From contig CAVXWP010000001.1 in assembly GCA_963765495.1 (NCBI GenBank), positions 832,001 to 896,000 on the forward strand: a stretch of DNA of 64,000 nucleotides, written 5' to 3'. Position numbers and translations under genes: made by a program. This DNA comes from Blastocatellia bacterium (GTDB taxonomy: Bacteria; Acidobacteriota; Blastocatellia; UBA7656). Under the pieces are notes generated by a model. It was not told the DNA's origin. It saw only the letters and a program-made list of their open reading frames with translations, and ran no database searches. Below, in pieces: positions 1 to 64,000 of this stretch (its first letter is position 1; every line of letters starts with the position of its first letter).

Positions 1-2
1 GC

Positions 3-740
3 ATGAAAGATCACCCGGCGGTCGTAGAGCGCGTGCGAAGCCTTTCCGAATATCAGCCGCTGTTTGCCAAAGCCTTTCCCGGCGAAGAGATCAACATCGA
101 CACGATAGCAAAAGCCATAGCCTCGTTCGAGCGTACGCAGCTATCGGGCAACTCTCCGTTTGACCGCTTCATGGCGGGCGATCAAAACGCGATGTCGGCT
201 GCGGCAAAGCGCGGCTGGGACCTCTTCAACAACAAGGCCCGCTGCATAAGCTGCCACGCCTTTAACCCGTCAGCGCCCTTCTTCAGCGATTTCAAGTTTC
301 ACAACATAGGCGTCGCGGCCAAAGATCAAAACTTCGATTCTCTCGCCCGCCGCGCACAGCAAATCACGGCCTCAGACCCCAGCAGCGTGCAACTCGTAGA
401 CGAGCTTGCGCTCTCTCCGGGCTTTTCCGAACTCGGGCGATACCTTGTCACAAAACAGCAGAGAGACATCGGCTCGTTCAAGACCTCTATGCTGCGCGAC
501 ATAGAATTGACCGCGCCCTACATGCACAACGGGTCTGAAAAGACTCTGCTCGATGTGGTCAAGTTTTATGACAAGGGCGGAGAGCTAAATGCGAATCTTG
601 ACGGCGGCATGCGCCCGCTCAAGCTGACCGATCCGGAGATGAACGATCTGGTAGAGTTTTTGAAGGCTCTCACAAGCGATGACACGCGCCAGAAGGTCAA
701 GAGCGCCAAAGCGCAAACGCGCGCGCCGTTCCCGAATTAA
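3..740 (+). CDS. Diheme cytochrome c peroxidase / MauG-family protein, 5'-truncated by the window edge
   Basis: IASFERT..SPFDRF, CISCH heme motif, FHNIG, FKTSMLRDIELTAPYMHNGS; the first heme domain lies outside the window. Confidence 0.85.
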   Translation: MKDHPAVVERVRSLSEYQPLFAKAFPGEEINIDTIAKAIASFERTQLSGNSPFDRFMAGDQNAMSAAAKRGWDLFNNKARCISCHAFNPSAPFFSDFKFHNIGVAAKDQNFDSLARRAQQITASDPSSVQLVDELALSPGFSELGRYLVTKQQRDIGSFKTSMLRDIELTAPYMHNGSEKTLLDVVKFYDKGGELNANLDGGMRPLKLTDPEMNDLVEFLKALTSDDTRQKVKSAKAQTRAPFPN

Positions 741-761
741 TCGGAAAGGAGATGATCAGAA

Positions 762-1910
762 ATGAATCCTTTGAAATGGATCAAGCGCCGCCAGGAGTAT
801 CTGAGCGAGCGCGAGACGTGGCTCGATCAATTGATGACGGCGGGCCGGATGGAAGAGGGGCGGCGCAAGTTCATGAAGATGGCGGCGATGGCCGCGACCG
901 CGGCTGCCGGAAAATATATTCCGCACTCTTTCCAGCTTGTAGACGTAGTCAGCGCCGCAGGGTCGCAAACGGCTTCGGGTTCCGAGCCTGCCTTTACCTT
1001 CGCCTACATATCGGATTCGCACCTCTACGAAAAGAAACTCAACGAGCGGTTCGTGCGCCAGCTTGAACGCGCCGTGGCCGATGTGAACGCGCTCGACCCG
1101 CAGCCCGACTTCGTGCTTTACGGGGGGGATCTTGCGCAACTCGGCCAGCCGGGCGAATTGAAACTGGGCGCAGAAGTACTCAAAGCCCTGAAAGCGCCCG
1201 TCCGAATGATGGTGGGCGAGCACGACTGGTTTCTCGATATGGGCGATCTGTGGAAAGAGATGTTTGGCCCGCCTTACTATTCATTCGATCACAAAGGCGT
1301 TCACTTCATCACATTGATGAGCGTAAACGAGGCCGATTTCTGGACCCCTCTGGGGCTTACTCCGATGCAGCGAATGCAGATAGTCGCCGGCCTTGACGAT
1401 GGCCGCCAGAGCCGGTTCGAGGTGGGCGAAGAGGGGCGCGCGTGGCTCAAGCAAGACCTTGCGAAAGTTCCCACCAGTGCTCCCGTCGTGGTCTTTTCTC
1501 ATTCGCCGCTCTACAAATACTATCGCGACTGGAATTTCTGGACCGAAGATGCCGAACAGGTGCAGGCGCTTTTGAAGCCATACAATTCGGTCACGGTCAT
1601 TCACGGTCACACGCATCAGGTGCTGACGAACAGAATCGGAAACATCCATTTTCACGGTATGCTCGCGACCGCGTGGCCCTGGCCTTATGCGCCTTCGGGG
1701 CTGCCGCGCCTTACCGTGATGATGAACCGGTCAGACCCGTTCAATCAGGTAGACGGGATGGGCGACGGCACTTTTCAAGTCAACAAAACGGGCGGCGTAG
1801 ATATGCATTACAACCTGTGGAATCGCAACCCCCTGATAGTCTCCGAGCGTTACCTGGCTTCAAACGGCGCTGAAGACGTACCGGCGAAAACCACTCTACC
1901 GTCCTATTGA
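762..1910 (+). CDS. Calcineurin-like metallophosphoesterase, probably Tat-exported
   Basis: DSH, GGD, GEHD, FSH and HGHTH motifs; RRKFMK twin-arginine-like motif followed by an Ala-rich segment; AAAGGAG upstream. Confidence 0.85.
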   Translation: MNPLKWIKRRQEYLSERETWLDQLMTAGRMEEGRRKFMKMAAMAATAAAGKYIPHSFQLVDVVSAAGSQTASGSEPAFTFAYISDSHLYEKKLNERFVRQLERAVADVNALDPQPDFVLYGGDLAQLGQPGELKLGAEVLKALKAPVRMMVGEHDWFLDMGDLWKEMFGPPYYSFDHKGVHFITLMSVNEADFWTPLGLTPMQRMQIVAGLDDGRQSRFEVGEEGRAWLKQDLAKVPTSAPVVVFSHSPLYKYYRDWNFWTEDAEQVQALLKPYNSVTVIHGHTHQVLTNRIGNIHFHGMLATAWPWPYAPSGLPRLTVMMNRSDPFNQVDGMGDGTFQVNKTGGVDMHYNLWNRNPLIVSERYLASNGAEDVPAKTTLPSY

Positions 1911-1960
1911 GGGATGAGGGATGAGGGATGAGGGATGAAACAGATGCTCTCTCATCCTCT
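1908..1960. repeat. Heptamer tandem repeat (TGAGGGA)x4 with a short complementary arm
   Basis: tgaggga x4 at 1908-1935; the first copy supplies the stop codon; ctcatcctct follows. Confidence 0.85.
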
Positions 1961-1981
1961 TGATGAAAAGGAGCGGAGATA

Positions 1982-2740
1982 ATGAGAAGGAGAGACCTGT
2001 TAAAAACGGTTATGCTTGTTGTCTTTTTGATGGGCGGAGTCGCTTATCTCAGAAGCGTGCACGCGCAGCAACAGCAGCCAAAGCATCCGCCTGTACCCGG
2101 CGACCCCAAGAGTCTGGTCGTGCAGCTTTGCGACGGAAAGACAAATCTTGAAGTGCCGGGCGTGGCACCTGACGCGCGGCTGTCACCTGACGAGGCGCAG
2201 GCCGTATCCGATAAATTGATGCAGATGTGGATGGGCAAACAGGACCCGACTGTTGCAGCCGCCTGGGCGAGCGAGGCCGCCGAGCAGTCGGATCGGCAAA
2301 AGAATCCGTCTCAAAAACAGGAGTCGATGAAGGATGACAAGACCGCCCCGAAACAGGATACGAGTCGCGGCCCGCTGACTCTTGTGACCGAGCAGGTAGC
2401 GCCCTTCAGCCCGCGTGACAACGTAGTCTGGGACCGCGAGGTATCGAAGGAAGTCGAGTACGGCAATAAGCTTTTTCACGATGACAAACTGATCGGCAGC
2501 ACAAACGGGATAGCCTGCGCGATGTGTCATCCAAATGCTTCGAATACGCATCCTGAGACTTATCCGAAGTTTCAGGTGCAGCTTCAGCGCGTAGCCCTGT
2601 TGCGCGACATGATCAACTGGTGCATCGAAAACCCCGCGCGAGGCAAGACGCTTGCTGCGGACGATCCGAAGATGCGCGCGCTTGAAGCCTACATTTTATG
2701 GCAACGGAGGGGCGTTGCCATGGCTCCGGGAAAACACTAA
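1982..2740 (+). CDS. Exported monoheme cytochrome c
   Basis: N-terminal signal peptide, CAMCH motif, YPKF..INWCI segment; GGAG RBS. Confidence 0.8.
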   Translation: MRRRDLLKTVMLVVFLMGGVAYLRSVHAQQQQPKHPPVPGDPKSLVVQLCDGKTNLEVPGVAPDARLSPDEAQAVSDKLMQMWMGKQDPTVAAAWASEAAEQSDRQKNPSQKQESMKDDKTAPKQDTSRGPLTLVTEQVAPFSPRDNVVWDREVSKEVEYGNKLFHDDKLIGSTNGIACAMCHPNASNTHPETYPKFQVQLQRVALLRDMINWCIENPARGKTLAADDPKMRALEAYILWQRRGVAMAPGKH

Positions 2741-2762
2741 GGGCAGGGTGACCGGAGCCCGA

Positions 2763-2822
2763 ACAGGATTAACAGGATTCTCCTCCTTCGCTTTCAAATC
2801 CTGTTAATCCTGTCAAAAAAAA
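2763..2822. terminator. Nonamer-armed inverted repeat between convergent genes, probable terminator
   Basis: ACAGGATTAACAGGATT (2763-2779) pairs perfectly with AATCCTGTTAATCCTGT (2797-2813); A-tract follows (U-tract on the minus strand). Confidence 0.7.
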
Positions 2823-4166
2823 CTATATATCCAGTTTGCGTCTGATCTCCGCTTTATCGGCGGCCACGCGGATGGGGCGATTCGCAAGGTTACCTTCGAT
2901 TCGCGTCTGTTTGCCCTCTTGTTCGCTCTCTTCTTCCAGCACAAGATTGCCGGTGTGATAGCCTATCGTATAGTTCGGGTCTTTCAGCAGATTGCCCGTC
3001 AGCACGCCTATTACACTTTCATATGAACGGATGGTACCCGCAGTCACAAGTCGGCGCAGACCCGCAAGAGTGGCGGCTGAGGCGGGCTCGCAGCCTATGC
3101 CGTCGCTGCCTATCACGGCCTTTGCGTCGGCGATCTCCTGTTCGGTTACGCGCTCGACAACGCCATCGGTCAGCCGAACGGCGCGCAGGGCTTTCTTCCA
3201 CGAAACGGGATTGCCTATCTTTATCGCGGTAGCAAGCGTCGAAGGATGAGCGCGAGCTTTGAAGACCGAGCGATCCTCGGAAGCGAACAGGTCATAAAAC
3301 GGCGATGCGCCTTCGGCCTGAATTATCGCCATACGAGGCAGCCGGTCGAGAAATCCCAGCGTAAAGAGTTCGTCAAGCGCCTTGCCGAACGAAGACGAGT
3401 TCCCGAGGTTCCCGCCCGGAACCACTATCCAATCCGGGGCCTGCCAGTCGAGTTGTTCCATCATCTCGATTATGATCGCCTTCTGACCTTCGAGCCGGAA
3501 CGGGTTGATCGAGTTCAAAAGATAGATATCGGTTTCGCTTGCGAGTTCGCGCACGATTCGCATAGCGTCATCGAAATTGCCTTCGATTTCGATGACGGTC
3601 GCGCCGTATTCGAGCGATTGCGCGAGCTTGCCGTAAGAGATCTGACTGGCGGGAATAAAGACGAAGGCGCGCATTTCGGCGCGCGCGGCGAAGGCTGCCA
3701 TCGAGGCCGACGTGTTGCCCGTAGACGCGCAGGCGACAGCCGTGGCCCGGAGCGCGCGAGCCTGAGTCACGCCCGTCGTCATGCCGTTATCCTTGAAAGA
3801 CCCCGTGGGGTTCATCCCCTGATGCTTAAAACTGACCCGTTCGAGACCGGCGAAACGGGCCGACCGCGCCGCCGTATAGATCGGCGTATTGCCTTCCGAG
3901 AGCGTGATTATATCGTCTGTGTCGGTGACGAAAGGGAGCAACTCCCGGAAGCGCCACACGCCGCTCCGGTCAATATGAGTCTCGCTCGTCTTTCGAGATT
4001 TAAAGAGCGATTTCAGGTCTTCCGCACGGGGCAGATCGAAATCGTATACGACATCGAGCAAGCCCCCGCACTCGGGGCAGGTATAAATTCTCTGATCGAT
4101 CGCTTGTTGAGCGCGGCACTCGGGTTCTATGCAGCCGAGATGCGCGCTCGTCGGGTTTGTCCTCAT
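2823..4166 (-). CDS. thrC: Threonine synthase
   Basis: NPTGSFKD PLP lysine motif, CASTGNTSAS, VPGGNLGN, EPASA, LTGNLLKD; N-terminal Cys knuckle. Confidence 0.92.
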   Translation of the reverse strand: MRTNPTSAHLGCIEPECRAQQAIDQRIYTCPECGGLLDVVYDFDLPRAEDLKSLFKSRKTSETHIDRSGVWRFRELLPFVTDTDDIITLSEGNTPIYTAARSARFAGLERVSFKHQGMNPTGSFKDNGMTTGVTQARALRATAVACASTGNTSASMAAFAARAEMRAFVFIPASQISYGKLAQSLEYGATVIEIEGNFDDAMRIVRELASETDIYLLNSINPFRLEGQKAIIIEMMEQLDWQAPDWIVVPGGNLGNSSSFGKALDELFTLGFLDRLPRMAIIQAEGASPFYDLFASEDRSVFKARAHPSTLATAIKIGNPVSWKKALRAVRLTDGVVERVTEQEIADAKAVIGSDGIGCEPASAATLAGLRRLVTAGTIRSYESVIGVLTGNLLKDPNYTIGYHTGNLVLEEESEQEGKQTRIEGNLANRPIRVAADKAEIRRKLDI

Positions 4167-4292
4167 AGCAGGTAGGTTAGTTGAGATGCCGCAGCAAAAT
4201 CAAAGTGATTCGTGACGAGTGACGAGTGAAAAAAATCGGCTCTTTCTCGATTCAACAGATATTTTCAGTTCTTTGCTTGCCTGCTGCCTCAA

Positions 4293-4322
4293 TTGACAAT
4301 AGGGCCTTGCGCAAATTAGATT
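4293..4322 (+). promoter_or_regulatory. Candidate sigma70 promoter of the peroxiredoxin-like gene (very short leader)
   Basis: TTGACA-N18-TAGATT, 10 nt before ATG 4333; no Shine-Dalgarno sequence. Confidence 0.4.
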
Positions 4323-4332
4323 CTTACTGATC

Positions 4333-4881
4333 ATGAAAACAATCCTGATTTCACTTGTAATGATGATAGCTGCCGTGAGTGTTTACGGGCAGTTGCGCGC
4401 GCCGGCCAAAGAGCTGAAGGTGGGCGACAAAGCGCCCGATTTCGCGCTGCCAAACCCTGACGGCAAGATAGTAACTTTATCGGAGTACACAGCGCGCGGC
4501 CCCGTGATAGTGCTCTTCTACAGAGGTTACTGGTGAGCCGCCTGCACGATGCAACTCACCAGGCTGGCTGAGGATTACGACAAGATCAAGCAGGCGGGCG
4601 CAGACCTTGTAGCCATAAGCGTCGACGACCCGTCGTTCGCGTGGTCAATGGGTCAGACTACGGGGGCGAAATTTCAGTTACTCTCGGATACGGATCATAA
4701 GGTGATAGAAACCTACGGGGTTCTCAATCCGAACGAACACGGCGGCATCGCTCACCCTTCGGTCTTCATAGTTGATAAGGAAGGGCATATCAGATTCCTC
4801 TACGTGGGGAAAAACCCTACTGATCGCCCTCCCGACGAAGAGATAATCACAGAACTGAAGAAGGTCATGGCCGCCAAATAA
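4333..4881 (+). CDS. AhpC/TSA peroxiredoxin-like redoxin, probable selenoprotein (UxxC)
   Basis: ORFs 4333-4536 and 4549-4881 are in frame. Reading through gives signal peptide, GDKAPDFAL, FYRGYW-TGA-AAC, VAISVD, HPSVFIVDKEG. TGA (4534-4536) sits at the first Cys of the CxxC motif. Confidence 0.85.
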
Positions 4882-4885
4882 AGAA

Positions 4886-4983
4886 GTGATGCGTGATTCG
4901 TGATTCGTGATTCGTGATTGTCAGGCAGGTCACAGACTTGAGACGATTTGCAAACCCGGCAAATCGCGCATCACGCATCACTC
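4886..4983. repeat. Heptamer-armed inverted repeat (GTGATTC)n ... (CGCATCA)n
   Basis: gtgatgc gtgattc gtgattc gtgattc gtgattg ... atcgcgcatcacgcatcact. Confidence 0.75.
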
Positions 4984-5075
4984 CCCGCGCATAGGGTTGT
5001 ATAACTCATCTTACGGGCGTAGAATCCAGTCACTTTTATTACCTTTACAGCCTGTTACAACAAGGAGGTAGAGCT

Positions 5076-6056
5076 ATGCCTGAAATAACCGATCCGCCGC
5101 CCCAGAAGATAGCAGACGAACTTGGCGAATTGCAGCTTGATCTTGATGCCCGGATTCCTTCCAAGGCGCTCGACCGCAATCTGCTGATCGCCACATGGAA
5201 CCTGAGGGCTTTTGGTGATTTGACTGAGAAATGGGCGTCTACGGAAAACGATACGCCCAAGCGGGATTTGCAGTCTCTCTTGAGCATAGCTGAAATCGTT
5301 TCGCGTTTTGATGTGATCGCGATACAGGAGGTGCACGGCAAGATCAAATCGCTCAGGCACATGCTGAAGAAGCTCGGCCCGCACTGGAGCTTTACTTTGA
5401 CCGATGTGACCAAAGGCGATGAGGGCAACAATGAGCGCATAGCCTTTCTGTTTGACACCCGCAAAGTGAATTTATCGGGGCTTGCCTGCGAGCTTGTCGT
5501 GCCGCTTGAAGAGCTACAGGCGGTTGCTGTGGGCAGCCTAACAAAACAGTTTGCGCGCACGCCTTATGCCGTCAGTTTCCGTTGTGGAAGCAAGACCTTT
5601 ATCCTTGTGACGTTGCACGTGCTTTACGGCAAAAAAGCCGATGACCGGCTGTCTGAACTCCGCGCGATTGCGCGCTGGATAGCCGACTGGGCCAGAGACA
5701 TCAATGCCTTTGATCAAAACTTGATCGTGCTGGGCGACTTCAACATTGATAGAAAGGACGACAAACTCTATCAGGCATTCACATCGACCGGATTGGAAGT
5801 GCCCGCGGATTTGAACGCGGTGCCGAGGACGATCTTCAGCGATCAGAACGACCCGAGCGGAGGCAAGTTTTACGATCAGATAGCGTGGTTCACAGGGAAA
5901 AACGGCGCGCCTGCCCTCTCGCTCAACTATTCGCGAGGCGGCTTCTATGATTTCGTGGGCAATGTCTTAAAGACAAGGAATCTGACAAAATCGCAGCTAT
6001 CCTGGCGCATATCTGACCACTATCCGCTATGGACCGAGTTTTTGATCAGAGATTGA
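5076..6056 (+). CDS. Endonuclease/exonuclease/phosphatase (DNase I-like) family protein
   Basis: ATWNL, IAIQEV, LHVLYG, LGDFN, DQI, ISDHYP motifs; AAGGAGG RBS. Confidence 0.88.
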   Translation: MPEITDPPPQKIADELGELQLDLDARIPSKALDRNLLIATWNLRAFGDLTEKWASTENDTPKRDLQSLLSIAEIVSRFDVIAIQEVHGKIKSLRHMLKKLGPHWSFTLTDVTKGDEGNNERIAFLFDTRKVNLSGLACELVVPLEELQAVAVGSLTKQFARTPYAVSFRCGSKTFILVTLHVLYGKKADDRLSELRAIARWIADWARDINAFDQNLIVLGDFNIDRKDDKLYQAFTSTGLEVPADLNAVPRTIFSDQNDPSGGKFYDQIAWFTGKNGAPALSLNYSRGGFYDFVGNVLKTRNLTKSQLSWRISDHYPLWTEFLIRD

Positions 6057-6082
6057 AGCTGCTCAGAAAGAGAGAAAATCTG

Positions 6083-6151
6083 TCACGGCAGGCGCAGAGA
6101 CACAGAGAGAAGTTTTTGTAAACTTTTCTCTGTGTCTCTGTGTCTGCCGTG
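6083..6151. terminator. Inverted repeat between convergent genes
   Basis: cacggcaggcgcagagacacagaga ... tctctgtgtctctgtgtctgccgtg. Confidence 0.6.
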
Positions 6152-6155
6152 GGTA

Positions 6156-9041
6156 TTATTCGGATTGCGCGAGCGATTGCCTAAGCACGAAAGGCAGGAT
6201 GCCGCCGTGCCGATAGTAATCGACTTCGATAGGCGTATCTATGCGCAGGGTGAGCGGAACCTCTTCGGTGTCGCCGTTTGCGCGATGGATCACGAGCCTT
6301 ACATCCTGACGCGGCCTGATCCCTTCTTCGACGCCTAAAAGGTCAAAGATTTCGGTGCCGTCCAGGTTGAGCGATCCGGCGTTTGTGCCTTCCTTGAACT
6401 GGCAGGGCAAGACGCCCATGCCTACCAGATTGCTGCGGTGTATGCGCTCGAAGCTTTGAGCGACGACCGCCTTCACGCCTAAAAGCAAAGTCCCTTTGGC
6501 TGCCCAGTCGCGTGAGCTTCCGGTCCCGTATTCCTGACCGGCTATGACTACGAGCGGAATGCCTGCGGCCTGATACTTTATCGCCGCGTCATAGATGCTC
6601 ATCTGTTCGCCGTGCGGCTGATGAAGCGTGACGCCGCCTTCGGTGCCCGGAACCATCAGGTTCTTGATTCGGACGTTTGCGAAAGTGCCGCGCACCATCA
6701 CCTGATGATTGCCTCGCCTCGCGCCGTAGCTGTTGAAGTCTCTGATCTCGACGCCGTGTTCTTGCAGATAGAGCCCCGCAGGTGAGGTAGGCTTGATCGC
6801 GCCTGCCGGGCTTATGTGATCCGTAGTAACCGAGTCACCGAATATGGCCAGCGGGCGCGCACCTTTGATGTCGCACACTTCGCCGGGCTGCATGCTGAAT
6901 TTTTCGAAGTAGGGCGGTTCCTGAATGTAGGTCGATTGCGAATCCCATTCGTAAACATCGCCCAGCGTGGATGGTATCTCGTCCCACATGGGGTTTTGCT
7001 CGGCGAAGCTTCCGTAAAGTTCCCGGTAAGTTTCGGGGTCAAATGCCTGCTTCATAACATCGTTGATCTCTTTCATACTCGGCCACAGATCGCGCAGGTA
7101 AACGTCCTCGCCCGCCTCCGTTTTGCCTAGAGGCTCTTCGGCCAGATTGATGTCGACTCGCCCGGCAAGGGCGAAGGCGACCACAAGCGGCGGACTCATA
7201 AGGAAATTTGCCTTCACGCTTTGATGAACGCGCGCCTCGAAATTTCGGTTGCCGCTCAGGACGCTTGCGGCGACCAGATCGTGCTGATTCAGCACCTCTT
7301 CGATTCGGGGGTCGAGCGGGCCGGAATTGCCTATGCAGGTAGTGCAGCCGTAACCGACCAGATTGAAGCCTATTTGATTGAGGTAGGTTTGTAGTCCGGT
7401 CTTTTCCAGATAATCGGTCACAACACGCGAGCCGGGCGCGAGCGATGCCTTAACCGTGGGGCTGAGCGAGAGATTTTTTTCTACGGCTTTCTTTGCCACA
7501 AGACCCGCCGCAAGCATCACGCTCGGGTTTGATGTGTTTGTGCAGGAGGTGATCGCAGCGATGACTACATCGCCGTGGCCTAGATCGACAACCGCGTCGG
7601 GGAACTCTCCGTCTATAACCTCTTCAACGCGGTCAGGGGTGGGACGGTTATTCATCATCTCGGTTTCGGTCCAGGAACTCGTGTTTTTCGTGCTAACCGT
7701 GTCGTGTGTGCTTTCGGGCGCGGTATCGGATCCCTGCTCTCCGCCTCCGGCAAGTGGTCGAACTCTGTCACCCCTATGAAGACCGATCTTTGTCGGATAG
7801 CGTTTGTGAATCTCGGTTTCCGATTTCTTATACCCGCCCTCGGTTGTCGGCTTTCCGAGCAGTTCATAGAATCGATTTTTAAGATTGGTCAGATCGATCC
7901 GGTCCTGCGGGCGTTTTGGCCCCGACACACCCGGCTTAACGTCGGCCAGATCGAGTTCGAGCAACTGGCTGTATTCGCATTCACCCTTGCGCGGGATTCC
8001 GAACATACCCTGCGCCTTGAAATAACTGCGTACCGTCTCGACCTGTTCTTCGGTGCGGCCAGTAGCCTTCAGATAAGCGCAGGTCTCTTCATCGACGGGG
8101 AAAAACCCGAGCGTCGCGCCGTATTCGGGCGACATGTTGGCGATGGTAGCGCGGTCGGGAACCGAGAGCGTAGCCGCGCCTTCGCCGTGATACTCTACGA
8201 ATTTGCCCACGACCTTTGCCCTCCGCAACATCTCCGTGCAGTGCAGCACGAGGTCGGTAGCGGTTACGCCTTCATTGAGTTTGCCCGTCATGTGAACGCC
8301 CACTACATCGGGTGTCAGAAAATAGACGGGCTGGCCGAGCATGCCCGCCTCGGCTTCGATGCCGCCCACACCCCATCCGACTATGCCAAGGCCGTTTATC
8401 ATAGTCGTGTGCGAATCGGTTCCCACGAGCGTATCTGGATAATAAACGCCGTCGCGTTCGATCACACCTTTGGCGAGATATTCCAGATTTACCTGATGGC
8501 ATATGCCTATTCCGGGGGGCACTACGTTGAATCCGTCGAAGGCCTGTCGGCCCCATTTAAGGAACTGGTAACGGGCGCGATTGCGTTTGAACTCCATCTC
8601 CATGTTGAGTTGGAGCGCTTCGGGTATGCTTGAAAAATCGACCTGTACCGAATGATCTATTATAAGATCAACAGGCACAAGCGGTTCGATGATTTTGGTA
8701 TCGCGCCCGATCCGATCAACCGCCGAGCGCATTGCGGCGAGGTCCACAAGCAAAGGCACGCCCGTGAAATCCTGCAAGAGTATTCGCGCGACGACGAAGG
8801 GAATTTCTTCGGTTCGTTCGATGGTTGCCTGCCAGTTGGCAAGCTGGCGAATGTTTTCTTCGGTGATCCGCTTACCGTCATAATTCCGCAGCACGGATTC
8901 AAGCACTACGCGGATGCTGACGGGAAGTTTCGAGATGGGGCCGACTCCTTCTTTTTCAAGTTGAGGCAGGGAGTAAAACTTGCCTGTGCGGTCGGCTGTG
9001 ATGTTGAAGGATTGAAGCGAGTTGAAGAGGTTATGTGTCAT
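6156..9041 (-). CDS. acnA: Aconitate hydratase A
   Basis: [64 protein letters not shown]. Confidence 0.95.
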
Positions 9042-9179
9042 ATTTTTCAATCATCGGAAATTTGGCGCGGTCCGCCTGCGCGGTTACGCGGCGAGGTTAA
9101 AGTTGGGCTACAAAGTGTGCTTACTACTCTGTGGCCAGTGAAGATTAGTTTAAGTGGCTATCCGGCAGAACGTCAAGCA

Positions 9180-9218
9180 GGGCGGTGGCCGGTGGTCGGT
9201 GGTCGGTGGTCAGTGGCG
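9180..9218. repeat. Heptamer tandem repeat (GGTGGTC-like)
   Basis: ggtggcc ggtggtc ggtggtc ggtggtc agtggc. Confidence 0.7.
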
Positions 9219-9596
9219 AGTAAGTAAAGACTTTGATTAAATCGGAGCGCCCAGAGAGATAAATGGCAATAGGCCACCCATGACACGATGGTTTGTTTTG
9301 CTATGGGCCATCCATTCGCAGATTTCACCCATTCACCCATTGTTGAAATCCATCCATTGAATATCCAGTGAAGGATGCCGGAATTGGGTATATCTTCGTC
9401 TGTCACTTAACAGCAGAACCTCTCGGCCTTCCCTAAGGGCCACGGCAGAGAGTTTCTCAATGAGTTTATTATGAAATCGCTCGTTTCGAATCTGAGCGCC
9501 AGTGCAAATTCAGTTGTTTCGAAGCTGCCGGATTGCGCGGCGTACGCAGTCTATTCGCGAATGCTCCACTTCACTCACTTCAAGGAGACTTCCTGA

Positions 9597-11798
9597 ATGA
9601 AAATGAATAAGCAGATGACCCGTCTCTTAACGCTGATCTTTGTCTTGAGCAGTTTTCCGGTGATCGGTTACGGTCAATCGAACGGCACATTGCGCGGCAA
9701 GGTTACCCTTGAAACCTCTGGAAAACCGGTTCACGGCGTCATCGTGACAATCCTGCAGTTGAGGCGTTCTGCCGACACTGATGATGATGGAACATACGAA
9801 ATTCAGGATGTTCCACCCGGCACCTATGATGTGACTGCGCATCTGGACCGCGTCCCGGATGTAGTACAGTCGGTGCAGGTCACGGAAGGGACTACCACTG
9901 CCGATTTCCAACTACGCCTCAGAGTCGTTGGCGAACAGGTTAATGTTAGCGCGACGGGCGGAGAAGAGACTTCTTTCAACTCCATTCAGTCCGTCACCTC
10001 GCTAACGGCCTCCGAGATTTCGGAGCGGAATACCCAATCATTGGGCAGTGTTCTGGATCACGAGCCTGGTGTTGCCAAGCGGTCGTTTGGACCTGGTAAC
10101 GAACGACCCGTCATCAGGGGGTTTGACGGTGATCGCGTGTTGGTGCTGGAGGATGGCAACCGGATTGGCGCGCTGGGGTTTCAGTCGGGAGATCACACCG
10201 AGCCAATCGACCTTTTGAGCATCGAGCGACTCGAAGTGGTTAAGGGTCCGGCAACCTTGCTCTACGGTAGCAGTGCAATCGGCGGTGTGGTGAACGCCAT
10301 CTCCGAACACGATGCGGCTCATCCCGGTTTGCGCGGGTACATCACAGCCCTTGGCAGCAGCAACAACTGGCAGGGCGGCGGTGGTGGTGGCATCGAATAC
10401 GGCACCAATTCATGGTTGGTTTGGGGCAACGGCAGCGGCCAGCGCGCCGGCGACTACGATACGCCGATTGGACGGATCACAAACTCTTACACCAAAGAAG
10501 GGGCCGGCGACGGCGGCTTCGCCTACTACCCAGGCAAGTCGTTCTTCAGCGTGGGTTACTCCTTTGACAGGCGGCGCTACGGGATTCCTTTCGATCCGGC
10601 GGAAGAAGAACCGGAGATCGTTTTTCTCAATCCTCGGCGACACGCCATTCGTTTCAATGGTGGCTTCCGCGACCTGGATTCATTCGTCACCGACGCGCTG
10701 TTTTCGCTTCAGTACAACGACTATAAGCACGAAGAGACCAATCCCATCGAGAACGTAGTGAACACCACGTTCAAGAACAAGACGTTCATTTATCGCGGCT
10801 CGTTCGACGAGCGCAAATCCGGCAAATGGTCCGGCACCTTCGGCTTCTGGGGGTTGCGGCGTGATTATAGCTCGCTGGGCGAAGAGGCGTTGGCGCCGCC
10901 GACGATTCACAACGCTTTCGCGGTATTCGCGCTTGAGAAGTTAGACTTTGACCGCATCGGTTTCCAGTTTGGCGGTCGCTTCGAGCACAACGGCTACAAC
11001 CCCGCACAAGGCGTCGTCGAACAAGCCACCCCGCCGCGGTCGTTCAACGGTTTTTCAGGCGCAGTTGGTATGCGCATTCCAACCTGGGAGGGCGGCGCCT
11101 TCGTGGTTAACTACACGCATTCATACCGCGCACCGGCGCTCGAGGAGCTTTACAATTTTGGCCCCCACGGCGGCAACGCCACCTTTGAGATCGGCGACCC
11201 GACATTGAAGCACGAAACGAACGATGGCCTGGATGTATCGCTTCGCCATTCTACCAGCCGGGTTCGCGCCGAACTGAACTACTTTTACTATCACCTGAAA
11301 AACTTCATTTTCCTCGCGCCGACCGGTGAAGTGGAAGACGGACTCATAGAGGCCAACTACGCGCAAGGGAAAACCCGATACACCGGAGCGGAGGCTCGAT
11401 TCGACATCGGGCTGAGCCATAATCTGTGGTTGCTCTCAGGGCTTGACTATGTCAACGCCAAACTGACCGATACAGACACGCCGCTGCCGCGCATTCCGCC
11501 ACTGCGTGGCCGCATCGGATTCGAAGCAACGTATAAGGGTTTGCGCTTCGCCCCGGAAGCCGTGATGTCGAAAGATCAGGATCGGATATTCCCGACCGAG
11601 ACACGAACCGCAGGGTACGCGGTATTCAATGTGAATGCGTCATACATCTTTCCGCACCAGCACTACGCTCAGACTATCTCGGTTACGGCCTTTAACCTTG
11701 GTGATCGCCTGTACCGCAATCACCTGTCGTTCATAAAAGAATTCGCGCCGGAGATAGGGCGAGGTGTCCGGCTGACATATTCGTTGAGATTCTTCTGA
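9597..11798 (+). CDS. TonB-dependent receptor with N-terminal carboxypeptidase-regulatory-like domain (ZnuD-like metal receptor)
   Basis: Signal peptide, RPVIRG..RV plug, EVVKGPATLLYGSSAIGGVVN, GPH loop, PRIPP, C-terminal F; AAGGAG RBS. Confidence 0.88.
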   Translation: MKMNKQMTRLLTLIFVLSSFPVIGYGQSNGTLRGKVTLETSGKPVHGVIVTILQLRRSADTDDDGTYEIQDVPPGTYDVTAHLDRVPDVVQSVQVTEGTTTADFQLRLRVVGEQVNVSATGGEETSFNSIQSVTSLTASEISERNTQSLGSVLDHEPGVAKRSFGPGNERPVIRGFDGDRVLVLEDGNRIGALGFQSGDHTEPIDLLSIERLEVVKGPATLLYGSSAIGGVVNAISEHDAAHPGLRGYITALGSSNNWQGGGGGGIEYGTNSWLVWGNGSGQRAGDYDTPIGRITNSYTKEGAGDGGFAYYPGKSFFSVGYSFDRRRYGIPFDPAEEEPEIVFLNPRRHAIRFNGGFRDLDSFVTDALFSLQYNDYKHEETNPIENVVNTTFKNKTFIYRGSFDERKSGKWSGTFGFWGLRRDYSSLGEEALAPPTIHNAFAVFALEKLDFDRIGFQFGGRFEHNGYNPAQGVVEQATPPRSFNGFSGAVGMRIPTWEGGAFVVNYTHSYRAPALEELYNFGPHGGNATFEIGDPTLKHETNDGLDVSLRHSTSRVRAELNYFYYHLKNFIFLAPTGEVEDGLIEANYAQGKTRYTGAEARFDIGLSHNLWLLSGLDYVNAKLTDTDTPLPRIPPLRGRIGFEATYKGLRFAPEAVMSKDQDRIFPTETRTAGYAVFNVNASYIFPHQHYAQTISVTAFNLGDRLYRNHLSFIKEFAPEIGRGVRLTYSLRFF

Positions 11799-11843
11799 AT
11801 GTTTCAATAGGAAAGCTCACCTCAAATTAAGAACGGATGTGCT

Positions 11844-11887
11844 AGTACTCCTGTTATTGCTCGTTACAATAGCAGGAGTACTTTTTT
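11844..11887 (+). terminator. Rho-independent terminator
   Basis: AGTACTCCTGTTATTG-loop-CAATAGCAGGAGTACT followed by a T-tract. Confidence 0.75.
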
Positions 11888-11920
11888 ATCAATTTTACGG
11901 TTAGACTCAAAGAGGAAGTC

Positions 11921-12670
11921 ATGTCAGCTCGCGGCATATATGCGATTGTAAGCGTCATAGTGGTAAGCGTGATCTCGCTGATCGGAATCGCCTTCATCTC
12001 GATCAGCGATGAGAGAATGAGAAGAATAGACTTCTTCCTGGTCAGCCTGGCAGCGGGTAGTCTTTTCGGCGATGCTTTTATCCATCTATTGCCGGAAGCG
12101 TTTGCGAAGACCGAGACGAGAGTGGAAGTTTCCATATATGTGCTGGCCGGGATATTCGCCTTCTTTATACTGGAAAAATTTCTGCTTTGGCGACACGAGC
12201 ATTCGTTGAAATCCGAGAGTTCCATACACCCTGTCGGCTATATGAACCTGTTTGCCGATGGCGTGCATAACTTGATAGACGGGCTGATTATCGGCGCATC
12301 TTATCTGATCAGTACTCGGGTTGGAATTGCTACTACGCTGGCCGTCATCCTGCACGAGATACCGCAGGAAATAGGTGACTTTGGCGTCTTGATTTACGCC
12401 GGATTCAGCAAGCCTAAGGCTCTGCTGTTCAACTTTCTATCGCCGACATTCGCTGTGGTGGGAACCATCATTGCGCTGCTGGTAGGTTCGAATGTGGCAA
12501 CCTTCACGGCGTTGATGCTGCCACTTGCGGCAGGGGGCTTCATTTACATTGCCGGGTCCGATCTTATACCGGCACTCCAAAAAGAGGTATCAGCATCGAA
12601 TTCGGTGGTGCAACTGATCGCGATGGGAACAGGCGTTGGTATGATGCTCTTACTCATCTTGCTGGAATGA
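11921..12670 (+). CDS. ZIP family zinc/metal transporter
   Basis: DAFIHLLPE, ADGVHNLIDG, HEIPQEIGDF, FIYIAGSDLIP; multiple TM helices. Confidence 0.9.
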   Translation: MSARGIYAIVSVIVVSVISLIGIAFISISDERMRRIDFFLVSLAAGSLFGDAFIHLLPEAFAKTETRVEVSIYVLAGIFAFFILEKFLLWRHEHSLKSESSIHPVGYMNLFADGVHNLIDGLIIGASYLISTRVGIATTLAVILHEIPQEIGDFGVLIYAGFSKPKALLFNFLSPTFAVVGTIIALLVGSNVATFTALMLPLAAGGFIYIAGSDLIPALQKEVSASNSVVQLIAMGTGVGMMLLLILLE

Positions 12671-12966
12671 TACAACCTCGATGAGGAAAGGACGCGCCAC
12701 TTGGTCTGGACAGCTTGGGAAGCTGAATTCTCATCTCCGGTCATTGCCAATTCCGCCCGCCTCCCTGGAATGAGAGAGCAGGATTGAGGGGGTCTATTCT
12801 TCCAAATGCAATGGTGCGTAGGCTTCCGCCATTGGCCGCAAAGAATCACCTGTTGAACTGCCTTTATAGCCCATCCATTGAAAACCGATTTTGCGATTGA
12901 GTCTGCGTGATTAAGCTCTACTCCACTCACTAGTTTCAAGGAATTAATTTCCGCTGCACAAAAGTA

Positions 12967-14031
12967 ATGGCTGATAAGGGCTTATATTCTCAAAGACAGT
13001 TTGACACCCTGAAAAGCTATTCCTCCAGCCTTGCACCTGCCGTCCTGATCCCAGCTTTGTTGATCTCCGCTTTTTTCCTGCTGACATGTGCTGCGCTTTG
13101 CCGACAGAATTCTTTCTCCGGGCAGACTGAAATCGGTAAGAGCGATGAGCACATCAATCCCGATAAGAAGAGAAGTAATCAAACCGATCAGAAGATTCTG
13201 ATTGAGACTGACCTGGTGAACTTGACGGTGACGGTTACAGATTCTCATGGACGATTCATTTCCGGGCTGACGAAAGATCGCTTCCTTGTCTACGATAAAG
13301 GCGTCGAGCAACAAATCGCGCACTTTTCCAATGAGGACTCTCCAGTCTCGCTCGGAATAGTTTTTGACGTATCGCATTCGATGAAGGACCGGATGAAGCA
13401 ATCCGTGCGCGCTCTGAAGCGATTTCTTGAGACCTCACACGCGGATGATGACCTCTTTCTGATTATATTCAATGACAGGGCCAGACTGGCGCAGGATTTC
13501 ACGACCTCTGGCGATCAAATCATCGAGCGTTTGAGACTTACAAAACCGAGCGGCTCGACGGCGCTTTATGACGCTGTCTATCTGGCCATTGAGAAGGTGC
13601 AACAGGGGCGTCATCCGAAGAGAGCCATCCTCATTATCTCCGATGGCGAAGACAATAACAGCCGTTATAACAGCAGTGAACTTCGCGCACGGGTCAGAGA
13701 GGCTGATGTGCAGATTTACGCGATAGGACTTATAGACGCTTTTTCAGAAAATTTTTCATCTTCTATGGATGGGCGCAAACTGCTTGAAGGAATCACCCGG
13801 ATGACCGGAGGCCGCGCTTTCTTTCCAAATGCATACAAGGAGGAACTGCTCGTTGAAATATGCGCGCGAATCGCGCTTGAGCTTAGGTGCCAGTATTCAA
13901 TTGGATTTTACCCAAGCAGCAAAGCTCACGATGGCACCTGGCATAAAATTCAGGTGAAGGTCAAACCGCCAAAAGGTTTTGGACGGGTATCACTGTCGCA
14001 TAGGGAAGGCTATCAATCCATAAAGAGATGA
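12967..14031 (+). CDS. Acidobacterial VWA domain protein
   Basis: LVNLTVTVTD, DVSHS MIDAS motif, TALYDA, ISDGEDN, TGGRAFF, QYSIGFYP. Confidence 0.85.
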   Translation: MADKGLYSQRQFDTLKSYSSSLAPAVLIPALLISAFFLLTCAALCRQNSFSGQTEIGKSDEHINPDKKRSNQTDQKILIETDLVNLTVTVTDSHGRFISGLTKDRFLVYDKGVEQQIAHFSNEDSPVSLGIVFDVSHSMKDRMKQSVRALKRFLETSHADDDLFLIIFNDRARLAQDFTTSGDQIIERLRLTKPSGSTALYDAVYLAIEKVQQGRHPKRAILIISDGEDNNSRYNSSELRARVREADVQIYAIGLIDAFSENFSSSMDGRKLLEGITRMTGGRAFFPNAYKEELLVEICARIALELRCQYSIGFYPSSKAHDGTWHKIQVKVKPPKGFGRVSLSHREGYQSIKR

Positions 14032-14665
14032 TTGCGTACTTCTCACCTTATAAACCAATGTAGTTCTCTTGGAAGCCTTCGGGGGCTATTGACTGGGAGG
14101 ACGCTTCCTGATGCAAGCCTCTGCCTGGAGACTCAGAATGGTAACAGGGCAGCGAGCCTGTGTTCGCTGCCCTGCACTTGCTAAGGAGAATAATTCTCTG
14201 CATTCGGCAAGGAGTCGTAGCGGAGAAATTCACCGCCGCAATAGTATATTGATAAGCGACACAGGTGTGACTGATTTTCAATAAATTGTCGAAGGTGGGA
14301 GGTGAATGGTTTTTATTTCAGGATGGCCGGCATAAAGACGATTTATCACTGTAAGGACTATAACCCTTCGTTTGCAGCGCCGTTCTCCTTAAAAGGAATC
14401 TTACGCCTCGCGCTTCTTCGGCATTCAATTCATTACAGATAGTGTCTCCCGCACTACCATCCGCTTCAGAAGCGTGAGGCGTTCTCTCAACAGATGCATA
14501 AGAGTAACTTCATGGGAAAGGCTGCGTAACTCTTTTTCAATGAGCGGCAGTTAAAGCGGGATCAGAAACCTGAAAGCGGATGTGGATGGTAACGTTGCTG
14601 TTGTTAGCTTGCGATTTTGAAAGCGGGTATCGCAATGAGAAAGAACTGTCTGGTGAAGTCGCTGA

Positions 14666-15442
14666 TTACAACCGCAGTAGTTGCTCGCGCAGTACACGCG
14701 ATTGCAGCCGGCTGACTTGAAGCTGCTGCTCATTGGTCAGAGTGACGATATAGGTCCCGCCCGGCATCGCATTCACTCGCGCAATCATCTCGACATTGGC
14801 TAGCGTTCCGCGACTGAGCCGCACGAAGCGTTGAGGATCAAGCCGGGCTTCGAGGTCTTTCAAACGGTAGGTGATCGTATAGCAGTCCTTTTTTTCAGTA
14901 GTTATTCGCAGCAATTCCCCGTCGGCGACAATGGATGCAATCTGGTTGGTCGAAACAAGCACGATTTCATCGCGCCGACGGATCGGCAGCCGCTCAAGGT
15001 AAGGTGAGCGCGTCGCGGCCTCGTAGTCATCGGTGGCGGCGCGGACTCGGGCAGTCTCCTCCGAGCGGAAGTCTTCGCGTTCCAATCGCTCGTGCGCACG
15101 GTTGAGCGCCTCTCTGAGCCGTGCGCGGTCAACCGGTTTCAGAAGATAATCTACCGCATTCATATCAAACGCCTGCACGGCGTACTCATCGTAAGCGGTG
15201 ACAAAGGCGACAAGCGGCATTCGGTTTTTCTTGAGCAAGCGCACAACACCCAGGCCATCCACTTCCGGCATTTGCAGATCGAGCAACACCAGGTCCGGTC
15301 GCTCGCGCTCGATGATTTCGACCGCTTCTACGCCATTCTCCGCCTCGCCGACGATTTCAACATCCTCAAAAGCGCGCAGCATCGCAGCGAGAAAAGAACG
15401 GGCCGGTCGCTCGTCGTCGGCGATTACTACGCGGAGTTTCAT
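14666..15442 (-). CDS. LytTR family response regulator
   Basis: ADDE, LLDLQMP, FVTAYDEYA, DYLLKP, LytTR domain (RLDPQRFVRLSR). Confidence 0.92.
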   Translation of the reverse strand: MKLRVVIADDERPARSFLAAMLRAFEDVEIVGEAENGVEAVEIIERERPDLVLLDLQMPEVDGLGVVRLLKKNRMPLVAFVTAYDEYAVQAFDMNAVDYLLKPVDRARLREALNRAHERLEREDFRSEETARVRAATDDYEAATRSPYLERLPIRRRDEIVLVSTNQIASIVADGELLRITTEKKDCYTITYRLKDLEARLDPQRFVRLSRGTLANVEMIARVNAMPGGTYIVTLTNEQQLQVSRLQSRVLREQLLRL

Positions 15443-15444
15443 AT

Positions 15445-17532
15445 TTATGCGCGCCTCCTCCGGGTTGCGCTTGTAGACAAGGCTCCTTCACCCGATGGCT
15501 TGATCGAAACGGGCAGCCACGCTTCGACTTTAGTTCCGACGCCGCGCAGACTCTCTATCGCCAGATGCGCGGCAGACCCGTAATAGCATGCGAGGCGCTG
15601 CTCGACATTGGCGATTCCCAGCCCGCGCTTGCGACCATGCGCCATTTCGATCTCGCTCACGCCTGCCCCGGTATCTCGCACGGTTATGCACAATAGCTGT
15701 GTCTCTTCGGACTCGTCGCCTCTATCTTCGATGCGCGCCGAGATGATGACCTCTCCACCTGAGCGATGAGGAGCGATGCCATGCTTGATGGCGTTTTCCA
15801 CCAGAGGCTGGATTAGCAAAGGCGGGATGCGAATCGGAGAGAGGCTCGCAGGCACTTCGATTGAAACCCGCAATCGTTCTTCAAATCTGGCTCGCTCGAT
15901 ATCCAGATAAGATTCGATCAGGGCAATTTCCTCGCCCAGAGCGACAAACTCTCCGCCCGTACGCAAGACGCCGCGCAACAGCTCTGTGAGTCGCATCAAC
16001 GTGCCCAGCGCACGCGCCGGGGCGGTTTGGATCAAGAAACCAATGGTCGTGAGCGCGTTGAAGAGGAAGTGCGGATTGATCTGCGCTCTGAGAGCACGCA
16101 GTTCGGCTTCGGTTGCCAGCTTGCTGATCTCTTGCTCGCGCAGGTTCTGTTCGCATCTTTCGTGCGTGATCCGCAAGCCATCTATCCGGCGCGCGAGGGT
16201 GAAAGCCACTCCCTCAAGCATCGCGAGATCATCCGACAACAACCGTCTCCCGGCAGAAAGCTCGCCGATGATGAGCGTGTAGCGCGGCGGTTCGGTTGTC
16301 GGGATGATTACAATGGCACCGGTGTCGTGCGGGTCCGTCAGTACGATTCGGTCAATTCGATCAATCTGGAATGAACGATTTGCAGCAAGCTCTCCGGCTT
16401 CAAGACTTTGATAAAGAGTAGGAGTTGATCGGGCAAATAACTCTGCGCTTCCTCCACCCGTTTCCGCTTGATCGAGTTTGATCCAATTCATCCCGCGCGA
16501 ACTGAGCGCGGGCGCAAGGCAACTGCAAACTTCATCCAGAATTGCGATGACATCCTCTCTGGTTGCGGTCAGTCGCGTGATCTGCGCGCGCAATTCATCG
16601 TAATCGGGACGTCGCAACACAACCTTATCGACAAAAGCGCCAACGGCCCTGCGTAGCGCCGGGTAGGCGAGCGCCGTCATCACCCACAATCCAAGTAGCG
16701 CGCCCACCGCAAGCGGCTCCGAATGTCTTTCTTCCCCGCCCGATAGGAACTGGCTGGCGACTCCCAGATAGAGGGCAAACGACATCGCGACAAGCACGAC
16801 GAGCGAGAGCGCCCGCTTCAAAAAGATGTCGGCGAGCGCAAACTTGTAATCCTGGTACAGAATCGCGAGCGCCAGCGGCAAAGAAGCATGGTGGCCGATC
16901 AGTTCGACCGGCCACGAATATTGATCGCCTTCGTGATGGCTGAGGTGTAGAGCCGAGACGGCAAATACCGACAGCGCGACAAACCAGAGCACCCGTGACC
17001 GGTCAGGCTGTCGCCGCGTCAACAGCAGCAACGGAATAATCAGAGCGCCGAAACTGAGCGTCAGCAGAAGCAACGCGCGTCGCGACGGGGCCGTATGCTC
17101 AAAGATCGCCGAGTGAAAGTGCAACCCGGAGGCGACCAGGCTCAATAAATAGGCCGCGACGACTAACCATACTTCGTTCTTGCGCTCGGCGGGTCTCTGG
17201 TGGTTTCTGAGGGCGGTATGAACGACGACGGCCGGGAGAAAACCAAGCGCCGTGAAGGCGGTTGCAGTAAGCAGGGGGGGTAACTCGCCAACGCCAAGAT
17301 CACGCAGGCCGTAGGCAGCCAGAGCAACCAGATTCCAGAATAAACCTAAGATGGCAGTGGCCAATGGCAGAAGGTCTTCGGGTAGCGACGACCGCCTCAA
17401 ATCAGTCGGCAAGCTCAAGCCGCGAGAGCTGCGCAGTCCGCGCAAAACCATCACCAGCAACATCGCATATAGCGTCGCGCCGGTAATGAAACCGATTAGA
17501 TTGACCAGAACAGCCGCGTCTCTGGAGGTCAT
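15445..17532 (-). CDS. LytS/YehU-type membrane sensor histidine kinase
   Basis: Multi-TM N-terminus, LRAQINPHFLFNAL, QPLVENAIKHG, DTGAG, GLGIANV. Confidence 0.9.
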   Translation of the reverse strand: MTSRDAAVLVNLIGFITGATLYAMLLVMVLRGLRSSRGLSLPTDLRRSSLPEDLLPLATAILGLFWNLVALAAYGLRDLGVGELPPLLTATAFTALGFLPAVVVHTALRNHQRPAERKNEVWLVVAAYLLSLVASGLHFHSAIFEHTAPSRRALLLLTLSFGALIIPLLLLTRRQPDRSRVLWFVALSVFAVSALHLSHHEGDQYSWPVELIGHHASLPLALAILYQDYKFALADIFLKRALSLVVLVAMSFALYLGVASQFLSGGEERHSEPLAVGALLGLWVMTALAYPALRRAVGAFVDKVVLRRPDYDELRAQITRLTATREDVIAILDEVCSCLAPALSSRGMNWIKLDQAETGGGSAELFARSTPTLYQSLEAGELAANRSFQIDRIDRIVLTDPHDTGAIVIIPTTEPPRYTLIIGELSAGRRLLSDDLAMLEGVAFTLARRIDGLRITHERCEQNLREQEISKLATEAELRALRAQINPHFLFNALTTIGFLIQTAPARALGTLMRLTELLRGVLRTGGEFVALGEEIALIESYLDIERARFEERLRVSIEVPASLSPIRIPPLLIQPLVENAIKHGIAPHRSGGEVIISARIEDRGDESEETQLLCITVRDTGAGVSEIEMAHGRKRGLGIANVEQRLACYYGSAAHLAIESLRGVGTKVEAWLPVSIKPSGEGALSTSATRRRRA

Positions 17533-17757
17533 AATATGCTACTCGTGGTTTGAGAACTATAAAATTGCCGACATCGTTTAACGCCGTCGCAGATTGTAAT
17601 CGCAAAGGCCCTCGGCGGCAACGTACTGCCAACCAATAGGGGTTCTGGACAGATGAATGGATGGGAATTGAGGTTCAGTGGTTATCCAGCCATGCCCAAA
17701 TTAAGCTATGGCAAGCCCTTCCAGTAATTCTTACGTGCGTCGCTTCTAAGACAATGT

Positions 17758-17786
17758 TTGACAAAGCTCTTTTCTTGTGGTTCAAT
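17758..17786 (+). promoter_or_regulatory. Candidate sigma70 promoter of the metalloprotease gene
   Basis: TTGACA-N17-TTCAAT with TG just upstream of the -10. Confidence 0.45.
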
Positions 17787-18098
17787 CGGCCTACCCAAAG
17801 AAGTTCTAATAGCCCCCTGGCAGTACGCAGGAATTATCCGGGCCTCCTTCATTCGGATGTTTACCGAAGTTGGAGGGTTTGTGTTGTCCCGGAGTGGCAG
17901 GCCCCCTCACGAATAAGTACAAGTGTAGTTGAGGGCAAGCAGTGACTGTTTGAGTCGAGAGGCGATACCGGCAATTTCCTCAGGTTTCAAGTATTTTGCC
18001 GCCGGTTCGTGGGAACGCGTCAAGTGCTCTACAGAGTCCAGGCTTGTAAAGCAAAAATAGATCCGGGGCTAGCCGGGTTCCTCATACAGGAGGCAAGT

Positions 18099-21038
18099 AT
18101 GGAACGCGTTCTGAGGTGTTCAATAATAAAAGCCGTAACAATTCTCATCTGTCTGCTGGGCCTGGCCCGGACGGGATTTTCTACTTCGGTCATCATACCT
18201 TCCGACGACGATCTGGTCATAAGCGCCCGCGCCATCGTCACGGGCACAGTGCTTTCGATGGGCACTGGCTTTGACGATGAACAGGAACGCGTATACACCT
18301 ACGTTACTTTGCAGGTCGAGGACGTGCTAAAAGGCGCGATTACCCAGCAAGAGATTATTTTGAAACAGGAGGGCGGTCAGTTCGGAGACCGCGGCGAAAT
18401 TTTATACGGCACTCCCGATTTCAGCGTAGGCGAGCGAGTGCTTGTATATCTGGACACGTGGGCCGACGGAAGCCTTCGGGTTCATCAGATGTTTCTGGGC
18501 AAGTTCTCCATCGTGAAGGACCCGGCGACCGGGCAGGAGATGGCGGTTCGAGCCAGTCTCAGAGACGACGTGGTCACAGTGCCTACGGTCAGCAATAAAG
18601 CAAAAGCGACCAACCGCATGGAGTTGAACGCGTACAAAGAGATGCTGCGCGAGAGGCTCGCGGCAAACCTTGCGCGCTCGACAGAGTTCCAGAATGCCTA
18701 TTATGGAAATGTGCCGATGTATGCTCGCCCGCTCAATTACGATGCGGAGAAGGCGCGGGGAGGCATACTGCCGAGCTTTGTCACGATAAGCCCGCTCAAC
18801 CCGCGATGGTTCGAGCCCGATTCGGGGCTGCCCGTCTCTTTCAAGGTCAACCCTGACAATGCGCCTTACGCGACAGTCAACGATGACATCACGGCGGCGA
18901 TGAACGCGTGGACCCACGTCAACGGGATTCCTCTTGAAGTGATAATAGGCGGCACGACGAGTTCCTGTTCGCCGTCTCTTTCAGAGAACACGATAATCTT
19001 CAACGGATGCGACGGGCGATGGTCGCCAAGCTCAGGTTGTCAGGGCGTACTTGCGCTCGGCGGGTTGAGCTGGACCGGTGCTTCGATAACGATAGAAGGC
19101 ACGACCTTTCGCAAGGCCGCAGCCGGGTTTATATCGTTTAATCCATACACCTGCTACTTCTCGAATCACTGCAACGTTCAGGAAGTCACTACGCACGAGC
19201 TTGGACACGCTCTGGGGCTCGGCCATTCGCAGTTCAGCGTCGCCACGATGTGGGGCGTAGCGCACTTCGACGGGCGTTGTGCTTCAATCAAGCAGGACGA
19301 TATTGACGGGATTTCTTTCCTGTATCCTCCGGCGGGTGGCGGCGGCGGTGGCGGGGGTGGAAGCCCTCTCGCTATCACGACATCTTCTCTGCCTTCGGGC
19401 ACAGTCGGCTCGACCTATTCGCAGAGCCTTGCCGCATCAGGCGGGACGCAACCATACAGTTGGAGTCTTGCAACGGGGTCGGGACCGCTCCCTTCGGGTT
19501 TGAACCTGAGTTCAAGCGGCGTGATAAGCGGAGTGCCCGCGTCAAGCGGCACATCGAGCTTCTCGATAAAGGTTATGGATTCCGCGGGCGCATCTTCGCA
19601 AAAAGCCTTCGCCATCACGGTCAACGGAACATCCTCACAAAACTATGATTCGATATTTTTATCCCAGACCGTGCCGCAGACGCTGCAACCCGGGCAACAG
19701 TTCACCGTCAACCTCAAATGGCAAAACACGGGAACGGCCACGTGGAACGGATACTCCGGGTTCAGGGTGGGGTCACAAAACCCCGCAAACAACGGGACAT
19801 GGGGAGGCAATACCGTGTTGCTGCCCGGATTCGTAATCCCCGCCGGTCAGACGCTCGACCTTTCATTTAACGCTTTTGCGCCAGTCGAGCCCGGCCTCTA
19901 CGATTTTCAGTGGCAACTGGTGCAGGACAACGTGTTTTTTGGCCAGATGTCGTCCAACGCTCAGATAGCGGTAGGAGTGATTACAGATGAGTCTCCGCCT
20001 GCTATGAGCGGTTCTACTTCGCTGACGGCGGTCAAGGCCGTTGCCTTCAGTTATCAGTGGGCCGCAAGCGGCGGCACGCCCCCGTATACGTGGTCAATAG
20101 CGAGCGGCACCGTGCCTGCCGGGCTTGGGCTGAACGCGGCTACGGGCACGTTGTCGGGGACTCCGACCGATACGGGGAATTTCACGGTCGCTGTAAAGGT
20201 GACGGATTCCGCATTCTTAAGCGATCAAAAGACGGTGGCGATCACAGTAGAGCCTCCGCCCGCTGCGCAGATAGAAGTCACCACTTCATCGATCCCGGAT
20301 GCAGGAATTGGAGCGACCTTCATCTTCTCGTTAGAGGCCACAGGCGGCACACCGCCCTACACGTGGTCGATAGCCGGGGGTACGTTCCCTGCCGGATTGA
20401 GCCTGAACTCCACCACGGGCGTAATCTCAGGCGTGGCCGCATCGGCCGGGAATTTCTTATTTACGGTTCAGGTGACTGATTCCGCCTCGCACAAGGCTCA
20501 AAAGGATTTCTCGATCAAGATCAAGCCGGCCCCGCTTTCGATTGACGCGGTGCCGCAGATGGAAGTGATGATGGGAGCGCCCTTATTTTACCAGCCGAAA
20601 GCGAATGGGGGGACGCTGCCTTACACCTGGTCAATGACAGGCGGCGCGCTGCCTGCGGGGGTGGGGCTCAATACGAGCACGGGAACCATAAGCGGGACTC
20701 CGACCGTAAGCGGAACCTTTGATTTCAGCATCAGCGTCAAGGATGGAAATCAGACAAGCGCATCGACAGCGGTGCAGATCAAGGTGATCGACCCGGCAAG
20801 TATACCGCAGATAACCAATGCCAAATACAAACCGGCAGGCAGAAAGCTGATCGTAAAAGGTGAGCGGTTCGACCCGACGGCGAGGGTCAGGGTTGACGGG
20901 GGCGAGATAAATGTCAGCCCGAAGAACAGCCATAAATTTGTGATCAAGCGATTCCCTCTGGATAAGGGACCGCACACCGTTGTCGTAGTCAATTCCAGCG
21001 GAGGCATTTCGCAAAGCGTTACCTTCACTGTCAAATGA
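18099..21038 (+). CDS. Secreted matrixin-like (metzincin) metalloprotease with putative Ig repeats, an NBR1-like domain and a C-terminal IPT-like domain
   Basis: AGGAGG then ATG 18099, signal peptide, HELGHALGLGHS with Met-turn (ATM), poly-Gly linker, four GGT.PY.W Ig repeats, QNTGTATW..QWQLV domain. Confidence 0.85.
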   Translation: MERVLRCSIIKAVTILICLLGLARTGFSTSVIIPSDDDLVISARAIVTGTVLSMGTGFDDEQERVYTYVTLQVEDVLKGAITQQEIILKQEGGQFGDRGEILYGTPDFSVGERVLVYLDTWADGSLRVHQMFLGKFSIVKDPATGQEMAVRASLRDDVVTVPTVSNKAKATNRMELNAYKEMLRERLAANLARSTEFQNAYYGNVPMYARPLNYDAEKARGGILPSFVTISPLNPRWFEPDSGLPVSFKVNPDNAPYATVNDDITAAMNAWTHVNGIPLEVIIGGTTSSCSPSLSENTIIFNGCDGRWSPSSGCQGVLALGGLSWTGASITIEGTTFRKAAAGFISFNPYTCYFSNHCNVQEVTTHELGHALGLGHSQFSVATMWGVAHFDGRCASIKQDDIDGISFLYPPAGGGGGGGGGSPLAITTSSLPSGTVGSTYSQSLAASGGTQPYSWSLATGSGPLPSGLNLSSSGVISGVPASSGTSSFSIKVMDSAGASSQKAFAITVNGTSSQNYDSIFLSQTVPQTLQPGQQFTVNLKWQNTGTATWNGYSGFRVGSQNPANNGTWGGNTVLLPGFVIPAGQTLDLSFNAFAPVEPGLYDFQWQLVQDNVFFGQMSSNAQIAVGVITDESPPAMSGSTSLTAVKAVAFSYQWAASGGTPPYTWSIASGTVPAGLGLNAATGTLSGTPTDTGNFTVAVKVTDSAFLSDQKTVAITVEPPPAAQIEVTTSSIPDAGIGATFIFSLEATGGTPPYTWSIAGGTFPAGLSLNSTTGVISGVAASAGNFLFTVQVTDSASHKAQKDFSIKIKPAPLSIDAVPQMEVMMGAPLFYQPKANGGTLPYTWSMTGGALPAGVGLNTSTGTISGTPTVSGTFDFSISVKDGNQTSASTAVQIKVIDPASIPQITNAKYKPAGRKLIVKGERFDPTARVRVDGGEINVSPKNSHKFVIKRFPLDKGPHTVVVVNSSGGISQSVTFTVK

Positions 21039-21069
21039 ACGGGTGGGAAGAAGGCAATATGGGTGAAGA

Positions 21070-21172
21070 GTGATGCGTGATGCGTGACGCAAGCAGGCTT
21101 GCAAGTTATCTTAAACCTGCGACCTGCCTGAAAGTCACGTATTACGCGTCACGCTTCACGAATCACGTTTCG
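21070..21172. repeat. Heptamer-armed inverted repeat between convergent genes
   Basis: tgatgcg tgatgcg tgacgc ... tcacgta ttacgcg tcacgct tcacgaa tcacg. Confidence 0.7.
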
Positions 21173-21175
21173 CGT

Positions 21176-22135
21176 CTATTTTTCCGGCTGGCTTTCCGAC
21201 AAAGCTTCCAGTCTCTTCGAGCCGTTGCCGCTCTGGTCTATTTTCATCGCGCCGGAGCGAAGATGAAGATCACGTTGCGGGAAGGGAATCTCTACGTTGT
21301 ACTTGCGGAATTGAGCGTCTATCTGAAAATTCACCTTGCTGCGAATGCGGGGATGTTTGTGAGGTTCTTTTATCCAGACCCGTATTTGAAAATCGAGCGA
21401 TGAATCGCCAAACCCGCTAAAATGGACCTGCGGAGGCGGGTCATCCATAACCTCTTCCACATTACGAGCCGCTTCCATCAAGGCGTCTGAAACCACTTTC
21501 AGATCGCTGCCATAGGCCACGCCGATCGGGATATCGAGTCGAACGGTTGGATCACCATAAGACCAGTTTATAAATTTTTCCTGAACCAGCTTTGAATTCG
21601 GAATGATGACGGCAATGTTTTCATTCGTTATAACGAGCGTCGAGCGGATACTGATATTTGCAACGCGGCCTTCTATCTCATCCAGCTTTATGCGGTCGCC
21701 CACGCGGACGGGCCTCTCAAAAAGCAGGATAAAACCCGAGACCATATCGGCGGCGATGTACTGGAGGCCAAAGCCTACGCCTACGGAAAGAAATCCGAGT
21801 ATGACGGCTACGCCGGTCAGGTCTATGCTGAAGCCGACCTTCAATGCGTAGAGGAGGCCGAATGTTATTATCAGGTAATGAGCGATTCTGAGCAGCGTGT
21901 ATTGAAGCCCCGCGTCAAAGGGGAAATTCGGCAATACGCGCTTTCTTAAAAAGCCCCTGGCGTATCGAGAGATCAGCGCGGCGAAGATCAGTATCGCGCC
22001 AAGCAGCACAAGGCTCAAAATAGAGACCTTGAACTGTTCCTGATTTACGAAATTGTAATTCAGAATGTGGAGAATCTTTTGGAGTATAGTATCGCTGAGC
22101 GAGGGTGGCGGTTGGGTGGATTCCTGAAAAATCAA
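21176..22135 (-). CDS. mscS: Small-conductance mechanosensitive channel (MscS family)
   Basis: GVGFGLQ..SGFILLFERPVRVGD, IIPNS, GVAYGSD, FGDSSL, IPFPQRD; start codon uncertain. Confidence 0.88.
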   Translation of the reverse strand: MIFQESTQPPPSLSDTILQKILHILNYNFVNQEQFKVSILSLVLLGAILIFAALISRYARGFLRKRVLPNFPFDAGLQYTLLRIAHYLIITFGLLYALKVGFSIDLTGVAVILGFLSVGVGFGLQYIAADMVSGFILLFERPVRVGDRIKLDEIEGRVANISIRSTLVITNENIAVIIPNSKLVQEKFINWSYGDPTVRLDIPIGVAYGSDLKVVSDALMEAARNVEEVMDDPPPQVHFSGFGDSSLDFQIRVWIKEPHKHPRIRSKVNFQIDAQFRKYNVEIPFPQRDLHLRSGAMKIDQSGNGSKRLEALSESQPEK

Positions 22136-22311
22136 TTGTCAATCTCCCGTTTTTTGGCGGGCTTACGGACCCGCTGTGGATGCCGGATTCAGCAATAATT
22201 CTTAATGAAGCGCCACGTGACTGCCGGTTCAAGAGCAGCATGAATGAACATAGACCCTGACTAATATAGCACTAACGGGTAGCGGTTCTTCAAGTAATGC
22301 GCGGATCAGAC

Positions 22312-22344
22312 AGGGCTGGATAAGGGCTGGATAAGGACTTGATA
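22312..22344. repeat. 11-bp direct repeat x3
   Basis: AGGGCTGGATA AGGGCTGGATA AGGACTTGATA. Confidence 0.7.
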
Positions 22345-22478
22345 CCGGCTGGCGCTGGCACTGGCTTTCTCGGAATTGTTATACTTCTGGCTCACGATAA
22401 GCAGATAATTCATCATAAATCCCTGTTGCGAGGCGCAGCATTCGAATGCTGCCGGGTTAATCTGGAGGAATGTTCAAT

Positions 22479-23000
22479 ATGGCGAAGCAGTCATCGCAGA
22501 CCCGCGAAAGCAAGAAGGCTCAATTTGCCGAGCCAGTTCAACCCAAAAACAAGCTCACGCCTGTTTTGATAGTGATAGCGGCAGCCATGATTGGCGTGGT
22601 CGCTTATCTTATCGTGAGCAGTTCAGGCACTACCGAGGCTCCCGTCGCTTCGAATGCAACTGAGATAAGGATTCCGCTCGCGGATCTGGAGGGGGGCAAG
22701 GCGAAGTTTTTTGATCATACGTTGTCCGACAATAAGCCTGTCCGGTTCTTTGCGATCAAGAGTTCGGACGGCGTTTACCGCGCGGCGCTCGACGCCTGCG
22801 ACGTATGCTTTCACGCCAAGAAAGGTTATCGCCAGGAAGGCGATGACATGGTGTGTAATAATTGCGGATTGAAATTCCATTCCGCCTTGATCAATGAAGT
22901 CCACGGCGGCTGTAATCCGGTCGGGCTGCCTCGCACAATCGAAGGCGATTTTCTGGTTATCAAAACCAGTGAATTGGAGAGCCGGGGCGGCTACTTCTGA
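22479..23000 (+). CDS. DUF2318-type membrane-anchored Cys-rich (Fe-S/metal) protein
   Basis: TM helix, DACDVC, GYRQEGD.MVCNNCG, GGCNP; GGAGG RBS. Confidence 0.8.
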   Translation: MAKQSSQTRESKKAQFAEPVQPKNKLTPVLIVIAAAMIGVVAYLIVSSSGTTEAPVASNATEIRIPLADLEGGKAKFFDHTLSDNKPVRFFAIKSSDGVYRAALDACDVCFHAKKGYRQEGDDMVCNNCGLKFHSALINEVHGGCNPVGLPRTIEGDFLVIKTSELESRGGYF

Positions 23001-23021
23001 AGGATTTGAGATTTGACGGGT

Positions 23022-24254
23022 ATGAGAATCAGCACTATAGCTTTCGCAAATCTGAAACGGCGCAAAGGCAAGGCCGCCTTTCTCGTCATAGGCATAGCCA
23101 TCGGCATAGGTACGGCGGTTGCCCTGTTGAGCCTGAGCGCATCAATAAAAGAAGAGATAGGTTCGCAGCTTGACCGCTTCGGAGCCAACATAGTCGTAGT
23201 GCCGCAATCAAACAGCCTCGCGCTCGATTACGGCGGCATATCGGTCTCAAGCGTCTCATTCGATGTTCATCAATTGAAAAACGAAGACGCCCGAAGCGTG
23301 CTCGATATACCTTATCGCAATCGCCTGAGCATAGTCGCGCCCAAGATTTTAGGCGCGGTCGCAGTCGAGGGGCGCGAGATTCTGGTTGCCGGTGTTGATT
23401 TCGAAAACGAACTGAAGCTCAAACGCTGGTGGCATATCACGGGTGAAACGCCCTCGGCAGAGCAGGACGTGATCGCGGGCTATGAAGTGGCGCGGGCGCT
23501 TTCGATAATCGAGCCGACCGCAGACTCGCATCTTGAAACCGTTTCGCACTCGGATCACGCGGATGTTCAAATTCCCTTCAAACTCGTTCGGGATCAGATT
23601 CAACTTGCCGGTTTCGCTCATCACGTTTCAGGCGTTATCGCACAGACCGGAGGGCCGGAAGACCGCATGATTTTCGGGTCGCTCGCGCACATTCAATCGC
23701 TTTTGGGAAAGCCCGATCAGTTGAGCCTGATCGAGGTGAGCGCGCTGTGCAAAGATTGCCCCGTCACGGATATAGTCGCGCAGATCAGCAACAAACTGCC
23801 GCACGCGAAGGTCTCGGCCATACAGCAATCCGTCCGCGCCCGTACGGAAACCGTCGAGCGGCTGACTCGATTCTCTGCCGTAGTCGCCGCCGTAGTGCTG
23901 GCAATCGGCGCGCTTATGATCTTCACAACCATGACGGGATCAATCGTCGAGCGCACAAAAGAGATAGGCGTCTTGCGCGCCATCGGCTTTCGCAAGACTC
24001 ATATCATCAAGGGGCTGATGATCGAAGTTGCGACCATAAGCATAGCAGGCGGTCTGCTTGGCTGGGTCGCCGGTATTTTTGCGAGCCGCCTGGCACTGCC
24101 TTATTTTGCCGAGACCGATATAGGTTTTCACCTCCAGCCCTCGCTTGCCCTTGCAGCCGTAGGCGCGGGTCTTGTGATAGGCGTACTCAGCAGTTTTTAT
24201 CCGATCATACGCGCCTCGCGGCTCGACCCCTCCGAATCGGTCCGCTACGTTTGA
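23022..24254 (+). CDS. ABC transporter permease (FtsX/MacB type)
   Basis: GANIVVVP, ERTKEIGVLRAIGF, four TM helices, ALCKDCP in the periplasmic domain. Confidence 0.88.
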   Translation: MRISTIAFANLKRRKGKAAFLVIGIAIGIGTAVALLSLSASIKEEIGSQLDRFGANIVVVPQSNSLALDYGGISVSSVSFDVHQLKNEDARSVLDIPYRNRLSIVAPKILGAVAVEGREILVAGVDFENELKLKRWWHITGETPSAEQDVIAGYEVARALSIIEPTADSHLETVSHSDHADVQIPFKLVRDQIQLAGFAHHVSGVIAQTGGPEDRMIFGSLAHIQSLLGKPDQLSLIEVSALCKDCPVTDIVAQISNKLPHAKVSAIQQSVRARTETVERLTRFSAVVAAVVLAIGALMIFTTMTGSIVERTKEIGVLRAIGFRKTHIIKGLMIEVATISIAGGLLGWVAGIFASRLALPYFAETDIGFHLQPSLALAAVGAGLVIGVLSSFYPIIRASRLDPSESVRYV

Positions 24255-24268
24255 GGAAGTCCAACAGC

Positions 24269-24955
24269 GTGTCTTTTCTGCTAATTGAAAATGTCGGCAA
24301 GACTTACAGCGAAGACGGGCAGTCTTCGAGCGTGCGAGTGCTTTCAAACGTCACGGCCGAGATCGAAGAGGGCGAATTCGTCTGTCTGATGGGGCCTTCG
24401 GGTTCGGGCAAAAGCACGCTGCTTACGGTCGTAGGCGCGATGAACCACCCGACCGAGGGACGCGTCGTCGTAGACGACATCGATGTGTATGCATTGCCTG
24501 ATGAGCGCCGGGCAGATTTTCGCCGCGAGTATCTCGGTTTCGTATTTCAGCAGCATCACCTGATGCCTTATCTGAACACGATTGAAAACGCCATGCTCCC
24601 GCTTGCCACAGTGAATCTCGGCGCAAAACAGAAGCGAGAGCAGGCCGCAGAGGTGCTTGAGCGGGTCGGCCTCGCCGATAAAGCGCGGCGGCTGCCCAAT
24701 CAGCTCTCAGGCGGAGAGCAGGGACGGCTGGCCATCGCCCGCGCCATTATCAATAACCCTCCTTTGATACTTGCAGACGAGCCTACGGGCGCGCTCGATA
24801 CGCAAACGGGGCGCGAAGTGATGGAAGTATTTTTGAAACTCAACAAACAGGGACAGACTATCTTTATGGTCACGCACAACCCCGAAAACGCTATGCTTGC
24901 GCATCGAACAATAAACATCAAAGACGGGCGGATAGTCTCAGATGAGCGCATCTGA
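24269..24955 (+). CDS. ABC transporter ATP-binding protein (LolD/MacB type)
   Basis: GPSGSGKST, LSGGE, LADEPTG, VTH; GAGG then GTG at 24269. Confidence 0.92.
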   Translation: MSFLLIENVGKTYSEDGQSSSVRVLSNVTAEIEEGEFVCLMGPSGSGKSTLLTVVGAMNHPTEGRVVVDDIDVYALPDERRADFRREYLGFVFQQHHLMPYLNTIENAMLPLATVNLGAKQKREQAAEVLERVGLADKARRLPNQLSGGEQGRLAIARAIINNPPLILADEPTGALDTQTGREVMEVFLKLNKQGQTIFMVTHNPENAMLAHRTINIKDGRIVSDERI

Positions 24956-26251
24956 TCAGGCGGGCAAGCCTGAGTGAATCGCTTTTTCCACCGCCTCGCA
25001 GAAAGTGTCTATCTCTTCCACCGTGGTGTAGACATTCGGCGTAACTCTGATGCCGTTGAATTCTTCGTGGCCTATGGGTGTGACTATGATTCTGTACTGC
25101 TGCCAGAGGTGAGCGCCGAGTTTATAGTGATCCATTCCTTCTATGTGAAAATTGGCCAGCCCGCAAGATTGCTGTGGGTCGTAGGGCGTAAGGAGTCGCA
25201 CTCCTTCCATCTTCTCAAGCCTTCGCGCCCAGCGGTCTTTCAGATAGCGCAACCGCGCGGCCTTGCGCTCGCTTCCTATCCCTTCGTGAAAGGTGAGAGC
25301 CTCCGATATAGCATTGTGATTGGCCGCCGGGTGTGTGCCTATCTCTTCAAACTTGCGGATGTTATCATCCGATTTCTCATCGGCCGCCATCAGAGGCCAC
25401 AGCTTTTTGATCTTCGATTTCCTCACGTAAAGAAACCCGGTTCCGTGCGGCGCAAGCAGCCATTTGTGCAGGCTCGTGCCGTAGAAATCGCAATCCAGGT
25501 CTTCGTGCTTGAAGGGGAAGTGCGCGAATGCGTGCGCGCCGTCTACGATTACCTCGATGCCGCGTTCGCGCGCCATGCGGCAAATCTGCTTGATAGGAAA
25601 AATCTGACCCGTGAGGTTTGTGATGTGGCAGACCAGTATGACTTTTGTGCGCGGCGTCAATGCCCGCACGAATCGCTCGTAAAGATCATCCATCGAAGGG
25701 GGCGGCACGGGAAACGAGATCATCCTGAGCTTTACGCCTTCTCTCCGCTCGCGCTGCCGCCAGCTTGTGAGCATCCTCGGGTAATCCTGATTAGTGGTTA
25801 GTATTTCATCGCCCGCTTTGAGGTCGAGGCCGAAGATGCAGTTTTCGAGTGATTCGCTTGCATTTCGAGTGATGGCTATCTCTTCCGGGTCGCATCCGAA
25901 CATTGCGGCAAGGCGGCGGCGGACGCTTTCGACTTCGGGTTCGAGCACCTGCCACATATTTATAGTTGGAGCCTGATTTGAAAATTCAAGATAGCGGCGC
26001 ATCGCCTCCTGCACGATGCGAGGCGAAGGGCTGACGCCTCCGTTGTTGAGATTGATGAGCGAGCGATCAACGGTAAATGCCTGTTGAATCTCGCGCCAGA
26101 AATCTTCGTTGCTTGCGATATCTTCGGGAGATACGCGGCTCGCGCTGCGCGAGGCCGCAAATATCCGCTCGATACCTCCTTCCCGAAAAGAAGCCGTGAG
26201 CATCGCTGTTGCGCCGCCAAGAGTTCTCAAGAAGCCTCGCCTTGTAAACAT
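24956..26251 (-). CDS. Tat-exported class V PLP aminotransferase (CefD / C-S lyase-like)
   Basis: TRRGFL Tat motif, NLNNG, DGAH, SLHKW. Confidence 0.85.
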   Translation of the reverse strand: MFTRRGFLRTLGGATAMLTASFREGGIERIFAASRSASRVSPEDIASNEDFWREIQQAFTVDRSLINLNNGGVSPSPRIVQEAMRRYLEFSNQAPTINMWQVLEPEVESVRRRLAAMFGCDPEEIAITRNASESLENCIFGLDLKAGDEILTTNQDYPRMLTSWRQRERREGVKLRMISFPVPPPSMDDLYERFVRALTPRTKVILVCHITNLTGQIFPIKQICRMARERGIEVIVDGAHAFAHFPFKHEDLDCDFYGTSLHKWLLAPHGTGFLYVRKSKIKKLWPLMAADEKSDDNIRKFEEIGTHPAANHNAISEALTFHEGIGSERKAARLRYLKDRWARRLEKMEGVRLLTPYDPQQSCGLANFHIEGMDHYKLGAHLWQQYRIIVTPIGHEEFNGIRVTPNVYTTVEEIDTFCEAVEKAIHSGLPA

Positions 26252-26312
26252 GATCGCCTCCTGTATGGGGGTTTTAAGAAATGCGGCAGGATTTTATCAC
26301 AATAAAATCCCT

Positions 26313-27062
26313 TCACCGAAACAAATCCAGTTCCGGTCGCCGGATCAATTCGGCGGCGCTCGCCTCTCTCGCCTCGTAATCGAATCCGCGCACTATCGCG
26401 ACGGGCACGCCGAGACTTTTTCCCGTCACGAGTTCTGCGGCCGAAGCCAGTTCATCGGCCACCGCCAGAACCGTGACCCTCAGCAATTGCCCGTGCGAAT
26501 CCAACTGCCCTCGATAATCGGTCAAAGGCGCTATCCCTGAGACTCCGAGCGCGACATTGACAAGCCCTTCGCGCCACGGACGTCCGAAGGTATCAGAGAC
26601 GATGACCGCCAGACGAACGCCGAAAACCGCTTCGAGTCTTGCGCGTATCAGTTGCGCTGATTCATCCGGGTTTTCCGGGAGCAGCACGACCGTTCCTTCT
26701 GCTGTATTCGATGTGTCTACACCGGCATTTGCGCAAACAAAGCCGTGATGAGTCTCTGAAATAATCAGGCCGCGCTCCATTCTCACTATTCGCCGGGTCT
26801 GATTGAGGACCACCTCTACGACGCGCGCGTCCTTGCCGTACTCATCGGCCCACCTGCGAGCGAGTGGCGACGGGTTCACCGAATCGAGCCGAAGGATGCG
26901 GCCCTCGGCCTTCGAGACTATTTTTTGCGCGATCACAAAGACATCGCGATCCTTGATTACGGCGGACGACCTCCGCGCGGCATCCGCGATCAGTGAAGGC
27001 AGGTCGTCGCCCTCAGATATTTCGGGCAGACCCGCGAGCCCCGTAATCGTGATTTCAGCCAT
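26313..27062 (-). CDS. cofE: Coenzyme F420-0:L-glutamate ligase
   Basis: PEISEGDDL, QKIVSKAEG, CANAGVDTSN, SDTFGRPWREG, ADELASAAEL, DLFR; no C-terminal nitroreductase domain. Confidence 0.92.
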   Translation of the reverse strand: MAEITITGLAGLPEISEGDDLPSLIADAARRSSAVIKDRDVFVIAQKIVSKAEGRILRLDSVNPSPLARRWADEYGKDARVVEVVLNQTRRIVRMERGLIISETHHGFVCANAGVDTSNTAEGTVVLLPENPDESAQLIRARLEAVFGVRLAVIVSDTFGRPWREGLVNVALGVSGIAPLTDYRGQLDSHGQLLRVTVLAVADELASAAELVTGKSLGVPVAIVRGFDYEAREASAAELIRRPELDLFR

Positions 27063-27114
27063 GACGCTTTTTGACAGGATCAACAAGATTAACAGGAATC
27101 CCGTCAAATCCCTT

Positions 27115-27771
27115 CTAAATCCTGTCAACACGGTCAAAGATTCCCATCCTGACAAGCGTATTGAAAGTTTCTGTGCCCCGCCCTGCCTCTAAAAATAATT
27201 TCAGATCGGCCGGATCATCAATATCGAGCGCGATTCTTGGATTGGTTACGACCACGCACCGACTGCCCGCGCGAGCGGCTTCTTCCTTGTGCAATGCGAG
27301 CGAATTCGGGCCGAAGCGCGAAGGGAATAAATCGGCCGGGGCGCGAACGATGGCGTTTGTTCCCGTTCCGTCACGCGAAGGCACAAGCAGGGTGGCGGGC
27401 GCTCTGAGTTCTGTTGCCAGCAATTCGTCCACGTCTTCGGCCCTCACGAGCGGTATGTCTGCGGGCAGCCTCATCACGGCGTCAAATCCCTGTCGACGGA
27501 GTCTTCGCGAGGCCCAGTCTATCGAGGCGCTTTCCGAATCCTGAGTCTCTTCCCTCAGCACTTCCCACCCAAGGTTGCGGGCGCGCTCGATTGCTGCATC
27601 AAAGCTTGTGACGATAAAGATTCGGTCGGCTTCTTTCGCCCCGGTAACAGCGCGACTGACATCTTCAAACATAGCCCATGCCAGATGCCGCCTTTCATCT
27701 GCCGATAGCAACCGGTCAAGGCGCGTCTTTGCCCGCACAGGCTCTTTAATTGGAATCAGTAATGCTTTCAT
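27115..27771 (-). CDS. cofC: 2-phospho-L-lactate/PEP guanylyltransferase
   Basis: IPIK...AKTRL, AMFEDV, PADIP, DGTGTNA, FGPNS..H, DIDDPADL. Confidence 0.9.
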   Translation of the reverse strand: MKALLIPIKEPVRAKTRLDRLLSADERRHLAWAMFEDVSRAVTGAKEADRIFIVTSFDAAIERARNLGWEVLREETQDSESASIDWASRRLRRQGFDAVMRLPADIPLVRAEDVDELLATELRAPATLLVPSRDGTGTNAIVRAPADLFPSRFGPNSLALHKEEAARAGSRCVVVTNPRIALDIDDPADLKLFLEAGRGTETFNTLVRMGIFDRVDRI

Positions 27772-27779
27772 CCATCAAG

Positions 27780-27862
27780 TTTGAGTTTTGAATTATGAGT
27801 TTTGAGTTTTGAATTTTCACGACGACGCGCTAATTCAAAACTCAAAACTCATAATTCAAAAC
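27780..27862. repeat. Heptamer-armed inverted repeat (TGAGTTT)n / (AACTCAA)n overlapping the cofD stop
   Basis: tgagttt tgaatta tgagttt tgagttt tgaattt ... aattcaa aactcaa aactcat aattcaa. Confidence 0.75.
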
Positions 27863-28768
27863 TGTTTTGGCCAGCCTCTGTTTGTCTTCCGCCGTATTCA
27901 TAATGGTATCGGTCACAACTACTCGCATACCGAGGTCTTCTATATCCGGGCAAGTCCGGGCGTCTGTTTCGTCAAGCACGAACAGAGAGGCAAAATCGCG
28001 GTAGAGTCGAGCTACGCCCGTCGCTGAAACCTCGTGCCCCAGATCGCGGAGCATATCAGCCGCCGGTCCCTTGAGCGCCCGCCCGCTAATGATCGGTGTG
28101 ATGGCTGTGACAGAATCACGCTTTTGCCCGAGGGCCTCGCGCACGCCCGGTACGGCCAGTATCGGCCCTATGCTGATAAAGGGATTGCTCGGACAGATGA
28201 TTACCCGGTCGGCTTCGGCAATCGAGCGCAGGAGGCCGGGCGCAGGCAGGGCCGATTCCATGTGCTCAAATCGAATCTCCCTGACGCGGGGCTCACACCT
28301 GCGACGCACGAAATATTCTTGAAAGTGCATCTGGCCTTCATCGGTCACAACCCGCGTCGGAGTGTAGTCATCCGTCATCGGGAGTATCGAAGAGCGAACG
28401 CCGAGGGCGAGACGTATCTGATCTGTCGCCTCCGAAAGCGTCTGACCGCGTCTCAGCAAATCTGTGCGATGGATATGTGTGGCAAGATCGCGGTCACCGA
28501 GATTAAACCACGAAGGCGCGCCGTAGCGCGCCATCCATTTCAACGATTCAAACGTGTCACCCGCGATTCCCCAACCCGTGGCTTCGTTTATCACCCCGGC
28601 CAGCGTGTAGGTCAGCGTGTCTATATCGGGCGATATGCGAAGGCCGAACATCTCTATATCATCGCCCGTGTTGGCAAGGATAGTGATCTCCTCCGGCCGC
28701 ATCACTCGCGCAAGCCCCAGTAAGAATTTCGCTGCCCCGATGCCGCCTGCAAGTGCTGTGATCTTCAT
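27842..28768 (-). CDS. cofD: 2-phospho-L-lactate transferase
   Basis: LAGGIGAAKFL, NTGDD, SPDIDT, WFNLGDRDLATH, HFQEY, PSNPFISIGPIL, KGPA. Confidence 0.93.
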   Translation of the reverse strand: MKITALAGGIGAAKFLLGLARVMRPEEITILANTGDDIEMFGLRISPDIDTLTYTLAGVINEATGWGIAGDTFESLKWMARYGAPSWFNLGDRDLATHIHRTDLLRRGQTLSEATDQIRLALGVRSSILPMTDDYTPTRVVTDEGQMHFQEYFVRRRCEPRVREIRFEHMESALPAPGLLRSIAEADRVIICPSNPFISIGPILAVPGVREALGQKRDSVTAITPIISGRALKGPAADMLRDLGHEVSATGVARLYRDFASLFVLDETDARTCPDIEDLGMRVVVTDTIMNTAEDKQRLAKTVLNYEF

Positions 28769-28771
28769 AAT

Positions 28772-28875
28772 AGAGTGATGAGTGATGAGTGATGAGTGAT
28801 TCGTGACTTTCAGGCCGTCCGGTTATTAAAGCAGGTTTGCAAGACGGGTAAATCACGGATCACGCATCACTCATC
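28772..28875. repeat. Heptamer-armed inverted repeat (GAGTGAT)n / (ATCACKC)n
   Basis: gagtgat x4 tcgtgac ... tcacgga tcacgca tcactca tc. Confidence 0.75.
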
Positions 28876-28876
28876 T

Positions 28877-29557
28877 CTACCCCGGCAATCCTACGATTCG
28901 ATAACAGGCCGTCTTTATCTTATAGCGGCGATTGATGCCTATGGCCAGCACTGTCATCCGCTCGATGGTTCTCGCGCTGTAGAGAAGGCCAGCATCTACG
29001 GGCCGAAGCCCTTCGATAGACTCGATTGCTTCAATCACACGCGCTCGCGCTTCTTTGGAGTCGCTTGCTACAAGCACATCTGAGTCAAGCTTCTCAGTTG
29101 GGTCAACCAGCAGATGGGCAGGCTCGGTCTTGAAGGCTGCCACAAGAGGAATTGATTCGGGCAGCCTTGCGCGCAGATGCTCGCTTGCCGAGCCTTCGGG
29201 CAACTCCGTGTAGCGCACTCGCCCGCCTTCAAACGACACGGGCACGGTTATGTCTATCAGCACAGCGTCTTTCTGAAAATCGTTTTGAAGCTCTTCAAGC
29301 GTCGCCGCCGCGTGCGAAAAAGGCACGGTGAGCAGGACAAACTCCGCGCCTGAGACGGTCGCGGAGTTTTCCGCATATGCTATCGAATTGCCTTCGAGTA
29401 GCTGGTTCAATTCGTCAGCCGCAGCCTTCGCCCGCTCAATTGAGCGCGACCCTATAATCACCTGCGCGCCCGCCATTGCCCATCTGAGCGCAAGCCCTCG
29501 CCCCTCTTCTCCAGTGCCTCCGATCAGACCTACTTTCAAATCACTGATGCTGGTCAT
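28877..29557 (-). CDS. npdG: NADPH-dependent F420 reductase
   Basis: IGGTGEEGRGLALRW, IGSR, LTVP, EGSA, DAG.L..AR.IE; adjacent to cof genes. Confidence 0.88.
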   Translation of the reverse strand: MTSISDLKVGLIGGTGEEGRGLALRWAMAGAQVIIGSRSIERAKAAADELNQLLEGNSIAYAENSATVSGAEFVLLTVPFSHAAATLEELQNDFQKDAVLIDITVPVSFEGGRVRYTELPEGSASEHLRARLPESIPLVAAFKTEPAHLLVDPTEKLDSDVLVASDSKEARARVIEAIESIEGLRPVDAGLLYSARTIERMTVLAIGINRRYKIKTACYRIVGLPG

Positions 29558-29809
29558 CAAGTTATGCTCGCTTTCAATCCATTGATTAAGTGTCAGGTCA
29601 AGGTTGCCATCTGGGGCGAAGGGTGTCAATGTTTGCGCTGTCGGGTCGAGTGGCCCCGGCCTTGGCAGTGTGCAAAGACAGGCTCTAATCGTTTATACTC
29701 TGGTTGCCCTCCATACTAAATCTGGAGTTTATTTAAAGAGCCTCGTAAACAGGGTAAAGAAGAGGCGGCCCTCGTTTATTCATCCGGGAAAGGAGAAGGG
29801 ACAGGATTC

Positions 29810-32800
29810 ATGCCCTCGAAGAGCAAATTCCTCATAAACAGGCTGGATAAGGAACTCGATGTCGTCTGCCTCGAACAAGAAAGCATAACCATAGGCCGGC
29901 TTATCAGCAACGATCTTGTTTTGAACCACCGCGCCGTCTCGCGCACTCACGCCGGGATAAAAGAGATCGGCGGCGTCTTCTGGCTTTTTAATCTGTCGCT
30001 TTCAAACGGAACTTTGCTTGACGGCGAACTGGTGCATAAATCGCCGATTTCCGACGGGGATGTAGTGCAGATAGGCCCGTATCTGCTGCTGATGAATTGC
30101 CCCGATAATGCGATCTCCATAACCGTCGAGATGGAACTCGATGTCCACCCGCTCGACACTCAACCCAGGGCGCTCCAGGACCAGACCGTCCTGATAGCCA
30201 TCCCCTCTTCGCCCGATAAGCCGGCCAGGTTCGGCGCTAAGAAACTCATAACCGGCGGAACCCGACTGAGCAAAGTCATGCCCGCGATAGCGGCACAGGC
30301 GCTCGACCTCTACTGGGCCTTGCGACAGAGGGAGGCGGGGAAAATGTATGCCCGGACCCCGCTCCATCCGAGAGGCAACGAGAAGGTAGGCAAGATTCAA
30401 TTCAACTGGCGTCCGACGCTCGACCTGAGCCGGTTCAGCCGCGCGTCGCTCTTTGTCTGGGGCGCTCTGGTTGTCGCGCTGCTTTCTGTAGCAGCCTTCT
30501 TTGCTCATGCGAATGCGTATTCGCCGGGCGAATTGTCGGTCACTCACAGTTCCGCTTTCGTCTCTGAACGCAATATCGCTGTTCGCTCAAACAAGGGGGA
30601 CTGCGCGGGTTGTCACGGCGTAAAGCAGGGGATGCTGGATAAATGCATCAATTGTCATACGACGCCGGCCTTTCAATCGGCTCCGGGTTTTCAGCCCGCC
30701 ATATTCGATGCTCACAAACGCGCGCGGGTCGGCTGCACAGATTGCCACACGGAGCACGCGGGCGTGAAGCCGGAAGAAGGATTGATGAGCGCGGGGCTTT
30801 GTTCGAGCTGTCACAACGACGCTTATAAAATCAAGGCGGGCGAAAGGGCGGGCCAGATACTGGGCGAGCCGCACGGCGGCGGCATCGGTTACCCTGTCGT
30901 TGACGGCGTGTGGAAATGGAAGGGGTTATCGGCCGATTTGTGGGCCGCAAAGAACCTCTCGCCTTCGCTTGCCCAGGAGAGACCCGCAGACCAGTTTCAT
31001 CTGCTCCATATGAGGGGCAGGATGCAGGGTCTTGTGGGATGCACGGACTGTCATAAGGGAGATGTGAGCGCGAGCGAGGAGTTTCGAAAATCTCCCCGGG
31101 GCGAATGCGCCAAATGCCACGGGCTCGCGACGACCGAAGGCGGGCTCACGGTTGGAAAGCGAAATTGCTATACCTGCCACGTACAGCATCACAGGAATGA
31201 AACCTTCGACGCGCTGCTTGCCGCCGGAGCGAGCGAGACGTCTATCCGCGATTATCTCGCCAGATTGAATGCCGGGGAGAATCAAGCCGCTCGCTCAACG
31301 GCGAAGCCTGATAGACCTCTTGCGGGCAGCGGGGGAGCCGCCGCGATGCGCCAGAACCGGGAGGCTACGGGCTGGAGCGCGACTTCGAGTCTGGGCGCGT
31401 TGCCGTGGTATGGGTGGCTCGGACTGATTGCAGTCCTGCCCGTTGTGGGGCTTGTGCTGGCCTTTGCCGACACGGCCCGAAAAAAACGCATGCTGATAGA
31501 GGCGAGCCGCGAAGTGATCGAAACCGAGAAGGGCCATACTACGGGCTCGCTCGATCTGGAAAAACTGAAGGCCGAAGGCCCTACATACCCGCATCCGGTG
31601 ATTGATCCGGCCCTCTGCATAGGCTGCCATGCATGCGTAGAAGTATGCCCGCACGACGTGCTTACAATCGTCAACGGGATAGCCTCGCCCATCCACCCCG
31701 ATCAATGCATGGAAGACACCAGTTGCCAGGTCGAATGCCCTACAAATCCAAAGGCCTGCATAGTCCTCAATACGACAAAGAAGATTCCGCACCGCCTGAT
31801 CCCGGATCGCGACCGCGAATATATGACAAACATATTTGGGGTCTACCTGATTGGAGACGTATCGGGTGTGCCGTTGATCAAAAACGCGGCCAACGAAGGC
31901 GCGAAGGTCATAACCCATCTGGTCGAAGAGATGAGAAGAGAAAGGCCCGACCCGGCAGCCGAATACGATGTGGCGATCATAGGCATGGGGCCCGCCGGTC
32001 TTTCGGCGGCGATCACAGCGAAGCGGAATAATCTCAGGTATGTAGCCCTCGAACAGTCTAAGGTGCTGAGGACGATTCGAGCCTATCCGGCGGGCAAAGA
32101 ACTTCACTTCAAGCCCGACACCCTGAGGGCAGATGCCGGGATGGATGTTCCGCCTTCGGGTGAGAAGCGGGAGAAGAGATTGAAAGAGGTAGTGCTCGAC
32201 AACTGGCTGCGCGCCATCAAAGAAAACGATCTGGTGGTGAATGAAGACGAAACCTGCAAGGACATCAGGCGCGAAGGAAATATAATCTCTATCATCACGG
32301 AAAGAGGCGAAGAGAAAGAGGAGGTGGTTTACAGGGCGCGCAGGGCTGTTCTGGCCATAGGCAATCGTGGAGCGCCGCGAAAGCTGAATGTTACGGGCGA
32401 GGATTTGAAACTATATGTGATGCCCGATGATACGACCGCCGGGTTATGCCGGAAATGCGGTGCGCGAGGCCGCCCGGATGCGAGATTTTGCCCCGGTTGC
32501 GGGGCCGGTATCAGACCGGGCACAAAAGCGGTCTATCTTGACAACAGAGTTAAGTACAAGCTCGCGGACCCGGAATATTACTTCAACAAGAAATGCATGG
32601 TCGTTGGCGCGGGCAATTCGGCCATCGAAGCGGCTGTCGCCTTGAGCGGTTTTGAGCGAAAAGGTGAGCAGATTACTTTTAACGGGAGTAACGAAGTGAC
32701 TCTCTTAATCAGAAGTGATTTCAAGATAGACCTGAAGTTTGGCAACAAGATGAACATCTTTGATTGCATCGATGCGGGCCGGGTGAGGGTGATCTACAGG

Positions 32801-32956
32801 GCCGAGATTAAAGAGATCAAAGAGGGTGAAGTGGTCCTGAAAAGCACCGTGACCGGAGAAGAGATGCCGCCTCTGCCAAACGATTATGTCTTTGCATTGA
32901 TAGGAAGCGAAAAGCCTACAAAGTTTTTGCATCAACTGGGGATAAAGATAATTTGA
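29810..32956 (+). CDS. Membrane fusion protein: FHA - TM - multiheme cytochrome c - TM - ferredoxin - thioredoxin-reductase-like FAD/NAD(P) domain with zinc-ribbon insert
   Basis: IGR..VSRTHA..SNGT (FHA); seven CxxCH; CIGCHACVEVCP and CMEDTSCQVECP; GMGPAG; VVGAGNSAIE; CRKC..FCPGC. Confidence 0.8.
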   Translation: MPSKSKFLINRLDKELDVVCLEQESITIGRLISNDLVLNHRAVSRTHAGIKEIGGVFWLFNLSLSNGTLLDGELVHKSPISDGDVVQIGPYLLLMNCPDNAISITVEMELDVHPLDTQPRALQDQTVLIAIPSSPDKPARFGAKKLITGGTRLSKVMPAIAAQALDLYWALRQREAGKMYARTPLHPRGNEKVGKIQFNWRPTLDLSRFSRASLFVWGALVVALLSVAAFFAHANAYSPGELSVTHSSAFVSERNIAVRSNKGDCAGCHGVKQGMLDKCINCHTTPAFQSAPGFQPAIFDAHKRARVGCTDCHTEHAGVKPEEGLMSAGLCSSCHNDAYKIKAGERAGQILGEPHGGGIGYPVVDGVWKWKGLSADLWAAKNLSPSLAQERPADQFHLLHMRGRMQGLVGCTDCHKGDVSASEEFRKSPRGECAKCHGLATTEGGLTVGKRNCYTCHVQHHRNETFDALLAAGASETSIRDYLARLNAGENQAARSTAKPDRPLAGSGGAAAMRQNREATGWSATSSLGALPWYGWLGLIAVLPVVGLVLAFADTARKKRMLIEASREVIETEKGHTTGSLDLEKLKAEGPTYPHPVIDPALCIGCHACVEVCPHDVLTIVNGIASPIHPDQCMEDTSCQVECPTNPKACIVLNTTKKIPHRLIPDRDREYMTNIFGVYLIGDVSGVPLIKNAANEGAKVITHLVEEMRRERPDPAAEYDVAIIGMGPAGLSAAITAKRNNLRYVALEQSKVLRTIRAYPAGKELHFKPDTLRADAGMDVPPSGEKREKRLKEVVLDNWLRAIKENDLVVNEDETCKDIRREGNIISIITERGEEKEEVVYRARRAVLAIGNRGAPRKLNVTGEDLKLYVMPDDTTAGLCRKCGARGRPDARFCPGCGAGIRPGTKAVYLDNRVKYKLADPEYYFNKKCMVVGAGNSAIEAAVALSGFERKGEQITFNGSNEVTLLIRSDFKIDLKFGNKMNIFDCIDAGRVRVIYRAEIKEIKEGEVVLKSTVTGEEMPPLPNDYVFALIGSEKPTKFLHQLGIKII

Positions 32957-33117
32957 GATGGCGGTAGCATTTGATGCGTGAGACAAACAGGTCTGAGTTT
33001 TCAAATCTCAGAGGAGTGCTATCCGCTGACTGATCAGTCAGCTTCTTTTCCATTATGCTGAGTATCTGAGCCCATATGTGTTCATCTGCGGTTGTTTCCC
33101 CTCTTTTCTCCAAGACA

Positions 33118-35073
33118 CTAATCTCCTCGTCGGGTCGCAACCCCGATGCGCCGCGCAAGATCGGCAAACCTCGGGTCCGGGCGCAGGCCATCGAAAATTG
33201 GGTCTGCTCCGATATATATGATCCTGTATGAACGCTCCTCGTATGCTTTTTCAAGCCATCTTAGCGTCTCATCTCTGTTGCCAAGCCCAATATGGATCAT
33301 CGCTATCTCGTAGGCCGGCGCAGCACCGCGCTTCGACTTTGTCTGCAACTCGTCGAGAACTCTCAAAGCTTCGTCTCTGTTGCCTGACATGGCATATGCG
33401 TATCCAAGCGATGCCTTGATCGGGGAACGATCTCCAATAAGGGCAACCGATTTCTCGAAGCTGGCGATGGCTTCTTCGTGCATCCCTTTTTGCACGTAGA
33501 CAAATCCGAGCGTGAAATGTGCCGCCGCGAAGTTTCGGTTCAAATCCAGTGTCTTTTGCAACTGCTCTATCGCCTGGTCGTACTGTCGGGCGAAGTAATG
33601 TATCCTTGCTTTGTCCCTGTTGATGATGAGTGAGAGAGGGTTGAGTTTTCTGGCCTGTTCCACCTCCCGCAACGCCTCTTCGATCCGTCCCGTCACCGCC
33701 AAGCAGTCGGCATACCACTGGCGCGCAGAGGCATAATTCGGATTGATCTCGATGGCGCGCTGGAACTCGTTTTCGGCGGCTGCCATGTCGTGATCGTAAG
33801 CCATCCTGACAAGCCCCAGCGAGGCATGGGCCTCAGCGAGATGGTCGTCGAGTTCCAGCGCGCGCATCGCTGCCGATCTCGCTTTGGGCATCACCGTACT
33901 TGCGGGCAGTCGAAGCCCTCCGCCAAGCACATAGCTGTCGGCAAGGCCCGCGTAAGCCAGCGCGTAAGTCGGGTCTTTGCCGAGCGCTTTTTCGAAATAC
34001 TCAATGCCTTTGCGCAGCCCTTCCTGACTTCTCTTATTCCAGAAGTAACGGCCTTTGAGATAGAGTTCATAAGCCTCGGTGTTGTGGGTGTAGCGTTTGG
34101 TCAGAAGCCCTCTTTCTTCGCCGCTCAATTCCAGTGTCAGCGCCCGCGTCACCTGTTCGCTTATCGAATCCTGCACGGCGAATATGTCCGTAAACTGCTC
34201 GTCGAACTTCTCCGCCCATAGCGTTTTGCCGTCGGGAACGCTTATGAGTTGAACGGTCACTCGAATTCGGGCGCCCAATCTTTGGACGCGACCGTCAAGC
34301 AGCGAGTCCACGCCAAGCTCGCGACCGACCTCAAGCAGATTCTGTCGGGGATCGTCATACCCACTGACGGCGCTCGTGGGGCAGATAGACATCTCCTTTA
34401 TGCGGCTCAGACCCGTTATGAGCGCGTCGGCCATACCCAGACCCAGAGACTCATCGCTTCCGTCATCGCTCATAGGTTTGAAAGGCAGCACGGCCAGCGA
34501 TCTCGGCTTCGCGGCAGGCGCGCGCTCGTTGGATTTGTCCGCGAAGAAACGATACGAGGCCCCGGCAACAAGCAATATCAGAAGGATGCCTGCGGCGGCA
34601 GCGATTCGGCGCGGCGTCAAGATAGCTTCTGGCGTAGTCGCTCTACTCGCTAATTGCGAAGTCTGTGCGGAGCGGTCTTCTTCCTCCTCGGTGATAATAC
34701 GCGACCTCGTGAAGCTCGCTACTATTAACCCGTCATCATTATCTGTCGAAATGCTAACCGGAGCCACAAAGCGATAGCCTCGCTTCGGCACAGTCTCTAT
34801 ATACCTGCTCTGGCCGGGCGTCTCGCCAAGAGCCTTTCTCAAAGTGGAAATGTTGCGGTTGAGATTGCCTTCTTCAACGACAGTATCGCGCCAGACCAGG
34901 CGCATCATTTCGTCCTTTTCAACTACCCGGCCCCGGTTTTCGACAAGCGCCAGAAGTATATCGAACACCTTTGGAGTCAGCGGCACCGTCTCTCCACCGC
35001 GCAGCAGAACCCGTTCGGTAGCATCTAACCAGTATTCATGGAATATGTATAAATGCTTTATTTGCTTGTTCAT
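33118..35073 (-). CDS. Winged-helix (OmpR/CadC-type) regulator with TM, TolB-like and TPR domains
   Basis: LTPKVFDILLALVE, EEGNLNRNISTLRKAL, IETVPKRGYRF, SLAVLPF, EAYELYLKGR, TPRs. Confidence 0.88.
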   Translation of the reverse strand: MNKQIKHLYIFHEYWLDATERVLLRGGETVPLTPKVFDILLALVENRGRVVEKDEMMRLVWRDTVVEEGNLNRNISTLRKALGETPGQSRYIETVPKRGYRFVAPVSISTDNDDGLIVASFTRSRIITEEEEDRSAQTSQLASRATTPEAILTPRRIAAAAGILLILLVAGASYRFFADKSNERAPAAKPRSLAVLPFKPMSDDGSDESLGLGMADALITGLSRIKEMSICPTSAVSGYDDPRQNLLEVGRELGVDSLLDGRVQRLGARIRVTVQLISVPDGKTLWAEKFDEQFTDIFAVQDSISEQVTRALTLELSGEERGLLTKRYTHNTEAYELYLKGRYFWNKRSQEGLRKGIEYFEKALGKDPTYALAYAGLADSYVLGGGLRLPASTVMPKARSAAMRALELDDHLAEAHASLGLVRMAYDHDMAAAENEFQRAIEINPNYASARQWYADCLAVTGRIEEALREVEQARKLNPLSLIINRDKARIHYFARQYDQAIEQLQKTLDLNRNFAAAHFTLGFVYVQKGMHEEAIASFEKSVALIGDRSPIKASLGYAYAMSGNRDEALRVLDELQTKSKRGAAPAYEIAMIHIGLGNRDETLRWLEKAYEERSYRIIYIGADPIFDGLRPDPRFADLARRIGVATRRGD

Positions 35074-35080
35074 AATGGCC

Positions 35081-35118
35081 TTCGGAACTTTTTCGGGGAA
35101 ATTTCGGAAGTATTTCCA
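35081..35118. promoter_or_regulatory. Four direct repeats with 11-bp period, candidate wHTH operator
   Basis: TTCGG at 35081, 35092 and 35103; TTCCA at 35114; immediately upstream of the wHTH start. Confidence 0.5.
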
Positions 35119-35307
35119 GAGTTCTGCAAAGACTTAAGGCCGCATTCGAGTTATTGTCTGCCGAGTGATCAGAATTCGACGGAAGCCGATCTATCGTACC
35201 TATTGTAATAAAAGGGGACAGTGAAGGCAACGCCTGTCGGTAGTCGATGTTCAGTCGTCAGAAAGCAATCATCTCGGGGCGATTTGCTTTCTACACTTGG
35301 AGTCGGT

Positions 35308-35562
35308 GTGAAGAAAAAGCGCAAAACAGAGATCACTATAGAAACAGCGCGAGTCCTGGTAATAAAAAAATCAGGGAAATCCGTTTCGGCCTGGTGCCCG
35401 CAATGCTTGCAGCGTGTCGCAATGATCACGCCCGAACAGGCTATGGTAGTTGCGGGCGTCAACTGGCGCACGATATACCGCTGGGCTGAGGCCGGTAGTA
35501 TACACTCTACCGAAACCCCCGAAGGCTTTCTGCTCATCTGCCTCGATTCGCTCTCCCCATAA
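35308..35562 (+). CDS. Small CxxC / helix-turn-helix (excisionase/MerR-like) protein
   Basis: GGAG then GTG; WCPQC, TPEQA....GVNWRTIYRWAEAG.IH, ICLDS. Confidence 0.65.
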   Translation: MKKKRKTEITIETARVLVIKKSGKSVSAWCPQCLQRVAMITPEQAMVVAGVNWRTIYRWAEAGSIHSTETPEGFLLICLDSLSP

Positions 35563-35611
35563 TTTAAGAGGTTCGCATAATTTAAGAGGTTCGCATAATT
35601 TAAGAGGTTCG
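35558..35611. repeat. Perfect 18-bp tandem repeat x3
   Basis: CATAATTTAAGAGGTTCG x3, between the stop of the small HTH gene and the CHAT ATG. Confidence 0.95.
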
Positions 35612-35612
35612 A

Positions 35613-38600
35613 ATGAAAAGCAGATTTTCACTTCCAACAATCATTCGATTACCATTGATGATCAAGCGTCGAATTTGCCGGGCTCGATTCCAATTTATCC
35701 TCGCCTTCCGGCCCTGCTCGACCGGGGCCGCCTTCGCGTTGATTGCAGTTCTGCTTATAGGAGCGGCAACCGCGATAGCCGATTTGAAAAGCGCCGAACA
35801 GGCTCAAAGCGCTTCGCCCGATCTCAATCACTCCTATCTCGGCAAACTTGAGCCGGGTACAAGCATCAAGCGTGAGATCGCAGGTGGTAAGACACACTCA
35901 TATCGCGTCACGCTCGCATCAGATCAGTTTTTACGAGCCGTCATCCATCAACGTGATATTGATGTCAGTGTCAGACTGATCGGGCCGGATGGGATTCAGA
36001 TCACAGAGGCGAGAAACATCCTTGACACGGCGCGACCGGAGCGGATTTCTTTCGTGGCGGATAAATACGGCGATTACAGCCTGGAGGTGGTCGCAATAGG
36101 TAATGAAGAGGATGTGGGCAATTATGAAATGCGCGTCGAAGAGTTGCGAATCGCCACACCAGAAGACCGTAGTCTCACCGCCGCCGAGAAACTCTATCGG
36201 GAAGCAGAGCGGCTGCATGCGCAACCGAATCCGCGGTCGCGGCGCGAAGCCATAAAGAAATACGAACAGGCGCTACCGCTATGGCAGCAAGCCCGTGATC
36301 TGCGTGGGGAGGCCGACACGCTTCAGTATCTTTCGAACGCTTACTACTTGCTTGGTGAATCGGAAAAGGCGGTTGAATACCTCACCCGGGCACGTCCGCT
36401 CTATCGAGCCGCCGGGGACAGCCACGGAGAATCGCTGACCCTACAGGGGCTTGGTTTGATGAATCACCTGTCGGGTAACCTGCACAGGGCGCTCGAATAC
36501 TATAAGCAGGGGCTGGAGCTGCATAGAGAGCTCAGGGACAGATGGGAAGAAGCCGGGACGCTCAACAACATAGGCGGAGTTTATTCCTATATGGGAGAGC
36601 ACCAGAAGGCGCTCGAATACTATAAACTCTCGCTTCCCTTGCACCGGGATTTAAAGGATCAAAGGGGCGAGGCCGTCACGCTCAACAACATCGGCGAGGT
36701 TTATCGCATCCTGGGCGATAACCAGAGGGCGCTCTCATATTACGAGAAATCCTTGCCGCTCCGGCGGCGAGTGAAAGACCTTCGCGGGGAAGCTGTCACG
36801 CTCAATAATATAGGTCTGGTATACATGGCGATGGGCGAGTATCGCAAAGCCCTTGAGCGAATGGATGAATCATTGAAGCTTAAGCGCGAGGTGGGATACC
36901 GCTTCGGAGAAGCCTCCACGCTCAATGGTATTGGGGCCATCTATCATAAGCTGAACGACTACGAAAAGGCGCTTGAGATTCTCAACCAGGCGCTCGAATT
37001 GAGGCGGGCCGTGGGAGATCGCAGGGGAGAAGCCAATACTCTCTACACCCTCGGCTCGGTCTATTTCTCGATGGGCAAACCGGCCAGGGCAATGGAGTAT
37101 TTCAACCGGGCGCTGCCGTTGAGCAGGTCCGTCTGGGACCGCATCCTGGAGATGGCGATTCTTTACAGCATTGCCGACATCGAGCGCGAGCGGGACAACC
37201 TCCTTGAGGCCCGCTCGCGGGCCGATGAGGCGCTGGCAATCATCGAGTCATTGCGTTCGAATGTGGCGGGCCAGGAATTGCGCGAGTCCTTCTTTGCGTC
37301 AAAACAGAATCATTATGAGCTATACGTTGACGTGCTGATGCAACTTCACCATCAGAGCGGGTCCGACCGATATGACGTGAAAGCCTTCGAGGCAAGCGAA
37401 CGCGCCCGTGCTCGTTCTTTGCTGGATACGTTGAGCGAAGTTTGCGCCGGCATCCGTCAGGGGGTTGACCCTGCGCTATTTGAACGCGAGCGGAGATTAC
37501 AGCAACAACTAAATGGCAAAGAGGCGCTTCGAATGCAATTGCTCAGGCGCAAGAACGCCGAAAAGAAGATCGAGGCGATGGAGCGCGCGATCAACGACCT
37601 GCTCAATCAATATAGAGAAATCCGAACGCGAATACGAATAGAGAGCCCGCGCTACGCGGCGCTTTCCGACCCGCAGCCGCTCAACCTCGAAGAAGTCCAG
37701 CGTCTCGTTCTCGATGATGAAAGCCTCCTGCTTGAATACTGGCTTGGAGAGAAAAGGAGCTATCTGTGGGCTGTTACTACCTCTTCGATTACAGGCTACA
37801 CTCTGCCTGCGCGCGCTGAAATAGAATCTGCGACGCGGCGCGTTTACGAATTGCTTACGGCCCGCAACGAGCGCCCGAAGGGTGAAACCCCCAGACAGAG
37901 ACAATCGCGCGTAGCGAGAGCGGATGGTGAGTACATGGCAGCAGCCCGCCGCTTGAGCCGTATGCTGCTTGGGCCGGTTGCTGCTCGGCTCGGCAACAGA
38001 CGGCTGCTGATCGTAGGCGACGGCGCATTGCATTACTTACCTTTCGGGGCACTGCCTTTGCCACAGGTTCGGGAGGCGGCTGCCGTTGATAAACTTAAAG
38101 GCGGCAGAAAAGATGCGACCGGTTTATATAAGCCGCTGGTAATTGAACACGAAATAGTGACCCTCCCATCGGCTTCGGTGCTGGCAGTTCTCAGACGAGA
38201 AATAAACGGACGCAAGCCTGCTCCAAAGCTTGTGGCCGTGCTGGCCGATCCGGTATTCAGGAGCAACGATCCTCGCATAAATATCAAACCAGTAGAATCG
38301 GTGGACGATCCAATCAAGCGGAGCCGGACCACTACAGGATTGCAGGTTTCAAATTCGGAATCTGTTCGTCCGATCAACGAATCGGAGAAAAACAGCTTCA
38401 GACGGCTCCGCTTCAGCCGCCAGGAAGCCAATGCAATTATAGCCCTCGTCCCGGCAGAAAAGAGCCTCAAAGCGATTGACTTCGCCGCCAGTCACGCGAT
38501 GGCCATGGGAACTCAACTGGAAAAGTATCGCATTCTCCACTTCGCCACACACGGATTGCTCGATAGTCGTCACCCGGAGCTATCAGGGATCGTGCTCTCG

Positions 38601-38975
38601 CTCGTAGATGAACAGGGCCGTCCGCAGGATGGTTTCTTGAGATTACATGAAATCTACAACCTCAAGCTCAATGCCGACCTCGTTGTGTTGAGCGCGTGTC
38701 AGACGGCTCTGGGCAAAGAGATAAAAGGAGAGGGCCTTGTCGGGCTTACCCGAGGTTTCATGTACGCGGGAGCGCCTCGGGTGGTGGCGAGTCTCTGGAG
38801 CGTAGAAGACCGAGCTACGGCAGAACTGATGAAGCGATTTTATGAGGCGATGTTGAGCAAGGGCATGACGGGGGGGGCGGCGCTCAGGGCGGCGCAGGTG
38901 GAGTTGTGGAAAGAACGCCGGTGGCAATCGCCTTATTACTGGGCCGGATTCGTGCTTCAGGGAGAATGGAAATAA
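35613..38975 (+). CDS. PPC-TPR-CHAT (caspase-like) protease
   Basis: Hydrophobic N-terminal segment, PPC-like domain, repeated GEA.TLNNIG TPRs, ERARARSL, ILHFATHG and VVLSACQT (His/Cys dyad), SLWSV, PYYWAGF. Confidence 0.92.
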   Translation: MKSRFSLPTIIRLPLMIKRRICRARFQFILAFRPCSTGAAFALIAVLLIGAATAIADLKSAEQAQSASPDLNHSYLGKLEPGTSIKREIAGGKTHSYRVTLASDQFLRAVIHQRDIDVSVRLIGPDGIQITEARNILDTARPERISFVADKYGDYSLEVVAIGNEEDVGNYEMRVEELRIATPEDRSLTAAEKLYREAERLHAQPNPRSRREAIKKYEQALPLWQQARDLRGEADTLQYLSNAYYLLGESEKAVEYLTRARPLYRAAGDSHGESLTLQGLGLMNHLSGNLHRALEYYKQGLELHRELRDRWEEAGTLNNIGGVYSYMGEHQKALEYYKLSLPLHRDLKDQRGEAVTLNNIGEVYRILGDNQRALSYYEKSLPLRRRVKDLRGEAVTLNNIGLVYMAMGEYRKALERMDESLKLKREVGYRFGEASTLNGIGAIYHKLNDYEKALEILNQALELRRAVGDRRGEANTLYTLGSVYFSMGKPARAMEYFNRALPLSRSVWDRILEMAILYSIADIERERDNLLEARSRADEALAIIESLRSNVAGQELRESFFASKQNHYELYVDVLMQLHHQSGSDRYDVKAFEASERARARSLLDTLSEVCAGIRQGVDPALFERERRLQQQLNGKEALRMQLLRRKNAEKKIEAMERAINDLLNQYREIRTRIRIESPRYAALSDPQPLNLEEVQRLVLDDESLLLEYWLGEKRSYLWAVTTSSITGYTLPARAEIESATRRVYELLTARNERPKGETPRQRQSRVARADGEYMAAARRLSRMLLGPVAARLGNRRLLIVGDGALHYLPFGALPLPQVREAAAVDKLKGGRKDATGLYKPLVIEHEIVTLPSASVLAVLRREINGRKPAPKLVAVLADPVFRSNDPRINIKPVESVDDPIKRSRTTTGLQVSNSESVRPINESEKNSFRRLRFSRQEANAIIALVPAEKSLKAIDFAASHAMAMGTQLEKYRILHFATHGLLDSRHPELSGIVLSLVDEQGRPQDGFLRLHEIYNLKLNADLVVLSACQTALGKEIKGEGLVGLTRGFMYAGAPRVVASLWSVEDRATAELMKRFYEAMLSKGMTGGAALRAAQVELWKERRWQSPYYWAGFVLQGEWK

Positions 38976-39124
38976 AGATCGGCGCGCGGTGGCCGATGGT
39001 TAAGCATATCGTAGAGTTAAATTGATCTCTTGCCGATTCCGTATTTGAGATCTCAGATCTCAAATCTCAGATGAGCGAAAGTGAAATATATCAATCTCTG
39101 ACCACCGACCGCCGATCACTGCTT

Positions 39125-39150
39125 TGAAATGTTTTCGCAAATTTTGACAG
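39125..39150 (+). promoter_or_regulatory. ECF-type promoter motif copy 1 (upstream of the sigma gene)
   Basis: TGAAA-tgttttcgcaaatttt-GACAG. Confidence 0.65.
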
Positions 39151-39219
39151 CTACGGGTGAGGCGGTACGGGAAGACTGCGCGCGGCCAGGGCGCGTTGTG
39201 TTAATGGAGTATTGGAGAC

Positions 39220-39804
39220 GTGAGTAAGGCTGTGCTGCAAGAAAAAAAATGGGTCTTAACGCAACGCGCGTTCGACAAGTTTCTCGCCTGCCTAGACTCG
39301 GATCGGGAGCGAGCGGGACGGCAGTACGAGATGATCCGCTCTAAACTCATAAGCTTTTTCGAATGGCGCAACTCGCCGTTTCCCGAAGATCACGCCGATG
39401 AAGCAATCAACAGAGTCGTCAGAAAGATTGATGAAGGAGTTCAATTGCGCGATCCTTCCACTTACGTCTTTGGCATCGCCCGTATGCTACTTCTTGAGAT
39501 CGCAAAAGAGCAGCACAAGAAATGGGCAGCAACCGATCATCTGGCCAGGTCTGTCCCTCCTCTTGAACTTGCGGATGGATCCGAATCGAAAGTTGAGTGC
39601 TTGAGACGTTGCCTCGCGGAGTTGCCCACAGAGAGCCGCGAGTTGATCACACAGTATTATCAGGGAGAGAGACGGGAGAAGATAATAAACAGAAGACGTT
39701 TGACCGAAAGACTTGCAATACCCATCAATGCGTTGAGGATCAAGGCTTGCAGGATAAGGGAAAAGCTCGCAGGTTGCCTCGATCATTGTATGGAAAAGCG
39801 TTGA
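39220..39804 (+). CDS. ECF-type RNA polymerase sigma factor (acidobacterial type)
   Basis: LISFFEWR..PEDHADEAINRV region 2, YVFGIAR, CLAELP..RELI..YY, LAI..NALRIKACRIR region 4; GGAG then GTG. Confidence 0.82.
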   Translation: MSKAVLQEKKWVLTQRAFDKFLACLDSDRERAGRQYEMIRSKLISFFEWRNSPFPEDHADEAINRVVRKIDEGVQLRDPSTYVFGIARMLLLEIAKEQHKKWAATDHLARSVPPLELADGSESKVECLRRCLAELPTESRELITQYYQGERREKIINRRRLTERLAIPINALRIKACRIREKLAGCLDHCMEKR

Positions 39805-39832
39805 GCAGGGTAAGGGACGAAAGGCCGAAGAG

Positions 39833-39858
39833 TGAAACGGATTTGAGATTCCTGTCAG
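39833..39858 (+). promoter_or_regulatory. ECF-type promoter motif copy 2 (upstream of the anti-sigma gene)
   Basis: TGAAA-cggatttgagattcct-GTCAG. Confidence 0.55.
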
Positions 39859-39884
39859 TACCGGATAGGCGAGGGTTGAGCGAA

Positions 39885-40916
39885 ATGGACCGACAAACGG
39901 ATGAAAAACTGATAGCCCGATTTCTGCTGGGAAATTTGGCAGAGCAGGATCGCGTTGCTCTCGAAGAGCGATTCTTTGCCGATGACGATTTCTACTCGCA
40001 AATGCTCGCTATCCAGGAAGAGTTAGCCGACGATTATGTGTGCGGCGATCTTTCTGAAAGCGAGCGCGAGCAGTTTGAGCGGCGTTTCTTAACATCTCCT
40101 TACAGGCGAAGGAGAGTAGAATTCGCTGCGACCCTGGCAAAGGCGCTCCCAGAAATGCGTGATGAACAGGCGAAATCTGCTACGAGCGCGTGGGACGTTT
40201 CCTGGTGGCGCGCCCCGCTTGGATTCCTGCGAACGCAAAGCCCGGCTTTCACTCTGGCCATTTATGCGGCGATATTCTTGTTGTTGTTCGGGATTACGTG
40301 GCTTGAGATTGAGAACCGGCGGTTGGACGCGCAGCTTGAACGAGCGCGTGACGAGCAAGGCCGGTTTTCAAAGCAGGCTCAGGCGGATCGTGAAGAGTTC
40401 GAGCGAGAAGAGAAAAAGCGCCGTCAGCAGATGATTGAGCTGCAATCTCAAAGAGACGAAAAGGATGCGAAGCTTCGAGACGAACGGCGCAGGGTTGAGG
40501 AGATTGAGCGAAGAGCGGCAAGTGAACATCGTCGAAATGAGCTCCGTCCGTCGGACAACCTCGTCTCGTTCGCGCTTCTTCCAGGACTTGTAAGGGGAAG
40601 CGGCAATGAACCCGCAGATGAGCCTGAGAAGATCGTTATTCCACCAAAGACAAACTCTATCAGGCTGCAACTCGAACTCGATAAGGAAGAGAATTATCGG
40701 AGTTATCGCACCGAACTGCGAACAGCGGGCGGCAATCTTGTATGGAGCCAGACTCTACTGGCTCCTAAACAGAGCGGCGGCTCGCAGGTTGTGCCTGTAA
40801 CTCTTCCGGCCAGTATTCTCTCTCAGGGCGAATATGAAGTGACGCTTGCGGGAGTAAACCGGGATGGCGCCCGCGAAGTCATAAGCTATTATTACTTTAT
40901 CGCGCTGAAGAGGTAG
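39885..40916 (+). CDS. Putative membrane anti-sigma factor (cytoplasmic helical domain - TM - coiled coil - beta domain)
   Basis: RFLLGNL..E.RFF..EELADDYV.G.L..ER..FE N-terminus, one TM, charged coiled coil, FALLPGLVRG C-terminal domain; directly after the ECF sigma. Confidence 0.72.
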   Translation: MDRQTDEKLIARFLLGNLAEQDRVALEERFFADDDFYSQMLAIQEELADDYVCGDLSESEREQFERRFLTSPYRRRRVEFAATLAKALPEMRDEQAKSATSAWDVSWWRAPLGFLRTQSPAFTLAIYAAIFLLLFGITWLEIENRRLDAQLERARDEQGRFSKQAQADREEFEREEKKRRQQMIELQSQRDEKDAKLRDERRRVEEIERRAASEHRRNELRPSDNLVSFALLPGLVRGSGNEPADEPEKIVIPPKTNSIRLQLELDKEENYRSYRTELRTAGGNLVWSQTLLAPKQSGGSQVVPVTLPASILSQGEYEVTLAGVNRDGAREVISYYYFIALKR

Positions 40917-40921
40917 TTTTC

Positions 40922-40998
40922 CAACGAAAAAGAGAGAGGGCGCAAAGAGATGACGCAGATGATTCGTCATCCTTTTGCGCCCTCTCTCTTTTTCGTTG
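40922..40998. terminator. Long hairpin after the anti-sigma gene
   Basis: 25-bp perfect arms CAACGAAAAAGAGAGAGGGCGCAAA / TTTGCGCCCTCTCTCTTTTTCGTTG plus an inner stem. Confidence 0.75.
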
Positions 40999-41060
40999 AA
41001 CCCTGCGCCTGTCCGCAGAAGCCCGCCTTTGACCGCAGCCGGAAATCGAGAAAGTTATTG

Positions 41061-41086
41061 TGAAATGTTTTTATGATCATCGCCAG
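41061..41086 (+). promoter_or_regulatory. ECF-type promoter motif copy 3
   Basis: TGAAA-tgtttttatgatcatc-GCCAG. Confidence 0.65.
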
Positions 41087-41240
41087 TAGAGGTGAAAGAA
41101 GGATTTGAAGCAGGTTGGCTTAGATAAGAGTCCCGCTCGAAGCCGGGCTTCTTATCCAGGTCGGGGGATAGAGTTATTGACTCCTTGCCTGATCAAGCCA
41201 AAACGAGGCGCAAAATGATTTCAGATTAAGGGGAAAAATC

Positions 41241-41450
41241 ATGAAGAGCGTTTTCAGATCAAGACGCATTTCAAGGACTCTCGCGGCGTTTCTATTCGTT
41301 TCTGCGCTCTCTCTTTTTGGAGTGACCGCGCCTGTGGCATCAGCTCAGAGCTTCCCCGATCTTACCTTTTCTGCTGCCGGGCAGAATTGCAGCAAGTTCC
41401 GAAATCAACCCATCGCCCTTATAAGCACAAGGGCGTGCCGGATCGAATGA
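41241..41450 (+). CDS. Small secreted protein or truncated remnant
   Basis: AAGGGG RBS, clear signal peptide ending ASA, short mature part with two Cys. Confidence 0.5.
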   Translation: MKSVFRSRRISRTLAAFLFVSALSLFGVTAPVASAQSFPDLTFSAAGQNCSKFRNQPIALISTRACRIE

Positions 41451-41463
41451 GACGAGGAGGGTT

Positions 41464-42246
41464 ATGAAAAGTGCGCTCAAGACAATTGCGATAAGAACTT
41501 TGCCGACCGCTCTTGTGACGCTCGGTCTCGCAATACAAATCTGCGCCAACACAAGGACTATTGAATCCCGTTTCGCGTTGTCGGCCGATATCCGAAGCGA
41601 ATTCAGCACACGGTTTAATGCCCTCAGCCCCGGGAGGATCCTGATGGAAGGCACATGGACTGCCGCAGGTCCCGGCTCCGTTTCTGTTGCCTTGAAACTT
41701 ATGCTGATTCGACCCGACGGGACCGAAGCGGCCCGCAAGCAGGGTCCGGCTCCGCTCAGGCTCGAATATCGTGTATCTGAACAGGAGATAGATTCCTTTA
41801 TCGCCAGAGGCCGGACCTTTTGGACCATCAAGGTCATAAACAGCGCCGATGCGAACAGGCGAGAGGTGGGGGGCAAACTGAGAGTGACGGTTCCCACATT
41901 GAGCCGCAAAGTCTTAGACACGCAATTCACACTGCTCGGGTCGAGCAACGCTCAGGAAATACCTTTCCTTGTCCCCGCGCCCGGAAAGATAGTTGTAGGA
42001 GCCGAATGGGCAGGCGATCCGCTATCGGCCTCCGAACAGCAAGGAGTGTCAATAACGGTCAGTTTGATCCATCCCGGCCAGGCGAGGACTTACGCGCGGA
42101 GGCAGGGCACAAGTCCTCTCAGGATAGAGCATCAGGTGACGGATCGCGAACTCGATAAGGGGACCCGTTGGATTGTCAGGGTCCAGAACGATAATCAGGT
42201 GAAGATAAAAGGCAGGGTCAAGGTTACATACACGCCAAGCCTTTAA
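41464..42246 (+). CDS. Secreted hypothetical protein with two tandem homologous beta domains
   Basis: GAGGAGG RBS, signal-like N-terminus, internal duplication (LIRPD..ARKQGPAPLRLEY / LIHPG..ARRQGTSPLRIEH). Confidence 0.75.
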   Translation: MKSALKTIAIRTLPTALVTLGLAIQICANTRTIESRFALSADIRSEFSTRFNALSPGRILMEGTWTAAGPGSVSVALKLMLIRPDGTEAARKQGPAPLRLEYRVSEQEIDSFIARGRTFWTIKVINSADANRREVGGKLRVTVPTLSRKVLDTQFTLLGSSNAQEIPFLVPAPGKIVVGAEWAGDPLSASEQQGVSITVSLIHPGQARTYARRQGTSPLRIEHQVTDRELDKGTRWIVRVQNDNQVKIKGRVKVTYTPSL

Positions 42247-42309
42247 GGTGAAACCGCTCCGCCGCTTTTTTACCGGCGGGTAGATTTTGATCAAAGAAAG
42301 GAGAACGCA

Positions 42310-43128
42310 ATGAAACGCATTATGATCTGCATGCCGGTATTGCTTGCTGTATTCCTGCTGAATGCAGCCTACTCGATCCCGTGTACTGCCGCACTCGCTG
42401 AATCAAGGATGTCGGCCTTTCAGCTCTCATCGGGGGGGTCATCGGGTTCATGCCCGGATCTGCCCGCGCAGGTTGTTCAACTCGATGTTGCTCCCGCTTT
42501 GCTTGCGTCCAAGTACAGCATAAAGACCGCCTGGAGCGCGAACGCGCCTCAGTGCTTCACTATAAGGCGGTTCATAGTAAAAGCGAATATAACATTCGCA
42601 AACGGCCAGACAAAAAGCATACAAAAGTCGCTCTCCCCTTCTCAGACAAGCTTTCAGGGAGATGTGCCCGGCGCGGGCTCGCTGCCCAGGTTTGCCGATG
42701 TCACCATCACGGCGATAGCGACCGCCCCCGCATCGGGGATCGTGGCTTCCCCGTCAGGCATAGGACTTTCCGGAAATTGCCCGAGCATACCTGTGCATAT
42801 CACGCAGACCCTCTTCAACGGTCTTCAGCCTATTCCCAACCGCCCCGGCGATTATTATCCCAAGGTCAAAGTGGTCTGGAATGTAAACGGGTTGCTTCCG
42901 TGCATTGCGGTCAAGGAGTTCAAATTGACCGTCAGAGTAGGGGCTGATGGAAAAGAGCATCAAAGGACGGTGACTCTTCCCAGCAATCAACTCTCGGCAG
43001 ATGTGGTCATAACATCTGTGGCGGTAGGCTCAGGTTTTACGCCCCAACAGGTCAAATCACAGATCCAGGCTTCGGGCACGGCCCGCATAGAAGGAACCGC
43101 CCTGAAGAAAATACGGATCAACCGATGA
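42310..43128 (+). CDS. Secreted hypothetical protein with two tandem Cys-paired beta domains
   Basis: AAGGAG RBS, signal peptide, repeats SCPDLP..W..PQCF.I..F / NCPSIP..W..LPCI.V..F. Confidence 0.75.
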   Translation: MKRIMICMPVLLAVFLLNAAYSIPCTAALAESRMSAFQLSSGGSSGSCPDLPAQVVQLDVAPALLASKYSIKTAWSANAPQCFTIRRFIVKANITFANGQTKSIQKSLSPSQTSFQGDVPGAGSLPRFADVTITAIATAPASGIVASPSGIGLSGNCPSIPVHITQTLFNGLQPIPNRPGDYYPKVKVVWNVNGLLPCIAVKEFKLTVRVGADGKEHQRTVTLPSNQLSADVVITSVAVGSGFTPQQVKSQIQASGTARIEGTALKKIRINR

Positions 43129-43292
43129 TGCTCTCCCGCCGTTCGCGCGCCGATGGCAGGCGAGCATCTTACCGCAAACTCTGGATGTGACCGTTTCCCG
43201 GACTCTACCAATGTCGTTCAACAGAGTGCCGTCACAAAGACGGTCGTAGTCAGAGAAACGTTCGGACAGCCCTGTGCTGTAGGCAATTTTCG

Positions 43293-43318
43293 TGAAATGT
43301 TTTTTCATAATCTGCCAG
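43293..43318 (+). promoter_or_regulatory. ECF-type promoter motif copy 4
   Basis: TGAAA-tgttttttcataatct-GCCAG. Confidence 0.65.
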
Positions 43319-43423
43319 GAAGAGTGATGTGAGAAATCAAGACATCAACGGATTAAAGAATCGCCCGCCAGGCGAGTCGCTCATCCGGGCCGAGAATTTT
43401 CCAGCAAAGAAAGGAGTAACGAG

Positions 43424-44218
43424 ATGAAGAACCAGTCTATCTTCAAGTCAGCTATAACGTTAACCGCAACAATGTTGTTTATGATTATGCTTGGAGCAAG
43501 CCAGAGCGCCAGCGCGCAATTCGGGCAGAAACCGGACTTGAGGGTCGCCAGAATTGATACGCCGGGAGGGCTCTGCGTCGGAAACAAGAGCAAGATCAGG
43601 GCTACCATAAACAACTCGCAGAACATCGGCGTCAGACAAGCCTTCAAGGTCCTGCTCAACATACAGTTTCCCAACGGCGGGCAGGGAGCTTACGAGGCGA
43701 CAATAAGCGGCATAGGACCCAACGGCAATCAAGCCGCCTGGTTCCAAAACGTCAGCCTGCCAAGCGCCGGGTATTATGCGATGAAGGTGTTTGTTGACCC
43801 GAAGAATAACATTGCCGAAACTGTCGAGAGCAACAATGACAGAGGTCAAGGTTTCAATGTGACGAAGTTCTGCGACGCGCCCACTCCTGTGCAGACATAC
43901 ACACTCACAGTGAAAGTCCACGAGAGCGGCACCTGGAGCGGGGGACAGGGGCAATGGATTCAGGGCGTAACGGTTCTTCTCGAAGACCTGGCCTCCCCGC
44001 ACCAATTCAGTTCTCGCACGGCGACGACCAATAGCCAGGGGGTGGCGACCTTTAATAACGTGCCGCCCAGCAAGCCGGGGAAAAACTTCAAGATCACGGC
44101 TTCGAAATCGAGATGCGCGCAGGTGTCCGGCAACCCCGCGCTTGCTCCCTCAATCAAACAGTTCAAAATGGGCGCATACAACTCGACGCAGCATCTGGCC
44201 CTCGACTGCGATCAGTGA
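43424..44218 (+). CDS. Secreted CARDB-domain protein with a C-terminal prealbumin/CnaB-like domain
   Basis: AAGGAG RBS, signal peptide, PDLRV...VDPKNNIAETVESNN (CARDB), GVTVLL..ATTNSQGVATFNNVP. Confidence 0.78.
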   Translation: MKNQSIFKSAITLTATMLFMIMLGASQSASAQFGQKPDLRVARIDTPGGLCVGNKSKIRATINNSQNIGVRQAFKVLLNIQFPNGGQGAYEATISGIGPNGNQAAWFQNVSLPSAGYYAMKVFVDPKNNIAETVESNNDRGQGFNVTKFCDAPTPVQTYTLTVKVHESGTWSGGQGQWIQGVTVLLEDLASPHQFSSRTATTNSQGVATFNNVPPSKPGKNFKITASKSRCAQVSGNPALAPSIKQFKMGAYNSTQHLALDCDQ

Positions 44219-44362
44219 TCTTCACTCAAAGAGTCTCACCACGGTTGCGAGAATCAACCGAAAGGCAAAATCACTTCAGCACAGGGTTGGCTCTCGCAAC
44301 TGAAACCAAAACAATGAGGCCGGACCAGGAACACCGGCTTCATAAAGGCGAGGGAAATAGAG

Positions 44363-46561
44363 ATGTTTAGAAAAACGAGATCAATCCCGCGCAGGCCGGG
44401 CACGATCCTGGCCCTCAGCCTGGCGACTTTGCTCGCCTGTGCCAACGCTGTCTTGCTTGCCCGGGCCGATTCACAGGATATTAGCGCCACAGCCAGCTTC
44501 TCAGATAAAGGATCGCTCGCTCTCGGCGAAAGGCTTTCCTTCAGCCTCAATCGCCCTCTCCAACCCGATGAGGGGGTGCTTGCAGCCCTCATCGGCTCGA
44601 CAGATATAACCGCCCTGTCGAGCGTGGATAAAAACGGTCTGAGTTATGATACGGCGATACTGCCTTTGCCTGCGGGTGAAACCGTGGCGGTCCTCTATCT
44701 GGTCACGCCAGACAACCGGTGGACAGAGATAGCCCGATTCCCTCTGCGCATCGAGCCCGACATCGCCGCAGCGCCCGTCACCCAACAGCAACCCCCCGCA
44801 GATTCCACTCAGCAGTCCGTAAATGTTCAAAAGAAATGGGGATTTGACAGAGCCAACATAACTCCATCGCTGACCATAGGGATGAAGTCACAGTTTGCAG
44901 AAAAAGCGTTCCCCGACACAAGCGCTTCCGAGCGGCCCACTTATAATGACCTCACATTGCAGGGTAGCCTTCAAACCGACATCGCTCGCGGGGCTTTTAA
45001 CTCGCAAACTCAATTCGATATCGTAGGCTCAAGCTTTCGAAAGGAAGCGATCCGTTTCGATCAACTGGGCGATGCCGCCCCTCATGTAGACCTGTCGAGT
45101 TACCTTGTACAGTTCCAGGCGGGCAAAGCCAAAGTGCAGGTAGGTCATGTGGCATTCGGCGCGAATCGCCATCTCATCAACAGCTTTTCGAGCCGTGGCA
45201 TAACGGTTACCTTTCCCGTCACTTCGCGCGCGGACTTTTCGCTCGCGGCCATGAACGGTACGAGCATAGTCGGCTGGAGCAACTTCTTCGGTCTGAATCG
45301 TCGCAAGCATCAGATCATAAGCGGCGCTTTCGGATATGAGATCATCCCAAGCCGCCCGGGCGCGCTCAGAATCGAGACCTCGATAATGCACGGGTCGGTT
45401 CTTCCCTTGAGCAACTTCAATCAGGGAGTCGTAAACGACGCGGAGCAGAGCAAGGGGGTGAGCGTGCGCGTTGTGGCAAGCGACAAGACCGAGCGTTTTC
45501 GCCTCGATGGCGGAATGGCCCGAAGCCGCTTCAATAACCCCGCCGATCCTTTGCTCCAGCAAGGACTCAATATCGTTCCGGTTCGCGAGACGGCTCGCAA
45601 CGCGCGCTACCTGGACGCAAGCTACCACATATTGCGCAATCTCCCCTTGAGTGCATCAAAGAACGTCAATCTCACCTTAAATTATCGCCACGAGAGGGTG
45701 GCTCCATTGTTTCGCAGCGTGGCGGCCTTTACGCAGGCTGATCGGTTCGACAATCAATTCGAGATCGTCAGCGGCATCGGCGAAATCATGGCTACCTTCG
45801 CTCATGGCCGGTCCAACGATAATCTCGATGACATTGCTTCGATCCTCAAGACTTTCACACGGCGCACGGGCCTCATTTTGGGCGTGCCGCTTGGCTCGCT
45901 CTTTGGCGATCAGGCGAGCCCTTCGCCCTGGCTTCCGAGAGTCTCATACAATTTTGACCGAACGCATCAGTTCGGCAAGGCACTTCCTGTAAACGGCGGC
46001 TTCGATAGCGCGAGCCAGATACCCGATCAGATCAGCACAAATCAGAGCCTTCTCGCCGAGTGGCAATTCGAGAAGTGGCGCTTCGGTTATCGCATCAATC
46101 ATTCGTTTCAAAATAACCGGCAGCCGGGAAGAGAGCTTGCCGATCTGAAAAATTTCATTCACGGTTTCACGTTCGGCGTGACGCCTGTTCCGGCTTTCGA
46201 TTTGAGTTTCGACCTCGGCAGGGAAAGCGCCGATAACAGAGAACAAAATCGCACTGATAACACTCTTCGCATAGGCTCGACAATCAACTGGCGAATGACT
46301 CAAAAAACCGCTCTTGCCGCGACCGTTTCAACCACTCTGGCCGGAGACGTTGCTGATACAAGCCGCAGTCGCAATGCCGAGCTTGACTTGCAATGGTCTT
46401 ACAGGTTCGACATGGAAAAGAGCCGGTTCAGAAAGATCAGCGGCCAGTTCTTTATCAGGTATGCGAACCGCTACGCGAGGATGCGAGACAGGTTGTTAGG
46501 ATTCAGTAACCTGACGAAGATCCAAACGCTCAATACTGGAATCAGTTTTACCTTTTTCTAA
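44363..46561 (+). CDS. Putative outer-membrane beta-barrel protein with an N-terminal periplasmic domain
   Basis: Signal peptide, many alternating amphipathic strands, C-terminal TGISFTFF BAM-type signal. Confidence 0.7.
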   Translation: MFRKTRSIPRRPGTILALSLATLLACANAVLLARADSQDISATASFSDKGSLALGERLSFSLNRPLQPDEGVLAALIGSTDITALSSVDKNGLSYDTAILPLPAGETVAVLYLVTPDNRWTEIARFPLRIEPDIAAAPVTQQQPPADSTQQSVNVQKKWGFDRANITPSLTIGMKSQFAEKAFPDTSASERPTYNDLTLQGSLQTDIARGAFNSQTQFDIVGSSFRKEAIRFDQLGDAAPHVDLSSYLVQFQAGKAKVQVGHVAFGANRHLINSFSSRGITVTFPVTSRADFSLAAMNGTSIVGWSNFFGLNRRKHQIISGAFGYEIIPSRPGALRIETSIMHGSVLPLSNFNQGVVNDAEQSKGVSVRVVASDKTERFRLDGGMARSRFNNPADPLLQQGLNIVPVRETARNARYLDASYHILRNLPLSASKNVNLTLNYRHERVAPLFRSVAAFTQADRFDNQFEIVSGIGEIMATFAHGRSNDNLDDIASILKTFTRRTGLILGVPLGSLFGDQASPSPWLPRVSYNFDRTHQFGKALPVNGGFDSASQIPDQISTNQSLLAEWQFEKWRFGYRINHSFQNNRQPGRELADLKNFIHGFTFGVTPVPAFDLSFDLGRESADNREQNRTDNTLRIGSTINWRMTQKTALAATVSTTLAGDVADTSRSRNAELDLQWSYRFDMEKSRFRKISGQFFIRYANRYARMRDRLLGFSNLTKIQTLNTGISFTFF

Positions 46562-46661
46562 GCGCCTCATTCTAAGCGCCCCTGATTTTCGATTTGAGAT
46601 TTGAAATCTGGATTCGGGGGTTAGAGATGAGCGAATCAAGACACGCAGCGAGGTTAAGATT

Positions 46662-47918
46662 ATGAAGCGACTGCTACTCATCCCCGCACTTCTCTCTCTT
46701 TTATTAACAGACAGCGCGGCGCAACAACAGATCAAGGTCAACCCTTCGGGTGTCAATGTCAACGCAAGCGGCGCGACCACGGTCTTTCTTACATTCGGCA
46801 GTCTGCTCAACAAGCGACCGGCTGAAGCCACGTGGTGCGGCGAGTTGATGTCGGCTGCGCCCGACATAGGCTTCAAGTGCAACCCCGCGACCATATTCGG
46901 CCAACTCCCGTCGCGCTTCGACCAATCCCGCTTGAGCGGCTCGAATGCGTTTACCGACATAATGTCTATACCGCCTTCGGTTGCGAGGCGGGCCTATCAG
47001 GCTGCGCAGGACGGGCAGCAGTCGTCGTTCTTTTACGTCCGGCGATTCGTTAATCCTTCGGGTGGAGCCGATGAGTATGTCCCGGTTACCTGCCGCATGA
47101 CGGGCGGGGGGGCGCGCACTCCTTTTGCGCTGACCGATGTGCGGCTATCGTTCTCAATTGATAAATCCGTTCTGCTGGTAGGACCCGGCCAGAAGATGCC
47201 TGCGTTGAAAGCCGAAATAGCTTACAACGGCACGGGCCGTCTGAAGGGTCGCTGGGAAGTCGTACTGCCGGGTGAAGAACCGCCTTCCGAGCGCGACCTG
47301 CTGACAGAAGCAACGCTTCCCATCGAAGAGCGGGGATTGCAACGACGTTACACCGAGTTGAAAAGGTTCAACATCTTCTTGCCTCCGACCGGGAAGTACA
47401 CACTGCCCGGACCTGATCCGGCGCGTCTGCCAAACGAGGTCAATGGTCAGTACCTCGTGTTGTTGCGCATAGAAGCTTCGGATGATAAGGAAGCCGATTC
47501 CAGCCTCGCAAGCGTCGGGGCCGGAGCGGGTGTCGTTCATAGCGGCGCGGTAGCAGGCTTTCCACTGCCGCCCCTGCGCTACTACGTCGGAAGCGGCAGC
47601 AGCAACATTGCGGCTCAACCGGCAGGAAAGCTCGTACAACTTCTGCCCGAAGCCAATTTCATCGTCCCCTCAGGCGCGCCCGTGGATTTCAGATGGCAAG
47701 AAATAGAGCAGGGGAGCTTTTACCGAATAGAGATAAGCAACGCGCAGCAAGAGATAGTCTTGTCGGCGCTGATGCCGCCCGGCACCGGATATTATCGTGC
47801 TCCATCGTGGTTGAAGGACAAAGCCGGAGACGGAAGCTTGCGCTGGCGAATAGTTGCCTTAGATCGAGCAGGAAAGCCGATTGGCGAAACTCCCTGGCGC
47901 TTTCTGCGACTCATGTAA
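46662..47918 (+). CDS. Secreted hypothetical multi-beta-domain protein
   Basis: GAGG RBS, signal peptide (SAA-QQ), YNGTGRLKGRWEVV, C-terminal Fn3-like WRIVALD. Confidence 0.75.
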   Translation: MKRLLLIPALLSLLLTDSAAQQQIKVNPSGVNVNASGATTVFLTFGSLLNKRPAEATWCGELMSAAPDIGFKCNPATIFGQLPSRFDQSRLSGSNAFTDIMSIPPSVARRAYQAAQDGQQSSFFYVRRFVNPSGGADEYVPVTCRMTGGGARTPFALTDVRLSFSIDKSVLLVGPGQKMPALKAEIAYNGTGRLKGRWEVVLPGEEPPSERDLLTEATLPIEERGLQRRYTELKRFNIFLPPTGKYTLPGPDPARLPNEVNGQYLVLLRIEASDDKEADSSLASVGAGAGVVHSGAVAGFPLPPLRYYVGSGSSNIAAQPAGKLVQLLPEANFIVPSGAPVDFRWQEIEQGSFYRIEISNAQQEIVLSALMPPGTGYYRAPSWLKDKAGDGSLRWRIVALDRAGKPIGETPWRFLRLM

Positions 47919-47955
47919 CCGCGCAGATTCAGCCACAAAAAAGCAGGAACCCAAG

Positions 47956-48065
47956 GTGATGAGTGACGAGTGACGAGAATCGGGATTCTTTGACAGGATT
48001 AACAGGATTAAAAAGATTCCCGCAAGATTGTTGGGAAAATCTTGCTAGCCCTGTTAATTCTGTCT
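47956..48065. repeat. Heptamer run plus nonamer-armed inverted repeat between convergent genes
   Basis: gtgatga gtgacga gtgacga; gacaggattaacagg ... cctgttaattctgtc. Confidence 0.65.
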
Positions 48066-48092
48066 GAGTCTTTGTTGCCGATCTCACATCTG

Positions 48093-49232
48093 CTACAAGA
48101 CGGCGGCGCGTTTCGGCAACAGGACCACTCGTTCTATCTCGAATACCTTCTCGTCGAAACTCGACTCAAACAAATCCACGCCCCGATTGATTAATGCGCC
48201 GGGTCTTTCGTTCTTTACGGCTACAAGGTGGAACCGCGCGATACCGGCCTGGTCGTTGTGATCTCGCTTTTCCAGTATGCGCGAGGCCGCGTAAAGCGTG
48301 TCGCCCGCAAGCACAGGCGCGGGGTGGCTGCCCCGGTCATAGCCGATTTCCCAGAGCGCGCTCGCCGTCGTGTCGCGGCAGGCAAGCGCGCACGCCCAGC
48401 CAAAGACCAGTCCCCCTTCGACCACTCGAGTTCCGGCGAAACTCTGCTTGCGGCAATACACTTCGTCATAGTGCAGGGGGTGGCTGTTACGCGAAAGCGT
48501 TGCAAGCTGCATGTGCTCGCTTTCTCCGATGGTTCGCCCCGCATCGTGAAGTATCGTATCGCCCTCTTCGAAATCTTCGAATAACCCTCGCGGACGCCCC
48601 GGCCATCTCGAAGCTTTGATGCCCTGAGCAAGCTCCATCGGCAGATGTTCCTGCTCTCTGGCCGGAGTCATATGCGGCGCGTTCGCGGCATATGCGGGAG
48701 CGTAGTGCGCGGGGGCCTGCGGGTCATTAAATTCTCTGAGAGGCGGATGAGCGCGGCCCGACAGTCTGCCCGCCGGGATCAAAGCCTTTCGCTCGAAACA
48801 GACCACAATCGCCCTGTCCTGATTGAGCGCGGTTGTTCGTACGTGGACGATTCCGCGATCAGGCTTCGATTTCGACGGGCGCGCAGAGATGACCTCCGAT
48901 GTCGTCTGTATCGTGTCGCCGGAATAGGCCGCGTTTGGAAACCTCATATTCATGTAGGCGAGGTGCGCGATGGTCTGTTCGGAAACATCGTGGACCGAGA
49001 AGCTGAGCGCAAGATTCATCAGGACTACAGGCGGGATCACTCGGTCTCGAAAGCCCATCTCTCTCGCAAAACGGCGGCTGGAATAGAGCGGATTCGGATC
49101 GAGAAACGACGCGGCAAACATCGCAAGCATCCCGTCATCAATCGTCACTTCCCACGGGTGATGATAGACCTCGCCTGTTCTGAAATCATCAAGCAAGCGC
49201 CCGTATTTCGGCTCTCTTGTATTACCGCCCAT
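48093..49232 (-). CDS. Double hot-dog MaoC-family hydratase (mesaconyl-CoA hydratase-like)
   Basis: GRLLDDF..G..YHH, SVHDVSE..IAHLAY, second FEDFEEGD..H..GRT, NSHPLH, H.APV.AGDTLYA. Confidence 0.82.
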   Translation of the reverse strand: MGGNTREPKYGRLLDDFRTGEVYHHPWEVTIDDGMLAMFAASFLDPNPLYSSRRFAREMGFRDRVIPPVVLMNLALSFSVHDVSEQTIAHLAYMNMRFPNAAYSGDTIQTTSEVISARPSKSKPDRGIVHVRTTALNQDRAIVVCFERKALIPAGRLSGRAHPPLREFNDPQAPAHYAPAYAANAPHMTPAREQEHLPMELAQGIKASRWPGRPRGLFEDFEEGDTILHDAGRTIGESEHMQLATLSRNSHPLHYDEVYCRKQSFAGTRVVEGGLVFGWACALACRDTTASALWEIGYDRGSHPAPVLAGDTLYAASRILEKRDHNDQAGIARFHLVAVKNERPGALINRGVDLFESSFDEKVFEIERVVLLPKRAAVL

Positions 49233-49253
49233 ATTCGCCCCTCCACATCTTTG

Positions 49254-49286
49254 GAAATCTCAGATTTGAGATTTGAGATTTGAGAT
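49254..49286. repeat. Heptamer tandem repeat (GATTTGA)n
   Basis: aatctca gatttga gatttga gatttga gat; related runs near 39043 and 46590. Confidence 0.65.
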
Positions 49287-50293
49287 CATCCGTCAATCAG
49301 GCCAAGCTCTCGGGCTAACGCTTCGTCGATTCGGCCAAGCGCGTAAGCCGTCCTGAGCGTATTGCGATTTACGCGGTCGGTTGCGCGGTCGGCCATTCGG
49401 CCCGCGATCATAGTCGCGCCCCGCCCCGCCGATTCGGCCTCAAGAAACAGCTTTGCCTCTTCGATGGCGCGCTTGATCTCTTCATCGGGGAGTTGAAATA
49501 TTTCGACCGCAATCCTCGATTGCTCGGGTATGCCGGTCCATTTGCCCGCAAACCCGAAATCGAGCGCAAGCAGGCAATCGCGGCGAAACTCTTCCAGTGC
49601 TGTCTGCCGTTCCGTTTCGCTTTTATCCCGTGTAGGGTAGTTTGTCGTCATCTCGGCAATTGCGGGAATCCCAACCGAGGCGGCTGCCTTCACTACGCGC
49701 CCGCGCGCCTGGTTGATGAGCGGGTGGTTTGAGTGGTACGTGGCCTGACGCAGCCCAAGCGATGCCCAGTAATCGAAAGAGCCGAATATCAACCCGACCA
49801 GGCGGCGCGATGACCGGGCTATCTCGAATGCCCGCTCTTCGGCTGAGACCGATTCTATCAGGACTTCGATTCGAATGCCGCCTGCGGGAAGCCCAAAACG
49901 GCGTTCGAGCGCGCTGAGTGTTTCGTCTATCGAGCGAACTTCGTCGGCGTTTTCGATCTTTGGATAAACAAGCCCGTCAAGATGCGCACCTGCCCCTTCG
50001 ACTATGACCGCTATGTCTTCGTGCGAGGGGTCAAGCTCGGCTCCTCGCGGGCGGAAAAAGCGGAGCCGCCTGTCCCAGTCAAGCTCCTTAAGCGCGCGGA
50101 TAATATTTGCCCGTCCGTCGGCCAGAAGCGCGGCATTTCCGCGAGGGATGGAGTCTTCCAGATCGAGCATGACAAGGTTGGCGAAGGATTTTGTAACCGC
50201 GCCTTCGATATATTTCCAGACCGTGGCGGGCACGGTGAGGTGGGCCATCTGGATCAGATATTTCGGCTCAAGTTCTATCAGATCATTGCTCAT
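49286..50293 (-). CDS. CitE / malyl-CoA lyase family CoA-ester lyase
   Basis: MLDLEDS, LVYPK, EVLIES, IFGSFDY.ASLG, GFAGKW, G.M.D.A. Confidence 0.85.
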   Translation of the reverse strand: MSNDLIELEPKYLIQMAHLTVPATVWKYIEGAVTKSFANLVMLDLEDSIPRGNAALLADGRANIIRALKELDWDRRLRFFRPRGAELDPSHEDIAVIVEGAGAHLDGLVYPKIENADEVRSIDETLSALERRFGLPAGGIRIEVLIESVSAEERAFEIARSSRRLVGLIFGSFDYWASLGLRQATYHSNHPLINQARGRVVKAAASVGIPAIAEMTTNYPTRDKSETERQTALEEFRRDCLLALDFGFAGKWTGIPEQSRIAVEIFQLPDEEIKRAIEEAKLFLEAESAGRGATMIAGRMADRATDRVNRNTLRTAYALGRIDEALARELGLIDG

Positions 50294-50379
50294 CTTTTCT
50301 AAATCATAACGCTGAATACTGGTAGAAATGAATTTGAATAGTTAGGAAAACAGTAATAGCCCAACCAACATGGTGCGTT

Positions 50380-51948
50380 TCAGGCTTGCTCCTTCGCCCG
50401 TTCGCGTTCGACGAGGACGCGGCGCAGGATTTTGCCGGATGCCGTTTTTGGAATCTCATCAACTATTTCGAGCCGCCGGATCTTCTTGTGCGGCGCGACA
50501 TGCTCGGCTACGAACAGGATTATCTCGTCGGGCGTAGCCTCTGCCTTCAGGACTACGAATGCTTTCGGTATCTCTCCTGCCTCTTCGTCCGGGCTTGGTA
50601 TGACCGCCGCATCCGAAATGGCCGGATGAGTGAGCAGTACGGCTTCAAGTTCGGCCGGGGCCACCTGCATGCCTTTGTACTTTATCAGTTCTTTGACGCG
50701 GTCCACGATGTAAAAGAATCCATCTTCGTCGGCGTAGCCGATATCGCCCGTATGCAGCCACCCGTCTTTATCAACCGTGAAAGCGGTGGCTTCGGGGTTG
50801 TTGAGATAGCCTTTCATCACCTGCGGGCCGCGAATCCAGACTTCGCCCTTTCGGTTTGGGCCGAGGTCTTCGCCGGTCGAATAATCCACGATCCGGGATT
50901 CGGTGTTGGGGATCAACCGGCCCGAAGCCCCCGATTTGATCTCCGCCGTATCGTCGGGGCTCATGTGAGTTATGGGGCTTGTTTCCGTCAGGCCGTAACC
51001 TTGTTTGATCAGACAATCCAACCGCTCGGATGCGGCTGCGGCCACATCGGCTCCGAGGGGGGCGGCCCCCGAATTTATCATTTGCAGGCTCGACAGATCG
51101 AACCTATCTACAAGCGGATGCTTGGCCAGCGCAAGCACTATCGGCGGCACAAGAAAGGCTCGCGTCACATGATAGTCTTGAATTACGCGGAGGAATTGTT
51201 CGAGGTCAAAACGCGGCATGCTGACTATGGTCTGGCCTTTGTAAAGCCCTATGTTGAGGATGACCACCATGCCGTAAATATGAAAGAAGGGCAGCACGCC
51301 GATCAGCACCTCTTGATCAGTAGATGTATCGACACCGCAAGCCTGACAGATATTTGCGACTATGTTGTAATGCGTCAGCATCACGCCTTTTGGAAAGCCG
51401 GTTGTCCCGCTTGAGTAGGGAAGGGCTACAAGATCGTTGCGCGGATCAATCTCTACGTGGGGGACGGGGCCGGAGCTTTCGAGGAGCGCGGCAAAGGGCG
51501 TAGCGCCTTCGGCGTCTCCGAATACAAAGACTTCTTCGACACCTGAGAGCCGGGCGGCTTCGAGCGCCTTATCCAAAAACTGCGGAATGGTGATGAGGTA
51601 TCGCGCGCGTGAATCGTTCAATTGAAAGACGAGTTCTTCGACAGTGTAGAGCGGATTCACCGTTGTATTGATGCCGCCAAGCAGCGAGACGGCGTGAAAG
51701 ACGACTCCGTATTCGGGAATATTAGGGCTGTAGATGGCAAAGACATCGCCTTTTTTGAATCCGCGCCGGGCGAGCCCCACGGCTGCGCGATTGACCATCT
51801 CAGAGAGCCGTCCGAAGCTGATTGCGCGTCCGTCTGTTGCGTCAATCAAGGCGGGTTTATCCGCTAGGTCTGTGAATCGTTCAAAGACGAACCGGGTCAA
51901 CGGGATTTCCGGTATCGTTACATCCGGGTACGGGCTGCGAAAGATCAT
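50380..51948 (-). CDS. 4-coumarate-CoA ligase family AMP-binding enzyme
   Basis: PYSSGTTGFPKGVMLTH, LPFFHIYG, SGAAPL, QGYGLTE, GEVWIRGPQVMKGY, GWLHTGD, DRVKELIKYKG. Confidence 0.9.
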   Translation of the reverse strand: MIFRSPYPDVTIPEIPLTRFVFERFTDLADKPALIDATDGRAISFGRLSEMVNRAAVGLARRGFKKGDVFAIYSPNIPEYGVVFHAVSLLGGINTTVNPLYTVEELVFQLNDSRARYLITIPQFLDKALEAARLSGVEEVFVFGDAEGATPFAALLESSGPVPHVEIDPRNDLVALPYSSGTTGFPKGVMLTHYNIVANICQACGVDTSTDQEVLIGVLPFFHIYGMVVILNIGLYKGQTIVSMPRFDLEQFLRVIQDYHVTRAFLVPPIVLALAKHPLVDRFDLSSLQMINSGAAPLGADVAAAASERLDCLIKQGYGLTETSPITHMSPDDTAEIKSGASGRLIPNTESRIVDYSTGEDLGPNRKGEVWIRGPQVMKGYLNNPEATAFTVDKDGWLHTGDIGYADEDGFFYIVDRVKELIKYKGMQVAPAELEAVLLTHPAISDAAVIPSPDEEAGEIPKAFVVLKAEATPDEIILFVAEHVAPHKKIRRLEIVDEIPKTASGKILRRVLVERERAKEQA

Positions 51949-51987
51949 CGGGCGTTACCTCTTTCTCAAGTGTCTGGTTATTAGAGA

Positions 51988-52100
51988 GTGATGCGATCTC
52001 TGATGCGTGATTCGTGATGCGTGACCCGGATTTATGAGACAGGTGGTTTATAAATACCTCCGGCTGAAAAGTCACGAATCACGCATCGCGAATCACGCAT
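51988..52100. repeat. Heptamer-armed inverted repeat
   Basis: tgatgcg tgattcg tgatgcg tgac ... gtcacgaa tcacgca tcgcgaa tcacgca. Confidence 0.72.
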
Positions 52101-52210
52101 GGAGACAAGGAAGATAGCCTTTCGGCTTTGCCGGATGCAAGCAGGCTTTAAGATATTGGGAGTTTTAGCAAAGGGGAAAGAGGTTCGGGCGTGTGGGGAG
52201 GGCAGGAAAG

Positions 52211-52245
52211 AGAGGCGGGCAGACCGTCAGATCATGCCCGCCTCT
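52211..52245 (-). terminator. Hairpin downstream of the cold-shock gene
   Basis: AGAGGCGGGCA / TGCCCGCCTCT arms. Confidence 0.55.
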
Positions 52246-52251
52246 ATATCT

Positions 52252-52461
52252 TTAGACTTGAGACGCGGTAACGTTGCTCGCGGCCAAACCTTTTGGACCC
52301 TGACTGATGGTGAACTCGACCTGCTGGCCTTCGTTCAGAGTCTTGTATCCGTCGGTCTGGATGGCTGAATAGTGTACGAACACATCATCGCCGCTCGAAC
52401 GGGTGATGAACCCATAGCCTTTTGTGGCGTTAAACCACTTTACTGTTCCTATTTCTCTCAA
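52252..52461 (-). CDS. cspA: Cold-shock protein (CspA family)
   Basis: [28 protein letters not shown]; TTG start with AAGGAG RBS; specific paralog not resolvable. Confidence 0.9.
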
Positions 52462-52608
52462 TGCTTTCTTCTCCTTTTCATCTAGAGTGAATCGCGTAGT
52501 GATGATCGGAGCTAAAGCAAAGAGCGTTCGCGGTCAAACTTACAAACGCGCAAAACCTTAACTTCAACTTCAGTCCTCCTCACACTACTGCTAAATCAAA
52601 ACTCGCAC

Positions 52609-52637
52609 ATCCTACACGGCGGCTTGCAAACTGTCAA
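52609..52637 (-). promoter_or_regulatory. Sigma70 promoter of the csp gene
   Basis: Minus strand TTGACA-N17-TAGGAT; gives a leader of about 140 nt, typical of csp genes. Confidence 0.65.
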
Positions 52638-52691
52638 CTGAAATGAGCAAGCCGCCGTGGTGAGTTTTTTGGCCTGTTTCATCAATCGGTT

Positions 52692-55043
52692 TTACTTCGA
52701 CAGGGCCGTAACCTCATTGGATTGAATACCATTCGGATTGGTGATCCTGATGTGCAACTGCGTTCCCGAGGGCGGAGCCGCCCCCGCGCTGATTTTAACT
52801 TTGATGGCGGTTGCACTGTTGACCGATACGGATTTGAGCGTGAGCGGCTGACTGTTCCCGTCAAGCACCGAAGCGGTCGCGCCGTTTACGAAATTAGTTC
52901 CCGTCATCTTTAACAGCAACAATCCCGACCCTTTCTTCTTCACTTTGACCGCGTTGATCTCAGGCCCCGTCAGGTGCCCGGCTATGATCTCAGCCGACAG
53001 ATCCGACGGCGGATTGGTATTGCGCACGCGAACCGCAAGCGGCCCCACAGTGTTGCGGACCGTTGGGTTGTCGTCAAGCTCGACTATGCGCCGCGTGGCG
53101 GCAAGCCCGGCGTCTGCCGGGATTCTGGAAATGACCGGCGTGCCGTTTATGAGAACTTGAGTATCCTGACGATAACCTGATCCGTTTATCGTCAGGCGGA
53201 TGCCGCTTTGACCCGCCGCCGCTTCCGTGACCGTCTGGCCGTTTACCGATAGCCCGACCGCATCGAGCGTGGGCGCGGGCTCAGGGTCGGGTGGCATCAT
53301 GCCTAGACGCTCGGAGAGCTTCCTGCCGCTGAAGATATAAACATTGCCCGTATCGAGTCTGTCGTTAAAGTGCCCGTCACCGTGCATGGCGTTTGCGACG
53401 TAGTCTATAAATCCGTCGCCGTCAACATCGCCGCCCGCAAGCCTGTAAGACATCTCATCGCCGTCCCGGCTTATTGAATCGTCCTCGCCGTGCGCGGCCG
53501 CAAGCCGGAACACTCGCAGGCCCGGCGGCAGGGCGTACAGCTTTATGACGGAGGGGAGAAAATCGTGCTGGCCGTAAATAAATTTGGTGTCGCCCGCGTC
53601 CTCGCGCTCATCGAGACCGTTTAAGTCGTCGCTTTTCAGAGTGTGTTCGGGGCTGCCGATAAACAGATCAGACATCCCATCTCCGTTTATATCGAAAGAG
53701 CGGACCGAATCGCCGCCGCAATCCTGATCATGTTCGCCATAGATGGCCGTTATGTGGAACGGGTAGGCGTCGGGTGTGGCCAGGTCGATGGTCGCGCCCT
53801 GCAACGCCTGATCGCCGTAGATGACATAGACGGCTCCCGTGCGGCCTTTATTATCAGGGGCCAGCGCCTGGAGCGCCCCGATTATCAGGTCTCTCTTGCC
53901 GTCGCCGTTGAGGTCTGCGCTGTGAATCTGTGAGCCGAGCAGATCAAGTTCGTGCGCGCCTATCACGCGGGTCGAGCCTGCGGGCGGAGTTCTGAGGTCT
54001 ATATTGGCAGGGATGTTTGCCGAACCGTAAAGCACATAGGCTTCGCCGCAACGAGAGCGCTGCCCACCGAAACTTGCTCCCCTGTTGTCGTGGCCGCTGT
54101 CCTCATCATCAGGCGAGACATAAGAGGCCGAATCGCGGAAGATCGAACCGCCGAACACCATGTCGCCGAATCCGTCGTTATTTATATCGCCTACGTGGAC
54201 GGCCGCGCCCCAGTGCTCTTCGGCTCCCGATCCTTTTACCTGCGTCATGCGGACGCCAGCGGGCGGATTGGCGAGATCTATAACCTGGGGCAGGGAAGGC
54301 GAGCCGAAGATTACGCAGCCGCCGCCTACGTGATGGCCCGCGTCGGAGTTGAGTTGATCCGCGCCCATGACTATATCGGCGTATCCGTCGCCGTCCAGGT
54401 CGCCTACGTCAACCCAGATGCCAGTCCGGCCTCCGAGCTGGCTGCCGTAAAAGACTATTACGCCCGGAGAGGGAGTTCCATCGGGCTGGACAAGTTCTAT
54501 ATTAGGATTGAAATCCTGATTTCCGAGCAGCAGATATACCGCGCCGGAATTTGTGCGCCCGTTGTTGAGGCCGTCATCCCCGGCCGCGCCCAAGGCTATA
54601 TCGGCCAGCCCGTCGCCGTTTACATCTCCTGTGGCGATGGATGTTCCAAGCAAATCGCCGCCGTCTACTCCGTGGACGAACTTTATCTGGGGTGGATTTT
54701 GATTGGCGTCAACGACGCCTGTATCGCTCCCGTCGCTCAAATAGATGTTGACCTGTCCGTTGTTTCTGCGAGAGAAGGCACCGGCGTACATCTGGCAAAA
54801 CATGACATCCGAGCGCCCGTCGCCGTTTACGTCGCCCGCGCCCACGGGCATGCCTATAAATCCGCCATTTCGCTCTTTTCCGAAGAGCACGAGCAGACCG
54901 TCCTGATTGAAATTGGCAAGATCGACCGCCAGTTCTATCTTATTATTGACCTGAGCCACGGCTGAAAACAGCCCTGCCGTAACCAGCATCGAAATGATTC
55001 CGAGCGCCAGAACGGAGCGCAAAACAGTACCCCTTTTGCTCAT
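52692..55043 (-). CDS. Secreted FG-GAP (integrin-alpha-like) beta-propeller protein with C-terminal IPT-like domains
   Basis: Signal peptide, seven GD(V/L/I)(N/D)GDG..D-like repeats with G.VY motifs, two C-terminal beta domains. Confidence 0.85.
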   Translation of the reverse strand: MSKRGTVLRSVLALGIISMLVTAGLFSAVAQVNNKIELAVDLANFNQDGLLVLFGKERNGGFIGMPVGAGDVNGDGRSDVMFCQMYAGAFSRRNNGQVNIYLSDGSDTGVVDANQNPPQIKFVHGVDGGDLLGTSIATGDVNGDGLADIALGAAGDDGLNNGRTNSGAVYLLLGNQDFNPNIELVQPDGTPSPGVIVFYGSQLGGRTGIWVDVGDLDGDGYADIVMGADQLNSDAGHHVGGGCVIFGSPSLPQVIDLANPPAGVRMTQVKGSGAEEHWGAAVHVGDINNDGFGDMVFGGSIFRDSASYVSPDDEDSGHDNRGASFGGQRSRCGEAYVLYGSANIPANIDLRTPPAGSTRVIGAHELDLLGSQIHSADLNGDGKRDLIIGALQALAPDNKGRTGAVYVIYGDQALQGATIDLATPDAYPFHITAIYGEHDQDCGGDSVRSFDINGDGMSDLFIGSPEHTLKSDDLNGLDEREDAGDTKFIYGQHDFLPSVIKLYALPPGLRVFRLAAAHGEDDSISRDGDEMSYRLAGGDVDGDGFIDYVANAMHGDGHFNDRLDTGNVYIFSGRKLSERLGMMPPDPEPAPTLDAVGLSVNGQTVTEAAAGQSGIRLTINGSGYRQDTQVLINGTPVISRIPADAGLAATRRIVELDDNPTVRNTVGPLAVRVRNTNPPSDLSAEIIAGHLTGPEINAVKVKKKGSGLLLLKMTGTNFVNGATASVLDGNSQPLTLKSVSVNSATAIKVKISAGAAPPSGTQLHIRITNPNGIQSNEVTALSK

Positions 55044-55214
55044 AATCTCCCTTCCCTGGATTGAATTGAAGTTGTGAATTATACAATGCGCGTGGCAAAG
55101 ATGGCGACCCCCGTTCCCGCGAAAAGATATTACAACTATGTTGTTTCAAGGACATGTCGGTTTTTCAACAAGTAGATCGGGGAAATGGGAATAGGTTGGG
55201 ACGGCCGCGGATGC

Positions 55215-55311
55215 TCGACCCCGGAGGGGTCGAAGTAAGGTAGCCAGAGGCAAGCCAAAGGCGCAGCCTCTGGAATGAATTGCAATTCAATGTGCGCCCT
55301 TCCAGGGCGCG
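55215..55311. repeat. Cluster of short palindromes, REP/BIME-like element
   Basis: TCGACCCC-gga-GGGGTCGA; CCAGAGGC..GCCTCTGG; TGAATTGCAATTCA; GCGCCCT-tcc-AGGGCGC. Confidence 0.55.
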
Positions 55312-55393
55312 CTCCATTGCGTAACATCGGTTAGTAAAACACGTCTATGAATAATTCCGTGTTGTTATGGCCCGACGAGTTTGGTTAGAGTGC

Positions 55394-55422
55394 GGAAGAA
55401 AAACCGGGCAAGCCTCGTCTAA
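55394..55422 (+). promoter_or_regulatory. Candidate autoregulatory ECF promoter
   Basis: GGAAGA-N16-CGTCTA, resembling the classical GGAAC/GTC ECF consensus, just upstream of the sigma gene. Confidence 0.5.
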
Positions 55423-55437
55423 TATGCGAATATAGGG

Positions 55438-56037
55438 ATGACAATGCTTATGGAGCAACTCGCGACAATGGAGAAACGCGAAAGCGAAGCACAAATCATC
55501 GAAGCTTGTCAGCGGGGCGACCGGGCGGCTTTTCAGCTATTGTTTGAAGCCCATAAGGACAGGGTTTATTCGATAGCTCTGCATTACGGCAATGATGAGG
55601 CGCTGGCGAAAGATGTTACCCAACAGGTCTTTTTAAAGCTCTTCACTACCATAACGCAATTTCGCCATCAGTCCGAATTCACCACCTGGCTCTATCGAAT
55701 CGTAGCAAATACTTGCGTGGACGAGCAGCGCAAGCGAAAAAGGTTCGTCCCGCTCGGCGAAGATGTAGAGGTCAGAGATATGTCAGGCAAAGATTCACAG
55801 GAAGAGGTTTTCATGAGGCGACAACTGGCCGATTCGGTCAGGGCCGCTATCGCCGATCTCTCACCGAAACTGCGGATGCCCATCCTGCTCAAGTATGTCG
55901 AGGAACTCTCTTACGATGAGATCGCCGAAGCCCTCGGCTGCTCGACCGGGACCGTAGGGTCGCGACTCAACAGGGGGCACAAGATATTGGCGCGTAAGCT
56001 CGGCCATTTGCGTGGCGCGCTTACGGCAGAGGAATGA
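55438..56037 (+). CDS. ECF RNA polymerase sigma factor (RpoE/SigW-like)
   Basis: DVTQQVFLK, FTTWLYRIVAN, LSYDEIAEALG..GTVGSRLNRG. Confidence 0.92.
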   Translation: MTMLMEQLATMEKRESEAQIIEACQRGDRAAFQLLFEAHKDRVYSIALHYGNDEALAKDVTQQVFLKLFTTITQFRHQSEFTTWLYRIVANTCVDEQRKRKRFVPLGEDVEVRDMSGKDSQEEVFMRRQLADSVRAAIADLSPKLRMPILLKYVEELSYDEIAEALGCSTGTVGSRLNRGHKILARKLGHLRGALTAEE

Positions 56038-57134
56038 TGATGTTCGACAGACACGTTTCAAAAAAGCTTTCCGCATATTGCCACGGCGAGATTTCAAGAG
56101 AAGAGACCCGCCGTGTGACAGAGCATTTGTCAAAGTGCGGTCGTTGCCGCGAGGAGTGCGAAGATATAAAACTCGGTATAAATCTGGCAAAACAACTCCC
56201 GCACGTAACGGCTCCCGAATCGCTCTGGAGCGAAATAGAATCCGCCCTGGACGGGCGCGCCGCCTCGCCCGCCTTACGGTCTGATCGGGCGCGTTCATTC
56301 TTTGGCGGGGGCTGGCCCCGCTTTGCGACTGCCACAGCCGCGCTCCTCTTTGTGGTGGCTTCGTTTGCCATCTGGTACTTTGTGCGCCCGACGGGGCCGT
56401 ACTGGTCGGTCGAAAACCTTGCGGGCTCGCCACGAGTCGGCTCTGATTACATAAAAGAGACGGGCCGCATAGGGGTAGGCCAGGTGCTTGTCACCGACGA
56501 TGAGTCGCGCGCAAGGATCAGCGTAGGCATGATAGGTCAGGTAGAGGTTGATCCGAATTCGCGCGTCAGATTGCTTGATGCGCATCTGTCGGAAAATCGT
56601 CTGGAACTTGAGCGGGGAAGATTAAAGGCAAAGATCTCTGCGCCGCCGCGTCTGTTTTTTGTCAACATCCCGTCGGCAGAAGCCGTGGATTTGGGATGCG
56701 CCTACACGCTTGAAGTTGACGATGCGGGTCGGGGGCTTCTACACGTCACAAGCGGGTGGGTGGCACTTGTGCGTGACGGGCGCGAATCGTTCGTGCCCAT
56801 AGGCGCAATGTGCGAGTCGCGCCCGCAATCAGGCCCGGGCACTCCTTATTTCGACGACGCAAGCGACACTTTCAGAGAGGCTCTTGAAAGATTCGATTTT
56901 GAAAACGGAGGCGACGCGGCGCTCTCTCAGATACTTGAAGAGGCGCGCGACCGTGACACTTTTACGCTCTGGCATCTCTTCTCGCGCGTAGACGAAGAGC
57001 GCCGCGCGCGCGTCTTTGACCGCATGGTAGGGCTTGTCGGGCTGCCCAAAGGCATCACGCGAGATGGTATAATGCATCTCGATAAAGGGATGCTTGAATT
57101 GTGGAAAGACGAACTCGATCTTGTCTGGTTCTGA
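56034..57134 (+). CDS. Anti-sigma factor, zf-HC2 + TM + FecR-like domain
   Basis: H..LSAY....HLSKCGRC, one TM, AVDLGCAYTL; overlaps the sigma stop. Confidence 0.85.
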   Translation: MMMFDRHVSKKLSAYCHGEISREETRRVTEHLSKCGRCREECEDIKLGINLAKQLPHVTAPESLWSEIESALDGRAASPALRSDRARSFFGGGWPRFATATAALLFVVASFAIWYFVRPTGPYWSVENLAGSPRVGSDYIKETGRIGVGQVLVTDDESRARISVGMIGQVEVDPNSRVRLLDAHLSENRLELERGRLKAKISAPPRLFFVNIPSAEAVDLGCAYTLEVDDAGRGLLHVTSGWVALVRDGRESFVPIGAMCESRPQSGPGTPYFDDASDTFREALERFDFENGGDAALSQILEEARDRDTFTLWHLFSRVDEERRARVFDRMVGLVGLPKGITRDGIMHLDKGMLELWKDELDLVWF

Positions 57135-57182
57135 TCCACAGTGAAAAGGACGCCAGTAAAAGTGTGACGGAGGTAACGTTAG

Positions 57183-57668
57183 ATGAAGAGATTTTTGAAA
57201 TGGGCGGGGCTTGCGCTTGTGGTTCTATTCGTAGCCGCGCAATTTTATCGGCCTGAGAAGACCAACCCGCCCGTTGACGCTTCGCAATCTATCGAAGCGC
57301 ATGCGCAAATGACGCCCGAAGTCGAGGCCATACTCAAGCGCTCCTGTTACGATTGCCATTCAAACGAGACGCGCTGGCCCTGGTACACCAATGTAGCGCC
57401 TTCCTCCTGGTTTGTGATCGATCACGTAAACGAGGCGCGCAGGCATTTGAATTTTTCCGACTGGATGAAGGTCAAGAGACGCACGAACAAACCCGACCCC
57501 GAAGGCCAGCTCGAAGAGATTACCGAACAGGTCGAAGAAGGCGAAATGCCGCTCGAATCCTATCTGCTGCTCCACCCAGATGCAAAGCTTTCCGATCAGG
57601 ATAAAAAGGTGCTCACCGACTGGGCGAAGGCCGAAAAGGAACGCCTCGCCTCGCTCTCAAAAGAGTAG
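57183..57668 (+). CDS. Heme-binding domain (Haem_bd) cytochrome c
   Basis: RSCYDCHSNET.WPWY, LNFS.W, EMP..Y...H. Confidence 0.85.
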   Translation: MKRFLKWAGLALVVLFVAAQFYRPEKTNPPVDASQSIEAHAQMTPEVEAILKRSCYDCHSNETRWPWYTNVAPSSWFVIDHVNEARRHLNFSDWMKVKRRTNKPDPEGQLEEITEQVEEGEMPLESYLLLHPDAKLSDQDKKVLTDWAKAEKERLASLSKE

Positions 57669-57750
57669 ACAGGATTAACAGGATTTAGAGGGACTCAACA
57701 AGATTCTCTTTTAATCTTGTTGAGTCCCTCTAAATCCTGTTAATCCTGTC
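57668..57750. repeat. Perfect 38-bp inverted repeat with nonamer (ACAGGATTA) outer arms
   Basis: GACAGGATTAACAGGATTTAGAGGGACTCAACAAGATT - 7-nt loop - exact reverse complement. Confidence 0.92.
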
Positions 57751-57799
57751 CACGTATCACTCGTGCTTGAGTTTCGAGGCCGGGATTATCTATGATTAG

Positions 57800-59578
57800 G
57801 TGGAGATGAGAAGTTCCCCATCGCAATCATTCAGTAGAAAACTGATCTGGTTTTTTCTCAGTTGCACGCTTGCCTCTCAGGCGCTCGCGCACGACGCGGC
57901 AAACGGCGATATGGGAGTCCGGTTCATAGACGTAGCGCAGAAGTCGGGAATAACGGCTCGAACGATTTTCGGGGACGAGCGCAAGAATCGTTACCTGCTT
58001 GAGACTACGGGTTGTGGCGCGGCCTTTCTCGACTATGATAATGATGGCCGTCAGGACATTTTCATAGTCAACGGCACGCGGCTCGACGGATTGTCGAAAG
58101 ATCAAATTCCTACCAATCACCTCTACCGCAACAAAGGCGACGGCACTTTCGAAGATGTGACCGAACGCGCAGGACTCATCCGCACAGGCTGGGGCCAGGG
58201 CGTATGCGTCGGAGATTACGACAACGACGGGCGCGAAGATATATTCATCAGTTATTTCGGAAAGAATGCCCTGTATCACAACAACGGCAACGGAACCTTT
58301 ACCGATGTGGCCGAGCGCTCAGGCGTGGCCAATAATCGCACCCGCTGGGGATCGGGCTGCGCTTTTCTCGATTATGACAAAGACGGGACGCTCGATCTGT
58401 TCGTAGCCAGTTATATCGATCTCGATCTCAAGACCGCGCCTCTGCCCGAAACCGGCCCCTGTCTATACAAAGGCGTGATGGTGGCCTGCGGCCCTCCGGG
58501 ACTTACTGGAGGCACAAACACTCTCTACCACGGCAAAAGTGACGGCACTTTTGCCGATGTTTCAGAGAAGGCCGGGATAACCAAAACCAACGGCACTTAC
58601 GGCCTGGGCATACTGGTGATGGATTTCGATAACGACACCTGGCCCGATGTTTATGTGGCAAACGATTCGGCACCCGCCGCGCTCTTCCACAACAACCAGA
58701 ACGGCACCTTCACAGATATAGGCATCGAAGCCGGCTGCGCCTTCAGCATAGACGGAAAGCCGCAGGCAGGCATGGGTGTTTCGGCGGGCGATTACGACCG
58801 TGACGGCCTGCTCGATATTTTTAAGACCAACTTTTCCGGCGACACCTCCACGCTCTATCACAACGCGGGAAAGAAGGTGTTTGACGATACCACCTTCGCC
58901 GCCGGAATAGGCATCAACACGCGATGGCTCGGCTGGGGCTGCGGTTTTGTAGATGTGGATAATAACGGCTGGCTCGATATTTTTCTGGTCAACGGTCACG
59001 TCTACCCGGAAGTGGAAAAACTCACAACCGAAGCCGGGTACGCGCAGCGAAAGGTGCTCTATAGAAACCTGCAAAACGGCCATTTCGAGGACGTTTCGGA
59101 AAAGATCGGCGGAGCGGTAATCTCGCCCGCGCCTTCGCGTGGCTGTGCCTTTGGCGATTACGATGATGACGGAGACATAGACATAATCATCAATCCCGTG
59201 AACGCCGTGCCCGAACTCCTCAGGTGCGAATCCACGAACCAAAATAACTGGATCAAGATAAAGACCATCGGCGTGAAGTCGAATCGAAGCGGGATAGGCG
59301 CTCGCATCAAATGCGTGACCGATGACGGAACCCAGATAGACGAAGTGCGAAGCGGCGGGAGCTACTATTCTCAAAATGATCTGCGCGTACACTTCGGGCT
59401 GGGAAAGGCGCAAAAGGTAAAGATGATCGAGGTAACATGGCCTAGCGGACAGATAGACACCCTCCGCGATGTGACGGCCAACCAGCTTGTCGTAGTGAAG
59501 GAAGGAGCCGGAGCGGCGAGCGCCGACCCTGTCAAGCCTGTCAAATCCGTCAAGCCTGTCAAAAAGGAGAAGAAGTAA
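57800..59578 (+). CDS. CRTAC1 family protein (FG-GAP/VCBS repeats + ASPIC/UnbV)
   Basis: DYDNDG repeats, LYRN.GDGTF.DVT, EVRSGGSYYSQ...HFGLG, WPSG. Confidence 0.9.
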   Translation: MEMRSSPSQSFSRKLIWFFLSCTLASQALAHDAANGDMGVRFIDVAQKSGITARTIFGDERKNRYLLETTGCGAAFLDYDNDGRQDIFIVNGTRLDGLSKDQIPTNHLYRNKGDGTFEDVTERAGLIRTGWGQGVCVGDYDNDGREDIFISYFGKNALYHNNGNGTFTDVAERSGVANNRTRWGSGCAFLDYDKDGTLDLFVASYIDLDLKTAPLPETGPCLYKGVMVACGPPGLTGGTNTLYHGKSDGTFADVSEKAGITKTNGTYGLGILVMDFDNDTWPDVYVANDSAPAALFHNNQNGTFTDIGIEAGCAFSIDGKPQAGMGVSAGDYDRDGLLDIFKTNFSGDTSTLYHNAGKKVFDDTTFAAGIGINTRWLGWGCGFVDVDNNGWLDIFLVNGHVYPEVEKLTTEAGYAQRKVLYRNLQNGHFEDVSEKIGGAVISPAPSRGCAFGDYDDDGDIDIIINPVNAVPELLRCESTNQNNWIKIKTIGVKSNRSGIGARIKCVTDDGTQIDEVRSGGSYYSQNDLRVHFGLGKAQKVKMIEVTWPSGQIDTLRDVTANQLVVVKEGAGAASADPVKPVKSVKPVKKEKK

Positions 59579-59590
59579 TGTGCGGCAATT

Positions 59591-59683
59591 GTAGGGGCGG
59601 GGCTTGTCCCTGCCCGGATCGCCCGAAGGGCGATGACTGCCATCGCGTTAAGGCGCGACCCGAGCAGGGACAAGCCCGCGCCG
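59591..59683. repeat. GTAG-type REP / REPIN-like element
   Basis: GTAGGGGCGGGGCTTGTCCCTGCCC ... inverted GCAGGGACAAGCCC, with an inner ATCGCCC-gaa-GGGCGAT hairpin. Confidence 0.65.
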
Positions 59684-59697
59684 CGCGAAAGGGCATA

Positions 59698-61476
59698 TTG
59701 CGCCACTCATCCCTGCGCTCAATCGGAATCTGGTTTATTGTCGGCCTGCTTCTTCTCAGCCTACTTCTTCTCGGCTCGTCTGTCGCAGAGGGACAGCGAA
59801 AGGCTTCCGTTACTGCCGAACAGCATTACAATAAGGCTCTCACACTGCTCGAAAAACAAGAGACCGATCCTGCCATCGCGGAATTGAAGGCGGCCATAAG
59901 GCTCAAGCCCCGATACGCCGACGCCCATAATGTTCTCGGGCTTGCGCTTGCGCGTAAGGGAGACATCCCCGGTGCTATTCAATCTTTTCGCAAGGCGATT
60001 GCGCTCGACCCATCCCAGTACAAAGCCCATCGCAACCTCGGCATAGCGCTTCAACAATCCTCTGATCTTGACGGCGCGATTGCGGCCTTCAAGAAATCGC
60101 TTTCGCTCAAGCCGGATGATGCCGAAACGCGCATGCTGCTCGCCCTGGCCCTGCATCAGAAAGGCGATGTCGAGGGCGCGATAAATGAATACCGCGAATC
60201 GGCCCGATTGAAGCCCGATCTTGCAGAGCCGCATTTCTATCTGGGTTATCTGCTCGCCGCAAAGGGGGAGCTGAAAGACGCGGTCTCGGAATTTGAAGAG
60301 GCCATAAAACTCAGACCCGATTACGCCGAGGCATACTATTACCTGGGGACGGCCCTGTGGTTTTCAAACGATGTGGAGGGCGCAATCAAGGCGCTAAAGA
60401 CATCGACTCGTTTGATGCCCAATCACGCCGATTCTCATTACTATCTCGGACAGGCGCTCAAGAAAGAGGGCGATCTCGACTCGGCCATAAACGAGTTTAC
60501 AACCGCCGCCCGCCTGTCTCCTGATATGGCCGAGCCTCGACACGCCATGGGGCAGGCGCTCGAAGAAAACGAAGACCTGGATGGAGCCATCGAAGCGTTT
60601 CGGATGGTGATAAAGCTGAAGCCCGATTTCATCCAGGCCTACAACGATCTTGGTCTGGTGTATGTGAGAAAACGCGACCCCGACGCGGCTATCGAGGCGT
60701 TCAACGGGGCCTTGAAACTCGACCCAAACAACATCGTAGCGCATCACAATCTGGGAATGGCCTTTATTCAAAAGAGCGATTACGCGGCCGCCATAGCCGA
60801 GTATCAAAAGTTGATCGCGCTAGTTCCCGACAATGCCGAGGCGCATTACAACCTGGGCCTCGCCTATAAGAATAAGGACGATTTCGATCAGGCCGTGGCC
60901 GAATTGACGAAGGCCGCAACCCTGCAACCCTCTTTGCGCGAGGCTCACTACACGCTCGGCGTTATCTACTTGCAGCAGTCGAAGCTAAACGAGGCCGCGA
61001 CCGCCTTCCGCGCCGCCATAACGGCGAAACCCGATTACGCGGAAGCCCACTATGCGCTTGGCACGGTCTTGCAGCAGCAATCGGATCTCGACGGCGCTAT
61101 AGCGGCATTTCGCGAGGCGATGCGATATTCGCCCAACGCTCCCGAGATTCACAACACGCTAGGGACGGCCCTGCGCCAGAAAGGCGATATGGAAGCGGCG
61201 CGGGCGGAGTTTCAAGAGGCCGCCCGGCTCAATAAATTAAAGTCGGACATGCAGGCCGCGATGTTTGCGTTCAATACGGGGATGGCGCGTCTGAAGGCTG
61301 GCGATCTCGACGCCGCAATCGAAAGGTTTGAGGCCGCAATAAAACTGACTCCCGATAGCGCCGAGGCTCATTATAATCTGGCCCGCGCGCTAAAGCAGAA
61401 AGGCCGGGTTGAGGCCGCGCGCGTGGAGTATGAAAAGGCTAAGGGACTCGACCCGCGCTTGAAGCCGATTGAATAG
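59698..61476 (+). CDS. Exported TPR repeat protein
   Basis: Hydrophobic signal segment then many P..AEAH..LG TPRs; start uncertain because the upstream extension of the ORF runs through the REP element. Confidence 0.85.
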   Translation: MRHSSLRSIGIWFIVGLLLLSLLLLGSSVAEGQRKASVTAEQHYNKALTLLEKQETDPAIAELKAAIRLKPRYADAHNVLGLALARKGDIPGAIQSFRKAIALDPSQYKAHRNLGIALQQSSDLDGAIAAFKKSLSLKPDDAETRMLLALALHQKGDVEGAINEYRESARLKPDLAEPHFYLGYLLAAKGELKDAVSEFEEAIKLRPDYAEAYYYLGTALWFSNDVEGAIKALKTSTRLMPNHADSHYYLGQALKKEGDLDSAINEFTTAARLSPDMAEPRHAMGQALEENEDLDGAIEAFRMVIKLKPDFIQAYNDLGLVYVRKRDPDAAIEAFNGALKLDPNNIVAHHNLGMAFIQKSDYAAAIAEYQKLIALVPDNAEAHYNLGLAYKNKDDFDQAVAELTKAATLQPSLREAHYTLGVIYLQQSKLNEAATAFRAAITAKPDYAEAHYALGTVLQQQSDLDGAIAAFREAMRYSPNAPEIHNTLGTALRQKGDMEAARAEFQEAARLNKLKSDMQAAMFAFNTGMARLKAGDLDAAIERFEAAIKLTPDSAEAHYNLARALKQKGRVEAARVEYEKAKGLDPRLKPIE

Positions 61477-61513
61477 TTTGGCCACGAATTCTCACAAATC
61501 ATTTCTCAGGAAA

Positions 61514-61584
61514 TTCTTTGCGTACTTCGCGTCTTTGCGCCTTTGCGAGCGACAGGTTCTCGCAAAGGCGCGAAGTACGCAGAG
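61514..61584. repeat. Inverted repeat with (TTTGCG..) units between convergent genes
   Basis: tgcgtacttcgcg..gcgcctttgcgag ... ctcgcaaaggcgcgaagtacgca. Confidence 0.65.
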
Positions 61585-61663
61585 TCTTTTATCTGGCAAT
61601 CAACGGTTTCCTGCGGTGAAGGCGGAGGCGGTTCCCACCCTTTCATATTCGATCAACGAATCG

Positions 61664-62470
61664 TCATTTGATCTTCTTTAGCAGATTCTTCCATCTGACC
61701 CACGCTTCGTCGTGCGCCTTCTTGTTTCCCTCGACCGTGTTTGAAGGGTCTTCACCCGCGCGCATGAACCCGTGGCCCGCTCCGTCATAAGTGACCGGCT
61801 CGTATGTCTTGCCGGCCTCTTTCATCATCTCTGAGGTCTTGGCTACCGTAGAGGTTACGCGAGCATCATTGCCGCCATAGAAACCATAGACCGGGGCTTT
61901 TATCCTCTTGAGATCATCCACAGACCCCGGCCCCGTGCCGTAAAAGACAAAGGCCGCGGAGAGTGCCGGGCGGTTGGTCGCAAAACGGAAGGATTGACCT
62001 CCCCCCCAGCAAAAGCCCGCCACGGCGACCTTGCCGTTAGCGGAGGGGAGCTTGGCTACATAATCTGCCACCGCCTTCAAATCGGCGGTGACCTGGTCGG
62101 GGGGCAGCTTGCCTACTGCCTGCGTGACCGAATTGCGATCAGTGAAGGCGCTGGAACCGCCTCCGTCGGGCCCCATGCCGGAAAGCAGATCGGGAGCTAT
62201 GGCGATGTAGCCCGCTTCGGCCAGCTGGTCGCAAACGGTTTCGACCCATTCGGTCATTCCAAAGATTTCGTGAATCACTACGACGGCCGTCGCCTTATTC
62301 TTCACCTCCGGGTAGACGATGAAAGAATTAACAGCCCTGTTTCCATTCTTGACCTGTACCCATTCCTGATGGCGTGGCGATTTCTCAAGACGCTGCTTCG
62401 CCCAGTCCTGCGCTGACGCGGGTGCGATCACTAAGAGCGTCAGTGTAATAATGAAAAAAGCTTTCTTCAT
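61664..62470 (-). CDS. Secreted dienelactone hydrolase family protein
   Basis: GGAGG RBS, signal peptide, IHEIFG, APDL, GFCWGG, D.R, AGHGF. Confidence 0.9.
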   Translation of the reverse strand: MKKAFFIITLTLLVIAPASAQDWAKQRLEKSPRHQEWVQVKNGNRAVNSFIVYPEVKNKATAVVVIHEIFGMTEWVETVCDQLAEAGYIAIAPDLLSGMGPDGGGSSAFTDRNSVTQAVGKLPPDQVTADLKAVADYVAKLPSANGKVAVAGFCWGGGQSFRFATNRPALSAAFVFYGTGPGSVDDLKRIKAPVYGFYGGNDARVTSTVAKTSEMMKEAGKTYEPVTYDGAGHGFMRAGEDPSNTVEGNKKAHDEAWVRWKNLLKKIK

Positions 62471-62616
62471 TTCTCCTCCGTTTTTCGTCCACAACATCCG
62501 GTTCGGCTAATATTAATACTTCGAAAGTGATAATGATACTGCGTCAGAGGGCGGGAATAAACCCTTTAACCGCCGAATCGGAGCCGATGTTTCTTTGAGG
62601 CGGGAAGAGGTTTTAA

Positions 62617-63678
62617 TCAGTGTTTATTGCGCAACTCCTTTATAGTTGAGCGCAGGCGGTCGGCGTCGGGCGCTTGAGGCGACAGCTTCAAGTAGGTTTC
62701 CAGTTCGTCTGCGGCCCGACCATACTCTCTCTTGCCCCAGTAGATTCCCCCGAGATAATAATGGGCCATACTCACATCATCTCGCCCGGACTTAACCGCC
62801 TTTTGAAGCTCGTTTTCGCTTTCGTCCAACCGGCGCAGCCTCATCAGCGACACGCCCAGATACAGATGCGCCAGCGCGGATGCGTCATTCTTCTTTACCG
62901 CTTCCCGGCACTGTTTTTCGGCTTCGGCAAATTCCTTTTTCTGGATCAATGCTATTCCATAATTGAGTCGTCCAATATAGTTTTCCGGCTCGAACTTGAC
63001 CGCCTGTTTAAGCGTCTCAACAGCGTTGTCGACCTGATTGAGCTTCAGGTATTGCACGCCGAGTTCGTTTAATGCCTGTGGGAATTCCGGATAAATCGCA
63101 ATCGCGCTCTTCAGATTCTCGACCGCCGCCGCAGAGTCGTTCTTTCTTGATGCTTCAATCCCTTTTTCATAAAGCTCAAGGGCGGGTTTCGGCACTTTTG
63201 CAAGCGAAGCGTCAACTGTGCCCGTCTTCATCTCGGAACCGCTTGCCGTGCCCTTTCGCCGAAGGTAGATCGGAACCGTCAAAATGCGCGGTGAGCTTAT
63301 TGTGACAAACCCCTGTCTATCTATCGTGATAGGTTCTCTGTACGGCTCATAGTCTTTGTCTCCATCAATGATGATGGTGTAGTTGCCCGCCTGTAGACCG
63401 CTGAACCTGAACGAACCGTTCACATCGCTTATAGTGCTGAGATTGGCCATGTCCATGCTTTCAAGCCTCACCTTTATCCGAACCTCTCCGGCCGGGCCTG
63501 TGGGCAGATAGATACGACCTTGAATCGTATTGTTCCCGCCTGTCCCCGTTGTATCGATTCCGCCGCCGCTTTGAGCCCTGCCTGCCGAACAAAGAAGCAG
63601 AAGCATCAGCGAAGAGATCAGGATTTTAAGCCGGGAACCAGTCTTTTTCTGAGCCATTATGCCGAAACAGGAATGCAT
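62617..63678 (-). CDS. Secreted carboxypeptidase-regulatory-like domain + TPR protein
   Basis: AAAGGAGG then ATG 63678, signal peptide, G.F.F.GL.AGNY, VPKPA..LY.KG, TPRs. Confidence 0.85.
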   Translation of the reverse strand: MHSCFGIMAQKKTGSRLKILISSLMLLLLCSAGRAQSGGGIDTTGTGGNNTIQGRIYLPTGPAGEVRIKVRLESMDMANLSTISDVNGSFRFSGLQAGNYTIIIDGDKDYEPYREPITIDRQGFVTISSPRILTVPIYLRRKGTASGSEMKTGTVDASLAKVPKPALELYEKGIEASRKNDSAAAVENLKSAIAIYPEFPQALNELGVQYLKLNQVDNAVETLKQAVKFEPENYIGRLNYGIALIQKKEFAEAEKQCREAVKKNDASALAHLYLGVSLMRLRRLDESENELQKAVKSGRDDVSMAHYYLGGIYWGKREYGRAADELETYLKLSPQAPDADRLRSTIKELRNKH

Positions 63679-63777
63679 ATGAGCGCCTCCTTTCAAAGCT
63701 TATTTGTATAGAGCGAGTTTATCGAGAAAACCTGATGTAGAGTCTAACTTTATCAGAATGATCGGGCAAAACAAAAA

Positions 63778-63849
63778 TGAGAGAAGCGCTTTTTAAAAGA
63801 GCGCTTCTCTCAAAGACTTCTCAGACGCGCTTTGAAGCGCGTCTGAGAA
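63778..63849 (-). terminator. Tandem hairpins, terminator of the upstream TonB receptor gene
   Basis: TTCTCAGACGCGCTT/AAGCGCGTCTGAGAA and TGAGAGAAGCGCT/AGCGCTTCTCTCA, then a U-rich tract on the minus strand. Confidence 0.7.
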
Positions 63850-63857
63850 AGGTTGAC

Positions 63858-64000
63858 TTAGAATTGGAACTTAACTCCCAGGCGAAGTGAGGATGGGAAC
63901 TGGAAGATGGTTCCGGTTCCATAAAATGGATTCGGAACATTCGGCTCGCCCGAAGCGCCGGTCGTAATCTCGAATGTTTCATCGACTCTGATTGCGCGCT
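63858..64000 (-). CDS. C-terminus of an Oar-like TonB-dependent receptor (partial; not in the ORF track)
   Basis: Minus-strand translation ...PNVPNPFYGTGTIFQFPSSLRLGVKFQF-stop. Confidence 0.75.
   Translation of the reverse strand, partial: RAIRVDETFEITTGASGEPNVPNPFYGTGTIFQFPSSLRLGVKFQF

Follow-up and report, generated by a model that had tools for sequence, protein, structure and literature searches.

A candidate split counterpart of the DdvA/DdvS switch: a CHAT protease, sigma factor and anti-sigma factor cassette in Acidobacteriota

In regulatory systems of the RseA/DegS/RseP type, the outer part of a single-pass anti-sigma factor is removed before site-2 cleavage takes place. This canonical form of anti-sigma regulated intramembrane proteolysis is summarised in work on DdvA of Myxococcus (PMC11506125), a transmembrane anti-sigma factor fused to a periplasmic TPR-CHAT moiety (PMC11506125; PMC6061681). 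A CHAT-mediated, site-1-like cleavage has already been proposed for DdvA by its authors and still stands as a proposal (PMC11506125); in the accessible part of that work, DdvA-like proteins were found only in Myxococcota and one Comamonas. Separase, a relative of the TPR-CHAT proteins, cleaves after Arg (PMC11506125). For the sigma factor group ECF54, the available portions of two sources describe CHAT, subtilase and carboxypeptidase genes in the genomic context and propose proteolytic control (PMC8999054; PMC7826278).

Here we compare with these systems a gene trio from a Blastocatellia bacterium (GCA_963765495.1, contig CAVXWP010000001.1), a soil-type acidobacterium. The window, meaning the whole 64,000-nucleotide stretch that was analysed, comprises positions 832,001-896,000 of the forward strand, and all coordinates below are window positions on the plus strand unless another location is named. 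The trio spans 35613-40916 in the order CHAT protease gene, sigma, anti-sigma. A sequence-only reading had presented it as an undescribed system with Csx29/Csx30 as the analogue; a system of this kind is already described, however, including the proposed CHAT cleavage (PMC11506125), and the nearest to it in kind is Myxococcus DdvA/DdvS, a much closer analogue than the cytoplasmic Csx29/Csx30. That interpretation as a whole is partly supported. The trio is a genuine module, and we put at roughly 0.5 the probability that it is a split, two-protein version of a DdvA/DdvS-type signalling switch in which the CHAT protease cuts the anti-sigma. Secreted and outer-membrane proteins come after the cassette, the Pfam matches of eight scanned flanking ORFs include no cas domain, and the trio has no defence families nearby, CBASS and CRISPR included.

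All three ORFs are present as the sequence-only reading described them. The first (35613..38975) encodes a PPC-like/TPR/CHAT protein of 1120 aa, modelled at pLDDT 81.8, and the CHAT motifs, TPR array and hydrophobic N-terminus claimed for it are borne out. Its caspase-like CHAT domain, delimited by Pfam, model and sequence, occupies residues 704-1120 (37722..38972; Pfam CHAT match E 4.3e-70, residues 777-1118) and has an intact dyad, with His980 in HFATHG (codon 38550-38552) and Cys1029 in LSACQT (codon 38697-38699). Ahead of it lie a TPR array of about nine repeats (residues 183-550; 36159..37262), with 18 regular helices in the model and matches to many TPR families, including TPR_12 and TPR_1, over residues ~200-510, and then a helical middle region in the model (residues 554-698; 37272..37706) that our 'MID' HMM finds kept in CHAT orthologues. 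Residues 73-180 (35829..36152) are modelled as a beta-sandwich of nine strands, with pLDDT mostly 71-92. The PPC label proposed for this domain is plausible given the confident fold and its ESM language-model features, for which 24 of the 30 nearest named clusters belong to the PPC set (score 0.91), although the protein has no Pfam PPC match at E <= 0.1; a family HMM of the domain matches most split-type CHAT orthologues. The TPR and PPC-like domains are the whole basis on which the protease might be called ligand-activated. In a Foldseek search with the full-length model, DdvA was matched (8rw5, E 8.3e-15, 1006 columns), with further matches to DdvA 8rot, separase and craspase Csx29 chains.

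At the N-terminus, hydropathy, model and orthologues delineate a basic stretch and hydrophobic helix (residues 1-61; 35613..35795): Kyte-Doolittle 19-residue windows with a mean >1.6 begin at residues 28-43, the modelled helix covers residues 37-61, and N-terminal hydrophobic segments occur in most aligned CHAT orthologues. The region is probably a signal peptide or signal anchor, possibly with an A-I-A/D cleavage site, which predicts export of the protease. Immediately upstream, at 35558..35611, lies a perfect 18-bp tandem repeat (Tandem Repeats Finder: 3.0 copies, 100%) in which, by direct reading, the stop codon ending a small ORF upstream and the ribosome site (AAGAGG) that precedes CHAT are both present in triplicate; the 18-mer has no other copy anywhere in the genome.

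The second gene (39220..39804) has a GTG start and encodes a divergent ECF-type sigma factor of 194 aa. The ECF assignment is supported at the level of the family: a profile of 19 members searched against the PDB gave ECF sigma structures in 9/9 matches (best SigL, 1.8e-4), and 12 of the 19 match Sigma70_r4_2. The scores of the window's protein itself fall under every curated cut-off; taken alone it is only weakly ECF-like (NCBIfam TIGR02989 3e-10 and TIGR02937 7.7e-4, both under cut-off) and has no Pfam sigma match at 0.01. Cys127, Cys131, Cys186 and Cys190 are invariant in the family, and related sigma clusters number at least 1339, with source names of sigma24 or sigma-70 family.

The third gene (39885..40916) encodes an anti-sigma factor of 343 aa, recognised by its homologues, of which we found 71, and by the adjoining family sigma; the family comprises 4993 representatives at 50% identity and E <= 1e-30. 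The listed ORF start at 39597 was rejected for the ATG at 39885, which agrees with the aligned orthologues and has a GAGGG ribosome site. Residues 1-95 (39885..40169) form a ZAS-like, predicted cytoplasmic domain without zinc ligands: at E <= 0.1, Pfam zf-HC2 matches 42 of the 65 full-length members of the family (best 1.9e-6), and the HxxxCxxC motif occurs in 0/146 representatives. The single-pass topology claimed earlier is confirmed by hydropathy and direct reading, the helix at about residues 119-141 (40239..40307) being the sole hydrophobic span. Beyond it, sequence and alignment delineate a charged, coiled-coil-like stretch of ~80 residues (about 142-222; 40308..40550), followed by an Ig-like beta-sandwich (residues 226-343; 40560..40913; pLDDT 87.8) whose structure matches are generic Ig/FnIII-like only (best Z 8.7). 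The segment FALLPGLVRGSG, taken in the sequence-only reading as the start of the outer domain, does open this C-terminal beta-sandwich at about residue 226, but the coiled coil precedes it. For the anti-sigma C-domain and the protease alike, an extracytoplasmic location, and thus the same compartment, is predicted from the N-terminal hydrophobic segments of most CHAT orthologues, the position of TPR-CHAT after the transmembrane helix in fused proteins, and the solved layout of DdvA (PMC11506125).

We then considered how regularly the three genes occur together, using 36 split-type anti-sigma loci hand-chosen from the match list across 401 sampled genomes of Acidobacteriota. The family sigma adjoins the anti-sigma in 36/36 loci, and a CHAT gene lies inside the fetched +-8 kb in 25/36 (13/20 in a first batch, 12/16 in a second), and on these counts, together with the fusions below, the trio is conserved. 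A rough estimate based on 13 strong CHAT genes per 7.3 Mb puts at ~3-4% the chance of finding one in 17 kb taken at random, and by this estimate the adjacency is far above chance expectation. Three split cassettes occur in the window's genome, the other two at C6 30175-35408 and C8 174627-178841; the same genome has one fusion, of 1212 aa (C2 136885-140523), with the sigma immediately upstream. Seven genomes, the window's own included, have frames of 1176-1222 aa that match the fused form over its entire N-part. A chance neighbourhood of three unrelated genes, to which the 11/36 loci without a CHAT gene in the fetched stretch (two of them cut by contig ends) lend all the support it has, is contradicted by the 25 linked loci, the four cassettes in one genome and the fusions in seven, and we regard it as highly improbable. 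On the tree of sigma factors the loci without CHAT are dispersed (8 changes for 10 rows), a pattern as compatible with a looser partnership as with a linkage that was lost or relocated. Among 18 complete trios, Mantel correlations, which are confounded by shared genome ancestry, were r 0.58 for sigma and anti-sigma (0/2000 permutations as high), 0.39 for sigma and CHAT (15/2000) and 0.41 for anti-sigma and CHAT (6/2000).

One may postulate that the protease is instead the output of the switch, the sigma/anti-sigma pair sensing something else and the CHAT gene merely lying within its autoregulated operon and encoding a secreted effector protease against envelope or foreign proteins. In many loci CHAT indeed comes first and the genes follow one another closely in the order CHAT-sigma-antisigma, with short gaps, as in a co-regulated operon; the cassette is trailed by the secreted and outer-membrane proteins mentioned above, and the available part of a review of ECF contexts warns that a neighbouring gene may be either a regulator or a target (PMC7826278). 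Linkage is kept while gene order flips, however, both CHAT-sigma-antisigma and sigma-antisigma-CHAT being found, and if the CHAT gene were simply a target, the repeated fusion of TPR-CHAT with the anti-sigma N-domain would be difficult to account for. In 5/5 inspected fused loci, the anti-sigma N-domain, a single transmembrane helix, TPR and CHAT follow one another in one protein beside the family sigma; fused and split forms intermingle on the tree of sigma factors (4 changes of the fused label for 5 rows), with well-supported branches forcing at least 2 changes. We consider the output scenario rather unlikely.

If the protease does cut the anti-sigma, the most suggestive site lies in the conserved loop L-x-P-G-L-x-R-G-S (residues 231-239; 40575..40601), identified in anti-sigma alignments, which in the model connects strands 1 and 2 of the Ig-like domain. 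Among 66 sequences L231 is present in 64, P233 in 58, G234 in 61, R237 in 64 and G238 in 42, and R237 (codon 40593-40595) is kept in 144/147 sequences, comprising the window and 146 representatives; the LVR/GS site put forward earlier falls on this Arg. Model confidence is high in the 10-residue block that contains most of the motif (mean pLDDT 91); the next 10 residues, chiefly a 5-residue insert particular to the window's protein, average 53. A comparable motif, [F/L]-x-Y-[A/S]-P-x4-R-[G/A], is present immediately beyond the membrane on its outer side in 5/5 fused proteins. On conservation, R237 is the best candidate for a cleavage or contact site; it could be a structural or docking residue rather than P1. 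The Arg is kept in 5/6 CHAT-less loci whose loop was read, and is therefore independent of an adjacent CHAT gene.

Linkage and fusions indicate physical coupling, not cleavage, and both TPR arrays and PPC-like domains serve for binding; the exported TPR-CHAT protein might thus be a co-receptor or scaffold of the anti-sigma that signals by binding or release without cutting, site-1 cleavage falling to another protease or to none and the dyad serving self-processing or another substrate. DdvA's own CHAT site has been described as incomplete and resting (PMC11506125), and periplasmic S41 and M16 peptidases or a Ser/Thr kinase are neighbours at some CHAT-less loci. A pure scaffold would not be expected to keep the dyad, which is invariant in 20/20 aligned orthologues and retained in the fused paralogue, and a nearly invariant Arg in a conserved inter-strand loop suits a protease site; we find this alternative unlikely, if worth keeping in mind.

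Under the cleavage reading, the zinc-less ZAS-like domain would hold the sigma at the membrane, and in the periplasm the outer coiled coil and Ig-like domain would meet the exported protease. A signal sensed through the TPR array, the PPC-like domain or both would lead the His980-Cys1029 dyad to cut the outer part of the anti-sigma, most probably after Arg237 in P-G-L-x-R-G. The shortened anti-sigma would become the substrate of a site-2 protease, a family (Peptidase_M50) encoded in the window's genome, and the sigma would be released to its presumptive regulon; a search for a shared promoter motif tying genes into one regulon found none. The trio offers a direct test of whether the protease cuts the anti-sigma.

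Compared with DdvA/DdvS, the trio shares an ECF-type sigma and a single-pass anti-sigma with a cytoplasmic N-terminal ZAS-type domain, a separase/craspase-type TPR-CHAT with a His-Cys dyad in the periplasm (predicted here), the same proposed mechanism with CHAT as the site-1 step before RseP, and the fused layout, found in paralogues of the window's genome and six other sampled genomes. It differs in that the protease is a separate protein, predicted exported, with an extra PPC-like domain; in the coiled coil and Ig-like domain that make up the outer part of the anti-sigma; in lacking zinc ligands (0/146), whereas DdvA binds zinc via CHCC; in the four invariant Cys of its sigma family; in the absence of CBASS, CRISPR or other defence families nearby; and in its phylum, Acidobacteriota. 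No sequence similarity of the window's proteins to the DdvA N-part or DdvS was detected. The type III-E craspase (Csx29, Csx30, sigma), as described in the accessible part of PMC10028731, likewise ties a TPR-CHAT protease genetically to a sigma-factor regulator, and Csx29 has a similar fold; it is cytoplasmic, RNA-guided and Cas7-11-bound, whereas the window's protease is predicted exported and its candidate substrate is a membrane anti-sigma. RseA/DegS/RseP shares the single-pass anti-sigma and the M50 protease, but its site-1 enzyme is a PDZ serine protease, unlike the caspase-like cysteine protease that is the candidate here and is encoded beside its substrate. ECF54, too, is an ECF group with recurring CHAT-domain neighbours; the available portions of its descriptions present it as actinobacterial and without an anti-sigma, whereas the window's family has one in every locus of the 36.

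The three same-strand ORFs that fill 35613–40916 of the window encode a CHAT protease (35613–38975, +; 1120 aa, with Pfam CHAT and a long TPR array), a divergent ECF-type sigma factor (39220–39804, +; GTG start, 194 aa) and an anti-sigma factor (39885–40916, +; 343 aa), the last of which most likely starts at ATG 39885 rather than at 39597, because orthologues begin there and a GAGGG site lies upstream. This confirms the trio described in the sequence-only reading, and its interpretation as a protease-controlled sigma switch is reasonable, though not new in kind. Judging from sequence, we put the probability that the protease acts by cleaving the anti-sigma factor at roughly 50%.

The CHAT domain (PF12770, residues 777–1118) scored 236.9 bits (E 4.3e-70; cut-off 24), and the catalytic dyad of His980 and Cys1029, which sit in the His and Cys motifs that had been quoted for this protein, is present in the window's protease and invariant in 20/20 orthologues. 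An AlphaFold model built on 20 orthologues (mean pLDDT 81.8, pTM 0.72) placed, on the + strand product, an unstructured basic start at the N-terminus, a hydrophobic helix at residues 37–61, a nine-strand, PPC-like beta-sandwich at 73–180, about nine TPRs at 183–550, a helical region at 554–698, and a caspase-like CHAT domain with three low-confidence loops at 704–1120. The full-length Foldseek matches (at least 850 aligned columns) were DdvA (8rw5, E 8.3e-15; 8rot), human separase, and the craspase Csx29; the short matches ranked above them were plain TPR proteins, and the TM-scores of the full-length alignments are low (0.2–0.38) because domain orientations differ. As modeled, the window's protease has the TPR-CHAT architecture of the separase, craspase, and DdvA type. 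A sequence search of the CHAT half against the PDB returned separase only, at E about 0.6, and a Pfam match to PPC (PF04151) was absent from the protease at E ≤ 0.1. With ESM features of the PPC-like domain, the PPC set held 24 of the 30 nearest named clusters at a score of 0.91, a range in which chance matches occur.

The single sigma sequence had no Pfam sigma family match at E 0.01, and its NCBIfam scores fell below all curated cut-offs (TIGR02989, 40.3 bits with a cut-off of 124.55; TIGR02937, 19.1 with a cut-off of 42.9). A profile of 19 family members matched ECF sigma structures only in the PDB (9/9; best SigL, 1.8e-4), and Pfam at E ≤ 0.1 recovered Sigma70_r4_2 in 12 and Sigma70_r2 in two of the 19. 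The family comprises at least 1339 clusters in a large protein set, where the source names are sigma24 or sigma-70 family. Four cysteines, C127, C131, C186, and C190, are invariant in 19/19 aligned sigmas and form two CxxxC pairs that flank sigma-4; their codons span 39598–39789. Given these cysteines and the loss of zinc ligands from the anti-sigma factor, a metal or redox site may sit on the sigma factor itself.

The anti-sigma factor (+) comprises a cytoplasmic domain, a single transmembrane helix at residues about 119–141, an 80-residue charged stretch (coiled coil), and a C-terminal Ig-like beta-sandwich (model pLDDT 87.8) whose structural neighbors are generic Ig/FnIII-like only (best Z 8.7). 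The window's own sequence matched no Pfam family, and zf-HC2, the Pfam anti-sigma zinc-finger, was matched by 42 of 65 full-length relatives at E ≤ 0.1. No His/Cys zinc ligands were found in the window's anti-sigma domain, and HxxxCxxC occurred in 0/146 diverse representatives. Against the PDB, the anti-sigma profile gave TM/coiled-coil noise only, plus chain 3hug_B at E 0.28. With 4993 representatives (50% identity) at E ≤ 1e-30, the anti-sigma factors and their partners define a large sigma/anti-sigma family that standard profiles barely recognize.

To hold a sigma factor, the anti-sigma domain has to be in the cytoplasm, which puts the coiled coil and the Ig-like domain on the outer side. 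The protease begins with a basic region followed by the hydrophobic helix and an A-I-A/D site, and most orthologues likewise have hydrophobic N-terminal segments. In the fused relatives, which carry the anti-sigma N-domain and TPR-CHAT in one frame, TPR-CHAT follows a single transmembrane helix, as in the solved structure of DdvA, the fused periplasmic anti-sigma factor of Myxococcus xanthus. Because of the predicted export signal of the protease, the position of TPR-CHAT beyond the membrane in the fusions, and the placement of the outer part of the anti-sigma factor, the protease and this outer domain are predicted to share the periplasm. The earlier proposal that the protease is probably extracytoplasmic, in the same compartment as its putative substrate, therefore stands as a prediction based on the N-terminal helix and the fusion layout.

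Directly after the first strand of its Ig-like domain, the anti-sigma factor has a conserved loop, L-x-P-G-L-x-R-G. Across 66 sequences, L231 was retained in 64, P233 in 58, G234 in 61, R237 in 64, and G238 in 42; R237 was present in 144 of 147 when the window was considered together with 146 representatives at 50% identity. In the model the motif lies where strand 1 connects to strand 2, and the 10-residue block with most of the motif has a pLDDT of 91; the next block (pLDDT 53) consists mostly of a 5-residue insert that few relatives share. Arg237 is a sharply conserved candidate cleavage site. Arg or Lys is the preferred P1 residue of metacaspases and orthocaspases. Separase, according to PMC11506125, cuts after Arg. 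We rejected non-enzymatic self-cleavage of the SEA or FoxR type at this loop; the Arg alone is fixed and is followed by varying residues (G, D, S, E), which argues against it. Five fused proteins carry [F/L]-x-Y-[A/S]-P-x4-R-[G/A] just outside the membrane, a motif comparable to that of the loop, with no relation between the two implied. A complex prediction with residues 242–1120 of the CHAT protein and the anti-sigma outer domain scored 0.00 in two runs, made without controls and with the PPC-like domain and first TPRs left out, and is no evidence either way. Given the invariant dyad and the near-invariant Arg, the alternative that the protease is a non-cleaving partner of the anti-sigma factor appears less likely than cleavage.

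Synteny across Acidobacteriota, which had been proposed as a check, bore the trio out. Of 401 genomes sampled from the phylum, 64 had a match to the anti-sigma factor; 36 split-type matches, with protease and anti-sigma in separate genes, were picked by hand (best full-length, usually several per genome), and ±8 kb around each was scanned with HMMs built from the trio's own family. A family sigma adjoins the anti-sigma in all 36 split loci, and a CHAT gene lies within the fetched ±8 kb in 25 of them, mostly abutting the sigma/anti-sigma pair, in the order CHAT–sigma–anti-sigma as in the window or sigma–anti-sigma–CHAT; fusions add to this linkage. By a rough estimate from the 13 strong CHAT genes in the window's 7.3-Mb genome, a random stretch of the fetched size would hold a CHAT gene in ~3–4% of cases. 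Two of the 11 CHAT-less split loci (L059 and L065) end at a contig edge. At some CHAT-less pairs of the family (L038:4913–6613, L048:6673–8406, L039:9893–11749), the neighboring gene instead encodes an S41 peptidase, an M16 peptidase, or a Ser/Thr kinase. Pairwise distances in 18 complete trios, in which the shared ancestry of the genomes is left in, were correlated between sigma and anti-sigma (r 0.58; matched by 0/2000 permutations), sigma and CHAT (r 0.39; 15/2000), and anti-sigma and CHAT (r 0.41; 6/2000). A search of 44 upstream regions (dyads of a 5-mer, 14–19 nt gap, and 4-mer; k-mers) gave no shared promoter motif, the best dyad occurring in 6 sequences compared to 4–6 in shuffles. That the protease is an output only is a further alternative, which we consider improbable.

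The window's genome holds further cassettes of this family: one on contig C6 (30175–35408) with the gene order of the window, a more divergent one on C8 (174627–178841) without the PPC-like domain, and a fused one on C2, in which the sigma gene is followed by one 1212-aa protein with the anti-sigma N-domain, transmembrane helix, TPRs, and CHAT. Fused forms were detected by genome search, frames of 1176–1222 aa matching the whole fused N-part being present in 7/401 genomes, the window's own included; a word-based search with longer lengths found none in a large protein database, which is weak evidence. The family sigma lies directly upstream in the four fetched fused loci and in C2. In a sigma tree of 42 rows (L040 and L067, with split or doubtful sigma ORFs, were left out, and L063 was labeled CHAT-less in error), fused and split forms are interleaved and CHAT-less loci are scattered without forming a clade; this means that linkage was lost, and fusion or fission occurred, each more than once. 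At two loci (G310:C218:53386–56251 and G291:C35:4419–5735), the juxtamembrane motif R-P-x-E-x-R ... Y-A-P-x4-R-G of the fused proteins recurs in short anti-sigma-like frames (320–327 aa) and again in nearby 1078- and 1096-aa frames; these may be intermediate split forms.

A broader reading, which we offer tentatively and with some doubt, is that of a very large family of zinc-less anti-sigmas and four-cysteine sigmas, which a dedicated, caspase-like protease of the periplasm would activate in trans, cutting after the one invariant Arg in the P-G-L-x-R-G loop of an Ig-like sensor domain, with fused (DdvA-like) and split forms repeatedly interconverted. If this is true, caspase-type site-1 proteolysis would be a general and ancient transmembrane signaling route of soil bacteria and not a peculiarity of myxobacteria, and the split form would provide the pair of enzyme and substrate with which the mechanism proposed for DdvA could be proven.

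Several features surround the cassette. A look-up of RNA evidence for 35300–41000 listed no holder. A perfect 18-bp tandem repeat of three copies (35558–35611) directly precedes the CHAT start codon, and every copy contains an AAGAGG ribosome site and the context of the upstream ORF's stop codon; the 18-mer occurs nowhere else in the genome. The repeat may have arisen by a recent local triplication, or it may be a translation signal of variable copy number. The upstream ORF itself (35308–35562, +; 84 aa, a CxxC pair, weak HTH_17 match at E 0.004) abuts the CHAT gene and has six further copies elsewhere in the genome; it is near the cassette in only one of 40 fetched loci (36 split and four fused; L037), and so is probably not part of the module. 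A divergently oriented Trans_reg_C (winged-helix) and TPR regulator (33118–35073, −) was likewise rejected, a 39%-identical homolog lying beside the cassette in L062 only (1/40). Further upstream, 29810–32956 (+) encodes a 1048-aa protein with an unusual fusion of FHA, cytochrome c3/c7-like, 4Fe-4S ferredoxin, and pyridine-nucleotide-disulphide oxidoreductase domains. After the cassette, 41241–47918 (+) encodes a run of signal-bearing proteins with no family assigned (69 aa, 260 aa, 272 aa, CARDB, 732 aa, and 418 aa), a candidate regulon or partner of the cassette. The 732-aa protein ends in Phe and has a faint, non-significant porin match (Pfam BBP2, E 0.027); L031, L033, and L042 likewise have it next to the cassette together with the 418-aa protein, and contig C7 carries the pair a second time. 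The 69-aa ORF (41241–41450), with a signal-like N-terminus, has no homolog in the 40 fetched loci, and signal-like small ORFs adjoin the sigma/anti-sigma pair in only 3/36 loci, the three being mutually unrelated; a small secreted peptide was therefore rejected as a conserved module part.

About nine of the 13 strong CHAT genes in the window's genome have a sigma gene within 8 kb, and a second cassette type was seen at C15:9258–14315, C9:798402–803155, and C2:401895–406104. It consists of a Sigma70_r4_2 ORF, a ~205–250-aa protein opening with a zinc-finger-like anti-sigma motif, and a 951–962-aa CHAT protein; the first residues of the latter have no hydrophobic segment, and these CHAT proteins are likely cytoplasmic.

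Among known systems, type III-E craspase differs in that Csx29 is cytoplasmic, with Cas7-11 and Csx30, whereas the window's protease has a predicted N-terminal export signal; no cas families were found in eight flanking ORFs scanned with Pfam. ECF54 sigmas have CHAT genes nearby and are described as lacking an anti-sigma factor (PMC8999054, PMC7826278). Full-text searches on CHAT with ECF, sigma, or anti-sigma factors, and on orthocaspases with ECF, led to DdvA/DdvS, craspase, and review papers; judged by title and abstract opening, none reports a split exported CHAT protease with an anti-sigma.

The sole studied periplasmic TPR-CHAT tied to a sigma factor is that of DdvA and its sigma, DdvS. 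As described in PMC11506125, the transmembrane anti-sigma DdvA has a cytoplasmic domain that binds zinc and a TPR-CHAT in the periplasm, its assembly is dimeric with an incomplete active site that lacks the three-helix motif, and CHAT is proposed to act in trans on the linker, cutting it as the site-1 step ahead of RseP. The suggestion of an undescribed system, made in the sequence-only reading, accordingly does not hold, as the same logic and CHAT site-1 cleavage had already been put forward there. The window's system resembles DdvA/DdvS in its adjacent sigma (36/36), zf-HC2 matches (42/65 full-length members), and single transmembrane span. It differs in that the CHCC zinc centre of DdvA is absent from its anti-sigma domain; TPR-CHAT is a separate gene, though within the anti-sigma polypeptide in the C2 paralogue and six other sampled genomes; the protease adds a PPC-like domain; the anti-sigma has its own Ig-like outer domain; the family sigma carries four invariant cysteines; and the phylum is Acidobacteriota. 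A defence role was rejected, since PADLOC gave generic TPR matches only, and neither Pfam nor PADLOC found defence families among the neighbors of the kind controlled by DdvA/DdvS (a CBASS/CRISPR-Cas island). Sequence similarity to the DdvA N-part or to DdvS was not detectable, and the fused N-part matched nothing in the PDB; as the logic is shared nonetheless, we regard the system as a variant of the same kind and not a member of the DdvA family. The DdvA authors reported DdvA-like proteins only in Myxococcota and one Comamonas, and these results extend this kind of switch from Myxococcota to Acidobacteriota. The DdvA authors could not test CHAT cleavage because protease and substrate form one polypeptide and the signal is not known, and they called it impossible to validate until that signal is known. 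The split form places enzyme and substrate in two genes, offers a candidate site at Arg237, and occurs in several paralogous copies per genome; its chief worth is that it opens the DdvA hypothesis to a direct test.
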